Below, piece after piece: positions 1-48,192 of a stretch of DNA of 48,192 bases. The notes beneath the pieces are model-generated. The model did not search any database and was not told the DNA's origin. It saw only the letters and a program-made list of their open reading frames with translations. Source of the DNA: an uncultured bacterium. GTDB taxonomy: Bacteria > Patescibacteriota > Minisyncoccia > Phycocordibacterales > CAIZLB01. The stretch is from assembly GCA_903864515.1 (NCBI GenBank), contig CAIPFZ010000009.1, positions 1 through 48,192 of the forward strand, in the 5' to 3' direction. The translations under genes were made by a program, and so were the position numbers. Every line of letters begins with the position of its first letter. Position 1 is the first letter of the stretch.

Positions 1-17
1 AATTTAATTCGTTTTTT

Positions 18-416
18 CTATAACTCATTCAATATAAAAGCCAGATTCGGATAAATAATTTCTTTAGCTTGTTCAATTGTAAAAAACTTAACCTTTGTAT
101 CTTTTTCAGGAACAATTTCCATATTCAGCGGTCTTGCAAGGAACATTTCTATCCTTATCACTTCTCCACTCTTACCATGCTTATAGGTTATATCTGACAA
201 TCTTTTAATAATCTCAACATCAATTCCAGTTTCTTCTTTTACCTCACGTAATGCAACCATTTCAGACACTTCACCTTCTTCAGCGTGCCCTTTTGGAAAT
301 GACCAATTACCATCCAAATCTCCAATCAACAAAACATTATTGTCTTCATCCAATACTACACAGCCAGCTTTTCTGATCTCACCATTCTCATTTTTTAAAG
401 GATTATTATGACCCAT
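18..416 (-). CDS. NUDIX hydrolase
   Basis: 132-aa ORF with complete Nudix box GHAEEGEVSEMVALREVKEETGI (GX5EX7REUXEEXGU). Confidence 0.85.
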   Translation of the reverse strand: MGHNNPLKNENGEIRKAGCVVLDEDNNVLLIGDLDGNWSFPKGHAEEGEVSEMVALREVKEETGIDVEIIKRLSDITYKHGKSGEVIRIEMFLARPLNMEIVPEKDTKVKFFTIEQAKEIIYPNLAFILNEL

Positions 417-462
417 TTTGATTATTTTTTAATATTAATTATCAGGAGAAACACTAATTACT

Positions 463-915
463 TTATTCTCTAATTCTTTTTGCTAAATCACTCAGCAATT
501 CATCGTCAGCCCGCTTGTAATCATGCGAAGAAATATACCCTTCATATTTTTCAAAATATTTATCAACGTTAGATTTTAAAGGTTTCCATTCAGACATCTT
601 TGTACCATGCATTGGAAAGAGCTTAGCGTGAATATGATCTACTCCAAAACCCTCAAACATCATACCTGTACGGCCAACGTCATCAAGTTTTTCATCTAAT
701 AACCTTGCAACTTTCTTAACCGCTTTTACCAAATCAGTAAGAACATCTTCTGGTAAATCAAAAACATAGGAAGGATAATGTTCTTTGGTTATAACAACAG
801 AAAAACCTTCTGTGTTTGGGAAGATTGAGAGAAATGCTATATGCTTTTCATCCTCCCATATTTTATGTGAGGGCATTTCTCCTCTTACAATTTTACAAAA
901 AATGCAGTTGTCCAT
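463..915 (-). CDS. HIT-family (histidine triad) protein
   Basis: N-terminal CIFCKI motif typical of HIT proteins; triad region GVDHIHAKLFP (third His replaced by Lys); TATAAT 7 nt upstream of ATG. Confidence 0.75.
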   Translation of the reverse strand: MDNCIFCKIVRGEMPSHKIWEDEKHIAFLSIFPNTEGFSVVITKEHYPSYVFDLPEDVLTDLVKAVKKVARLLDEKLDDVGRTGMMFEGFGVDHIHAKLFPMHGTKMSEWKPLKSNVDKYFEKYEGYISSHDYKRADDELLSDLAKRIRE

Positions 916-963
916 GTTGGATATTATATAATACTAAGGAATAACAAGCTACTAACTTAGTAA

Positions 964-2187
964 TCAATTACTCTTATCAATCAAATACTTCACAGCTCTT
1001 AGAAGCTCTACATCCCTGCGCTTCCTAATATCATCCGGCCTTGGCTCCACAAAAATATCTGGTTCTATTCCATTGTTTTCAATTTCCTGACCATTATTTC
1101 TATAATTTCTCCAACAAGAAACCCTAAGATTGAAATCTCTTCCACCCAGATGAAGATCTAGTGACTGTGGATTACCGGATCCCCCACCTGTTGTTTGACC
1201 AATAGAAACTGCCCTTCCAGTATCTTTTAGAAATGTCAAAAACATATCTGTTGAACTTATACAGATGGGACCTGTAAGAATGACAATCTTTTTATCGTAA
1301 AATTCACCCTCAGGAGCAACGTGTTCAGTAAATTTAACCATATCTTTTTGCCCAGGCTTTTTTACAAGAAAGTGACAACATTCAGTTTTTTCTTTTATAA
1401 AGTGACTTGCTACAAGTCTTGCATAATGACTATTTCCCCCATCATTGTTTCTAACATCAAGAATTATTGATGTGCTTGATTTTATTTTTTCCAACTCTTC
1501 CTCCACAAGCTGTGCAATATTTTTACCATCTATTTCAATGGCATTACTCCAGCTGTCTATACGAATATATCCAATGTTTCCTTCTAGTATTTTACTCTCA
1601 AGACAGTCTTCTCTCTTATAGGATCTTTCCATACCGTTCTCAACTTTTATTTTAAATCTCTTGTTTCTATTCTTTTCAAATTCAGCATCCACCTTAACTT
1701 CTCCACCCACTCCGTTTTTGGCTGTAATAATCACACCGTACTCTTGTTTTGAAGTGGCGATTTTATTCACTGCCTTATACTTTTTCCACTCCAAAGTTCC
1801 TCCACCAATATTTTTAACTTCTTCATCAATCAATTGACTAATTGGAGTATCGTTAACACTTACAACCTCAAGAGGTTCATCATCTGTATCCACCCAAACA
1901 ATACCAGCCTTGTAATACAACTCTTTATTCAACTTAAAAATTTCTTTACCCTTTTCAGACAGATCAACATGACTATTATCAAGTGTGACAATAATTTGTT
2001 GTAAGCGCTTTATTAGATTATCAATATTAATTTTATCTTCTAAAAATTCTTCCTCTTCAAGCAAAGAATCAAATCTGTTAATAAAATTATCTCTGTCTTC
2101 ATCTTTTAAAAAAGGGAAGTTTTCTTTGAAATGCATTTTAATGTTTTCAATGAAACTTACGCATTCATCTCTGTTGATTGTTTTCAT
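964..2187 (-). CDS. S41-family (C-terminal processing / tail-specific-like) peptidase
   Basis: ILDVRNNDGGN motif (S41 DxRxNxGG), GPICISSTDMF Ser region and IGQTTGGGSGNP downstream. Confidence 0.65.
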   Translation of the reverse strand: MKTINRDECVSFIENIKMHFKENFPFLKDEDRDNFINRFDSLLEEEEFLEDKINIDNLIKRLQQIIVTLDNSHVDLSEKGKEIFKLNKELYYKAGIVWVDTDDEPLEVVSVNDTPISQLIDEEVKNIGGGTLEWKKYKAVNKIATSKQEYGVIITAKNGVGGEVKVDAEFEKNRNKRFKIKVENGMERSYKREDCLESKILEGNIGYIRIDSWSNAIEIDGKNIAQLVEEELEKIKSSTSIILDVRNNDGGNSHYARLVASHFIKEKTECCHFLVKKPGQKDMVKFTEHVAPEGEFYDKKIVILTGPICISSTDMFLTFLKDTGRAVSIGQTTGGGSGNPQSLDLHLGGRDFNLRVSCWRNYRNNGQEIENNGIEPDIFVEPRPDDIRKRRDVELLRAVKYLIDKSN

Positions 2188-2281
2188 AACTGTTTTAATA
2201 CATTATCTATTACTTTATTAACTCACCTTTTCGGTCTTCCCTACATTTATTAGGTAATCCCCAATAACAGCAAGGTTATGA

Positions 2282-2941
2282 CTATTGAGATACCCCTGGT
2301 ATTTCAACCAACTTCAACCACAATTTATGTATATCTTTTTCCGAGCTCCATAGTTCAACAATTTTCTCTCTTAATTCCTTATGTTGAGGATATCCAGCGT
2401 CTTGTCTACCTTCTGGTAGTAAATCACCGCATTCAATATTAAGAAGAACAGTGAGTGATTCTTTTAAATCATTGTACTTCTCCATACCGAGTTTCTCTTC
2501 TTGATCAGGTCCTAATCCATACCATGTATAAAAATGCCACAACTCGTGCATTATAGTTTTATTTGTTAATAAAGATGGAAATCTTACAAAAAAGTAATTA
2601 CTTCCAATGTGGTATGGGCATCTGTTATTTACGGTCAAATAAGCCGTCACTCCCTCTGGAATTGATACACCAAATATTTTCTCTGCTCTTTTTTGATACT
2701 CATCAGAAATAACATCCCAGTCCTTTTGATATTGCTCAACATAGTCTCGGATTGAGATATTTTTCTCAGATATGTATTTATCAATAAATACTGAAGTATC
2801 ACCATCTGTTGGATTATTACCACAAATAGAAACGAGCTCTTCGTAAACCTTTGTTGGAGATTGGGAATTATTTGAACTTTTTCCTTTATTCAAAATACAC
2901 CAAATATCTTTTTCTTTATTATATTGAAAGTTTATTTTCAT
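2282..2941 (-). CDS. hypothetical protein with HExxH metallopeptidase-like motif
   Basis: ORF with IMHELWHFY; ATG at 2941 preferred over the GTG at 2947 because an extended -10 box lies 8 nt upstream. Confidence 0.5.
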   Translation of the reverse strand: MKINFQYNKEKDIWCILNKGKSSNNSQSPTKVYEELVSICGNNPTDGDTSVFIDKYISEKNISIRDYVEQYQKDWDVISDEYQKRAEKIFGVSIPEGVTAYLTVNNRCPYHIGSNYFFVRFPSLLTNKTIMHELWHFYTWYGLGPDQEEKLGMEKYNDLKESLTVLLNIECGDLLPEGRQDAGYPQHKELREKIVELWSSEKDIHKLWLKLVEIPGVSQ

Positions 2942-2949
2942 ATACACAG

Positions 2950-2958
2950 ATTATATCA
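2950..2958 (-). promoter_or_regulatory. extended -10 promoter box (TGATATAAT)
   Basis: minus-strand TGATATAAT, 8 nt upstream of ATG 2941. Confidence 0.45.
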
Positions 2959-2990
2959 TACGCGTTATATTTAAATTACCTCTCTATTTG

Positions 2991-2999
2991 TGATATATT
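2991..2999 (+). promoter_or_regulatory. extended -10 promoter box (TGATATATT)
   Basis: plus-strand TGATATATT, divergent from 2950..2958; would drive the transcript carrying small ORF 3074..3238. Confidence 0.35.
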
Positions 3000-3073
3000 T
3001 ACAGGGGAAGGAACAAACCCGTCAAATCATGTCTGTAAAACAAATCAGAAAAAGCCTTGGGAGGTAGAACATC

Positions 3074-3238
3074 ATGAAAGAAGACCCTAAAACAAAACAA
3101 GAGAGCGCCTGGCGCAAAGAAATAGCAGAAGCGGCCAGAGAAATCAAAGCTCTGGCTAAAAAACAAATCACGCTTATGAACGTCGCCAGAAAGACGCCGC
3201 CAAGCAAAGAATGGCGAAGTAAACAATCAACTATATAG
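3074..3238 (+). CDS. small basic hypothetical protein (54 aa, MKEDPKTKQESAWRKEIAEAAREIKALAKKQITLMNVARKTPPSKEWRSKQSTI)
   Basis: below the ORF-track length cutoff; ATG preceded by GGGAGG (3059..3064) at 9 nt spacing and followed by hairpin plus T-tract. Confidence 0.4.
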   Translation: MKEDPKTKQESAWRKEIAEAAREIKALAKKQITLMNVARKTPPSKEWRSKQSTI

Positions 3239-3255
3239 TAACATCCACCCCAACC

Positions 3256-3295
3256 CCCTTCACGCAGTTCCATTCTGCGTCAGGGGTTTATTTTA
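3256..3295 (+). terminator. intrinsic terminator
   Basis: stem CCCTTCACGCAG / CTGCGTCAGGG (one mismatch) followed by TTTATTTTA. Confidence 0.5.
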
Positions 3296-3324
3296 TCTAC
3301 AGTATTAAGATTTCTCTGAAAAAA

Positions 3325-3333
3325 TGCTAAAAT
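3325..3333 (+). promoter_or_regulatory. extended -10 promoter box (TGCTAAAAT)
   Basis: 7 nt upstream of ATG 3341, implying a leaderless transcript. Confidence 0.45.
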
Positions 3334-3340
3334 ACTATCC

Positions 3341-3835
3341 ATGATATTAACTACTCATGCCGCGGTTGGTGCAACTCTTGCAACACTCGTGCCCAGTAAT
3401 CCAATCCTAGGTTTTGCAATTGGTTTTGGAAGCCACTTTATTTTAGATGGAATTCCCCACTGGGATTACAAATTAAAGAGCAGTAAGCGTAACAAACAAA
3501 AACCACTCACCAATGACATAATTATTGGAAAAGATTTTTATAATGATTTAATGAAAATTGGTTTTGATGCAATATTTGGACTTACACTTTCACTACTCGT
3601 ACTTGGCACTGCACAACATCAGTCAATTTTAATAATTACATGCGGAGCGCTCGGTGGTATGGCCCCAGACTTTTTACAGTTTGTATATTTTAAGTGGAGA
3701 CATGAGCCACTCACTAGTCTACAAAAATTTCACATTTGGATGCACGCCAAAACAGGATTAAATGATAGACCGTTATTGGGAATTTTTTCACAGATAGCAA
3801 TTATTGCGATCGTTTTTGTTTTGTTTAAAGTTTAA
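3341..3835 (+). CDS. membrane-bound metal-dependent hydrolase-like protein (DUF457/YdjM-like)
   Basis: polytopic membrane ORF; N-terminal THAAVG and GSHFILDGIPHWDY His-rich motifs resemble the DUF457 family. Confidence 0.5.
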   Translation: MILTTHAAVGATLATLVPSNPILGFAIGFGSHFILDGIPHWDYKLKSSKRNKQKPLTNDIIIGKDFYNDLMKIGFDAIFGLTLSLLVLGTAQHQSILIITCGALGGMAPDFLQFVYFKWRHEPLTSLQKFHIWMHAKTGLNDRPLLGIFSQIAIIAIVFVLFKV

Positions 3836-3846
3836 CAAATGATGAT

Positions 3847-3873
3847 CCCCCAACGGCACGAGGCCGTTGGGGG
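3847..3873. terminator. GC-rich hairpin between convergent genes
   Basis: CCCCCAACGGC-acgag-GCCGTTGGGGG, 11-bp perfect stem; no clean U-tract on either side. Confidence 0.45.
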
Positions 3874-3890
3874 GGGTGATGAGAGTAACT

Positions 3891-4790
3891 CTATGGCAAT
3901 GGCAAAAGGCCAGCCAGCTTCATTTCAGCACTAAGCAAGATGTCACTTTCCGGACTCATGTGACAAAGAGGAAGCCGAACTCTTCCGCTAATCCGTCCAA
4001 GCATTGCCATTGCAGTTTTTACCGGGACTGGATTTGTCTCAATGAACAAAGAGGAAGTTATACCCATAAGGTGTCGATGTAAGACACCCGCCTCAATGTT
4101 TCTTCCATCGTTGTAGAGTTGAATCATTCTCACAACTTGCCTCGGCATTATATTCGCAAGAACAGAAATTACTCCAACTCCTCCAATGGAAAGTACAGGG
4201 AGGGTGAGAGCGTCGTCACCTGAGGTAAGTTGAAACGACCCCTCTGTTATGTGAAGTATTGAAGACATTTGGTTGAGATTACCAGAAGCCTCCTTGATTC
4301 CGATAATGTTTGGAATCCGAGACAGACGCTGAACTGTTTTGGGTTCAATATTCACCCCGGTTCTGCCTTGAATAGAATATAGAACAATTGGACACCCCGG
4401 CACCGCTTGAGAAATCACTTCGTAATGGCGATAGATTCCCTCTTGAGTAGGCCGATTGTAGTAAGGAGTCACGATAAGAACCCCATCTGCACCAACATCA
4501 CACGCATGTTTTGTGAGTGCAATAGCCTCCTTGGTGCAATTACTTCCCGTCCCAGCTAATACTGGAATTCTCCCAGATGCAGAACGGACGACAACATCTA
4601 TAATCTTTCGATGTTCTTCATGGCTCAGCGTTGAAGCTTCACCGGTTGTACCGCAGGGAACAATCCCTGCGGTTCCGTTGGCAATATGATACTCCACCAA
4701 CTCTTCAATTTTTCCATAATCAACCTGATCTCTTTGGTTGAACGGAGTTACAAGTGCGACAAATGAACCAGCTAACGATATTTCTTTCAT
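3891..4790 (-). CDS. dapA: 4-hydroxy-tetrahydrodipicolinate synthase
   Basis: GTTGEASTLSHEEH, PYYNRPTQEG and Schiff-base Lys context IGIKEASGN; ATG at 4790 chosen over the TTG at 4826; ~49% GC in a 100-nt spot count. Confidence 0.85.
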   Translation of the reverse strand: MKEISLAGSFVALVTPFNQRDQVDYGKIEELVEYHIANGTAGIVPCGTTGEASTLSHEEHRKIIDVVVRSASGRIPVLAGTGSNCTKEAIALTKHACDVGADGVLIVTPYYNRPTQEGIYRHYEVISQAVPGCPIVLYSIQGRTGVNIEPKTVQRLSRIPNIIGIKEASGNLNQMSSILHITEGSFQLTSGDDALTLPVLSIGGVGVISVLANIMPRQVVRMIQLYNDGRNIEAGVLHRHLMGITSSLFIETNPVPVKTAMAMLGRISGRVRLPLCHMSPESDILLSAEMKLAGLLPLP

Positions 4791-4871
4791 CTTCTTAGTT
4801 TCTATTGGAAGGAACAGACCGTACAAACAAAGTGTAAAACCATTTTACTCATTGCCGTACGCTACAGACGC

Positions 4872-4880
4872 AGTATATCA
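4872..4880 (-). promoter_or_regulatory. extended -10 promoter box (TGATATACT)
   Basis: minus-strand TGATATACT ~80 nt upstream of the dapA ATG (leadered). Confidence 0.35.
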
Positions 4881-4940
4881 AGCTGTGAAATATACGCAAT
4901 AATACACAGATAGGGCACCTAGTGTAAAAAGCTACCCTAC

Positions 4941-6050
4941 CTACTGATAATCATCATATCCAAAATCCCTTAACTCCTTTTTGGCTTTATTTATAAACTT
5001 ACCAAAATCTTTATTTTTCTGTCTTTTTTGATTATTATTCAACCCTTGATACTCTGCCTCTTTTTTCAGATTTATATAATTTAAATATCTCTCCTCATCA
5101 ATCACCCCAGTTTTCTTTGCATTAAGAACGGTACAACCCGGTTCATGAACGTGCGTACAATTAACGTATTTACAACCATCTATCAAAGAAGTTATATCGT
5201 CAAAAAGATCATTGACCCCCTCACCTGTATCAACCATTCCAACTTCTCTAATACCGGGATTATCAATTACAATTCCACCATTGTCTAAGAAATACATTTG
5301 TCTTCCGGTTGTAGTATGTTTTCCTCTACTTGAGTATGAGCTTACATCGCCAGTTAATATTATCTCTTCACCAATTAATTTATTGATAAGCGATGACTTA
5401 CCAACGCCAGATGATCCCAGAAAGCAATATGTCTTTCCTTTTTTGATATAATGTTTTAATTCATCAAGACCATTATTATTTAGAGTACTGGTCATTATAA
5501 TATCTGCATCTGGAAATCTATCTTTTAATTCATTTAATTTATTTTCCTTTTCTTCATCTGACAATAAATCTATTTTATTCAAAATAATGGTACCTTCCAC
5601 TCCCCCGTCTTTTAAAATTGAAAAATATCTTTCAAATCTATTCAAACTATAATCTCTGTCCACTGATTCAATTACAAAACCCACATCAATATTTGTTGCA
5701 ATAATTTGAACATCACCCTTTTCTCCAATTCTGTTCTTATCACCAAACCTTCTTTTGATTATTGTCTGTCTCGGGAGAATGCTTTTAATGACAGCCTGAT
5801 CCTTATCCACTTCACTTATCATAACCCAGTCTCCAACAGCTGGATAATCTTCTTTCTTTACAGCCTCAAACATTTGCCTACCAGTTATTCTTGCAATAAA
5901 CTCACCCTTAGCATTTCTTACCCTATAAGAATCCTTGTGCTGAGTAGTAATTCTGGCAGGAGAAGAATCTAAAGCATCAGCTTCTTTTATATTTGATTCA
6001 AAGTGTGAGTTAAAACCCAGCTCTTCTAATTTCTTTAGATTTTCTTTCAT
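4941..6050 (-). CDS. rsgA: ribosome small-subunit-dependent GTPase A
   Basis: circularly permuted GTPase motifs NKIDL, GSSGVGKSSL, DNPG and C-terminal zinc knuckle CKYVNCTHVHEPGC. Confidence 0.9.
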   Translation of the reverse strand: MKENLKKLEELGFNSHFESNIKEADALDSSPARITTQHKDSYRVRNAKGEFIARITGRQMFEAVKKEDYPAVGDWVMISEVDKDQAVIKSILPRQTIIKRRFGDKNRIGEKGDVQIIATNIDVGFVIESVDRDYSLNRFERYFSILKDGGVEGTIILNKIDLLSDEEKENKLNELKDRFPDADIIMTSTLNNNGLDELKHYIKKGKTYCFLGSSGVGKSSLINKLIGEEIILTGDVSSYSSRGKHTTTGRQMYFLDNGGIVIDNPGIREVGMVDTGEGVNDLFDDITSLIDGCKYVNCTHVHEPGCTVLNAKKTGVIDEERYLNYINLKKEAEYQGLNNNQKRQKNKDFGKFINKAKKELRDFGYDDYQ

Positions 6051-6056
6051 GAATTG

Positions 6057-6065
6057 ATTCTACCA
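6057..6065 (-). promoter_or_regulatory. extended -10 promoter box (TGGTAGAAT)
   Basis: 6 nt upstream of the rsgA ATG (6050). Confidence 0.45.
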
Positions 6066-6282
6066 TTTTTTATACATTGAGGGTATTTGATACCTTCAGG
6101 AAACCTTGCGTCCTAATCGGGCATAAATGTAGCATTTAATCTAACGCATGTTAAAATATAGTTAATACAATATTTTATTCAAACTTATTTAATTTTAAAG
6201 TTAAAAAACTGTATCCAGTAGAACTTAGATCGCATCACAACTATTGGACCAAGCTATTCGGGATATAATAATCTATATCTTA

Positions 6283-7182
6283 CTATTTCTTACTTATAAA
6301 TGAAACTTCAACAACTGCGAGCCAATACTTACCCATACTTTTTCTAAGCGCTCTCACTAGAGGAAGTAAATTATTTGTCAAAGCTGCTTTTGCAAATAAG
6401 TCAAAGACATCTTCTTCAGTCTTGTAAACTTCAGGCATTTTTGAATTGATATGTTTGATTAAAGTATTTAAAGCCTTGATTTCCCTTGCATGCGAGTGTG
6501 GTTTAAAATATAGATTTCCAGATTCATCTTGTTTTAATTCATGGAGACTATCTGTACCCCCTGCCGAATCAATCGGAGGTAAATCCTCTAAAAACCACGG
6601 TTCTTTTGAGAGATACTCCTTGATAAATCTAATTGATAACTCGTCCATTACAGCTTCATCTATCTTTCCAGATACTTCCTCCAATAAATCACCATCTCCA
6701 TCTTTTGAGACATAAAGGCCAGATCTTTTAAATCTAACTCCTGAGCCTGAATCTGTTTCCTCCTCTTTAAAATACTGATAAGAAGAAAAGTGTAATACTT
6801 CATGAGCCATTGTTTGGGCCTTGCTCAATCTCGGCTCCAAACCAAAAGCCTCTGGTGAATATATTATACGTTGATATTTAGATTGAAAACCTGCATCACC
6901 CTTAAGCCTAGGTGAGCCTTCTTTGGCTGTATCTACGGCATGGAAATGATCTAAAGTAAGCGGAGGCATTTTTCCACCATACTTTTCCAAAAAGGCGGGC
7001 ATCTCTTTAAGTACAGATGAAATGACAGTTTCATCTTCTTCCGTCTTTCTTTTTTCCCATGGCTCTACTTTTTGATTATTAAATGCAAATTCTAAGTAGT
7101 CTTTGAAATCATCCACCTTCTCACTCTCCCCAGCAAGTTTATCAACACTACTGGAATCCTTTATGTAAAATTCTTTTTTCAT
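6283..7182 (-). CDS. gluzincin-like hypothetical metalloprotease (HExxH plus downstream DEAxxDE)
   Basis: AHEVLHF followed ~33 aa later by IDEAVMDEL; same layout as ORF 9336..10265. Confidence 0.5.
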   Translation of the reverse strand: MKKEFYIKDSSSVDKLAGESEKVDDFKDYLEFAFNNQKVEPWEKRKTEEDETVISSVLKEMPAFLEKYGGKMPPLTLDHFHAVDTAKEGSPRLKGDAGFQSKYQRIIYSPEAFGLEPRLSKAQTMAHEVLHFSSYQYFKEEETDSGSGVRFKRSGLYVSKDGDGDLLEEVSGKIDEAVMDELSIRFIKEYLSKEPWFLEDLPPIDSAGGTDSLHELKQDESGNLYFKPHSHAREIKALNTLIKHINSKMPEVYKTEEDVFDLFAKAALTNNLLPLVRALRKSMGKYWLAVVEVSFISKK

Positions 7183-7235
7183 ATGTAATTATTTATACTT
7201 TATAATTTTATCTTCATTTAATATTACCACAATCA

Positions 7236-7850
7236 TTATATCTTCTTTACCTCCCAAACCCTACTGAATCTTTTCCATCGCCCCTTCACTTCCGTTCTTG
7301 ATATTTTCATATAATAAACATTATCATTTTTGATAACCTTTTCATATTCAATTAAGGAAACTTTTCTAGTATCGCAAACATATAAAAATTCTTCATCATA
7401 TCCATAGACAAACAATACATGATCCAATAGACCTTCAAACGCCATTGCAATATCTATTCCAATCGCTCACCCTTCTTTTATACCCTTCTCTACCTTTAAC
7501 ATTGCTTCACTGTATGTAATTTTAGAAAACAACATAGACTTAAAAAAATCCCAGAAGCTATTTATCAAGTTATTATTAATTTCAAGAGAAAGTGATTTAG
7601 ATTTCAAAAACTCTGGTAAATGAATAAATTGAATCTGCGTCCACGCAAACATAGCAGGAACTGGGATACCAAATAACCCCTTAGCTTCTATTTGTTCTGG
7701 ATTATTATTTGTAGGATTAAAATCCTCTGGATAAATATAATGTAAAGCGTAATACAAAAAATCTCTACCACATCTATTTTTCAAGGGTTTTCCGTTTACT
7801 ATTTCTCTTTCAACAAAACCAAACTTCTTTATATCTGTGGGTAAATTCAT
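7236..7850 (-). pseudogene. papain-fold C39-like cysteine peptidase interrupted by a single in-frame TGA (7467..7469)
   Basis: ORFs 7467..7850 and 7236..7445 share one frame, separated by one TGA plus 7 sense codons; N part has NRCGRDFLYYAL (Cys), C part has DHVLFVYGYDEEFLYVCD (His...Asp). Confidence 0.5.
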
Positions 7851-8620
7851 TTATCTAATATATTATAACTATCCTCAATACTCTTTTTAATCTCATCTAT
7901 CATATCATCCCTGTGCATATCCTCATACAACCTCAAATATTTTCTACCCTCTTCTTTTGAAGACTCACTCTGAAAATCCTTCATTAAATGATCTTCTCCA
8001 TCTTTATATCTAAACACTGCTAAAGGAGTATCTATATATCCAAATTTATACTTTTTACTAACACGATTCCACAACTCACTATCTTCGTGAATTTTTAGAG
8101 TCTCATTAAAAAATCCAACCTCCTCAAGTACGTTTTTTCTAATCATTACAGCAGATGTGTGAATTGGTGTCTTCTGTATAAAACCAGATAATAGAAAGTT
8201 ATTTTTAATATCATCATCCACATTAGCGCGTTCAAATCTAGTCTGAGAAAGCATCTCACCATTCACTTCAATATATTCATCTGTATAAACCAATGGAATA
8301 TCTGTATGTGATTCAAGATATTTAACTTGCATCTCCAATTTATTTGGCAACCAAGAGTCATCAGAATCAAGGAAGGCAACGTACATACCTGAGGCTTCTT
8401 TAATACCAGCGTTTCTCGCGCTAGATACCCCACTGTTTTCTTTTGAGATTATTTTAATTGGTAAATTTAGAGATTCTAGATATTCTCTAGTGCCATCAGC
8501 TGATCCATCGTCCACAACAATAATTTCAAAATCTTTTAATGTTTGATTTAAGGCACTTACAATAGCGCCTTCTACGATTAACTTACGATTATATGTTGGG
8601 ATAATTATGGATATGAGCAT
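7847..8620 (-). CDS. family 2 glycosyltransferase
   Basis: ISIIIPTYNR, VVDDGSADGT and FLDSDD (DxD) motifs; 4-nt overlap with the downstream peptidase-like ORF. Confidence 0.85.
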   Translation of the reverse strand: MLISIIIPTYNRKLIVEGAIVSALNQTLKDFEIIVVDDGSADGTREYLESLNLPIKIISKENSGVSSARNAGIKEASGMYVAFLDSDDSWLPNKLEMQVKYLESHTDIPLVYTDEYIEVNGEMLSQTRFERANVDDDIKNNFLLSGFIQKTPIHTSAVMIRKNVLEEVGFFNETLKIHEDSELWNRVSKKYKFGYIDTPLAVFRYKDGEDHLMKDFQSESSKEEGRKYLRLYEDMHRDDMIDEIKKSIEDSYNILDK

Positions 8621-8661
8621 TTTGTTTTAACACAACAAGAATCAAAACAGAAACAGAGGTA

Positions 8662-9261
8662 TTATTTTATCTTTACAGTAGTGTCTATTTTTACAGCCTT
8701 TTCATTTGGAATATAAACCAAGCTGTATTCACCAGCGTCTAGGGTTATCTCTGTGTATGAACCCTGGATTTTTTCTAAAGGAATGAAATCATTTGGGTTT
8801 TGAACTGCGGTTGCGTTTTGTTCTGGATACAGATTAGTAAAAAACTTACGCAGAGAATCTGTTTTAAATATAAAGGCTGAAATTTCATTATCTGTTATCA
8901 ATTTAATGTAGACCTTAGTTCCTTTATCTAAAGCGAATTCATCTATTGCAACATTAATATTCCCATCACCAACATCAACAAAGCTCTCACCTAGAGATTG
9001 ACTACCAGAAATTAACTCCTTCAATGATGAATCATTAAATTTTGCAATTACACTTTTATCAGCTACTCCATCGTACTTTATATATTTTAAATCAAGCTGT
9101 TCTTTGACAGGCTTAACATCTGGAGTCTTCTCCATACCAACTTGTATCATTTGATTTTGACTACTATTATTCTTAAACAATAGAAATCCAATTACAATAA
9201 TTAAAACTATTCCTAATATAATTATCCAATAACGACTTGATCCTTTTTGTGTATTATTCAT
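8662..9261 (-). CDS. membrane-anchored hypothetical protein
   Basis: single N-terminal TM (YWIIILGIVLIIVIGFLLF); ATG 9261 chosen because of an extended -10 box 8 nt upstream. Confidence 0.55.
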   Translation of the reverse strand: MNNTQKGSSRYWIIILGIVLIIVIGFLLFKNNSSQNQMIQVGMEKTPDVKPVKEQLDLKYIKYDGVADKSVIAKFNDSSLKELISGSQSLGESFVDVGDGNINVAIDEFALDKGTKVYIKLITDNEISAFIFKTDSLRKFFTNLYPEQNATAVQNPNDFIPLEKIQGSYTEITLDAGEYSLVYIPNEKAVKIDTTVKIK

Positions 9262-9269
9262 ATATAAAT

Positions 9270-9278
9270 ATAATAACA
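9270..9278 (-). promoter_or_regulatory. extended -10 promoter box (TGTTATTAT)
   Basis: 8 nt upstream of ATG 9261. Confidence 0.4.
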
Positions 9279-9335
9279 CATCTATTTTGCTTACAATAGA
9301 AGTTTGAACCACCCTCCTTGCCTAAAATTGAATGA

Positions 9336-10265
9336 TTACAATCTCCGCGATTCATCTGCAAATTTGTTTATCTCATCCCCCATTTCAACCCTCTTTGATT
9401 CATCCTTTTCCATAAAAAAATTTTTAATCATCTCATCTAATTTTTCACAGTTATCTCCCTTAAGAGATCCTAATAATGAAAGAACTTTCAATGAACCCTT
9501 TCCGAAAGATGATTCCACATCTTTTAATACAAGGATATTTGGTTCAAACAAACCACGTTCCAGGTCATCAACCACTTCTAATAGTGGTATATCTTTATCC
9601 TTCGATATTTTCAATAAAATTTGATCAAAAATTGGGCTATAGTTAAAATATGAATAAATTGGTCCCCTAATATCTTTTTTAGTTATACCAAAATCCCTTT
9701 CAAGAATACTTTGGTTTTTAGATAAAATTTTATAGACTGTAAAATCAGTCATAAATTCATTGAATCCAAGTAACTTACTTCCTTCTTTTGGTTCTTTCCA
9801 TGCGGACCTAATTCGATATCCGACTCTAGCGTCATGAATTCCTCCATCTTCTTTATTGCCATAAAATTTGGTTACCGAAGCACGATGTACTAACTCATGT
9901 AGTAAGGTTGAAAACTTTTGAGCCCCAGTCATAGAATCATTTCTTTCAAAATAGACCACATCAGATGTTGATAGAAAAAAAGCATTTCCTTGAAAATCTG
10001 GAAACATTCTTTTAAAGATCTCGCTGGAAAGAATATGAACTTTCTCCAAAGGGACATCATCATGTCCTTCAATACCAAGCGACTCAAGTTCTGATCGAAT
10101 AATTAAATTGATTGTATTAATCATTCTGACTTCCTCCTCACTCTTTTCTGATTCACCTTCTTCTTGTTTTAATGATTCGTCAGACCACCGATTAAGAGCT
10201 TTTTTTAAATTATCTTTTTCATTTTCATCATAATGACGACCTATAAATTCTGGATTTTCTTTCAT
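9336..10265 (-). CDS. gluzincin-like hypothetical metalloprotease (HExxH plus NEFxTD)
   Basis: LLHELVHRAS followed ~35 aa later by FNEFMTDF; start moved to ATG 10265 (Met21 of the tracked ORF) because TGCTTTAAT lies 6 nt upstream. Confidence 0.5.
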   Translation of the reverse strand: MKENPEFIGRHYDENEKDNLKKALNRWSDESLKQEEGESEKSEEEVRMINTINLIIRSELESLGIEGHDDVPLEKVHILSSEIFKRMFPDFQGNAFFLSTSDVVYFERNDSMTGAQKFSTLLHELVHRASVTKFYGNKEDGGIHDARVGYRIRSAWKEPKEGSKLLGFNEFMTDFTVYKILSKNQSILERDFGITKKDIRGPIYSYFNYSPIFDQILLKISKDKDIPLLEVVDDLERGLFEPNILVLKDVESSFGKGSLKVLSLLGSLKGDNCEKLDEMIKNFFMEKDESKRVEMGDEINKFADESRRL

Positions 10266-10271
10266 ACTGTA

Positions 10272-10280
10272 ATTAAAGCA
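10272..10280 (-). promoter_or_regulatory. extended -10 promoter box (TGCTTTAAT)
   Basis: 6 nt upstream of ATG 10265. Confidence 0.4.
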
Positions 10281-10350
10281 TTGATTTATAATATTTAAAA
10301 GTACATCAAAACTTAAATTAAACATGGAGTTTGAATCACACGCTACCCTA

Positions 10351-10460
10351 CCCTAAAATACGTTGAAAAATAAAGCTCTAAAATTTTACTGGGGATGTTT
10401 GAGTATTTCCGAACTGATGGGGATGTATCGGAGGGTTAAGGTGAGTATGGAGAAGATTAA
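10351..10460. repeat. intergenic repeat copy A (~110 bp)
   Basis: aligns with 12630..12738 in direct orientation, roughly 88% identity by eye; contains GGGGATGT twice and TGAGTAT twice. Confidence 0.8.
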
Positions 10461-10523
10461 CAATTTAAAATACTTAATACAAAATGCTCTGTAAAACATA
10501 TTTCTACAGTGAATTTATATTTA

Positions 10524-11285
10524 TTATTTATCAAAATCTATCTTAAGATAATCCATCAAATGATTATTAATATGATCTGGAAACATCCACCAAAATGACT
10601 CATCGTTATGTTCTTTGGCCTCTGGATATATTTTTACTATAATTGGCTCTATGCCATAATTTCGTTTAATTTTATCTATTACAGGCATAATACATTCTTT
10701 TGTAAACATATTTTCATATTCATCATAACTTTCAATAAAAAAGTTTTCAAATAAAATACCGTGAACCAAGAAATGTAGTAATAGAGTGTAATAATAATCT
10801 TTAGCGACACCTATCTTTCTCACCCATTCCGTCATATCTTGAATAGTTAAGTCTAAACCAGAAAATCGAACTAAATCTTTATAAAACAAAACTAAATTAC
10901 AACCATCGTTCAACAAAACAGATTCTATTAATTTGTTTTCATTTTCCTTTATATCACATATTTTTATGTTTCTATATTGTTTCCCTGTCTTCAGTTTTAA
11001 TTTACACAATCTTCTTTTGTCCTCATTGACTGAAGTAAATTTATCTCCTACATATTCCAAAAAAACTGGATCAGTACCTACATATTTAGAACAGGCCAGG
11101 AAAAAATATAAACTATTGTTTGGCACTACAAGAGTCCTCCACATGACAGAGATTGTTTTCTTTTTAAAGAAAGGTAGGAAATTTTCTCTCAAATCATTCT
11201 CTATTCTTTCAATAAGAATTTTGTCTTTCCGTCTTTTTTCGAGTTCCTTCTTTGCTTCATCTAAAGAATAATAATTAATACTCAT
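10524..11285 (-). CDS. hypothetical protein (253 aa), last gene of the SET operon
   Basis: intact ORF 9 nt downstream of the nucleotidyltransferase gene; no motif recognised. Confidence 0.55.
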   Translation of the reverse strand: MSINYYSLDEAKKELEKRRKDKILIERIENDLRENFLPFFKKKTISVMWRTLVVPNNSLYFFLACSKYVGTDPVFLEYVGDKFTSVNEDKRRLCKLKLKTGKQYRNIKICDIKENENKLIESVLLNDGCNLVLFYKDLVRFSGLDLTIQDMTEWVRKIGVAKDYYYTLLLHFLVHGILFENFFIESYDEYENMFTKECIMPVIDKIKRNYGIEPIIVKIYPEAKEHNDESFWWMFPDHINNHLMDYLKIDFDK

Positions 11286-11294
11286 AAAAATATC

Positions 11295-12044
11295 TTAAAA
11301 TTTACTTTTGTGTTTTTTACCAATCCACTCAAATGGTCTGTCTAAATCATATGGCTCTATTATTGTTGATACAATATTTCTATAAATTAAATATTTTGAT
11401 TTAACTTTATTATTTTTTAAAGAATAAAACTTATTCAACAATACATATAAATCATTATCAATTTCCTTAACAGAAGACATAATATTTTTAGGCTTACAAA
11501 ACCATTTGTTTTTTAAAGCATAAAATAACTCTAAAGAATTCCATATAGACTTATTCATCAAAGCTAAAGCACTAGCTTCATCTTTATCTATAATATCCTC
11601 AATATCCTGATTTTGATCCCATATAAGATATTTAGAGTAAAGAACATCTTCTTTGTTCATTAAACCAGGGCCTTTTTCAAATTTCTCAATAGCAATTTTC
11701 TTTAGTTTTCTTAGACAATTCGTTTTATCAAACATAACATAACCATACGCCACCATGTGCATATCTTGGTAATCTTTTTCTTTGAAAGACTTTTTTAAAT
11801 CATTTTCTGAATAGAAGAATATCTCAACAAAAACACCATTGATAGATAGCTGCTTTCTCTGCCAATATTTTTGGTTTGTTATTACAACAATATCTAAATC
11901 CGAATTTTTATCTGGTCTTTCAATAATAGAACCGCTTATTAATGCAGCATAGTTTCTTTTATTCAGAAGTAGTTCATTTCCTATTTCTATATAGGTTTTC
12001 AAATACTTTTCTTTTAGCTTTGTGGGTATTTCTAAATTATTCAT
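11295..12044 (-). CDS. Pol-beta-fold nucleotidyltransferase (ANT/KNTase-like)
   Basis: SGSIIERPDKNSDLDIVVI (G-S ... DxD signature) with helical C-terminal half; 8-nt overlap with the SET gene. Confidence 0.65.
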   Translation of the reverse strand: MNNLEIPTKLKEKYLKTYIEIGNELLLNKRNYAALISGSIIERPDKNSDLDIVVITNQKYWQRKQLSINGVFVEIFFYSENDLKKSFKEKDYQDMHMVAYGYVMFDKTNCLRKLKKIAIEKFEKGPGLMNKEDVLYSKYLIWDQNQDIEDIIDKDEASALALMNKSIWNSLELFYALKNKWFCKPKNIMSSVKEIDNDLYVLLNKFYSLKNNKVKSKYLIYRNIVSTIIEPYDLDRPFEWIGKKHKSKF

Positions 12045-12579
12045 TTTTAGTTATTTTTTTTCTGATGGTTGAGCAAAAATAATTACCATAGGATTTTTGC
12101 AAACTTTTATCCTTCCAGTCATTACCAGTTATGTTCACTCTACAACCAACCTGTCCACATAGACATTTCATCTTAAACTTAGGATTTGTGTACAAAAAAG
12201 AATAGCACATTAAGAATTCTTCACCTTTTTTAATACTTTTGATTGCTACATAGTTATCATCTTTGTCAAAACCCACGTTTGGTGCACAACTGTGATTCAT
12301 ATAATGTATATTCTTTACATGATTTATATTCTTAACAACAACTGCAAAATCTTCGGCTATTTCACAATAGTCTATGACCATTTTTTTTGTCTCTGTATCT
12401 AACTTCTTATACTCGTCAATAGGTATTATATAATTATCTTCAAACTCTTCGGCTCTTACAATAATCTCTCCTTTTTTGAAAGACTTCAGTGAAAACGCCC
12501 CGACTTCGCCACTGATAAGTTGCGAATGTTTTATCCTAATAAAGGCTCTTGTATAGTTACGATGGTTAAACTTTTCCAT
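12037..12579 (-). CDS. SET-domain protein (putative protein lysine methyltransferase)
   Basis: GEVGAFSLKSFKKGEII, hallmark NHSCAPN, GEEFLMCYSF and post-SET-like CLCGQVGC. Confidence 0.8.
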   Translation of the reverse strand: MEKFNHRNYTRAFIRIKHSQLISGEVGAFSLKSFKKGEIIVRAEEFEDNYIIPIDEYKKLDTETKKMVIDYCEIAEDFAVVVKNINHVKNIHYMNHSCAPNVGFDKDDNYVAIKSIKKGEEFLMCYSFLYTNPKFKMKCLCGQVGCRVNITGNDWKDKSLQKSYGNYFCSTIRKKITKNE

Positions 12580-12586
12580 AGTTAAA

Positions 12587-12595
12587 AGTATATCA
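12587..12595 (-). promoter_or_regulatory. extended -10 promoter box (TGATATACT), TTCGAA at -35 spacing
   Basis: 7 nt upstream of ATG 12579 (leaderless geometry); TTCGAA 16 nt further upstream. Confidence 0.5.
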
Positions 12596-12629
12596 CAACC
12601 GACACAAGTTCGAACCCCACATCACCCCA

Positions 12630-12738
12630 CCCAAAAGTACGTTGAAAAATAAGGCTTTAAAATTTGCTGGGGATGTTTGAGTATTTCCGAACTAGTGGGG
12701 ATGTATGGGAGGGTTCGGGTGAGTATGAGTAAGATTAA
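12630..12738. repeat. intergenic repeat copy B (~110 bp)
   Basis: direct repeat of 10351..10460. Confidence 0.8.
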
Positions 12739-12833
12739 TAGTATGTCGTATCTTAAGGTCTAGACAACATACACATACTCACCTCGAGTGACTCCAAGAG
12801 GGGGGTTCGAATCACTAAGAGGCAGAAAAAAAA

Positions 12834-13775
12834 TTAAATTGAATATCTCGTTGGTTGAACCATTGTTAATATATACCCTCTATCCTCACTTGTAGTCAAA
12901 AGCTCTGTTCTAAATCCAACATCTGAGAATAGTTTAGTTACAGCGTACTCAGTAAACTTAATTGACCTAGCCAGTAAAATACTTTCATCTTTCTCTAGTG
13001 TAAATTTTTCACTTGATACTTGAACTTCAATAGGATTAGTTATTTTCGCCCTCATTTCTATCTGGCTATATTTTTCATTCCAAGAAGCTTCAACTTCATA
13101 GTGGTCTACCTTTAAATATTTTAATGTGTGTGTTACTAGATTTTTAACATTATCACCTTCATAGTGAGGAATAATTTTTGAAACCTTTGTTAAGTTTGTA
13201 AGTTCAACTCCAACAATTAGATAATCTTTTGATGTCATCGAATCTCTAAAATTACTTAATACTCTGGTCAAATCAGAGTGATTGCCTAATGTACTTCCTA
13301 GAAAAATCATCAGGTTCACCGATCCATTTTGTTTGATGTCATACATAACATCCGAAAACTGCCCTAATTCAAAATCAATTTCTATCGGTTTCGATTCTAT
13401 ACCTTCAAATTTTTGAGAGATAGTTTTTGTTGATAATTCAAGCATATCTGAACTAATATCCATTGGAACGTACGTAACTTTTATATTTCTTGATAACAAT
13501 TCCTCAATAATTGGACAAGCTGGCGAACCGTTACCACAACCGATATCAACAAGATTGACACCTTTTGAAGTATTCAAAGTAGAGATAAAATCATTTATTC
13601 TCTTTTTCAACAAATTACCTTCCACAGAATTAATTCCCCCTCCCTCACTTCTGTCTTTAGCAATTTTATCCCATTTACCAGCACCCTCACCTAAATATGC
13701 AAACTTTAATGGAACTTCTCCACGTCCTTGAATCGCTGTTACTAATTCAGCTTCTTGTCTTTTTGTTAACTTCAT
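12834..13775 (-). CDS. SAM-dependent methyltransferase, EgtD-like (histidine-specific methyltransferase family)
   Basis: VDIGCGNGS SAM motif, YVPMDIS and FLGSTLGNH resembling EgtD FxGSxIGNF; no other ergothioneine genes nearby. Confidence 0.6.
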   Translation of the reverse strand: MKLTKRQEAELVTAIQGRGEVPLKFAYLGEGAGKWDKIAKDRSEGGGINSVEGNLLKKRINDFISTLNTSKGVNLVDIGCGNGSPACPIIEELLSRNIKVTYVPMDISSDMLELSTKTISQKFEGIESKPIEIDFELGQFSDVMYDIKQNGSVNLMIFLGSTLGNHSDLTRVLSNFRDSMTSKDYLIVGVELTNLTKVSKIIPHYEGDNVKNLVTHTLKYLKVDHYEVEASWNEKYSQIEMRAKITNPIEVQVSSEKFTLEKDESILLARSIKFTEYAVTKLFSDVGFRTELLTTSEDRGYILTMVQPTRYSI

Positions 13776-13784
13776 ATAAATAAA

Positions 13785-13793
13785 AGTATATCA
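13785..13793 (-). promoter_or_regulatory. extended -10 promoter box (TGATATACT), TTCGAA at -35 spacing
   Basis: 9 nt upstream of ATG 13775; GTGGGGTTCGAACTT block shared with the 12587 promoter region. Confidence 0.5.
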
Positions 13794-13888
13794 CACACAT
13801 ATAAAAGTTCGAACCCCACCTAGTAGGCGAGCCCGTGTAGATTTCGATGAACCGCCAAGTAGGTGATTCTACTGAATCGCGTCAAATT

Positions 13889-13951
13889 ACCTAAAAATAC
13901 GCTGAAAAATAAGTTCGTCAAAATTGTCCCTCGCGAAACTTAGAGTGATTT
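13889..13951. repeat. partial copy C of the intergenic repeat family
   Basis: CCTAAAAATACGCTGAAAAATAAG matches the start of copies A/B; its 3' part (GTCAAAATTGTCCCTCGCGAAACTTAGAGTGATTT) matches 14420..14453. Confidence 0.6.
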
Positions 13952-13966
13952 GTTTTTTAACAATGA

Positions 13967-14386
13967 CTATCGTTTTGTGTATGTTTTGACATAAACAAAC
14001 ATAGAAACAGTGATAAGAGTAAGGGCAATTAATGACAATAATGGAATGGTAATAAAACCAAAATATTCTATATATTTATTTGTACAGGAGACACCAGTAA
14101 CACACAACAAATTATTTCCAGAAAAAACATTGTAGTAAAGTATGTTGTGATAAATCGCAATAAACATTCCGGTAATACTAAGCGGTAAGACGTAGTAAGG
14201 GATATTTTGATCTTTTCTCAAAATACCCACCAGAAGAATTATAACGAGTGGATATACACAAACACGTTGATACCAGCATAAAACACAAGGTGCAAGCTTA
14301 AGGACTTCACTGAAATATAAACTTCCGAGTGTTGCAAATATGGCCACCGCCCATGCAAAATGCAATATATATTTCATGTTCCTCAT
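13967..14386 (-). CDS. disulfide bond formation protein (DsbB/BdbC family)
   Basis: 4-TM ORF with CVLCWYQR (CxxC-xxQR) and a second Cys pair CVTGVSC. Confidence 0.75.
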   Translation of the reverse strand: MRNMKYILHFAWAVAIFATLGSLYFSEVLKLAPCVLCWYQRVCVYPLVIILLVGILRKDQNIPYYVLPLSITGMFIAIYHNILYYNVFSGNNLLCVTGVSCTNKYIEYFGFITIPLLSLIALTLITVSMFVYVKTYTKR

Positions 14387-14395
14387 AGTAAATCT

Positions 14396-14404
14396 ATTAT
14401 ACCA
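14396..14404 (-). promoter_or_regulatory. extended -10 promoter box (TGGTATAAT)
   Basis: 9 nt upstream of ATG 14386. Confidence 0.45.
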
Positions 14405-14419
14405 TCTTTATATTGAGCC

Positions 14420-14453
14420 TCAAAAATTGTCCCTAGCGAGGCTTGGGATGATT
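14420..14453. repeat. partial copy D of the intergenic repeat family
   Basis: TCAAAAATTGTCCCTAGCGAGGCTTGGGATGATTT aligns with 13917..13951. Confidence 0.55.
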
Positions 14454-14469
14454 TAACTAATACTGATAC

Positions 14470-14560
14470 ACTTCGTGCGTAATAAAACATCTACGCAGAA
14501 ATCTGCTGATTTCTGCGCGATTTTTACGCTTAAAAATCGGCTGGCCCTACTACACGAAGT
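14470..14560. ncRNA. candidate structured element (three hairpins closed by an 8-bp helix)
   Basis: ACTTCGTG (14470-77) pairs with CACGAAGT (14553-60); inner hairpins CGTA/TACG, GCAGAAATC-tgct-GATTTCTGC (9 bp) and CGATTTTT-acgctt-AAAAATCG (8 bp); all Watson-Crick, so strand is undetermined. Confidence 0.3.
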
Positions 14561-14627
14561 TAGAACTCTTCTGATGCAGGGTAAGAGTAATTTCTATTAC
14601 TTTAGCCCTGATTTTACGAAGTAAAAA

Positions 14628-15911
14628 TTAATTAAAAACTTTTGATAATTCTTCCTTATTTTCAGTTAGCCATTTTTCAAGTGAAACTTTCCTTAATTTG
14701 ATTTCACTGTCTGTAGGCTTGATTTTGGTATCAAATTTACTTGATAATAATTTAATGTACTTATTTCCTCTTACCAGACTTATAACCAAGTCGTCTAAGA
14801 AAGACGTATTCTCATCCTTGTTAAACGTCTTTATAATATCGGTGGCAATAAACGCATATGCAGAAGCGTCTAGTAACGATAACTTTAAATAACCCTTATT
14901 AACCATCATTTCTCGCACCATCTCTTGCTGAGAAATATTGTCTTTATGCTTATAAAAAGCTTCTATCAACTCTACATCCTCGCTAATGTTTTTTTGCAAA
15001 AGTTCATATACAGGATATGATATTCTCTCATTTTTTACATCAATAAAGACATCTTCTAAGATTTTTTCACGAGTAGGGTTTTCATCGCCAGTTAAATCTA
15101 GTGCAAAATCCTGAATATCGTTAATTATCATTAAAAGCATCCCGTAACAAAAAGAAAACTTTTTTAATGTTTTTATAGTTTCTTCATTTTTGTTCTTGAT
15201 AAAGATGTCTGAAAAGGCCTCTGGATAAACTTCATTCATATAACCACTAAGCCCATAGGTTCGTTGCCACACAAATTTTTCAAGAGAAACAGCATTGATT
15301 TGAAAACTATCACCTAGCCACGCCTCCACTAAATTAAGCTCATTTTCTAATATTTTACCCTCCAATTCTTTTTCACTTACTAAATTTAGGGGTAATGATA
15401 CTTTTTTATTAAAGTTGTTATGAACATTTATTAGAGTATCAAACACCTGACCTATATTTATATTACTGTATATATTTCTGGTAAAAATCTTTAATTTTTC
15501 TTTTTGTATATCATCAAGTAAATCTGTATTATTAATAAAATTTGTATGGGTACTTTTTAATAATTCAGCTGTTTTAAACGCTACTTCTTTTTTATCTCCA
15601 ATATAACCAGCCTTTCCATCGGCTCCAACATTATAGCAATAGGCTTGAACCATAATTAATTCAAGAGAGGCACAGACAAAGTAAAAACTATCATCAATAG
15701 CGATGTCCAATTGTTTTGCTAGCAAATACATCAAATGGGCACGCGAGCTTGGTTTACTAGCAATTTTGTTTATTGCAAAACTCCTAATCATATCAGAAAC
15801 TTTTTCTTCTGCTGTATCAGCCTGTTTATTCAAGAAATCCTCCATAAAATGAAAGTAGTTTTTGTGTATTTCTTTCATTTCAAGAATCCTATTATTAGTT
15901 CTAGTCAACAT
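14628..15911 (-). CDS. trans-prenyl diphosphate synthase-like protein with degenerate Asp-rich motifs
   Basis: ASLELIMVQAYCYNVGADG where the first DDxxD is expected and IINDIQDFALD where GxxFQxxDDxxD is expected; start overlaps the idi stop. Confidence 0.45.
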   Translation of the reverse strand: MLTRTNNRILEMKEIHKNYFHFMEDFLNKQADTAEEKVSDMIRSFAINKIASKPSSRAHLMYLLAKQLDIAIDDSFYFVCASLELIMVQAYCYNVGADGKAGYIGDKKEVAFKTAELLKSTHTNFINNTDLLDDIQKEKLKIFTRNIYSNINIGQVFDTLINVHNNFNKKVSLPLNLVSEKELEGKILENELNLVEAWLGDSFQINAVSLEKFVWQRTYGLSGYMNEVYPEAFSDIFIKNKNEETIKTLKKFSFCYGMLLMIINDIQDFALDLTGDENPTREKILEDVFIDVKNERISYPVYELLQKNISEDVELIEAFYKHKDNISQQEMVREMMVNKGYLKLSLLDASAYAFIATDIIKTFNKDENTSFLDDLVISLVRGNKYIKLLSSKFDTKIKPTDSEIKLRKVSLEKWLTENKEELSKVFN

Positions 15912-16416
15912 AATCAATTATATTTTTATTATTTAAAATAATTTTAAACCATTCTGTATAAGAATTCGGATTCTGTTTTATATCTCTTTCTAACTCGTCT
16001 AATTTAATCCATTTGCATTCAGACACCTCTTGCTTGTTAGGGTAAATGTTACCATTATATTGACCAATATATACATAATCTAATTCATTTTCAATTAAAT
16101 TATTTTCTAAATTTACTTTATAGATAAATGAATATGCTAATTTTAATTCACAATCAAATCCAACCTCTTCTTTTAATCTTCTGTGTATGGCGTATTCAAT
16201 GCTTTCATTAAATTCAGGGTGGCTACAACAAGTATTAGACCATAAACCTCCAGAATGATACTTATTAACATTTCTTTTTTGCAACAATAATTCCTTGTTC
16301 TTATTAAAAACAAATACTGAAAAAGCCTCATGTAACTCACCTGTTCTATGAGCCTCCAGTTTCTCTATACTTCCAATTCTATTCCCCTTCTCGTCAACTA
16401 AGTTTATAGAATTCAT
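15901..16416 (-). CDS. idi: isopentenyl-diphosphate delta-isomerase, type 1
   Basis: LLLQKRNVNKYHSGGLWSNTCCSHP and RRLKEEVG match the type-1 IDI/Nudix-fold signature. Confidence 0.8.
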   Translation of the reverse strand: MNSINLVDEKGNRIGSIEKLEAHRTGELHEAFSVFVFNKNKELLLQKRNVNKYHSGGLWSNTCCSHPEFNESIEYAIHRRLKEEVGFDCELKLAYSFIYKVNLENNLIENELDYVYIGQYNGNIYPNKQEVSECKWIKLDELERDIKQNPNSYTEWFKIILNNKNIIDYVD

Positions 16417-16547
16417 TATAATTATATACTATCTTTTTTTATGCTTTTATTCAAGGTTCACCTTACCCCTCAAAATACAAATAAGAAGTTCTGACTTCCA
16501 AGACACCTATTGTAAAATAGGGCTTGAAATATGAATAAAATCACTAG

Positions 16548-16618
16548 CTGGGAGACTAGGAATCGAACCTAGATTAAAAGCTTCAAAGGCTTCTGTCCTA
16601 CCGTTAGACGATCTCCCA
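16548..16618 (-). tRNA. tRNA-Gln (anticodon UUG)
   Basis: hand-folded 71-nt cloverleaf: acceptor TGGGAGA/TCTCCCA with U1-A72 and G73, D stem GTCT/GGAC, anticodon arm GAAGC-CTTTGAA-GCTTT, T arm CTAGG-TTCGATT-CCTAG; CCA not encoded. Confidence 0.9.
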
Positions 16619-16801
16619 ATGTCCTATACTTTAATATGAAATTGACTATAAATCAAGGCTTTTAACTAAAATAACAAATATACTGGTTTTATACTCATAA
16701 ACTGCTATAATACTTTCATGTAACCTCTTAAGTGAGGTCCCGAGGAATCCATATTTAACATAGGATTCCGTTGAATTTGCATCCATCCATATCGAAGCCT
16801 A

Positions 16802-16829
16802 ATAAAGCCATCTGAAAAGACGGCTTTAT
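16802..16829. terminator. hairpin downstream of dnaX
   Basis: AAAGCC..TC-tgaaaa-GA..GGCTTT flanked by A/T runs on both sides. Confidence 0.4.
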
Positions 16830-16846
16830 TTAGTCTTACATCTCCC

Positions 16847-17947
16847 CTACTCCAAACACTCCGCAACCACCATCTCTAGAGGCAAGGTTGGTATTGCACT
16901 CTTCCCTAGTCTTCCGTGGGCAACCAAAAGCCTCTCCAAAATTATAGCTATCTTTTTTGGTGACTTTAGCGCGAGTCTCTCAGCATCCGTAGCACTTCCC
17001 TTTTCTTTCTCAAAATTAATAGCCTCGCCCGGCATTCTAACTGTCCCACTATTCATACTCAAAATCAGGGTTTTCCTGACACTCTCCAAAACAAGCTCGG
17101 TAAAAAGTTTTACGTCCCCACCATTGTCCCGAACTATATCAAGTTGAGCCAGTGCAAGCACAGCATCTCCCGTGATTATTCCCTTTGCAAAATTATTAAC
17201 AACAACAGACTTTGGAGCACCTGTTATTTGCTCAGCTTCAGCAAGAGTAATTTCCTTTTTAGAATTATCATTTAAAGACAAAACTTTCTGAAGAACACTC
17301 AGCGTATCTCTAAAAGATCCATCTCCCAAAAGTGCGATCAAACTACCAACTTCTTCATCAATTGCAATACCTTCTTTTTTTGCAATATCAATTGCAATCT
17401 TTTTCAATGTCTCCACATTTGGTTTTTTGAATTGAAAAGTCTGACATCTTGATATAACCGTCTCTGGTAGTTTTTGCATCTCAGTTGTCGCCAGAATAAA
17501 GATGACATGCTTTGGCGGTTCTTCCAATGTTTTTAGAAACGCATTGAAGGCAGATTTGGAAAGCATGTGGACCTCATCCAAAATATAGACCTTGTAAGTT
17601 GAATCAAAAGGAATTGTGTGAACAGATTCATTTAAATTTCTAATATCATCAACACTAGTATTTGATGCAGCATCAATTTCATATAAATCTTTATCAGTTG
17701 TACCAAGCTCGCGTGCAAAGATTCTTGCAACACTCGTCTTTCCCGTTCCCCTTCCTCCGCAAAACAGATATGCATGTGCAATCTTTCCAGACTTTATAGA
17801 ATCTTCTAAAACCGAGACAACATGTTCTTGCCCGATAACTTCCCCAAAGTTTGCTGGGCGATATGTTCTATATAACGATGAATGCACCGTACCCGCCTGT
17901 GCAATACTTGATCCTGATGAGCTGATGTTTGTGGTTTTTGAAGACAT
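16847..17947 (-). CDS. dnaX: DNA polymerase III subunit gamma/tau (short form)
   Basis: GGRGTGKTS Walker A, YILDEVHMLS, SRCQ sensor motif; start set to ATG 17947 because the longer tracked ORF runs through a terminator hairpin. Confidence 0.85.
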   Translation of the reverse strand: MSSKTTNISSSGSSIAQAGTVHSSLYRTYRPANFGEVIGQEHVVSVLEDSIKSGKIAHAYLFCGGRGTGKTSVARIFARELGTTDKDLYEIDAASNTSVDDIRNLNESVHTIPFDSTYKVYILDEVHMLSKSAFNAFLKTLEEPPKHVIFILATTEMQKLPETVISRCQTFQFKKPNVETLKKIAIDIAKKEGIAIDEEVGSLIALLGDGSFRDTLSVLQKVLSLNDNSKKEITLAEAEQITGAPKSVVVNNFAKGIITGDAVLALAQLDIVRDNGGDVKLFTELVLESVRKTLILSMNSGTVRMPGEAINFEKEKGSATDAERLALKSPKKIAIILERLLVAHGRLGKSAIPTLPLEMVVAECLE

Positions 17948-17953
17948 AAATAG

Positions 17954-17962
17954 AGTATAACA
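17954..17962 (-). promoter_or_regulatory. extended -10 promoter box (TGTTATACT)
   Basis: 6 nt upstream of the dnaX ATG 17947. Confidence 0.45.
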
Positions 17963-17977
17963 TTTATTTTGTAAGGC

Positions 17978-18031
17978 AAAAAGAAAAACGCCGCCGTTGC
18001 CGGCGACGATTTTCGTCGGGCAACGGCGGCG
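17978..18031 (-). terminator. strong intrinsic terminator
   Basis: CGCCGCCGTTGCC...GGCAACGGCGGCG with an inner CGACGA/TCGTCG stem, followed on the minus strand by TTTTTCTTTTT. Confidence 0.8.
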
Positions 18032-18050
18032 GATAATGGTATTGTCTGAC

Positions 18051-18422
18051 TCAGGAAAGCTTTTCCCTAAAAGACACACTCACATCTGATACCCCCTCCA
18101 AACCAAGCCGATTTAACTTATTCAAGAGGGCGTTGAGATGATCAGCGTATTCTGCAATACAGTTTTCATCATGCACACCACCACTTGGAATAATATGAAA
18201 GACCCACTTGATAGCCGGCCCCTTGATCTTGTACATCTTCACCAGACGCTCTGAGGTAATTGTACAGGGAGTTTGACAACCAGCCCAAGGTTCTTGAGCG
18301 TCCACCGTAAGGAGTGCGTCCATGAGGCTGTTATGCAACGAGTAAGCTTCGTCCATCTTATCTGTTGACAACATGAAGCTTACGACTCCACACACACTAT
18401 TATTATGTTTTCTTTGGCTCAT
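18051..18422 (-). CDS. hypothetical protein (123 aa), GC-richer orphan
   Basis: ORF from ATG 18422 (MSQRKHNNS...) with own promoter, ~90-nt leader and terminator; no motif recognised. Confidence 0.5.
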   Translation of the reverse strand: MSQRKHNNSVCGVVSFMLSTDKMDEAYSLHNSLMDALLTVDAQEPWAGCQTPCTITSERLVKMYKIKGPAIKWVFHIIPSGGVHDENCIAEYADHLNALLNKLNRLGLEGVSDVSVSFREKLS

Positions 18423-18522
18423 CTTAGTAATAATTTTGTTTTTTCTCGTAGAATATAGGCCACAACCAACTATTGGTTGCAACTTTTAAATCCCTAGAAT
18501 TAGGGGTCTAAAAGTCACAACC

Positions 18523-18551
18523 AAATTACAAAGATCTTTACAGGTGTACAA
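18523..18551 (-). promoter_or_regulatory. -35/-10 promoter TTGTAC-N17-TAATTT
   Basis: same ATTGTACA -35 context as the three promoters at 45076, 46293 and 46990. Confidence 0.4.
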
Positions 18552-18592
18552 TAACACACATATGTTAATTAGTCCAGTTAGTTGTAAAACCC

Positions 18593-19762
18593 TTACTTTA
18601 CCAGAAAGCCTTCAATTATCCCCCTCACCTCTTCCACATTGTTAGTATCCATCAATTCTGTCCGTAATTCTTTAGCGCCATCAAATCCATTCACATATGC
18701 TTTGAAATGCTTCTTCATTACTGCAAAGTTTTTTATTGATCCAAGCTCATCTTGAAATTTCTGAGTGTGCTCAATCATTACATTTAATTTTTCCTCAAGA
18801 GTGGGTTCATTCTGTACAACATCAAAATCTCCGTCTATGTTTTTTATAATAGGTTTCTGTAATGCAGAAAACAACCAGGGATTTCCAAATATTCCCCTAC
18901 CAATCATTACACCATCAGCGCCTGATTCTTCCGCCTTTTTATAAGCATCTGCAACAGATACAACATCTCCATTTCCAAAAATTAATGTGTGTTGCTTACC
19001 AGATTCGATCAAATCCTTTTGGAACTCATTTCTAATCTCTACTGCTCTTTTAACATAATTCCAGTTAGCAGGAACCTTGGACATCTCTTTTCTTGTTCGA
19101 GCATGAATTGTAACAACTGAAGGACTAGCCTCTAGGATGTTTCTAAGCCATGAATCAAGTTCATCTTTATTGTATCCAACTCTGGTCTTTACTGTTATTG
19201 GAATATTTGGTGCACCACGCTTGGCTGCAAAAATAATCTCCTTGGCCAGTTTTGGATTCTTCATCATTGAAGCCCCGGCCTTTTGCCTCTCTATACTTTT
19301 ATCAGGGCATCCCATATTTATATCTATTCCATCATAACCAAGTTCTTCAACGATTCTGCAGGCATCTTCCATATATTTTGGATTTGAGCCAAAGAGCTGG
19401 GCAACAATTAACTTTTCTTCTTTTTCAAATTTCAAATCAGCCAAAAGCTTTTTCTTTCCTTCAGGGCTCGCCCTGACAAGACCATCAGCAGATACAAATT
19501 CAGTCCATAACACATCCGGCTTACCATATTTATTTATCACATATCTAAAGGCACAATCTGTTACATCAGCCATTGGTGCAAGAACACAGATTGGTCTTCC
19601 TGTATTTTTTTCATTTTCACTACCCTCACATCCACCACCTTCATGTTTAACTGCCCTACATTTATTATTCAAATCATTCCAAAAACCAAGCTGTGGTTCA
19701 ACAGAGGCTTTTGTCTTTTTAGATACTCCTAGAATATATTTAAATAGATTTAATGGGTTCAT
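18593..19762 (-). CDS. tRNA-dihydrouridine synthase
   Basis: APMADVTD, DINMGCP, VKTRVG and HARTR motifs; ~55-aa N-terminal extension. Confidence 0.85.
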   Translation of the reverse strand: MNPLNLFKYILGVSKKTKASVEPQLGFWNDLNNKCRAVKHEGGGCEGSENEKNTGRPICVLAPMADVTDCAFRYVINKYGKPDVLWTEFVSADGLVRASPEGKKKLLADLKFEKEEKLIVAQLFGSNPKYMEDACRIVEELGYDGIDINMGCPDKSIERQKAGASMMKNPKLAKEIIFAAKRGAPNIPITVKTRVGYNKDELDSWLRNILEASPSVVTIHARTRKEMSKVPANWNYVKRAVEIRNEFQKDLIESGKQHTLIFGNGDVVSVADAYKKAEESGADGVMIGRGIFGNPWLFSALQKPIIKNIDGDFDVVQNEPTLEEKLNVMIEHTQKFQDELGSIKNFAVMKKHFKAYVNGFDGAKELRTELMDTNNVEEVRGIIEGFLVK

Positions 19763-19823
19763 ATTTTAAAATTTCCTGTTTCGTTTTGTCTTGACATTGT
19801 ATCAAATTTTTAAATAAACGATA

Positions 19824-19853
19824 GGGCGCGGCGGGGGTCTCCCCCGCCGCGCC
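19824..19853 (-). terminator. GC-rich terminator hairpin
   Basis: GGGCGCGGCGGGGG-tct-CCCCCGCCGCGCC immediately after the HAD-gene stop. Confidence 0.7.
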
Positions 19854-19861
19854 TGCAGATC

Positions 19862-20659
19862 TCAAATCAAGATTGCGCCATCAACCTTGATCACACCATT
19901 AACCACATCAAGCATCCTAGAATGAGAAACGATTGCACGGGCACCATAACTACGCATCCTTTCAGAAAAGATTCTTCTTTCATGTGCGCAGCTTAACCTC
20001 GCTTTTCTAGTTACAGCAACGGGATACACTAGGCCACAAGTAGCATTTGAAGCTCTCATGTCACCAACTGAATCCCCGAAGTAGTAGAAAGGCAAGATTT
20101 CCCTGTTGTAGTGATATCCGTGTTGACACGCCAGATGTGAAAGGACCGCAGTCTTATCTTCCACCACTAATGTATCAACGTCTACCCCCGTCGCATCTTT
20201 CACAACCCTGGAAACTGGATGAATGGAATTGAGTGTAACAATCACAATATGAAATCTGGTGGCAATTTCTCTAATCTGTGTCACTACACCATCAAAGAAA
20301 GCACTCGGCTTCCTTTGCTCTATTTTTGTCACAAGACTTTGAAAAATACTCCATGCATCATCAATCGGCACTTTTCTTGGAACACCCCAACTGTGGAAGT
20401 CTGGAAACACACCATGTTGAAACTGCTCAAGCGTAGGTATGCGACTCAAATCATCAGTGTACATCATGACAATCTGCTTGGCGGCCTCACAATACGTTTC
20501 AGCACTATCCACCAAGGTACCATCATAATCAAACCCAATCAAAGGCTTAGGAGCCCCAGAATAGGTATTTGGGACCATGATTGTCCAGTCTTCTGAAATG
20601 CCAAGCTCTTTTGGAACTTTAATCTTCGTTGTAGAGGTGGGTCTTTCTGTTGTATTCAC
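19862..20659 (-). CDS. HAD-superfamily hydrolase
   Basis: motif I FDYDGTLVDS and motif IV-like FGDSVGDM; start ambiguous (GTG 20659 or ATG 20578); ~44% GC. Confidence 0.65.
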   Translation of the reverse strand: MNTTERPTSTTKIKVPKELGISEDWTIMVPNTYSGAPKPLIGFDYDGTLVDSAETYCEAAKQIVMMYTDDLSRIPTLEQFQHGVFPDFHSWGVPRKVPIDDAWSIFQSLVTKIEQRKPSAFFDGVVTQIREIATRFHIVIVTLNSIHPVSRVVKDATGVDVDTLVVEDKTAVLSHLACQHGYHYNREILPFYYFGDSVGDMRASNATCGLVYPVAVTRKARLSCAHERRIFSERMRSYGARAIVSHSRMLDVVNGVIKVDGAILI

Positions 20660-20774
20660 TGTCTATTTGGCTTCTAATTGTTTGTTGTGTCTTAGCCTAA
20701 TTTCTCAATAACCGTAAAAGGACATTTGACATAGGTCAACCCTTCTGTTGGATAGAATACTACATTAAAAGTTA

Positions 20775-20783
20775 TGATACAAT
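20775..20783 (+). promoter_or_regulatory. extended -10 promoter box (TGATACAAT)
   Basis: ~60 nt upstream of the eno ATG (leadered). Confidence 0.35.
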
Positions 20784-20812
20784 GGTGGCATACAAATTAT
20801 AAGAAAATTTAA

Positions 20813-22201
<1,389 letters not shown>

Positions 22202-22216
22202 GATTAAAATCGCATT

Positions 22217-22245
22217 AAAATCATCTGATTAAATCAGGTGATTTT
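22217..22245 (+). terminator. hairpin after eno
   Basis: AAAATCATCTGA / TCAGGTGATTTT, 12-bp stem with one G-T pair. Confidence 0.4.
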
Positions 22246-22301
22246 AGTAATAATAAGAATAGTAAGCAATTAATTAAAATTACTAATTTAAAACAAAAAA
22301 A

Positions 22302-23948
22302 ATGGACAATCAAACTCAATCACAACACATAAATCAAGATCCTGATTTTGGCACAACAGAAACTGATGGTGCGCCTATTACCAATAGACATCATCTAAGA
22401 AAGCCGGTTGTATTAATAGTACTTGATGGTTGGGGTCACCGAGAGGATAATAAAGATAACGCACTGGCATCTGCCAATACTCCAAAATTTAGAGAATTCT
22501 GGAATGCCTACCCTCATACATTATTAGACGCCAGCGGTCTTGCCGTTGGTCTTCCAGAAGGACAAATGGGAAACAGTGAGATTGGCCATACAACAATTGG
22601 AGCAGGACGAGCAATGGATACAGACCTAGTTAGAATTAAGAAATCAATTGTATCTGGAGAATATAATACGCTGGCACCGTTTGTAGAATTATTTAATCAT
22701 GTAAAGGAACATGAAAGCACCTTGCATGTTATGGGATTACTTAGCGATGGAGGTATTCACTCACATCAAGATCATCTCTTTGCTTTTATAAGAGCAGCTA
22801 AAAAAGCTGGAGTTAGTAAGCTTGCAGTACATGTATTCACAGACGGACGTGACACCCCACCACAAAGCGCAGCTAAATATGTTCGTGAATTGGAAAGTGT
22901 ATTTAAAGAAACCGGACTTGGCCATATTGCAACAATCTCTGGAAGATACTATGCAATGGACAGAGATAACAATGCGGAGAGAATTGATAAGGCAGAAGAT
23001 GCAATCTTTAGCGGTATGGGTCATGACTGTGAAATTGAGCCGACAGAATATCTTGAGGGGCTATATAAGGAAGGAAAGATTGATGAATTGTTAGAGCCAA
23101 TCGTATGTAAAAATATTATCGATGGAGTAGAAGTGTTTGGTACACCTACAAAAGAAGATGATGCAATATTCTTCTTCAACTTCAGAGCAGATCGCGCCCG
23201 TCAACTTACAAGAGACATTCTTGCAAAATCAAAGGCGATGGATTGGAAATTTGTTGGAATGACATCTTATGGAGATGAATTTAACTACCCTGTTGTCTTC
23301 CCTTCTCTTTTGATTGAAACAACTCTTGCAAAGGAAATCTCAGAGGGAGGATTTACTCAAGCCCATATTGCAGAAACAGAAAAATTCCCTCACGCAACAT
23401 ATTTCCTCAATGGTGGAGTTGAAAAACCATACCCAGGTGAGTCTCATATCTTACTTGCAAGTCACAAGGATGTTGCAACACACGATATGGCACCAAAGAT
23501 GCGAGCTGAGGGAATTGCTGACAAGGCAATTGAGCAAATTGAAGCTGGAACAGATTTTATATTCATCAACTTTGCAAACGCAGACATGGTTGGCCATACA
23601 GCAAATGTTCCTGCAATAATTGAATCAGTTGAGGAAGCGGATAAGCAATTAGGTAGAGTTGTTGAATCAGCACTAGCGCATGGTGGAGTTGCATTTATTA
23701 CAGCCGATCATGGAAATGCAGAGCTAAACATTGATCAGACAACTGGAGATAAGCACACATCACATACAACAAATCTTGTACCAATGATTGTAACAGACAC
23801 TAACATCACGCTAAGAAAAGAAGGAAACTCTGCTAATCCAGATAACTTTGGAGTTCCAACTCTTGCGGATATTGCACCAACAATCTTTGATGAAATGCAG
23901 ATTAAGAAGCCAGAGTTTATGACGGGAGAGAGTTTGATTGTGAAGTAA
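22302..23948 (+). CDS. gpmI: 2,3-bisphosphoglycerate-independent phosphoglycerate mutase
   Basis: VVLIVLDGWGHRE, NSEIGHTTIGAGR and ADHGNAE motifs; ~30-aa N-terminal extension. Confidence 0.95.
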   Translation: MDNQTQSQHINQDPDFGTTETDGAPITNRHHLRKPVVLIVLDGWGHREDNKDNALASANTPKFREFWNAYPHTLLDASGLAVGLPEGQMGNSEIGHTTIGAGRAMDTDLVRIKKSIVSGEYNTLAPFVELFNHVKEHESTLHVMGLLSDGGIHSHQDHLFAFIRAAKKAGVSKLAVHVFTDGRDTPPQSAAKYVRELESVFKETGLGHIATISGRYYAMDRDNNAERIDKAEDAIFSGMGHDCEIEPTEYLEGLYKEGKIDELLEPIVCKNIIDGVEVFGTPTKEDDAIFFFNFRADRARQLTRDILAKSKAMDWKFVGMTSYGDEFNYPVVFPSLLIETTLAKEISEGGFTQAHIAETEKFPHATYFLNGGVEKPYPGESHILLASHKDVATHDMAPKMRAEGIADKAIEQIEAGTDFIFINFANADMVGHTANVPAIIESVEEADKQLGRVVESALAHGGVAFITADHGNAELNIDQTTGDKHTSHTTNLVPMIVTDTNITLRKEGNSANPDNFGVPTLADIAPTIFDEMQIKKPEFMTGESLIVK

Positions 23949-23988
23949 ATCCCTGAGCAGGAAGATAGATTCATAGCAAATAAACTCA

Positions 23989-24032
23989 GAAATATATAAA
24001 CCGCATTGTAACAAATGCGGTTTATATATTTC
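23989..24032. terminator. bidirectional terminator
   Basis: 19-bp perfect stem GAAATATATAAACCGCATT / AATGCGGTTTATATATTTC between convergent genes. Confidence 0.75.
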
Positions 24033-24055
24033 TATTCTTATTCTAAATAATTAAA

Positions 24056-24820
24056 CTAAAGCCTTAAGAATAAGCACGCGGAAAGTCTTATTTGTTTTAT
24101 GTAATCATCCTTTTCCTCTGCAGAAACATCAGGGTTACGTACAACCTGCTCTATTATTGAGACCTGTGTTTCACTTCCAGTTAGCTTTCTTGATAATACA
24201 GTACCTAATTTATCCAAAAGGGTCTTATCTGCTGCAGTCATCATAGAACAAGCCAGCTTCGCATAAGTTGCTATTACCGTAACATTGGATTCCATATCAA
24301 CAGAACAAGGTCTTGTTCTGTCTGGACAAATATTAGAACCCCCTACCACATTCCACCCAACAAATCTTGAAGTGGAGTTAGTTGAAGCTGTGAGCGTAAC
24401 AAAACTATATTTCTTATATTTTCCAGAGCATGTCTTTCCACAATTAATACCTGCGCCAGTTACGGTCCCACCAGTGATTTCTCCAACCACCCCTCCACCT
24501 ATTTTTTTAACCGTGAGTGTATATTTTGTATCTCCACTTCGTTCTCCGCTATTACTACTGTTATTAAAATTTTCTCCACTATTACTATTACTTCCACTTG
24601 CTAAATTAGTAGTAGAAGGACGAGCAGCAGCTTTACCAGGATAAACCACAGTTGGAGCTGGTTTAGCCACAGCTATAACAGACGCTGCCAAATCTCCCAC
24701 CCTCTCTCCCATATAACCAAGTCCATTCTTAATACTTGAATATTGTGAGCCCAGTAGTACCAAGAATAGGGCTACAACCACACCGACGACATAACGTAAA
24801 CTATTTTGTTTAAAATTCAT
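24056..24820 (-). CDS. membrane-anchored protein with divergent InlB B-repeat-like domain
   Basis: N-terminal TM; YTLTVKKIGGG...GINCGKTCSGKY...VTLTA...FVGW...CSVDM...VIATY matches the bacterial InlB B-repeat pattern. Confidence 0.55.
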   Translation of the reverse strand: MNFKQNSLRYVVGVVVALFLVLLGSQYSSIKNGLGYMGERVGDLAASVIAVAKPAPTVVYPGKAAARPSTTNLASGSNSNSGENFNNSSNSGERSGDTKYTLTVKKIGGGVVGEITGGTVTGAGINCGKTCSGKYKKYSFVTLTASTNSTSRFVGWNVVGGSNICPDRTRPCSVDMESNVTVIATYAKLACSMMTAADKTLLDKLGTVLSRKLTGSETQVSIIEQVVRNPDVSAEEKDDYIKQIRLSACLFLRL

Positions 24821-24905
24821 ACAATTATATTTATATAATAAGATTAACTGATAGTATTATAGCAGGATAGTATAGAGTAATAAAGTAAACTTATACACAC
24901 AAAAC

Positions 24906-25406
24906 TTACATCGCCAACCTTTTTAATTGTGCAATTTCTGTTTCAAGATGATGTTCCTCAATCTTTAATCTAGAGATTTCTCCCTCTTCAAGTTTCTTTC
25001 TACCTGATACAACAGAGAGCTCTCTTGCTTGATTAGCACCAGTCTTTTCTGCATAAGCCTTTAAACTTTGTTCTTTTTCAATTTCCTTTTCAATATCCTT
25101 AATCTTGTTTTTTAATTCTCTAATTTTTAAATCAAAATTTTCTGTATGAGAATGACTTGGAGCTGACAATTTAGCAACACTTGCTTCCACCCTCTTTAGG
25201 TCCATTGACCTTCTACTTATCTCATCCTTTACTATTCTAAGCTTAACCTCCTTGGATTGAACATCTTGCTTTGCGCGCATTTGCTGTTCTCTTTTTCTCT
25301 GCTCAGTAATCTGTTTTAAGCGCATCTGTTCAGAAGCAGCAGCATCAAAACCAAGCGCCTGCTTGTGCTGTGAAAAACTACCACCTTGTTGATATCCAAA
25401 TACCAT
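24906..25406 (-). CDS. coiled-coil protein, last gene of the pilus operon
   Basis: heptad-rich K/E/Q sequence; starts 9 nt after the pseudopilin stop. Confidence 0.5.
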   Translation of the reverse strand: MVFGYQQGGSFSQHKQALGFDAAASEQMRLKQITEQRKREQQMRAKQDVQSKEVKLRIVKDEISRRSMDLKRVEASVAKLSAPSHSHTENFDLKIRELKNKIKDIEKEIEKEQSLKAYAEKTGANQARELSVVSGRKKLEEGEISRLKIEEHHLETEIAQLKRLAM

Positions 25407-25415
25407 ATATATGTA

Positions 25416-25817
25416 TTATACACCATTATTTATGGAATCAAAAAATAAAACATCTAATTGTTCCTTTTTATTACGATTTAAATACATCACTTCACTTTTA
25501 TTTAGCAAAACTCCAAAATCAATATCTTCTTTTATTGTTGAAGATGCAATACTAGATGAAGCTATTAGATCAGAAAATCTATCTTCTATTTTTTGATTAT
25601 TAATCCTGTATCTTTTATACATATTTGAATAATATATTTTATAAATATTACCGTTATCAATTAGAGACCTACTATCAAGCATTGATAAACCACCACTCAT
25701 CCAAATCATTGACTCAATTGCAACAACGGCAAAAATTATAAAAATTGAGCAATATATAATTATCTCAATCAATGTAAAGCCAGAATATTTACTTTTGTAT
25801 CTATTTCTTAAAATCAT
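25416..25817 (-). CDS. prepilin-type (pseudo)pilin
   Basis: class III signal peptide KYSG|FTLIEIIIYCSIFIIF. Confidence 0.75.
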   Translation of the reverse strand: MILRNRYKSKYSGFTLIEIIIYCSIFIIFAVVAIESMIWMSGGLSMLDSRSLIDNGNIYKIYYSNMYKRYRINNQKIEDRFSDLIASSSIASSTIKEDIDFGVLLNKSEVMYLNRNKKEQLDVLFFDSINNGV

Positions 25818-27052
25818 TTTAATTCAAATATTACGGGAGTAATTGATTCAGTTGATGTGCCATTCATTTGATATATTGAGCCGACCCCAAAGACCCTATC
25901 CCCTACACACTCTAAATCAACAATTGATAAATTTGTATCAACCGTCTGAACTATATTAGATATATTATCAATGCTTCTGATTTGAATTTTTGAATTATTC
26001 TTTCCTGTTGCTGTAAATAGATATTTAGGAGAAAGTAACATGGAGTAAATTCCATCATTAACATCGATAGAATTTATTAAATCATACGAACTTGAAGCTG
26101 ATGATGCATAATTCCTTGTCATATTAATCTTAAATAACTCATTATTTCCCGCACTCCTACCTATGTAAATTTCTCCATTTTGTGCGATTAAACTTCTAAC
26201 ATTTCCAAGAGAACCAAATATATCAAAGTTGTTTAAAGGTTGAGACGCCTCAAAATCACAATTCAGACAATAATCATTAATCTCCGGCTCTTTTGCAGTT
26301 GAAATTAATAGATGTAAATATTTATCATACATTGGCCAAATGTCTTGAACAGAACTATCTAATTCCCATTTTCTATTAATTGCAGACGAAAGACCTTCAT
26401 CAAGTTTATTCAAATCAATAGATAGCAATTCTTCTCCGATATTCTTTTTTAAACCAAGATAGAGGTTTGGATATATTGCTGATATCTTTGTTCCATACAC
26501 AGGGTTTAAGGATGAAGACCATGGTATTTTATAATCCCCTGCTTTAATTAATTTTCCAACTGTAGTGTCAATTTTAAATCTCTGAAGAGCGCTATTTACA
26601 CTTGAGTTTATGACAAATACATTCTTCCCAACAAGTGCTCCAGCAATAATTCCAGGGCCGGAGTCTATGCTTTCTATCGGCACTGTAGTGTCATTGTAAT
26701 TATATGAAATCAAATCATAATCCGTAGTTGATGCTGAATTCAGTCCAACCAAGATGTTCTTACCATCAGAAATTATAAAGACAGCCTCAGTAGAAGTTGA
26801 TTTCACAGGAATATTTTTAACAGACAAGGTAGGAACGCCAACACTCCAATCGCGGCTCATTCCACCACAAATATCAACCCTATTCATCACAGATTCTGCT
26901 GTAATTTTTGTAGCATCAAAAATTGTCTGATTAGAAACCTCTTGAATTAATTTATAAGGGGATCTTTCATTTACTCCAATAATGTATGAGTTCATTGGAA
27001 TCAAAATCATAACCCAAATCATTAATGATGTTATTAATTCTAATATAAGCAT
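25814..27052 (-). CDS. pilin-like N-terminus without leader peptide plus large extracellular domain
   Basis: starts MLILELITSLMIWVMILIP (Glu at position 5 as in mature pilins); in-frame stop two codons upstream of the ATG; 4-nt overlap with the pseudopilin gene. Confidence 0.4.
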   Translation of the reverse strand: MLILELITSLMIWVMILIPMNSYIIGVNERSPYKLIQEVSNQTIFDATKITAESVMNRVDICGGMSRDWSVGVPTLSVKNIPVKSTSTEAVFIISDGKNILVGLNSASTTDYDLISYNYNDTTVPIESIDSGPGIIAGALVGKNVFVINSSVNSALQRFKIDTTVGKLIKAGDYKIPWSSSLNPVYGTKISAIYPNLYLGLKKNIGEELLSIDLNKLDEGLSSAINRKWELDSSVQDIWPMYDKYLHLLISTAKEPEINDYCLNCDFEASQPLNNFDIFGSLGNVRSLIAQNGEIYIGRSAGNNELFKINMTRNYASSASSSYDLINSIDVNDGIYSMLLSPKYLFTATGKNNSKIQIRSIDNISNIVQTVDTNLSIVDLECVGDRVFGVGSIYQMNGTSTESITPVIFELK

Positions 27053-27072
27053 AATTTAAATAATTACCTTAA

Positions 27073-28128
27073 TTAATACCCAGTGTATGATATTAATGAA
27101 TACATTGGAGTTATTATTGAGATTGCAATAAAGCCAACGCCAAGTCCTACCACAATCATTGATACTGGTTCTATTAATTTATTAATAAGGGCAATTCCAT
27201 CGTCAAAAAATTCTTGATGAATATTAGCAATTGAGGCAAATGTATCAGAAATAGAACCTGTCTGTTCACCACAAACAATTAAAGGTATCCATATTTTATT
27301 TTCTCTTGATATTTCTCTACTTATACTCTTAGAAAGTAATACGCCACCCTCAACTTCATTTGCCACATTTAATAGTCTTGCTTTTTCCTTAGGAATTATT
27401 GCACCCATCGCGCAATCCCGTAGAGACTCAACAAGTAGACCACTTGAAGTGAATACTTCACTGGCGATTCTAAAGCTAATTGAAGCGGAATAATGATTTA
27501 AAAGATTTCCAAGTATTGGAACCTTAACAATAAGCATTCCAATAATATTTTTTAATGAATTTATTCCCTTCTTTTTAATATAAAGAGATACTAGGAAAAA
27601 TACAAATAAGACAAGAACGAATAGAAGTATTAAAACATGAACTAAATATGTACTCATGAAGAATAAAACTTCTGTTGTCCAAGGAATATCAATTCTTCCA
27701 CCAGAGAATAATGGTTTAATCTTTGGGACAATTATAATAAGTATCATAAGGATCAAAATCACAGAAACAGCAAATATTATGCATGGATAAAGCAGGGCTA
27801 ATAATAACCTTGATTTTGTTCTATCTATTTCCTTACTCATTTCACACACCCTAGTTATTCCATTTGCAAGTTTCCCACCACTTTCAGACTTTTTAATAAT
27901 TGTTAATTCATAATCTCTAATTGGTAAGTCTAAATCTTCAATGGATTGACCAAATGTTTTACCAGATTTTAAATTTTCAATTATTCTATTTTTCCAATCG
28001 TAACTATTTTCATCGGAGAAAACATCTAGAGACTCTATAAGAGGCACCCCAGCGGAGTATAATCTTGAGAACATTTTGAAATGCGATAACATCTCTTTTC
28101 TTAATTTTGATTTGCTTATATTTTTCAT
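27073..28128 (-). CDS. pilC: type IV pilus / T2SS platform protein (GspF/PilC family)
   Basis: two T2SS-F-like repeats (GKTFGQSIEDL, CGEQTGSISDTF) and three TM segments. Confidence 0.8.
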   Translation of the reverse strand: MKNISKSKLRKEMLSHFKMFSRLYSAGVPLIESLDVFSDENSYDWKNRIIENLKSGKTFGQSIEDLDLPIRDYELTIIKKSESGGKLANGITRVCEMSKEIDRTKSRLLLALLYPCIIFAVSVILILMILIIIVPKIKPLFSGGRIDIPWTTEVLFFMSTYLVHVLILLFVLVLFVFFLVSLYIKKKGINSLKNIIGMLIVKVPILGNLLNHYSASISFRIASEVFTSSGLLVESLRDCAMGAIIPKEKARLLNVANEVEGGVLLSKSISREISRENKIWIPLIVCGEQTGSISDTFASIANIHQEFFDDGIALINKLIEPVSMIVVGLGVGFIAISIITPMYSLISYTGY

Positions 28129-28131
28129 ATT

Positions 28132-29211
28132 TTAAATTTTAGACATCTTATTTACTCTATCTTCTTCCATTGATTCATAAGTAAATTCTTGTTTATACCT
28201 AACAACATCCGTCATTCCAGGATTTTCATCCATAAATACTCCGTATGCGTCTCCCCCTTTGTTATTTATTAGACTTTCAAATAGTGCAACCTGTTCAAAG
28301 TCCCATTTAAAATTATCTTCCACCTTTTCAAGTCTTTGATTAAATATGGCCCTGATAACCATTGATAATTCATATGAATCAGCACCCAAATATCTACATC
28401 TTCTGATTGTCATCTTTACATCTCTTGCATGAATTGTGGTTATGACGGTGTGCCCCGTTAAAGCAAGATTCATAACACTTTTCATTGTGTCAGAATCTCT
28501 AACCTCCCCAACATAAATAACATCTGGATCCTGTCTCATTGAAGCTTTAAGAGCTTGTGAGTAATTAAAGCCAGACTGAGGTCTGATCTGAACCTGTCTT
28601 AAACCTTCAAGCCTTCTTTCAACCGGGTCTTCTATTGTTAGTATCTGTTTATTTTCTTCAATCAAAGACGTCAACAAACTATATGCACTTGTTGACTTAC
28701 CGCTCCCCGTTGGACCAGAGAATATGACAAGCCCAGGAGACACCCTTAAACTATTGATTAAATTCTCAAAAATACCTTGGGACATCCCCGCGTCAGTTAA
28801 ATATTGAATTTGAAGACTTGCAGAATCAAGTATACGAAGGACCATACACTCACCATCAACTCCAGGAATTGTTGCAGCACGAACTCTGTAATTTAAATGA
28901 CCAAAACTACCATCTTGAGGTATGTCTTTAATATCAATACGCATCTGAGACAAAATCTTATACCTACCAATTAATTCAATATATTGTTCATGATTAATGA
29001 AGCGTGGAATACTCATGTGACCTTTTATTCTAAATCTAATTTCAACTTTTATCTTAGATGGTTGAATATGGACATCTGATGCCCCTAATTTTACAGCATC
29101 AATAATAAGTGCATCAGCCTGATCAACTGAGTTTTTGGAATTAATATAGAGTAATGGTTCAATAATAGCAGTTTCTATTTCTTCATTATTTTCATTTATT
29201 TCTTGTATCAT
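28132..29211 (-). CDS. pilB: type IV pilus / T2SS assembly ATPase (GspE/PilB family, short form)
   Basis: ASDVHIQP, PQDGSF, Walker A GPTGSGKST, Asp box TIEDPVE, Walker B VGEVRD, His box GHTVITTIHA. Confidence 0.9.
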   Translation of the reverse strand: MIQEINENNEEIETAIIEPLLYINSKNSVDQADALIIDAVKLGASDVHIQPSKIKVEIRFRIKGHMSIPRFINHEQYIELIGRYKILSQMRIDIKDIPQDGSFGHLNYRVRAATIPGVDGECMVLRILDSASLQIQYLTDAGMSQGIFENLINSLRVSPGLVIFSGPTGSGKSTSAYSLLTSLIEENKQILTIEDPVERRLEGLRQVQIRPQSGFNYSQALKASMRQDPDVIYVGEVRDSDTMKSVMNLALTGHTVITTIHARDVKMTIRRCRYLGADSYELSMVIRAIFNQRLEKVEDNFKWDFEQVALFESLINNKGGDAYGVFMDENPGMTDVVRYKQEFTYESMEEDRVNKMSKI

Positions 29212-29322
29212 GAAAACACCATATCAAATCAAGATGATATTTCTATAAAGATTTTCTAAAGAATTGCTGGAGATTTTATGTAGCAAAGATACGGAGTTTT
29301 AATATACATGAGGGATAACTTT

Positions 29323-30162
29323 TTAGACCCTGTATTCCCCTACCCCCAACCTCTTTATTGAATATGCTAGCGCCGGCACTTTTAATTTATCCCCAATAAG
29401 TTCTGCAAGTGTTCTCATATATGAACCACTACCACACCTTACCCTTATTTTTATAATTGGATATTCAATTTCTTCCTTTATTTTTTTTGATTTGTTTTTT
29501 GCAAAGACTTTACTATTCCACTCATTCAATATGTTTTCCTGTCTAAAATCTCCTTTAACTTTTGCAATTCTCCTTACTATATTATTTTGTAAATCATCAA
29601 CTGACATTAAACTCAAATCTAAAAAATCAATTTTCTGAATGGACAATTTTGTCATAGGTCTTAAGAATACTTCTTGACCCCTTTCCCCCACATCATCTGA
29701 ACTATCCTCATCTGCAAATTCCCTCGCCCATTCATACAGTGGCTTTCCTTCAAATGTCTTGGAAGAAAACCATGGATACGGCACCTCCATTTCTCCAACA
29801 AAAGATTCACAAATATTCTGAACGTTCTTCAGGTCAAATACAACATCACCCAAGACAGCTTGATTAACAAGCCCCAAAATATCTCCTGTATCAGTACTTA
29901 CTCCTAATAGAATCTCTACCTCATATTCCTTACTAAGCCCCAAGAATTCATCCTTAGACTTTATAGCCTCCCCACGCAAATATATCATTAACCCTTCTGC
30001 CATTGGATCAAGTCTTCCAGCATAAGTGAATTTATCACTATATGGCAAAAAACCTTCATCTTTTAACCTGCCAAGACACTCAAGTGGAGTCTCTCCTTCT
30101 TTTTTATATGCCACAAAAATATCGTTTTGTGTATGCTTAATGTGATTGTCTAAATTACTCAT
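29323..30162 (-). CDS. TruB-family tRNA pseudouridine synthase-like protein
   Basis: AGRLDPMAEGL (catalytic Asp motif) and KEYEVEILLGVSTDTGDILG; ATG 30162 chosen (Met25 of the tracked ORF). Confidence 0.65.
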   Translation of the reverse strand: MSNLDNHIKHTQNDIFVAYKKEGETPLECLGRLKDEGFLPYSDKFTYAGRLDPMAEGLMIYLRGEAIKSKDEFLGLSKEYEVEILLGVSTDTGDILGLVNQAVLGDVVFDLKNVQNICESFVGEMEVPYPWFSSKTFEGKPLYEWAREFADEDSSDDVGERGQEVFLRPMTKLSIQKIDFLDLSLMSVDDLQNNIVRRIAKVKGDFRQENILNEWNSKVFAKNKSKKIKEEIEYPIIKIRVRCGSGSYMRTLAELIGDKLKVPALAYSIKRLGVGEYRV

Positions 30163-30196
30163 ATTAGGATACAATAATACCACTAAATTAAAAAAT

Positions 30197-30772
30197 ATGA
30201 GAAAACTTTTTTTTGACATTGAAACAAGAAACACTTTTCAGGAGGTCGGCAAGGCAGATCCAGCTGCGTTAGATATTTCCGTAGTCTGTGCATATGACTC
30301 TGAGACAGAAGCTTATACAAGCTATACTCAAGAGGACTTACATAAATTATGGCCTTTAATTGAACAGTCTGATGTACTTGTAACATTCAACGGTGACCAC
30401 TTTGATATCCCCCTACTTAACAAGTACTATCCTGGCAATTTATTACAGAAAAAGAGTCTAGACCTTTTAAAGGAAGTTAAAAAATCTCTAGGATTCAGGG
30501 TGGGGCTTGGAGTAATTGGACAAGGAACACTGAATGCTGGAAAAAGTGCCCACGGACTTGAGGCTGTTGAGTGGTGGAAAAAGGGTGAGATAGACAAGAT
30601 AATTAAATACTGTCTTGATGATGTTAAAATAACCAAAGAGGTACATGACTATGCTATTGCTAATAAAAAGCTTAAGTACAAGGAAGGTGAGGCCATAATT
30701 GAGTTCCCAATAGATACCAAGGACTGGGAAGACACGGGGGAAAATAAGATGAATTTTACACTCCCCTTTTAA
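30197..30772 (+). CDS. RNase H-fold 3'-5' exonuclease-like protein
   Basis: FFDIET, FNGDHFDIP and YCLDDV acidic motifs (DEDD-like); start at ATG 30197. Confidence 0.55.
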   Translation: MRKLFFDIETRNTFQEVGKADPAALDISVVCAYDSETEAYTSYTQEDLHKLWPLIEQSDVLVTFNGDHFDIPLLNKYYPGNLLQKKSLDLLKEVKKSLGFRVGLGVIGQGTLNAGKSAHGLEAVEWWKKGEIDKIIKYCLDDVKITKEVHDYAIANKKLKYKEGEAIIEFPIDTKDWEDTGENKMNFTLPF

Positions 30773-30781
30773 TATTTAATT

Positions 30782-30790
30782 TGTTATAAT
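30782..30790 (+). promoter_or_regulatory. extended -10 promoter box (TGTTATAAT)
   Basis: 6 nt upstream of ATG 30797. Confidence 0.5.
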
Positions 30791-30796
30791 ACCAAC

Positions 30797-31534
30797 ATGC
30801 AAAACAACGAACAAACACAAAGTAGAATGTCATTGCAAACAATGATAATACCGATAGCAATAATAATTGCAGGAGGATTAATAGCTGGAGGAATATATAT
30901 GACCGGTACTTCACAGAAGGCAGGAACTGCCCCACTTGGCGCTCAAAAAGCCAATATAGTAGTTGAGCCGGTAACTACAGCCGATCACGTATTAGGAGAC
31001 CCTAAGACTGCAAAGGTTACAATTATTGAGTACTCAGATTTGGAATGTCCATTCTGTAAAACATATCATGAGACTCTTTCAAAAATTTACGATGAGAACA
31101 AAGCAAGTGGAAAACTAGCGTGGGTATTCAGACACGCTCCAATTGTTGAACTTCACAGTAAAGCTCCAAAGGAGGCAGAAGCAACTGAGTGCGCAGCTGA
31201 GCTTGGTGGTAACGCAGTATTTTGGAAGTATCTTTCAGAATTATTCGCAACTACACCAACAAACAATGGGCTTAATCAAGAGAAACTTTATGAGATTGCA
31301 AGTAACTCTGGTCTAGATTCAAAAGCATTTAAAAAATGTCTAGATAGTGGAAAATATGCTATGAAGATAAATGAACAAATTATGGCTTCAAAAAAGGCTG
31401 GCGTTGAAGGTACTCCATATGCAGTTCTTGTAATGGACGGAAAAAATGTTCCATTAGTTGATAAAGATGGAAACGGAATGGGTGCCCTACCATATCCTCA
31501 AATGAAACAAATAATTGATCAGTTGATTAAATAA
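30797..31534 (+). CDS. DsbA-family thiol:disulfide oxidoreductase, membrane-anchored
   Basis: N-terminal TM and thioredoxin-fold CPFC active site. Confidence 0.8.
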   Translation: MQNNEQTQSRMSLQTMIIPIAIIIAGGLIAGGIYMTGTSQKAGTAPLGAQKANIVVEPVTTADHVLGDPKTAKVTIIEYSDLECPFCKTYHETLSKIYDENKASGKLAWVFRHAPIVELHSKAPKEAEATECAAELGGNAVFWKYLSELFATTPTNNGLNQEKLYEIASNSGLDSKAFKKCLDSGKYAMKINEQIMASKKAGVEGTPYAVLVMDGKNVPLVDKDGNGMGALPYPQMKQIIDQLIK

Positions 31535-31560
31535 TATAAGTAAACTAAATCAGGCTAAAA

Positions 31561-31589
31561 CCTCCGCCCAAAACAGCGGGGGTTTTTCT
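31561..31589. terminator. bidirectional terminator
   Basis: CCTCCGC-ccaaaaca-GCGGGGG followed by TTTTTCT; A-run on the other side; sits between convergent dsbA-like and giant genes. Confidence 0.65.
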
Positions 31590-31684
31590 ATTGCAAAAAA
31601 TATAACACACTCCTCACCATTACTCTCTATAAATTAGACCTTAATGCAAATATGTTTTACCTTTACCCAACCACACCCCCCCCG

Positions 31685-34600
31685 CTACCTCCTAATCGCC
31701 TTAATAAAATTATTAACATTCTCCTTAAACCACCAGAATGGCTCTTCAATTGATGTAATATTTCTATAATAACTATTATCTGTTCTATATAAGAAATCGC
31801 TAGATCTAACCTCCAACAACAGATTTCCAATTTTTAGCACGTGAACACTTCCACCCTTTGGAACAGCAACATCTACCTTAACAACATTATTTTTATCCTT
31901 TGAATATTTAACATTCTTTCCATTGAATGTAACAGCAACTTTTTTATCAATATGTCTTGCTGATACAGCCAGTACAGAATATGGATTAACATTTATTATT
32001 TGATACAAACCTCCCTTTGCATCAATTGATAGTTTTGTTGGAGTCTCTATACCATCGACAGAAACAAACAACAGATTAAGAGGCTGGAGAGTTTTAGTCT
32101 TTATAATTTGATTTAGAGTTGGAGTATTAATTGGACTATTCTCCATTGAATACAATGCAAATCCATTTATAATACCCGCGGAACTTAATTCTTTTTTAAT
32201 GGAAGGGACCGCTTCAGACAAATCAACCAACTCCTTAGGTAGTGAATCATTAAGGAATTTTTCTACATTATCCTTAATCCTAAATTTAGGCACCGTTTTA
32301 AATCCTATTGGACGAAGTCTTGCAAGTCCAGCAAGCGGATTAACAAAGCGAGAAATTCCAAAGTTTGCATCCGTGTCTCTTACAAGTTTCTCAAGATTTG
32401 ATAAATTCAAATTATTATTTAAACCATTATTTGTAATAGTACTACCGCTTGATCCAGCGCCAGCACTAGCTCCTGCATTATTGTTTGAATTACTTGGAGC
32501 AGAAGGTGTTGGGTTTGAAACCACAGGTGAATATGTACCTATAATACTTTGACCTATGTAACTTCCCCCAGAATGATTCTCACTTGGGCAACCTGTATTT
32601 GTTCCATTTCCAGCATTATTTATAATAGTTCCATACGAAGAGTTAATTGAAGATACTCCACCAGAATTTCCTCCTGGACCACAATATGTCGCTTGACCTC
32701 CTGTAGCCTGACTATTAGGAGCCGTACTTGTTGCAACAGAGTTGATAACCGTGATAGTTCCTCCGTCACCTCCACCAAGAGTTCCGTCTCCTCCACTGGC
32801 AGTAATATTTGCCGTTGTTGATGTGGATATATGAATATTACCTCCATCGCCTCCTATACCATTACTATTATCTGCCCCATCTGCAGATGTTGTTCCTGTA
32901 ACAGTCAGATTTGTAAGATTAAAGTCATACGCATCACCACCATCGTACGCACCATTACCAGATATAAATCCATCAATTTCATTACCTGAAACTCCATCGA
33001 TTGTAATATCATTTGATCCAATATAAATATCATTTCCAATATCATGCGCGATTGTAGTTGAAGAGAACAAGATTACAAAATCATCCCCAGCTGGAACAGA
33101 ACCTAGATTATCAGTGAGTGTTGCATCTTCAAACCAGTTTGCTGGATTATCCCACATTCCATCGCCAGTAGAATTAATAAATGATCTACCGTTTGGATAT
33201 GAGTGATATGTTATTGTACCAGTGACAATACCAGTAAGTGGTGCAACAACAAAACGATAAACATCAGCGTTACCTATTACAGTACCTGAGTTTACTGCAC
33301 GTCCATTGAAATATGTACGTCCCAAAATTGTTCCTGAATTAACACTTGTATCATTAAAGTATCCTATACCTTTAGTGTATCCAATGTTTGAACTTTGATC
33401 ATTAAATTTCCAAGTAGTAATTGTTGCCCCGACCCTGTCTTTAACTAATCCAAGAACTCGTCCAGTTCCCAAGAATGAAGTTGATGTAGAAAATGTTACC
33501 TTTCCATTTAGAGCTATGATATTATTTAATGTTAAATTACCAGTTGTTGTACCGCTACTGAATGATGAATCATTTGCTGTTGTGCTTCCATTTATTGTTC
33601 CACTATTGATTGAATAGTTGTTTAGGACAACATTTCCATTTATTACTCCATGATTAGTTGAACTAGCTCTCAAAACAGAATCTCCATTTATAATACCGTT
33701 ATTTAATGTATTTCCAGCAATTGAAATTCCTCCATGCATGACTCCGCTGTTACTAACATTTCCAACAAAATTAACACTACTTGTTGCAACAATTCCTGTT
33801 TGTTGAATCGTGATATTTGAAATAGATGCAGTACCATCACCCATGAGTAATCCTGCTATTGTTGTATCTCCAGTTATACTTGTTAAATCATTAACTGTGG
33901 TTGTTCCAGATGAAGTTACAGATCCAGATACTGTTGTACTTGCTATCGTAAATCCATATTGATTTCCTATTATATTTCCAGTTATAGCGTGCCCAGCTCC
34001 GTTTATAATAACGCCAGATCCTAAGATATTACAATTTTCAGCTATATCAGCTTCTAATGTATAAGTTCCAGCAAAATATAAATTACCACAATGACTTATT
34101 AGACCTGGAAAAACAGGTATTCCACCTTGAAGATATCTACTGGTCATTCCATCTCTTGGTATTAAATATTTATCAGAATTAAATACAAAACCTGTGTTTC
34201 CTTCATCGTTAAAAATTGTACTACTTGATACATTGATTGATGGACCAGTATTATTTAAATCTTTAATTCTTAAATAATTTAATGTCGATGTTCCATTTAT
34301 ACCAATTGACGCTTGTATTCCAGGAACAGTTGATTTAATTGTCAGTAAATTATCTGCATCATACCCTAGAAGTGTTGTTGATCCTGATATATTTAATACT
34401 GAACCTGATGTTAGAAATAGTGTATCTCTAATTGCAACAGCCACATTCTTTACTAGATTGATAACATTATTTACCCCATTCAATGTTTGACTCAAACCAT
34501 TAAGTGTTGCTGTTCCGTTTACAGTACCGATTGTAAACAACTTTGTATTATTAAACACAGCACTACCATTTATTATCCCGTTATTTGATGCACCATCATT

Positions 34601-37600
34601 AAACACAACGGAAAATGTATTTCCGATTGTTATTTCATTTGAAGATAAGTCATTAAATATTAAGTGAATAATATCAATTCCATCTCCTCCCTTGATTGTC
34701 CCACCGATTGAACCCGCCCATTTCATGGAGTTAGATAGATTAAATGTACCCGCTACAGCATCACTATAAATCACGTTACCTGTAATTATTCCGGAATTAT
34801 ATGCCCCACTATTGAATGTAGCATTTCCAATTATTTTTGTAGTATTATTTGTGGAATTTGAAAATATTACACCTGACGCATTTGCACCGGCAGTTAGACC
34901 CGTTGAATCAATAAATAACGGAAGCGTTGTTGTTGACCAACTTATGACAGGAGAAGTATTACCTACAAGAAATACTCCACTTGAACCAACAGGAAGGCTT
35001 CCTTTGTTGACTGAACATGACGCATCTGTAAACCAATTTGAAACATTACTCCAATTTGAGTCCGCCGTTCCACACCAATAATGAGGAGAGTATGTAAATG
35101 AACTTGTCTTCGTTGAAATTACACCTCCAGCATCAACTCCTTTTATTGATAGAGTAACGGAGCCTGATACTGCAGGGGGGATAATATCTGCTCCATCAAG
35201 TGCACAATCTGCAGTTGAAGTTGATACGAAGTTATCATATGAATAGTAACAAGAAGTGGCTGTAGACCAAGATATTATTGGTCTCCAGGCTGTTGTTGTA
35301 GATAAGTTTTGAGGAAGAAAAATGCTCGGGCTAATAACTAGTGGGTTTTTTACTAACACAAAGATATCTGGCCTAGCCACAGCAACAACCCTGTTTCCAT
35401 CAGCTGAGGAAGAAACACCTAAATATTCTCTGGTTGGATCAGAGGTGCTTTGTGCCCATGTTACACCGCCGTCTTCTGATGTGTAAATATGACCCGTGAA
35501 AACAGCAGCTGTAATTTTATTTCCGTCTGCAGACATTGTCAAATCTTTCCAAGATTTTAATCCGGCAGTTGATGTAGCCCATGTTACTCCACTATCTGAT
35601 GATAGATATATATAAGAACCTGCAATGGCAGCTAGTTTTGTTGCATCCGAAGATGCTGTAATATCAATCCAAGCCTTTGTACCGAGAGAAAGTGATCCTG
35701 TACTGGTTGCCCATGTTGCACCGCCGTCTGCTGACAAGTATATGTATCCACTATTTACTACACCTGCCGCCTTAAGACCGTTAGCTGATAGAGCAAAATC
35801 TCGCCAAGCCCTAATTGGAACACTGAGTTGAGAAGTCCATGTATTACCATAATCTTCTGATATGTATAAATAGCTATTATTTTTTGCAACAATCATTCTA
35901 GATCCATCTGCAGATGACGCAAGACCATACCAGCCTCCTGTACCTGAATTACTAGATTGAGTCCAGTTCAAACCAGAATCTGTTGAAAAGTAAATCTTAG
36001 TAACAATGTCTCCTTGGCTTGCAACAAGCTTTGTTCCATCAGCCGTTGATACAACATTCCAGCCGTAAGACGCCATTGGTGCATTGGTTCTAATCCAATT
36101 AATACCGCTATCAATTGATCTGTATATATAGCTCCCCCCAGTAAACATCTTGTCCCCGTCTATAGATACTGCAGTAGAATCTAGGTCAGCATCACTTACA
36201 CCACTCACCAGAGTCCACCCATTCAATATGTAATTGAATATTACACTTCCAATACTGACATTACTATTATCATCAGTAGATCTCAGCGATAAAGTAACAG
36301 AACCATTAGATGGAGGCAGGGAAATATCTGTTCCATTCATTGCACAATTTGCAGTTGAAGTCGACACCCAATTATTATATGAATATTGGCAATTTGTTTT
36401 TTTAAATCCCCACGTTATTGATGGTGACCATATCAAATTTGTAAGATATGAACTTGCAATAGGTCTATTGATTGTAATGTATGAATTTAAAAATTTATCA
36501 TTAGCATTAAGATCTAATATATACAAATGCTTATCATCATCAGACCTTGCGGCCAATATTTTTTTTCCATCACCTGACACTTCAATATTAAACCAGTCAC
36601 CTAACCCAGTTGATGAACGTGGCTCCCAATTATTTCCACCATCCTTTGATACATATATATAACCATCAAAAGTAGCAGCGGCAAGTGTCATTCCATCATC
36701 TGATGCCGAAACACTATACCATGCCCTGGCTACATCGTTCACACGTGAATTCCAAGTCACTCCACCATCTGTTGATACATATATAAAATTAGTACTCGCA
36801 ACGGCTACTAGCCTTGAACCATCTCCAGATGATGCGACAGCCTTCCAATCTTTATAACCCAAAGCAGTACTTGTTGCCCAATTTGCACCACCATCAGTTG
36901 ATATATATACATATCCTGTCTGACCAGATGTGTTTCCACTTGCAATCAACTTCATACCATCATTAGAAGAAGCTAGACCATACCAATATTTTGATCCCGC
37001 TGATGTACGTTGAACCCATGTTACACCACTATCTGTAGAGGTATAGATATAACCACCAAAAACTGAAGCAGCAAGATTTACACCATCGGAAGACGATGTA
37101 ACTCTAAACCAAGAACGTGTTGTAGTTCCACGAGGTACCCATGTAGCCCCACTATCTACTGAAGTATATATAAGACCATTGTTGCTAACTGCAGAAACTA
37201 ACTTAACACCATCATCAGAAGAGGCTGCTACAGCCCAAGATCTTTTAACATCAGAGGTACGCTGTACCCAAGAAGTACCACCATTACTTGATGTCCAAAT
37301 ATAATCATTGATCATATTTGCCAGTATTTTTGTACCATCATATGAAAGGGCAAAGCTGTCATAACCACTCCAACCTCTTAGACCTAATGCAGTGTTTTTA
37401 ACAAAACTATACAAGTAAGTAAAAGGAACATTTTTTATATTTACATTATTATTAGAATCAACTGTTCGTATATATAAAATATTTTGCCCATCATTTGATG
37501 GAGGTAGAATATCAGACCCCCCATTTAGACAGTTTACCGTCGAGGTCGATATAAAATTGTCATATGAATACTGACAAGTTACAAGACTTTCATTATTGAC

Positions 37601-40054
37601 ACTGTAATCGATATCTGGAAACCAAATTAGAGCCTCGTAACTTTTATTTAATTCAGGTAAATTAACTTGAATATTTTTATTACCATCATTTGTAAAATTA
37701 ACAGACTTAGTAATCACTTCTCTCATTGCACTTATTCCCTTTACATATAAAGTATAGTTTCCACTTTGTGGTGGTGGAATATCTGATCCACTCAGGGCAC
37801 AATTTGCAGTTGAGGTTGAGATGAAGTTGTCATATGAATAGTAACAATACTTTGATGTACCCCAGGAAATCACAGGATTCCAATCTATAACACTACTACT
37901 TGCGAATGGTGTAACAATGTCTACTGAATAAACTGATGGGAATTTTGAGCTGGTATAAATATAACCATTAAGCACTGCGGCTGCCATTCTATTACCATCA
38001 CCAGATGATGTTACACCAAACCAAACCCTGTTAGAATCTTGTGCTGTCCAGCTTACACCTGAATCTGTGGAAGTATATATCTTACCACTATTAACTACCG
38101 AGGTAAGTACGTTACCATTTATTGAAGATGTGACAGATCGCCAAGCCCTGTTTGCATCATTCACACGAGGAGTAAAATTCACACCCCCATCAATTGATGT
38201 ATACAAATAACCAGTACCAGCTGCAGCTACAACTTTTAATCCATCTGCAGATATTGCAATTGACTTCCAGTCTTTTGTTCCAAGTGCTAGAGAACCTGTA
38301 CTTGTTGCCCATGTATTCCCACCGTCAGTTGATCTATATATATACCCCGCACTACCAGTTCCAGCAAACATTACTCCACCGTCAGCGGAGACAGTAGTTG
38401 TAAGCCAACCCCTATTAGCGTCATTCATTCTAGATGTCCAAGTAACACCACCGTCTAATGACACGTAAAGATAATTGTTACTTGCGCTGGCTAAAATCTT
38501 TTTTCCGTCAGCAGACATCGCAATAGAATTCCAAGATTTTATTCCATCAGCAACGTATGTTGCCCACGTAAAACCACCATCCGTTGATACATATATATTT
38601 GTGTTTGAACCTAATGCTGCTACCTTTCTTCCATCAGCAGACATTGCGACAGACTCCCAAACTCTTGTGATATCAGAAGTGCGCTGTGTCCAAGTGACAC
38701 CACTGTCAATTGATCCATATATATAACCAGCGGAGGCAAGAGCGATTAATTTCACACCATCAACAGAAGACGCGATGGACTTCCATTGTCTAGATTCTGC
38801 AGACAATCTGGAAATCCAGACTTCACCAAATAGAGGATTTAATCTTAATCTCAAGCCAAAATCTAGGTTATTAACAATAAGAGAATTTATGTCTGCGGTA
38901 GTAGTTGCTGTACTTGTACCAGCAATTGAAACTGCATAACTAATGTTAAGCATTGATGTTGAAAAAGTAGTTGACGCCACAGTTAATGATTCAGCAGAAA
39001 TTAAAATATTAGGAGAATTTATTTTCTTACCAGTCAAATTTAGCGCACCTCCAGAGATAGTAATTGTTGAGGATGATTTTATAAGATTTGAAAAATTAAC
39101 TGCCGTAGTTGAAGCCAGAGTAAAATTTGAATAACCTGATGCATCGGTGAAGTAATTCAAGTTTGAAGTTGTAGCCGATGTAATAGAATACCCAGCACCA
39201 TCGAAAATAATATTATTAGATCCTGCAACAAAACAAGTTCCACTTACATTCGTAATATTTTGACTTAAAGTAAACAAACCAGATCCAAACAATGTACCAC
39301 AAGAAGAAACAGTGCCTGGAAAGATCGGCCAAGTTCCTCCAATATAAACTCCATAGTTTGTAGCATTATCATTAAAAAATGAAAGAGAACTCAAGGTGAC
39401 ATTTGTCTTATTTAGAGAGTTTGTGTAATTTAAATCCAATCCTCCATCTGTGTTTCTCCCTACCGTTCCAGTACCTGCAAGAGTAGATATGGTTGAACTT
39501 GATATATTTAAATCATAACTTGTTAGATCAATATTTCCTCCAATTCCTCCATATTGCTTGCTAGATGAATTTCCTCCAGCTGTTGTAATTCCACCAACAG
39601 AAGAATAGAAGACCGCAACATCTCCTCCATCTCCCCCATTGCCGTTATTTTCTCCCAAGCCTGTAACATCAGAATTTCCACTCAAATTAACACCGGTAGT
39701 GTACCCTGTTATTATTAATTCATTTATAATTAAATTAGTATATCCATTTGCACCTTCTGTAAGTGAACTGCTTGGACCACCATCTCTTTGACGAGCGTCA
39801 ATTGCAATAGACCCTGAACCTGATACTGTGTATCCCCCACCATTAATAATTACATTATCAGATGAAATATTGAAACACGTTGATGTTCCGTTTGAGACAC
39901 TTGAAGTCAAATTATACACCCCAGGAACCGCCAATTCTCCACATGTATTTATGTCCCCCGGAAGCAAAACATCAGCACTGGATATTTGCGGAGTTAGACA
40001 AAAGAAAAAAGTAAAAAATATCGCCATAGATATGATTATTTTTTGCTTGTTCAT
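31685..40054 (-). CDS. giant secreted surface protein (2,789 aa): beta-helix regions, three seven-bladed Asp-box (BNR-like) propellers, Cys-pair modules
   Basis: signal peptide MNKQKIIISMAIFFTFFFCLTPQISSA; 21 blades of pattern W.S.A.S.DG.K......IY.S.D.G.TW; four C.YSY(D/N)N(F/W).STST..C...G.DI..PP modules; long G/N/T-rich beta-helix-like stretches. Confidence 0.85.
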   Translation of the reverse strand: MNKQKIIISMAIFFTFFFCLTPQISSADVLLPGDINTCGELAVPGVYNLTSSVSNGTSTCFNISSDNVIINGGGYTVSGSGSIAIDARQRDGGPSSSLTEGANGYTNLIINELIITGYTTGVNLSGNSDVTGLGENNGNGGDGGDVAVFYSSVGGITTAGGNSSSKQYGGIGGNIDLTSYDLNISSSTISTLAGTGTVGRNTDGGLDLNYTNSLNKTNVTLSSLSFFNDNATNYGVYIGGTWPIFPGTVSSCGTLFGSGLFTLSQNITNVSGTCFVAGSNNIIFDGAGYSITSATTSNLNYFTDASGYSNFTLASTTAVNFSNLIKSSSTITISGGALNLTGKKINSPNILISAESLTVASTTFSTSMLNISYAVSIAGTSTATTTADINSLIVNNLDFGLRLRLNPLFGEVWISRLSAESRQWKSIASSVDGVKLIALASAGYIYGSIDSGVTWTQRTSDITRVWESVAMSADGRKVAALGSNTNIYVSTDGGFTWATYVADGIKSWNSIAMSADGKKILASASNNYLYVSLDGGVTWTSRMNDANRGWLTTTVSADGGVMFAGTGSAGYIYRSTDGGNTWATSTGSLALGTKDWKSIAISADGLKVVAAAGTGYLYTSIDGGVNFTPRVNDANRAWRSVTSSINGNVLTSVVNSGKIYTSTDSGVSWTAQDSNRVWFGVTSSGDGNRMAAAVLNGYIYTSSKFPSVYSVDIVTPFASSSVIDWNPVISWGTSKYCYYSYDNFISTSTANCALSGSDIPPPQSGNYTLYVKGISAMREVITKSVNFTNDGNKNIQVNLPELNKSYEALIWFPDIDYSVNNESLVTCQYSYDNFISTSTVNCLNGGSDILPPSNDGQNILYIRTVDSNNNVNIKNVPFTYLYSFVKNTALGLRGWSGYDSFALSYDGTKILANMINDYIWTSSNGGTSWVQRTSDVKRSWAVAASSDDGVKLVSAVSNNGLIYTSVDSGATWVPRGTTTRSWFRVTSSSDGVNLAASVFGGYIYTSTDSGVTWVQRTSAGSKYWYGLASSNDGMKLIASGNTSGQTGYVYISTDGGANWATSTALGYKDWKAVASSGDGSRLVAVASTNFIYVSTDGGVTWNSRVNDVARAWYSVSASDDGMTLAAATFDGYIYVSKDGGNNWEPRSSTGLGDWFNIEVSGDGKKILAARSDDDKHLYILDLNANDKFLNSYITINRPIASSYLTNLIWSPSITWGFKKTNCQYSYNNWVSTSTANCAMNGTDISLPPSNGSVTLSLRSTDDNSNVSIGSVIFNYILNGWTLVSGVSDADLDSTAVSIDGDKMFTGGSYIYRSIDSGINWIRTNAPMASYGWNVVSTADGTKLVASQGDIVTKIYFSTDSGLNWTQSSNSGTGGWYGLASSADGSRMIVAKNNSYLYISEDYGNTWTSQLSVPIRAWRDFALSANGLKAAGVVNSGYIYLSADGGATWATSTGSLSLGTKAWIDITASSDATKLAAIAGSYIYLSSDSGVTWATSTAGLKSWKDLTMSADGNKITAAVFTGHIYTSEDGGVTWAQSTSDPTREYLGVSSSADGNRVVAVARPDIFVLVKNPLVISPSIFLPQNLSTTTAWRPIISWSTATSCYYSYDNFVSTSTADCALDGADIIPPAVSGSVTLSIKGVDAGGVISTKTSSFTYSPHYWCGTADSNWSNVSNWFTDASCSVNKGSLPVGSSGVFLVGNTSPVISWSTTTLPLFIDSTGLTAGANASGVIFSNSTNNTTKIIGNATFNSGAYNSGIITGNVIYSDAVAGTFNLSNSMKWAGSIGGTIKGGDGIDIIHLIFNDLSSNEITIGNTFSVVFNDGASNNGIINGSAVFNNTKLFTIGTVNGTATLNGLSQTLNGVNNVINLVKNVAVAIRDTLFLTSGSVLNISGSTTLLGYDADNLLTIKSTVPGIQASIGINGTSTLNYLRIKDLNNTGPSINVSSSTIFNDEGNTGFVFNSDKYLIPRDGMTSRYLQGGIPVFPGLISHCGNLYFAGTYTLEADIAENCNILGSGVIINGAGHAITGNIIGNQYGFTIASTTVSGSVTSSGTTTVNDLTSITGDTTIAGLLMGDGTASISNITIQQTGIVATSSVNFVGNVSNSGVMHGGISIAGNTLNNGIINGDSVLRASSTNHGVINGNVVLNNYSINSGTINGSTTANDSSFSSGTTTGNLTLNNIIALNGKVTFSTSTSFLGTGRVLGLVKDRVGATITTWKFNDQSSNIGYTKGIGYFNDTSVNSGTILGRTYFNGRAVNSGTVIGNADVYRFVVAPLTGIVTGTITYHSYPNGRSFINSTGDGMWDNPANWFEDATLTDNLGSVPAGDDFVILFSSTTIAHDIGNDIYIGSNDITIDGVSGNEIDGFISGNGAYDGGDAYDFNLTNLTVTGTTSADGADNSNGIGGDGGNIHISTSTTANITASGGDGTLGGGDGGTITVINSVATSTAPNSQATGGQATYCGPGGNSGGVSSINSSYGTIINNAGNGTNTGCPSENHSGGSYIGQSIIGTYSPVVSNPTPSAPSNSNNNAGASAGAGSSGSTITNNGLNNNLNLSNLEKLVRDTDANFGISRFVNPLAGLARLRPIGFKTVPKFRIKDNVEKFLNDSLPKELVDLSEAVPSIKKELSSAGIINGFALYSMENSPINTPTLNQIIKTKTLQPLNLLFVSVDGIETPTKLSIDAKGGLYQIINVNPYSVLAVSARHIDKKVAVTFNGKNVKYSKDKNNVVKVDVAVPKGGSVHVLKIGNLLLEVRSSDFLYRTDNSYYRNITSIEEPFWWFKENVNNFIKAIRR
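35354..36184 (-). repeat. propeller 3 coding segment (aa ~1291-1567, 7 blades)
   Basis: SIDSGINW, STDSGLNW, SEDYGNTW, SADGGATW, SSDSGVTW, SEDGGVTW, plus a closing blade. Confidence 0.7.
36512..37372 (-). repeat. propeller 2 coding segment (aa ~895-1181, 7 blades)
   Basis: SSNGGTSW, SVDSGATW, STDSGVTW, STDGGANW, STDGGVTW, SKDGGNNW, plus a closing blade. Confidence 0.7.
37946..38785 (-). repeat. propeller 1 coding segment (aa ~424-703, 7 Asp-box blades)
   Basis: blades end in SIDSGVTW, STDGGFTW, SLDGGVTW, STDGGNTW, SIDGGVNF, STDSGVSW, plus a closing blade. Confidence 0.7.
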
Positions 40055-40061
40055 TTGTTAA

Positions 40062-40070
40062 ATTATAACA
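40062..40070 (-). promoter_or_regulatory. extended -10 promoter box (TGTTATAAT)
   Basis: 7 nt upstream of the giant-gene ATG 40054 (leaderless geometry). Confidence 0.5.
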
Positions 40071-40295
40071 TTTTTTATGCAAATACTACGTAAATAAATG
40101 GGGATAACTTTAGATAATTACATCCATTGACTGATAGCTATATAATGTGGCAATATAGCAAGCAGAATAGCCTTGCCCAAACTGTTCAGACCCATGGTAT
40201 TCTCCCCAAGGGGAATAACTGTATAGACGAGTAGTCAATACTGAGGTGCTTTTACCTCATGGTCACAACTCCAGGCATTAGATACATCAAACAAA

Positions 40296-40967
40296 TTGAG
40301 CCCAAACAGATATAATCATATCAGTGAACTACTATGCGGAGACTTGATATCTGCATACGAACGTCGCAATGGAATTGACCTCGATGAAGAGTCCCACCTC
40401 TTAGCTTCCGCTGAGAAATGGCGCTTCATCATTGGATCAATACTTATTACAACCCTGTGTGCAACAGCGTGGATCATGGTAGAACCACTCACCAAGATAT
40501 TCAACCTTCAATTTACAGGATTGGAATTTTCCAGACTGCAAATGGCGTCCATTCTGGTTATCATCACTGAAGCTGCATTCTATTGGCGTGTGCATAACAT
40601 CCGCGGAAGGCACGATGGAGTATTCCAACGTCTATACTGGGCAATAATGTGCGTTGCACCATATTGCTATTGTAGCTTGACGTGTATATCTCCTTCAGCG
40701 ATTGAAACAAAGCCGTTTCCAATAACGAAGGCGGTCATCTTGGATGGCTTGCGCATTGCAAAGGATAGAATTCAAAAATACAAAAACCTCATTGAACTCA
40801 TAAAGACAATGAGGCAACAAGTATCTGTTGAGTTCATCCAAGAAACGCAAGAAGGGTTGGAAGATGCGGAAGATGCATTGGTTCAAATCCAGGAACATCT
40901 AAGTCTCTTTGATGTTACAGACCCGGATGCTGACGACGGGCAAACCAACTTTGATTTTAGGGATTAA
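40296..40967 (+). CDS. hypothetical membrane protein with acidic coiled-coil tail
   Basis: 2-3 predicted TM segments; TTG start in the track, so true start uncertain; GC-richer than neighbours. Confidence 0.4.
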   Translation: MSPNRYNHISELLCGDLISAYERRNGIDLDEESHLLASAEKWRFIIGSILITTLCATAWIMVEPLTKIFNLQFTGLEFSRLQMASILVIITEAAFYWRVHNIRGRHDGVFQRLYWAIMCVAPYCYCSLTCISPSAIETKPFPITKAVILDGLRIAKDRIQKYKNLIELIKTMRQQVSVEFIQETQEGLEDAEDALVQIQEHLSLFDVTDPDADDGQTNFDFRD

Positions 40968-41048
40968 GATAGCTTCAGCCTGAAGCCTTCGTAAGACCTA
41001 TTATCAAATCAATCAAAACAATTCAATCATTTAACAATTCACTTCACC

Positions 41049-41083
41049 CCTCCGCACGCAGTGTGCGGAGGTTTTGTTTTTTT
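41049..41083 (+). terminator. intrinsic terminator
   Basis: CCTCCGCAC-gcagt-GTGCGGAGG followed by TTTTGTTTTTTT. Confidence 0.8.
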
Positions 41084-41111
41084 GAATTACAATCCATTGG
41101 CACAACTTTAA

Positions 41112-41120
41112 TGCTACAAT
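41112..41120 (+). promoter_or_regulatory. extended -10 promoter box (TGCTACAAT)
   Basis: 9 nt upstream of ATG 41130. Confidence 0.45.
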
Positions 41121-41129
41121 ATTTAAATC

Positions 41130-41963
41130 ATGGATCAAAAAAATACGAATGAAAATAATGTTGGAAAAAATATGGAAATTAGAAAAATAAGAAATGATGT
41201 CAATTACAAACGTGAAAGATTAGTTAGAGTAATTGTACAAATGAGAGACGGTAGAACGTCAACAGGAACTGGTTTTTTTATTAGCGAAGATGGGGAAATT
41301 TTAACATGCGCGCATGTTATTTCAGGAACGGAACTTAGAAATCTTAAGGCAATTGATTATAAAGTTGGACCAAATGCAGGGGTCAATATTGTTAATACAA
41401 ATAGTATAGAACAAGCTAATAATGTGGACCAAATAGAACATGCAAAATTCCTAAATTATCTTACGCAATCCATAATGAGCCTTCAAATTGAACTCTCAAA
41501 TGGAGAAAGAGCTATGGCTGAAATAAAAAAGATTGATGAAGAGTTTGATGTGGCGCTGATAAAAATCGTAAAAAATGAAGGGTTAGGCGTTAATGGAAAC
41601 GGAAAAGAAACACCGTTCTTTTTATTAGACGATGAATACATTCCAGAGTATGATGAATCAACTTTCTTCTGTGGTTTTCAAATGACTGGTGGATATGAGA
41701 ATCCAACTCAATATCCTTTTTCAATTAATAGAGCAGTAGTTTCTGCCATACCTTTGGTTGCTGTTGCCGGTGGAAGATACGAACATATTCAATTAAATTC
41801 TATTAATCTTGGCGGAAATAGTGGCGCTCCATTATTTATTGAAGGAAGTAATACAGTGATTGGAATGATAAATGGAAATATGAATTGGCTTACAAATATT
41901 CCGCTTTGTATTGCATATGCAACATCTTTGAAATTAATTAAAGAGAAGACGGATATTTTATAG
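41130..41963 (+). CDS. trypsin-like (S1-fold) serine protease, no signal peptide seen
   Basis: catalytic contexts TCAHV (His), DVALIKI (Asp) and GGNSGAPLF (Ser). Confidence 0.75.
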   Translation: MDQKNTNENNVGKNMEIRKIRNDVNYKRERLVRVIVQMRDGRTSTGTGFFISEDGEILTCAHVISGTELRNLKAIDYKVGPNAGVNIVNTNSIEQANNVDQIEHAKFLNYLTQSIMSLQIELSNGERAMAEIKKIDEEFDVALIKIVKNEGLGVNGNGKETPFFLLDDEYIPEYDESTFFCGFQMTGGYENPTQYPFSINRAVVSAIPLVAVAGGRYEHIQLNSINLGGNSGAPLFIEGSNTVIGMINGNMNWLTNIPLCIAYATSLKLIKEKTDIL

Positions 41964-41970
41964 TACAAAA

Positions 41971-42000
41971 AAGCCCGCCACGGAAGGCCGTGGCGGGCTT
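41971..42000. terminator. bidirectional GC-rich terminator
   Basis: AAGCCCGCCACGG-aagg-CCGTGGCGGGCTT between convergent genes, preceded by AAAAA. Confidence 0.75.
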
Positions 42001-42048
42001 CCTGGGGCGGGTTATAGTTGGCTAGATGATGTTTCTTTGCGTCAATGA

Positions 42049-42375
42049 TCAACTTTGAACAATGTTGGAATCAATGACTATCTGAACATAGCTAGGTCCG
42101 GTGGTGGCTTCAATTTTGATTTCAAAAGGATCTTCGCCACCGCAGACACATTTGAAACTACGCTTGTAGCCATTGTTTCCAATAGCAAACATATTGAGGG
42201 AGATGTTAGGCCTTGATGCCAAAGCCATAGAATTAACGTCCAGGTTGGCGAGCGTGATTTCATTAAACAAAGTATCAACCGCCGCCTTTTTCGCTTCCAA
42301 TTGATCAGGTTTACCAATTGGCATTTGATTGAAAATCCGGGCTGCATTGATAAGTTGATTCATCTTGTGTTTCAT
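42049..42375 (-). CDS. hypothetical protein (108 aa), GC-richer orphan
   Basis: ATG-initiated ORF with CA-rich leader and own terminator; no motif recognised. Confidence 0.45.
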   Translation of the reverse strand: MKHKMNQLINAARIFNQMPIGKPDQLEAKKAAVDTLFNEITLANLDVNSMALASRPNISLNMFAIGNNGYKRSFKCVCGGEDPFEIKIEATTGPSYVQIVIDSNIVQS

Positions 42376-42721
42376 TGTATTACTCTGTTGTTGGTTGTTC
42401 TAAACAGCAGTCTAGTTTGTTTGACTGCATCTTTCAAGGTATGTATTTGATGTCACTTAATCATAATTAAAGCGATTCAAAAGCGTAAATACCCTTAAAG
42501 ATACAGTCAAGACCAAAAGAAAATAACTCTTCTGCAACATAAGTAACAGTCTTATTAATGAACTAAATCTGTAAAACTATACAGTAAAGTTGGGAAAAGT
42601 AAAGGGGTGTTTTTGAATTAAAATTTTCCCCAACATTATCCCCATCCCCCACTTTTTCTGCAGATTTTACACATGATGAAAATGGTTTAATATTATTATT
42701 ATCAATTTAATATATAAACAA

Positions 42722-43399
42722 ATGAAGATACTAATTATAGAAGATGATATTTTTTTAGCACAGACAATCAAAAGGGCACTTCAAGCTTACTGCTTTAATG
42801 TTGATACTGCGCATGATGGAAAAAGCGGATCCTACATTGCAAGAATTAATAGATATGATTTGATATTATTAGATTTAATCTTACCAGACAAAAGTGGAGT
42901 TTCAGTTTGCAGAGAAATTAGAGCGGAGGGAATAAAATGTCCAATACTTATTGTATCATCGCAATCTGAGGTGCCAGATAAGGTTACAATGCTCAATGCC
43001 GGTGCAGATGATTATATTACCAAGCCATTTAATATGGAGGAGCTTGTAGCAAGAGTAAATGCGTTAATCAGAAGGCCGTATGATATATTAGAGGAGGTAA
43101 TGACATTAAATGATTTAACAATAGATACTAATACTCAAACTGTTACCAAATCTGGTGAGAATGTTTATCTAACAAGAAGAGAATATATGTTGCTAAATTG
43201 CTTTGCGAGGAATGAGGGCAGGATTCTCACAAGAGGAAGGATTCTTGAGGAAGTATGGGAAAGGGATGCAAGTCCGATGACCAATACAATAGAGACGCAT
43301 GTTAGAAATTTAAGGAAGAAGATTGAGACGGATGATAAGAGGATTATTTATACGGTGAATGGGCGGGGGTATAGGATGAGTACAAAGAAAGGTGTATAG
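42722..43399 (+). CDS. OmpR/PhoB-family response regulator
   Basis: receiver with DLILLDLILPDKSG and KPF; winged-helix output LTRREYMLL...TIETHVRNLRKK...VNGRGY. Confidence 0.9.
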   Translation: MKILIIEDDIFLAQTIKRALQAYCFNVDTAHDGKSGSYIARINRYDLILLDLILPDKSGVSVCREIRAEGIKCPILIVSSQSEVPDKVTMLNAGADDYITKPFNMEELVARVNALIRRPYDILEEVMTLNDLTIDTNTQTVTKSGENVYLTRREYMLLNCFARNEGRILTRGRILEEVWERDASPMTNTIETHVRNLRKKIETDDKRIIYTVNGRGYRMSTKKGV

Positions 43400-43507
43400 A
43401 CTGGCAAGTGTGAGTTTTTGTGGAAGTTGTTAACCAATGGTCAGTGATGTATTCCGAAAAAATTCGGGGATTCTTTATAAAATATTTATGGAAATATAAT
43501 GTCTAGA

Positions 43508-43516
43508 TGATAGAAT
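43508..43516 (+). promoter_or_regulatory. extended -10 promoter box (TGATAGAAT) inside the RR-HK spacer
   Basis: ~7 nt upstream of hairpin 43524..43543; would give the kinase gene its own ~120-nt leader. Confidence 0.35.
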
Positions 43517-43644
43517 GATGCATGGAATACTGTCGAGTATTCCCAATTGTTCAAATTTTTGTATTCTGGTTCTTAGGTTTTAAATGTTAGATTCTATAAG
43601 TCACAATAGAGTCTAACAACTTACAACTTAAAACAGCAAAAGAG

Positions 43645-45045
43645 ATGTATGCAATCAAAAAACAATCATTCTTCCAAACAAATAAGAGTGAAAATTTAAA
43701 AAGGAAAAAATGCATACTGATTATGCTATGCTTTAGTATGACATCTTTTTTATCACTACTGCTAATTCTTTTAACGTATTCCTTATATATAAATGGAATA
43801 AAATATACGGGGATGTCATTTTGGATTTTACTTTTATTTACATTAACAAGTTTCTTTTCACTGTTACTTTCTCACAAAGATAAATTATTATCTAGTACTA
43901 TAATCATATTCTCATTAATCTATATTTGTATATTTTATGGATCTATCAGCTGGGGAGCTGACTTGCCTACAATACTAATAGCTCTATTTGTAACTGTTTT
44001 AATGTCAGGGATACTGATAAACTCAAGAACTGGACTACTCACAGCCGTGATATTATCTGTTCACATATTCATTTTTTATTACCTTGCCTCCCATCAAATC
44101 ATAACCCCAAACCATTCTTGGAAAAACGACACCTTCAATCTCCTTGATGTCATAGAATACTCCTCCCTCCTCATCTTCGCCGCCCTCTTCTCCTGGCTCT
44201 CCAACAGCCAACTGGAGAAAACCCTTATAAAATATAAAGAATCTGAGGCTCTTCTCCAACATGAAAAAGAGAATCTGGAAATAAAAGTCAAAGAAAGAAC
44301 AGAAGAAATCAAAGCTCTCCAAATTGAAAAAATAAACTCCATGTACCGTCTGGTAGAATTTGGAAGAATATCCTCCGGCCTATTTCATGACATAATGAGT
44401 CCCCTAACAAACATCACTCTAAATTTACAAATGCTTAAAATTGACGAGGTGAAGGAGGAAATAAAGAACTTGACCCCATCGATCAAAAAAATAGATAATT
44501 TAATTACTCAATCAAGAAAGCATATCAAAATTGATAACACTTACACACATTTTGATGTAGGCGAGGAGATTACGTCTGTAATGGAGATACTAAAATCCAA
44601 GGCAATTAGTAATGGAGTGAAATTAATATTCCCAATCAAAAACTTAAGCGCAAGATTATATGGCTCCCAAACTCTCTTCTCTCACATCATTATGAACCTC
44701 CTATCAAATGGAATTGATGCATACAGCACAGAATCAAAAACAAAAAATAAATTAGTAATAATTAAAATAAAGCGATCAATTCAAGACTCCTCCACACTAT
44801 ATATAAAAGTATCAGACAATGGCGAAGGCATCTCGCCAGAATTAATTAAAAACATCTTTGAACCTTTTTTTACAACAAAACAAGAGCGAGGGTGTGGTAT
44901 TGGATTATCATCGACAAAACACATTTTGGAAAAATATTTTAATGGCTCAATTAGCGTGAGAAGTATGTTGGGAAAAGGAACTACTTTTACAATGTCAATT
45001 CCCCTGTCAATAATTGAACGTAAGACAACCCACAGTAACTCTTGA
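43645..45045 (+). CDS. membrane sensor histidine kinase
   Basis: about 5-6 N-terminal TM segments, coiled coil, H-box GLFHDIMSPL, N-box LLSNGIDAY, G1 DNGEGI, G2 GCGIGLS; ends in tandem TGA TGA. Confidence 0.85.
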   Translation: MYAIKKQSFFQTNKSENLKRKKCILIMLCFSMTSFLSLLLILLTYSLYINGIKYTGMSFWILLLFTLTSFFSLLLSHKDKLLSSTIIIFSLIYICIFYGSISWGADLPTILIALFVTVLMSGILINSRTGLLTAVILSVHIFIFYYLASHQIITPNHSWKNDTFNLLDVIEYSSLLIFAALFSWLSNSQLEKTLIKYKESEALLQHEKENLEIKVKERTEEIKALQIEKINSMYRLVEFGRISSGLFHDIMSPLTNITLNLQMLKIDEVKEEIKNLTPSIKKIDNLITQSRKHIKIDNTYTHFDVGEEITSVMEILKSKAISNGVKLIFPIKNLSARLYGSQTLFSHIIMNLLSNGIDAYSTESKTKNKLVIIKIKRSIQDSSTLYIKVSDNGEGISPELIKNIFEPFFTTKQERGCGIGLSSTKHILEKYFNGSISVRSMLGKGTTFTMSIPLSIIERKTTHSNS

Positions 45046-45075
45046 TGAAAACAAAATAGCACGGTAAATCTATAT

Positions 45076-45104
45076 TTGTATAGCCCCCAAAATCATGCTA
45101 TCCT
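45076..45104 (+). promoter_or_regulatory. -35/-10 promoter TTGTAT-N17-TATCCT (TG at extended -10 position)
   Basis: homologous to 46293..46321 and 46990..47018. Confidence 0.4.
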
Positions 45105-45184
45105 TTTCCTCGGACCAGGAAACCTATTGAAATATCCAAGGTCAATCCCCAATCAAAACACCCAAACCCCAGAAATACTAGATT

Positions 45185-45664
45185 ATGTCAGAACCAAAAG
45201 CAGTGCTCATGCTATATGCATGCAGCTATCCTGAAAATGCGGATCATGTCCTTACAAGACTATCTGAAGAACCCGATCTTCTCAGCACCAAATGCAAAGA
45301 CGCCTTCACCTTCTTAACTCACTGCAATGCCGGTAGTGACGCCTTTGAATTTGACGTCGTCGTCATTAACGGCCGTGTACACGCCGGTAGTAGCGTAAAG
45401 GACCAAATTCAAATTGACGACGGTGACGTGGTTAATGAATTAAACTTGTGGGGTTGTCTTCGGATTAAACATACCAAAACCCCAGTTGTCGCGATTGTCT
45501 CACTTGGAGAGACTTTCAAAAAAATGGATCGAATACAAGACCCCGCCCTTGACATGAAGTACCGTATGGATACGAGCCCTGAGCAAGTAGATGAATCCAT
45601 AATCTTCACCCTTGAGAAATTTTTTCCCAAAAGATTCACTCGAAGGGACAGTTGTGGAAGCTAA
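45185..45664 (+). CDS. receiver-like (pseudo-receiver) orphan protein, paralog 1
   Basis: VLMLYA..., FDVVVINGRVHAGS (Asn at the expected phospho-Asp site), PVVAIVSLG, LEKFFP; paralogous to 46385.. and 47089.. Confidence 0.35.
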   Translation: MSEPKAVLMLYACSYPENADHVLTRLSEEPDLLSTKCKDAFTFLTHCNAGSDAFEFDVVVINGRVHAGSSVKDQIQIDDGDVVNELNLWGCLRIKHTKTPVVAIVSLGETFKKMDRIQDPALDMKYRMDTSPEQVDESIIFTLEKFFPKRFTRRDSCGS

Positions 45665-45752
45665 TACCTGCCAGCCAACCAAAAGGCTTGAGGTATTCAA
45701 TTCGCAGTCACACACAAACCGCCACACACCAACCTCGCATGAAAAACAGAGA

Positions 45753-45800
45753 AGCCTCGCCTAACGGCATCTTCTCAACGTTTTCAGGTGAGGCTTTTCT
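45753..45800 (+). terminator. long-loop hairpin after paralog 1
   Basis: AGCCTCGCC ... GGTGAGGCT followed by TTTCTAT. Confidence 0.35.
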
Positions 45801-45811
45801 ATATATAAAAA

Positions 45812-45855
45812 CGACGCCGGCAGACTGTAGCCTGCGCGGCGTTTTTTTTGTTTTT
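45812..45855. terminator. bidirectional terminator
   Basis: CGACGCCGGCAG / CTGCGCGGCG stem followed by TTTTTTTTGTTTTT; serves convergent genes 45185.. and 45877.. Confidence 0.7.
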
Positions 45856-45876
45856 GATTCCTTGTAAAATCAGCCT

Positions 45877-46164
45877 CTAACACAACGGTCTGTTGCGCAG
45901 ACGACAAATGCCTACAATCAAGCCGATAATGGCAGCGATGGCAAATAACACAACGGTCATCAAATTACTGATTGCCAGTTTGTATTGTCCGATAATGCAA
46001 CCCAGAGGGCAAAGTACAAAAACAACGGACATAAACAGAAAGATTGGCAGTCCCAAACTACCGTCCTCCTCGCCAAGACTAAATGCAAATCGATTAGAAA
46101 GATTTGCAGTCAAGACTAGTAGTAACGCAAAAATAACATAAAAGATACATTCGTAATAATTCAT
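45877..46164 (-). CDS. small membrane protein (95 aa, ~3 TM)
   Basis: ATG 46164 (MNYYECIFYVIF...), hydrophobic throughout. Confidence 0.45.
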   Translation of the reverse strand: MNYYECIFYVIFALLLVLTANLSNRFAFSLGEEDGSLGLPIFLFMSVVFVLCPLGCIIGQYKLAISNLMTVVLFAIAAIIGLIVGICRLRNRPLC

Positions 46165-46292
46165 TTCAGTAACACTTTGGAGGTTTAGCAATTGATCCCC
46201 TGCAATCTAATCCCCAGCACCTGCCGAAGACTTAAATTACATAACATTTTGAAGGACCAAAACAGACCATACAATACATCATAATCCCCTAT

Positions 46293-46321
46293 TTGTACAG
46301 TTTTCAAAAGCATGATAATCT
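46293..46321 (+). promoter_or_regulatory. -35/-10 promoter TTGTAC-N17-TAATCT (TGa extended -10)
   Basis: followed by the conserved CTTGGACTAGA box. Confidence 0.45.
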
Positions 46322-46384
46322 TGTTCTTGGACTAGAGAATTTCCAATACAGTCTACAACCCCAACCCTAGAAATACCTGAAATT

Positions 46385-46879
46385 ATGAAACCGGAAAGTA
46401 AAAAACCCTTTATCGTATTCGCTTACACTGATGAGCGTTACTATTTAGAGGAGACCATCAGAAGACTAAAAGAAGACCCAAACATTAAGGTGGTCTTCTG
46501 CAGAAACGCGAGTGAAATCATGTTCAATACCACCGCAGACACAGCAAGGCCAGATATCATTATCACCGACGCGAGCCTTCATCAAGGAGACCAACTCGAA
46601 TACGGTGACGCCATTCCAGTGGTGGCTTTGTATGAGATGATTCGAAAGACTAAACCACCTATTATCCCCATTGTGTTTTATAGCACCCGCATGATGGGCA
46701 TGATACACATCATGCGCGATGCATCTGGCGATTCAAACCTCATGATCATCAAAGCGGAAGAGTCAGCGGAGAAATCTATGGCAAAGGATGTATTTGACGC
46801 GATAGAGTACTTCTGCCCTACCGCCAAAGAAGATCCTTTTTCATTATCCAAGCCCTTTCCTGACGGATGGGAAGGATAG
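46385..46879 (+). CDS. single-domain receiver-like protein, paralog 2
   Basis: FIVFAYTDE, PDIIITDASLHQGD, IPIVFYST and LMIIKAEE fit the acidic pocket / Asp / Thr-Ser / Lys order of CheY-like receivers. Confidence 0.4.
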   Translation: MKPESKKPFIVFAYTDERYYLEETIRRLKEDPNIKVVFCRNASEIMFNTTADTARPDIIITDASLHQGDQLEYGDAIPVVALYEMIRKTKPPIIPIVFYSTRMMGMIHIMRDASGDSNLMIIKAEESAEKSMAKDVFDAIEYFCPTAKEDPFSLSKPFPDGWEG

Positions 46880-46908
46880 GAGAGAATTTTCTCCAGGAGT
46901 CCTCCCCT

Positions 46909-46964
46909 GCCCCGATTCAAACCAAAGAAGCTCCGCTTCTCGTTTGAATCGGGGCTTCTTTATT
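46909..46964 (+). terminator. long-stem terminator
   Basis: GCCCCGATTCAAAC ... GTTTGAATCGGGGC (14 bp) followed by TTCTTTATT. Confidence 0.6.
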
Positions 46965-46989
46965 CCATTATCTTTTCCTAAAAAAACTA

Positions 46990-47018
46990 TTGTACAGTTT
47001 TATAAATCGTGATAATCT
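46990..47018 (+). promoter_or_regulatory. -35/-10 promoter TTGTAC-N17-TAATCT (TGa extended -10)
   Basis: near-identical to 46293..46321, followed by CTTGGACTAGA. Confidence 0.45.
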
Positions 47019-47088
47019 CTTTCTTGGACTAGAAATCTATTGAAATGTCCGAGTCACAATCAAAACACAGCACAGAAAGACAATAACC

Positions 47089-47577
47089 ATGAACAACGCA
47101 AGAATTCCCGCCATGCTATTTGCACACAATGCTACACCGTACTCAGACTTAGCCCTTGCGGTATTGAATGCAAGGAACGATCTGTTTGTAGCAACCTGCA
47201 ATAACGCAAGAAGTGCGCTCCACTGCATTGATAGCAACAAAGAAAATGGACCAGATATCATCATCGTCACAAATCAACTGCATCACGGCGATGAATTGTC
47301 CCCCGATGTTACCAACAACAGACAACGTACTGGTGAAGCAATATACGCCAGAGTACGTATGATTCCTGGTCATGAAAGTACACCGGTCATCATCGTTACA
47401 ATGCGTAGTGAGGAAATTCATCACCTAGAAAACCTCAACGACCCAAATTTGACAGCTATCCTTGCTGACACATTTGCGATCGATACCGCAATCACAGGTA
47501 CAATACAGAGATTCTTCCCCAACTGGGGTGAACCACTTATTCCCTGTGAGGAGGTGGTGTTGGATACCGCTACGTGA
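47089..47577 (+). CDS. receiver-like (pseudo-receiver) orphan protein, paralog 3
   Basis: AMLFAHN, PDIIIVTNQLHHGD (Asn at the expected phospho-Asp site), PVIIVTMRS, IQRFFP. Confidence 0.35.
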   Translation: MNNARIPAMLFAHNATPYSDLALAVLNARNDLFVATCNNARSALHCIDSNKENGPDIIIVTNQLHHGDELSPDVTNNRQRTGEAIYARVRMIPGHESTPVIIVTMRSEEIHHLENLNDPNLTAILADTFAIDTAITGTIQRFFPNWGEPLIPCEEVVLDTAT

Positions 47578-47607
47578 AGAATTGTTCAAAATCAGTAAAC
47601 CAATATA

Positions 47608-47668
47608 CCTCGCTTGAATAAATGACGCCTTTATGGTTTTTGTTTATTTCAAGCGAGGCTTTGTTTTA
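47608..47668 (+). terminator. long-stem terminator
   Basis: CCTCGCTTGAATAAA ... TTTATTTCAAGCGAGG followed by CTTTGTTTTAT. Confidence 0.6.
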
Positions 47669-47707
47669 TAAAATTTAAAAAATAAAACTATACAAGTAGA
47701 CCTGTAG

Positions 47708-47716
47708 TGATATAAT
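47708..47716 (+). promoter_or_regulatory. extended -10 promoter box (TGATATAAT)
   Basis: 9 nt upstream of ATG 47726. Confidence 0.45.
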
Positions 47717-47725
47717 TAAATCACT

Positions 47726-48192
47726 ATGAATTTAAAATATTTTAAACATGATATTTCAAGAAATAAAAAAGTGATTGAGTATAAAAAAGCTTTTACATTA
47801 ATTGAAATACTTGTAGTTGTTGCGATCATCTCTCTAATATCGGCACTGGTTGTAAATAGTCTATCAGAAGCAAAAATGAAGGGTAATGATGAGAAGATTG
47901 CACAAGACTTAAGTCAGTTTAGAACTGCTGTTGATATGTATTTTAATGATAATCAGGAGTACCCTGTAAACCCTGCATTATCTACAAATCATAAGGACTC
48001 CAAGACAGCAAATGGAGGTACAGATTTCTGGGGTAATAAACTGGCATTCTTCACAAAGAAAGCGAGTGCTGCCGTCAATCACACTATAAGTCCACTTTGT
48101 GCAAACTTTGATAATATATCTGCATTATTGGTTCAAAGAAAATATCTATCAGCAATTCCTGTTCACCCATATGACAATGACGCACAAGGTAT
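47726..48192 (+). CDS. type IV prepilin (partial, runs off the window end)
   Basis: not in the ORF track (no stop in window); hand translation MNLKYFKHDISRNKKVIEYKKA|FTLIEILVVVAIISLI... shows a prepilin cleavage/methylation motif; open to the last base. Confidence 0.75.
   Translation, partial: MNLKYFKHDISRNKKVIEYKKAFTLIEILVVVAIISLISALVVNSLSEAKMKGNDEKIAQDLSQFRTAVDMYFNDNQEYPVNPALSTNHKDSKTANGGTDFWGNKLAFFTKKASAAVNHTISPLCANFDNISALLVQRKYLSAIPVHPYDNDAQG

Follow-up and report, generated by a model that had tools for sequence, protein, structure and literature searches.

Receiver-fold paralogs with a shared promoter design behind a two-component system of an uncultured bacterium

Three small genes in tandem directly behind a two-component system were identified in the window, as the whole analyzed stretch of 48,192 nucleotides is called here. 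Their products (copies 1, 2, and 3) are predicted receiver-fold proteins of a fast-evolving, lineage-specific family tied to the regulator/kinase pair. Most likely, with a probability of roughly 0.55, they are accessory partners of the kinase that work through protein-protein contacts. We infer this role as kinase-linked accessory receivers, as well as the interaction with the kinase and a possible phosphotransfer, from the observations outlined below.

The conserved locus is opened on the plus strand by a gene (positions 42722..43399) for an OmpR/PhoB-type response regulator with a receiver and a winged-helix domain (PF00072, E 2.6e-27; PF00486, E 1.5e-24), which is 80-95% identical to the regulators heading the syntenic loci of the related lineages L008, L010, and L014. 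It is followed on the same strand by the gene for a membrane histidine kinase (43645..45045) with a C-terminal HATPase_c domain (E 4.4e-23) and a weak HisKA match (E 0.005). The N-terminal half of the kinase is hydrophobic and, judged by eye, multi-pass; no extracellular sensor domain was detected, and the protein is without a receiver or Hpt domain. A kinase gene is positioned immediately upstream of the family in the window, L008, L010, L014, L032/L033, and L038, and the order of regulator, kinase, and one to four family members occurs in these six related metagenomic lineages (four copies in L008, one in L010, two in L014, and one in L032/L033). The member in L032/L033, as the one such case, begins 18 nt past the kinase stop, inside the operon. 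The promoter module of copy 1 in the window starts 31 nt past the stop codon of the kinase gene, in agreement with an earlier note on this DNA, which had placed the triplet directly after the regulator/kinase pair. The distant members L018, L034, and L039 are not located beside any two-component system. As far as gene order and sequence tell, the family is genetically tied to the adjoining OmpR-type regulator/kinase pair.

Copy 1 (45185..45664, 159 aa), copy 2 (46385..46879, 164 aa), and copy 3 (47089..47577, 162 aa) are encoded on the plus strand at exactly the coordinates and with the lengths given before. Their interpretation as divergent paralogs was borne out by identities of 21-23% and by pairwise blastp matches between copies 1 and 3 (24% over 156 aa, E 2e-10), copies 1 and 2 (24% over 86 aa, E 5e-8), and copies 2 and 3 (28% over 69 aa, E 2e-5). 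A profile of the wider family matched exactly these three and no other open reading frame in the window. The designation as orphan genes had to be abandoned, since about 17 other credible clusters were found among 1.84 billion representatives; the copies are members of a rare, small, and undescribed family of an already known kind of protein. The nearest relative of copy 3 is P0005, encoded by unit 4 of L008 (36% identity). Three motif strings previously listed for the copies belong, in the order given, to copies 2, 3, and 1, and do not follow the order of the genes. A claimed GC content of about 45% was close to the measured values of 45-46% for the three coding sequences versus 33-36% in the kinase and regulator genes, and both GC and GC3 of the receiver-like genes are above those of the host genes in every lineage.

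The receiver fold was recovered in the structure models. AlphaFold modeled copy 2 with a pLDDT of 84 and a pTM of 0.80 as E-H-E-H-E-H-E-H-E-H, and copy 1 with a pLDDT of 88.8 and a pTM of 0.85, also as (beta-alpha)5 but with an additional beta-hairpin within the beta3-alpha3 insertion, so that the receiver reading was not refuted. Both models comprise this core plus a short low-confidence tail only. The top 50 Foldseek PDB matches of copies 1 and 2 were almost all response-regulator receiver domains, with target-normalized TM-scores of <=0.75 for stand-alone receiver domains, and the best match of copy 1 was the receiver of AdeR (E 2.6e-6). A search of the family profile against PDB receivers resulted in a best E value of 1.5e-7, and hhalign of the family against the receiver of the window's own regulator yielded a probability of 90%. 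PF00072 was weakly matched by 13 of 20 family members, and none of the three copies reached its gathering score: copy 2 obtained 13.9 bits versus the cut-off of 30.2, and copies 1 and 3 had no match to PF00072. The family alignment indicates that copy 3 probably has a receiver fold, too. No second Pfam domain was found in copies 1 to 3, which represent one receiver domain of 159-164 aa without an output domain.

Pseudo-receivers (PsR) and aspartate-less receivers (ALR) have been defined (PMC12632262, PMC4395418), with at least one of the five active-site residues missing in a receiver fold. The complete quintet (DD, D, T/S, K) was absent from all three copies according to family alignments and hhalign. 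Copy 2, a single-domain receiver, possesses four of the five residues (T15-D16, D62, the Ser in Y-S-T, and the Lys in I-I-K) and is missing only the first acidic residue; D16, D62, and Ser were placed by hhalign against the regulator receiver and Lys by the family alignments. Copy 1 displays C-S, N62, V, and Y at these positions and thus none of the five residues, with N62 being the final residue of the modeled beta3, and copy 3 with H-N, T61, T, and L retains one of the five in the family alignments. Asn had been proposed at the phospho-acceptor site of both outer copies, which was correct for N62 of copy 1 but not for copy 3, where Thr61 occupies this site and Asn follows one residue later. 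Save for this detail, the residue mapping agreed with one Asp-bearing middle copy flanked by two pseudo-receivers. Judged from the aligned residues, copies 1 and 3 are ALRs while copy 2 with its D62 is not, and all three are PsRs in the sense of PMC12632262. Because the first acidic residue is missing, copy 2 is strictly a pseudo-receiver as well and its phosphorylation is uncertain; because Asp and most of the pocket have been lost, copies 1 and 3 can act only without phosphorylation. The copies share with PsR/ALR domains the (beta-alpha)5 fold with missing active-site residues. Unlike these domains, they stand alone with about 160 aa and below the Pfam receiver threshold, carry after beta3 a family hallmark insertion of 12-13 residues in the beta3-alpha3 loop (consensus RLxHGDEFSxxETxxGxxTG; 13 residues in the family profile) and a C-terminal FFP motif, occur in tandem with Asp-bearing beside Asp-less copies, and belong to a family confined to a rare uncultivated lineage.

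Copy 2, in which the acceptor Asp, the Ser, the Lys, and one metal-binding Asp are preserved, could accept phosphoryl groups from the kinase and may form a competing branch or phosphate sink of this kinase, while copies 1 and 3 would act in a phosphorylation-free manner, for instance through binding to the kinase or to a different partner. Single-domain response regulators such as CheY-type sinks, DivK, and Spo0F serve as extra kinase branches or phosphate sinks. The three copies are similar to these regulators in having one receiver, no output domain, and an adjoining kinase (within an operon in L032), and copy 2 keeps the Asp/Ser/Lys triad. They differ because two of the three copies are not phosphorylatable, their sequences have diverged to an extreme degree, and no downstream target is known. 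MrrA is another single-domain regulator (PMC5964349).

The proteins of the family have changed with a dN of 0.54-0.74 where the dS of neighboring genes is 0.65-0.9, and at the amino-acid level they have diverged 18 times as much as the regulator and 3-5 times as much as the kinase. One paralog carries a nonsense allele in a sister population (L009). The high divergence and this allele are compatible with weak constraint. In an alternative view, the outer copies or all three would be functionless, decaying duplicates, with the promoter similarity resulting from recent duplication or gene conversion. Besides the near-neutral protein change and the L009 allele, the vanished catalytic residues of copies 1 and 3 speak for such a decay, and so does a non-coding identity that is higher within a genome (86-89%, L008 units 1-3) than between genomes (52-63%), a pattern indicative of conversion. 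It is nevertheless very improbable: the reading frames have stayed open at a constant length in all lineages, copies 1 and 2 gave confident structure models, the promoter core has been preserved although synonymous sites are saturated between the genomes, and fewer non-synonymous than synonymous differences occur in the coding sequences (pN 0.38-0.52 versus pS 0.63-0.85). Moreover, a copy-1-like type (N at the D site, FTRR tail) and a copy-3-like type (FAHN, AILAxT) are present in the same order in the window and in L008, indicating that these types have been retained since before the split. Since length and fold have been maintained across lineages and non-synonymous changes are fewer than synonymous ones, the copies are real genes and not noise.

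Each copy is preceded on the plus strand by a promoter module. The pattern TTGTAYAG-N6-AAANCNTGNTAWYCT-NN-TYCTYGGACYAG was found three times in the 48 kb, at positions 45076, 46293, and 46990, once upstream of each copy, and in none of 100 shuffled sequences, which is what the search for a promoter-plus-box signature suggested in the earlier note delivers for the window. The module of copy 1 (45076..45120; pattern match and alignments) contains the -35 site TTGTAT (45076-45081), the extended -10 site TGcTATCCT (45096-45104), and the box CTCGGACCAGGA (45109-45120). Copies 2 (46293..46336; pattern match and cross-genome alignments) and 3 (46990..47033; pattern match and alignment) have identical elements: the -35 site TTGTAC (46293-46298 and 46990-46995, respectively), the extended -10 site TGaTAATCT (46313-46321 and 47010-47018), and the box CTTGGACTAGA (46326-46336 and 47023-47033). 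All three are extended -10 sigma-70-type promoters, TGnTAnnnT with TTGTAY 17 nt upstream, and the (T)TGGACTAG box is located at about the predicted +1. A TGnTAnnnT box precedes most genes of the window, which are of the same promoter type. The count of 38 identical positions out of 44 in promoter and early leader of copies 2 and 3 was reproduced.

Conservation of the upstream module was also observed beyond the window, with the promoter-plus-box core preceding family members in L008, L010, L014, L019, L018, and L032. Genomes share 71-87% identity in this 55-nt core, at a dS of the neighboring genes of 0.65-0.9 between the window and L008 and a saturated dS between the window and L010 or L014, while the receiver-like coding sequences in the same comparisons exhibit about 51% DNA and about 25% protein identity. 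The module of copy 2 is 86-87% identical to that of L010 despite the saturated synonymous sites between both genomes. The proposed selection on the non-coding module is therefore upheld by a core kept far better than the coding sequences across genomes, but the similarity within a genome looks in part like concerted evolution and not like the outcome of selection alone. Because their promoter-plus-box cores are nearly identical, the copies may be switched together; the transcription start and this co-regulation of copies 1 to 3 are predictions.

Every unit would start with the extended -10 promoter and the box at about +1, leading into a structured first stretch of about 40 nt; an unstructured A/C-rich leader would let translation begin without a Shine-Dalgarno sequence, and the unit would end in a strong intrinsic terminator. 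Alternatively, instead of a promoter combined with an RNA 5' element, the module may mainly be a set of DNA operators that a transcription factor such as the adjacent OmpR-type regulator recognizes; the paralogs would then form a regulon of the two-component system with feed-forward or feedback action. The box and the -35/-10 spacer (TTTTnAAAAGCnTG) are conserved in sequence and not in structure alone, the position of the box at about +1 is that of a classic operator, the upstream region of the kinase gene is similarly built, and the -35 site of copy 2 and of L010 directly adjoins a half-site like the repeat upstream of the regulator gene. This repeat, TTATCCCCA, as a candidate binding repeat, is not consistently present at the modules, so that control by the adjacent regulator is unsupported: it is missing at copies 1 and 3 and at all four L008 units, and it is scattered over the window 16 times in a chance-like manner. 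In the distant L031, L036, and L037, the box sequence is altered, including a change of the arms from GGAC/GTCC to GGAA/TTCC and an arm spacing that varies from 16 to 20 nt, but a hairpin is kept in the same position. The changed arms and the variable spacing fit an RNA better than a fixed operator, leaving the operator as a rather unlikely explanation.

The leaders of the window copies comprise 63-80 nt and are G-poor and CA-rich; that of copy 1 (45105..45184, plus strand), counted from the -10 box, has 80 nt with 69% A+C, 11% G, and no Shine-Dalgarno sequence. The absence of Shine-Dalgarno sequences noticed before was found again, but is not special to these leaders because nearly all genes of the window are without one. 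The unusual trait is the possession of a leader at all in a host genome that is otherwise mostly leaderless. The first 42 nt or so fold better than shuffled sequences (mean z -0.98, 19 leaders, p 0.003, with the kinship among copies ignored), and the last 35 nt lack structure (mean MFE -0.35 kcal/mol, 70% A+C). A hairpin involving the box was not significant in individual receiver-like leaders. No Rfam covariance model reached its gathering score in the window, and at E <= 5 only sub-threshold, chance-level matches appeared, which cover terminators (one extending into the copy 3 promoter), the membrane ORF described below, and the copy 2 coding sequence but no leader. Stem-loops at the 5' terminus of the ompA type stabilize mRNAs, and unstructured A/C-rich leaders permit initiation independently of a Shine-Dalgarno sequence. 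The leaders studied here are similar in their hairpin-prone first 40 nt or so from the predicted +1, after which a tract without structure and with little G extends to the AUG; they differ from the ompA type in a box conserved in sequence plus pairing potential, in modest hairpin statistics, and in a mostly leaderless host.

Long-stem terminators, each followed by a U run, were confirmed on the plus strand behind all three copies. Two hairpins (45748-45800 and 45805-45851) are located 3' of copy 1 (45748..45851, MFE -49.5 kcal/mol, z -6.4), a sequence type also kept after units 1 and 2 of L008. The second hairpin lies between an A run and a U run and therefore looks like a bidirectional terminator shared with a convergent membrane ORF. 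The intrinsic terminator of copy 2 (46909..46954, MFE -36.1 kcal/mol, z -7.9), a long stem followed by CUUCUUUAUU, recurs as a sequence type after L008 unit 3 and L014 unit 1, and that of copy 3 is at 47608..47658 (MFE -24.4 kcal/mol, z -6.4). With a promoter module and a terminator at all three, each copy is predicted to be a transcription unit of its own, as had been assumed.

The earlier description had overlooked this membrane ORF, a minus-strand frame of 95 aa (45877..46164, from the ORF list) that is hydrophobic, with three membrane helices by eye and a basic C-terminus, and forms the divergent partner of copy 2. It had no match in Pfam, NCBIfam, or PADLOC. Many family copies have such a divergent membrane-protein partner: hydrophobic ORFs of 92-110 aa are likewise placed upstream of one member in L010, four in L008, and two in L031, a set grouped by position in which only those of L010 and L008 unit 3 are alike by eye. 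The divergent intergenic stretch that separates the membrane ORF from the copy 2 promoter (46165..46292) presumably carries promoter and leader of the minus-strand gene; in alignments it is 55-63% identical to L010 and L008, compared to 86-89% among L008 units 1-3. Small membrane proteins of the MgrB, SafA, or LiaF type modulate sensor kinases. The 92-110 aa hydrophobic ORF beside a kinase seemingly without an extracellular sensor domain is reminiscent of these, but there is no sequence similarity, and the ORF is divergent to a receiver-fold gene and repeated with it as a cassette. An interaction of the membrane ORF product with the kinase would be pure conjecture.

Such cassettes of a small membrane protein and a soluble receiver-fold protein may instead be modules for an arms race or for specificity that evolve under diversifying selection, with phage-related, immunity-like, or partner-discrimination roles as examples; the receiver fold would then be a mere scaffold and the adjacency to the kinase incidental or secondary. 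Protein divergence near the neutral rate, one to four copies among close relatives, the raised GC and GC3, the nonsense allele, membrane partners evolving equally fast, and flanks conserved and homogenized within a genome while the coding sequences diverge speak for such modules. They are nevertheless improbable: PADLOC at E <= 1 matched none of the proteins searched (copies 1 to 3, two relatives, the product of the membrane ORF, and the kinase); neither relatives nor modules were found in the viral contigs searched; a toxin-like or enzymatic domain is absent; and in six lineages the genes occupy one fixed chromosomal site behind the same kinase, once inside the operon. The alignments are saturated for testing of positive selection. 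Accessory partners of the kinase are still the preferred reading, which could be extended, although this is a doubtful proposition, to a diversifying array of accessory cassettes for the two-component system, duplicated, lost, and recombined between conserved flanks homogenized by gene conversion. Each cassette, equipped with a promoter and terminators of its own, would contribute a small membrane protein and an atypical receiver. If true, every strain would possess a different assortment of membrane co-sensors and of decoys or adaptors that bind the kinase, a signaling analogue of hypervariable specificity loci, with the (T)TGGACTAG box and the 5' leader as a new common cis-element switching the whole set.

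Pseudo-receivers are common and their working mode is largely unknown; a 2025 review calls the activation mechanisms of PsRs a mystery (PMC12632262). If the proteins were weakly constrained leftovers, the finding would be an ordinary one. The locus constitutes a compact natural series at one kinase, with one Asp-bearing and two Asp-less receivers under a shared promoter design, which recurs with one to four copies in sister lineages. Three small proteins and one kinase make the effect of an Asp-less stand-alone receiver on a neighboring kinase directly testable. The 55-nt promoter-plus-box core is also a clear case of regulatory DNA outlasting the coding sequences it drives in a genome of otherwise leaderless mRNAs, and the locus is a useful case for studying the expression of leadered genes in organisms of this type.

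The three receiver-like open reading frames (ORFs), all on the + strand at 45185-45664 (copy 1, 159 aa), 46385-46879 (copy 2, 164 aa), and 47089-47577 (copy 3, 162 aa), were found with exactly the coordinates and lengths claimed in the earlier note, and their description as divergent paralogs held as well. Global identity among them was 21 to 23%; the best local alignments were 24 to 28% identical, with blastp E values of 2e-10, 5e-8, and 2e-5, which indicates a distant yet significant relationship. The profile of the wider family matched only these three ORFs within the 48-kb window. Their designation as orphans had to be given up. When 1.84 billion representative proteins were scanned exhaustively with the three-paralog profile in HMMER, 21 reached an E value of ≤1e-3, three of them the window's own, and one candidate member, P0010, was discarded as a repeat artefact. 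So few matches in a collection of this size indicate a very rare family rather than orphans. Word-indexed protein searches with copy 2, the three-paralog profile, or a 20-member profile recovered essentially the window proteins and P0005 alone, the product of unit 4 on the metagenomic contig L008; it took the exhaustive scan to reveal the family. Neither NCBIfam nor PADLOC contained a model for the receiver-like proteins or for the membrane ORF between copies 1 and 2.

Assignment to the receiver superfamily was based on profiles and on predicted structures. Copy 2 matched the Pfam receiver family PF00072 below threshold (13.9 bits against 30.2), copies 1 and 3 had no receiver match in Pfam, and 13 of the 20 family members matched PF00072 weakly. 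When the 20-member profile was compared with solved structures, essentially all matches were receiver domains, the best being 6ont (E value of 1.5e-7), and a family-specific insertion of 13 residues became visible directly after beta3, with the consensus RLxHGDEFSxxETxxGxxTG. In hhalign, the family aligned with the receiver domain of the OmpR-type regulator encoded in the window at 90% probability (E value of 1.5e-6). The predicted structure of copy 2 (pLDDT 84, pTM 0.80) was a clean (beta-alpha)5 fold and that of copy 1 (pLDDT 88.8, pTM 0.85) a (beta-alpha)5 fold with a small beta-hairpin within the insertion; the best PDB matches of both models were almost exclusively response-regulator receivers. 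The receiver fold proposed earlier is established as well as prediction allows.

The five-residue receiver active site (DD, D, T, K), as defined in PMC12632262, was audited with the family alignments and hhalign. Copy 2 possesses T15-D16 at the DD position, D62 at the end of the modeled beta3, a Ser (Y-S-T) at the T position, and the Lys (I-I-K), so that only the first acidic residue is missing. It may be phosphorylatable nevertheless, but under the strict definition it too is a pseudo-receiver. Copy 1 (C-S, N62, V, and Y at these positions) and copy 3 (H-N, T61, T, and L) are aspartate-less pseudo-receivers. An Asn at the acceptor site had been reported for both outer copies; this is correct for copy 1, but copy 3 has T61 there, and its Asn follows one residue later. 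Most family members retain the acceptor Asp and the second acidic residue; the Lys is kept in addition only in copy 2 and the proteins P0004, P0006, and P0012. By definition, copies 1 to 3 belong to the pseudo-receivers or aspartate-less receivers and to the single-domain response regulators. They differ from canonical CheY-like regulators in failing the Pfam threshold and the complete quintet, and are therefore classed as an insertion-bearing variant of the receiver superfamily.

The window comes from the chromosome of an uncultivated, AT-rich bacterium that, judged by context, may be of the small-genome CPR/Patescibacteria type. It also encodes enolase, iPGM, TruB, DnaX, DHDPS, and a 2,789-aa BNR-repeat protein and carries genes of type IV pili. 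Upstream of copy 1 are the genes for the OmpR-type regulator (42722-43399, +) and a membrane histidine kinase (43645-45045, +), and this order recurs on other metagenomic contigs: regulator, kinase, and four receiver-like copies in L008; regulator, kinase, one copy, and then a pilin gene as in the window in L010; regulator, kinase, and two copies in L014; regulator, kinase, and one copy, which begins 18 nt past the kinase stop, in L032/L033; and kinase and one copy in L038. L036 carries two copies followed by a DsbA-like gene, which is also found 3' of the copies in L008, L014, and L032. More distant members (L018, L034, and L039) are located elsewhere, off this conserved locus. The 2,789-aa protein with BNR/sortilin-type repeats (31685-40054, -) breaks synteny with L014, which has shorter genes after the DsbA-like gene. 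The N-terminal half of the kinase is hydrophobic and multi-pass by eye; no extracellular sensor, receiver, or Hpt domain was detected in it.

With a probability of roughly 0.55, copies 1 to 3 are accessory single-domain receivers of this kinase, produced from co-regulated, separately terminated units. Copy 2 would be a possible phospho-acceptor of the adjacent kinase, as a branch or a sink, while copies 1 and 3 would be nonphosphorylatable binders or modulators of it. The analysis shows the fold, the residue status, the synteny, and the conservation of the module; from these we infer the transcription starts, the interaction with the kinase, and the co-regulation of the copies.

A further component of the locus had been overlooked in its first description. 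A 95-aa hydrophobic ORF with three membrane helices by eye (45877-46164, -) is located upstream of copy 2 in divergent orientation. Similarly placed hydrophobic ORFs of 92 to 110 aa are paired with all four L008 units, the L010 copy, both units of L031, and copy 2 of the window. They are as divergent as the receiver-like proteins and were grouped by position and hydrophobicity; by eye, a resemblance is seen between the L010 ORF and that of L008 unit 3 only. The divergent intergenic region also offered a small candidate ORF (MIPAIL...) on the + strand, preceded by a GGAGG; it was rejected, as its frame was not conserved in the window or L010.

Each copy has its own promoter and long-stem terminator, as stated earlier. 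The module TTGTAY-N14-TGnTAWYCT-N4-CTYGGACYAG occurred three times in the window (45076, 46293, and 46990) and in 0 of 100 shuffles, and the previously estimated 38 of 44 identical positions between copies 2 and 3 were reproduced. A long-stem hairpin with a U run followed each of copies 1, 2, and 3 (z-scores of -6.4, -7.9, and -6.4, respectively). The sequence of the terminator hairpins, including the loops, is conserved across genomes and units (45748-45851 and 46909-46954 in the window; 7000-7120, 8180-8300, and 9385-9445 in L008; 8560-8620 in L014), with up to 93% identity over 124 nt within L008. This exceeds the need of termination alone; gene conversion or a role of the 3' UTR may be the reason. 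In L014 (about 7900-7950) and L032 (about 5940-5990), the first receiver-like gene has its extended -10 and its GGACTAG box within what was called as the 3' end of the kinase gene; either an internal promoter overlaps the coding sequence there or the gene call runs too far. Scans for the module returned three chance matches only (Acetobacterium and Alteromonas) among the GTDB species genomes, only L008-identical contigs and chance matches in the JGI metagenomes, and none in viral contigs, where single-protein scans also found no relatives; the lineage is thus rare in these collections.

Most window ORFs of at least 120 aa have a TGnTAnnnT box 6 to 10 nt before the ATG, without Shine-Dalgarno pairing, for instance, those at 4941-6050 (-), 13967-14386 (-), 30797-31534 (+), 31685-40054 (-), 41130-41963 (+), and 47726-48190 (+). 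This extended -10 is the normal promoter type of the organism, and its position suggests that mRNAs are generally leaderless. The Shine-Dalgarno-less leader reported for the receiver-like genes does lack such a site, but this is ordinary because nearly all window genes lack one. Unusual is that these genes are leadered at all, with 63 to 80 nt from the -10 box; the kinase gene is probably another exception.

Among 19 leaders, the first ca. 42 nt folded better than dinucleotide shuffles (mean z-score of -0.98, t-test P value of 0.003, uncorrected for relatedness), the last 35 nt together with the AUG were unstructured (mean minimum free energy of -0.35 kcal/mol), and the part past the first 20 nt contained 42% A, 28% C, and 12% G. 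The GGAC(U) of the box can pair with a downstream (A/G)GUCC in several copies, and distant lineages have a hairpin at the same place with other sequences (GGAA/UUCC, UAGGA/UCCUA, UGAGAAG/CUUCUCA). A box-anchored complementarity test was significant for no single receiver-like leader (P values of 0.13 to 0.98); of the measures for a 5' hairpin, only the energy z-score pooled over the 19 leaders was significant. Rfam contained no family matching the leaders. The data are suggestive of the box as the 5' arm of a conserved stem-loop at the leader start. That the module serves instead as a set of DNA operators is a minor possibility and would be compatible with accessory receivers. The box can also be read as a start-Asp-stop mini-ORF (TTG GAC TAG, ATG GAC TAA, or GTG GAC TAG; window 46328-46336 and 47025-47033, L010 at about 3834, L008 at about 10015). 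Since the transcription start site likely lies inside the box and a start codon (TTG, ATG, or GTG before GAC TAG/TAA) is present in just 9 of 15 copies, the mini-ORF was judged coincidental and is probably a side effect of the TGGACTAG box.

The regulatory DNA is far better conserved than the proteins, as the earlier note had claimed for the window, and this extends beyond it. Between genomes, the promoter-plus-box core (55 nt) was 71 to 87% identical, the far-upstream intergenic region 52 to 63%, and the leader 24 to 59%, compared to 17 to 39% (mean 25%) for the receiver-like proteins, the coding sequences of which are about 51% identical in DNA and thus effectively saturated. Between the window and L008, the regulator was 95% identical (dN 0.03, dS 0.65) and the kinase 73 to 77% (dN 0.16, dS 0.88); synonymous sites were saturated in the comparisons with L010 and L014. 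The best ortholog-like pairs, copy 3/L008 unit 4, copy 1/L008 unit 2, and copy 2/L010, had dN values of 0.54 to 0.74. A dN/dS test of positive selection was uninterpretable due to saturated synonymous sites or too poor alignments. Within L008, the far-upstream regions of units 1 to 3 were 86 to 89% identical, versus 17 to 32% for their proteins. Promoter cores cluster by genome (TGgTAGGCT in all L008 units, TGaTAATCT in window copies 2 and 3), proteins by type, with one order shared by the window and L008, copy-1-like first and copy-3-like last. The core identity across genomes and the flank identity within L008 point to two processes at work: selection preserves the 55-nt core across genomes, and concerted evolution appears to homogenize the flanks within a genome, stopping at the diverged coding sequences. 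Gene conversion seeded in the core would most simply account for the latter.

The receiver-like genes also differ in composition (45 to 46% GC, GC3 of 0.44 to 0.52) from the neighboring regulator, kinase, and pilin genes (GC3 of 0.25 to 0.34) and from enolase and iPGM elsewhere in the window (0.23 to 0.27). L008 and its sister population L009 differ by a single SNP in 4,865 nt, a TAT-to-TAA change (L009 at about 2225-2230, L008 at about 7928) that truncates the reading frame of receiver-like unit 2 by a premature stop codon. Diversifying cassettes of an arms race or of specificity determination would agree with this GC anomaly, with a nonsense allele as the sole SNP, near-neutral protein change, variable copy number, and the membrane partner; the fixed position behind the kinase and the lack of PADLOC or viral links make such cassettes improbable. 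Decay of mere duplicates is less probable still, given intact reading frames, confident predicted folds, pN below pS, and copy types retained in an order that predates the window/L008 split.

A direct repeat, TTTTCCCCAACA / TTATCCCCA (42624-42644), precedes the regulator gene and lies about 40 to 60 nt before a TGgTTTAAT box. The window and L008 have both of its copies, L014 has the second, and L010 has a single similar copy. The repeat is a candidate site for autoregulation by the OmpR-type regulator. Binding of the regulator to the modules via the TTATCCCCA repeat was considered but is unsupported, as the motif was inconsistent at the modules and scattered through the window. The gap between regulator and kinase genes (window 43400-43644, L008 4106-4480, L014 6288-6600) contains three hairpins: a terminator-like one (43452-43469), GGAATACTGTCGAGTATTCC (43524-43543), which covaries in L008 (GGAACGCT...AGCGTTCC), and one of 11 to 14 bp directly before the kinase gene (43587-43616), the arm sequences of which differ completely in L008 and L014 (P ≤ 0.002 each). 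As a set, the three hairpins resemble a structured RNA region.

In the literature and databases searched, no description was found of a tandem mix of Asp-bearing and Asp-less receivers, of near-identical private promoters for such copies, of divergent membrane partners for such genes, or of a mosaic of conserved flanks and saturated coding sequences at such a locus. Each ingredient is familiar individually, and the whole is not categorically new. The finding is real, though it rests entirely on prediction, and the locus offers a tractable model for pseudo-receiver function.
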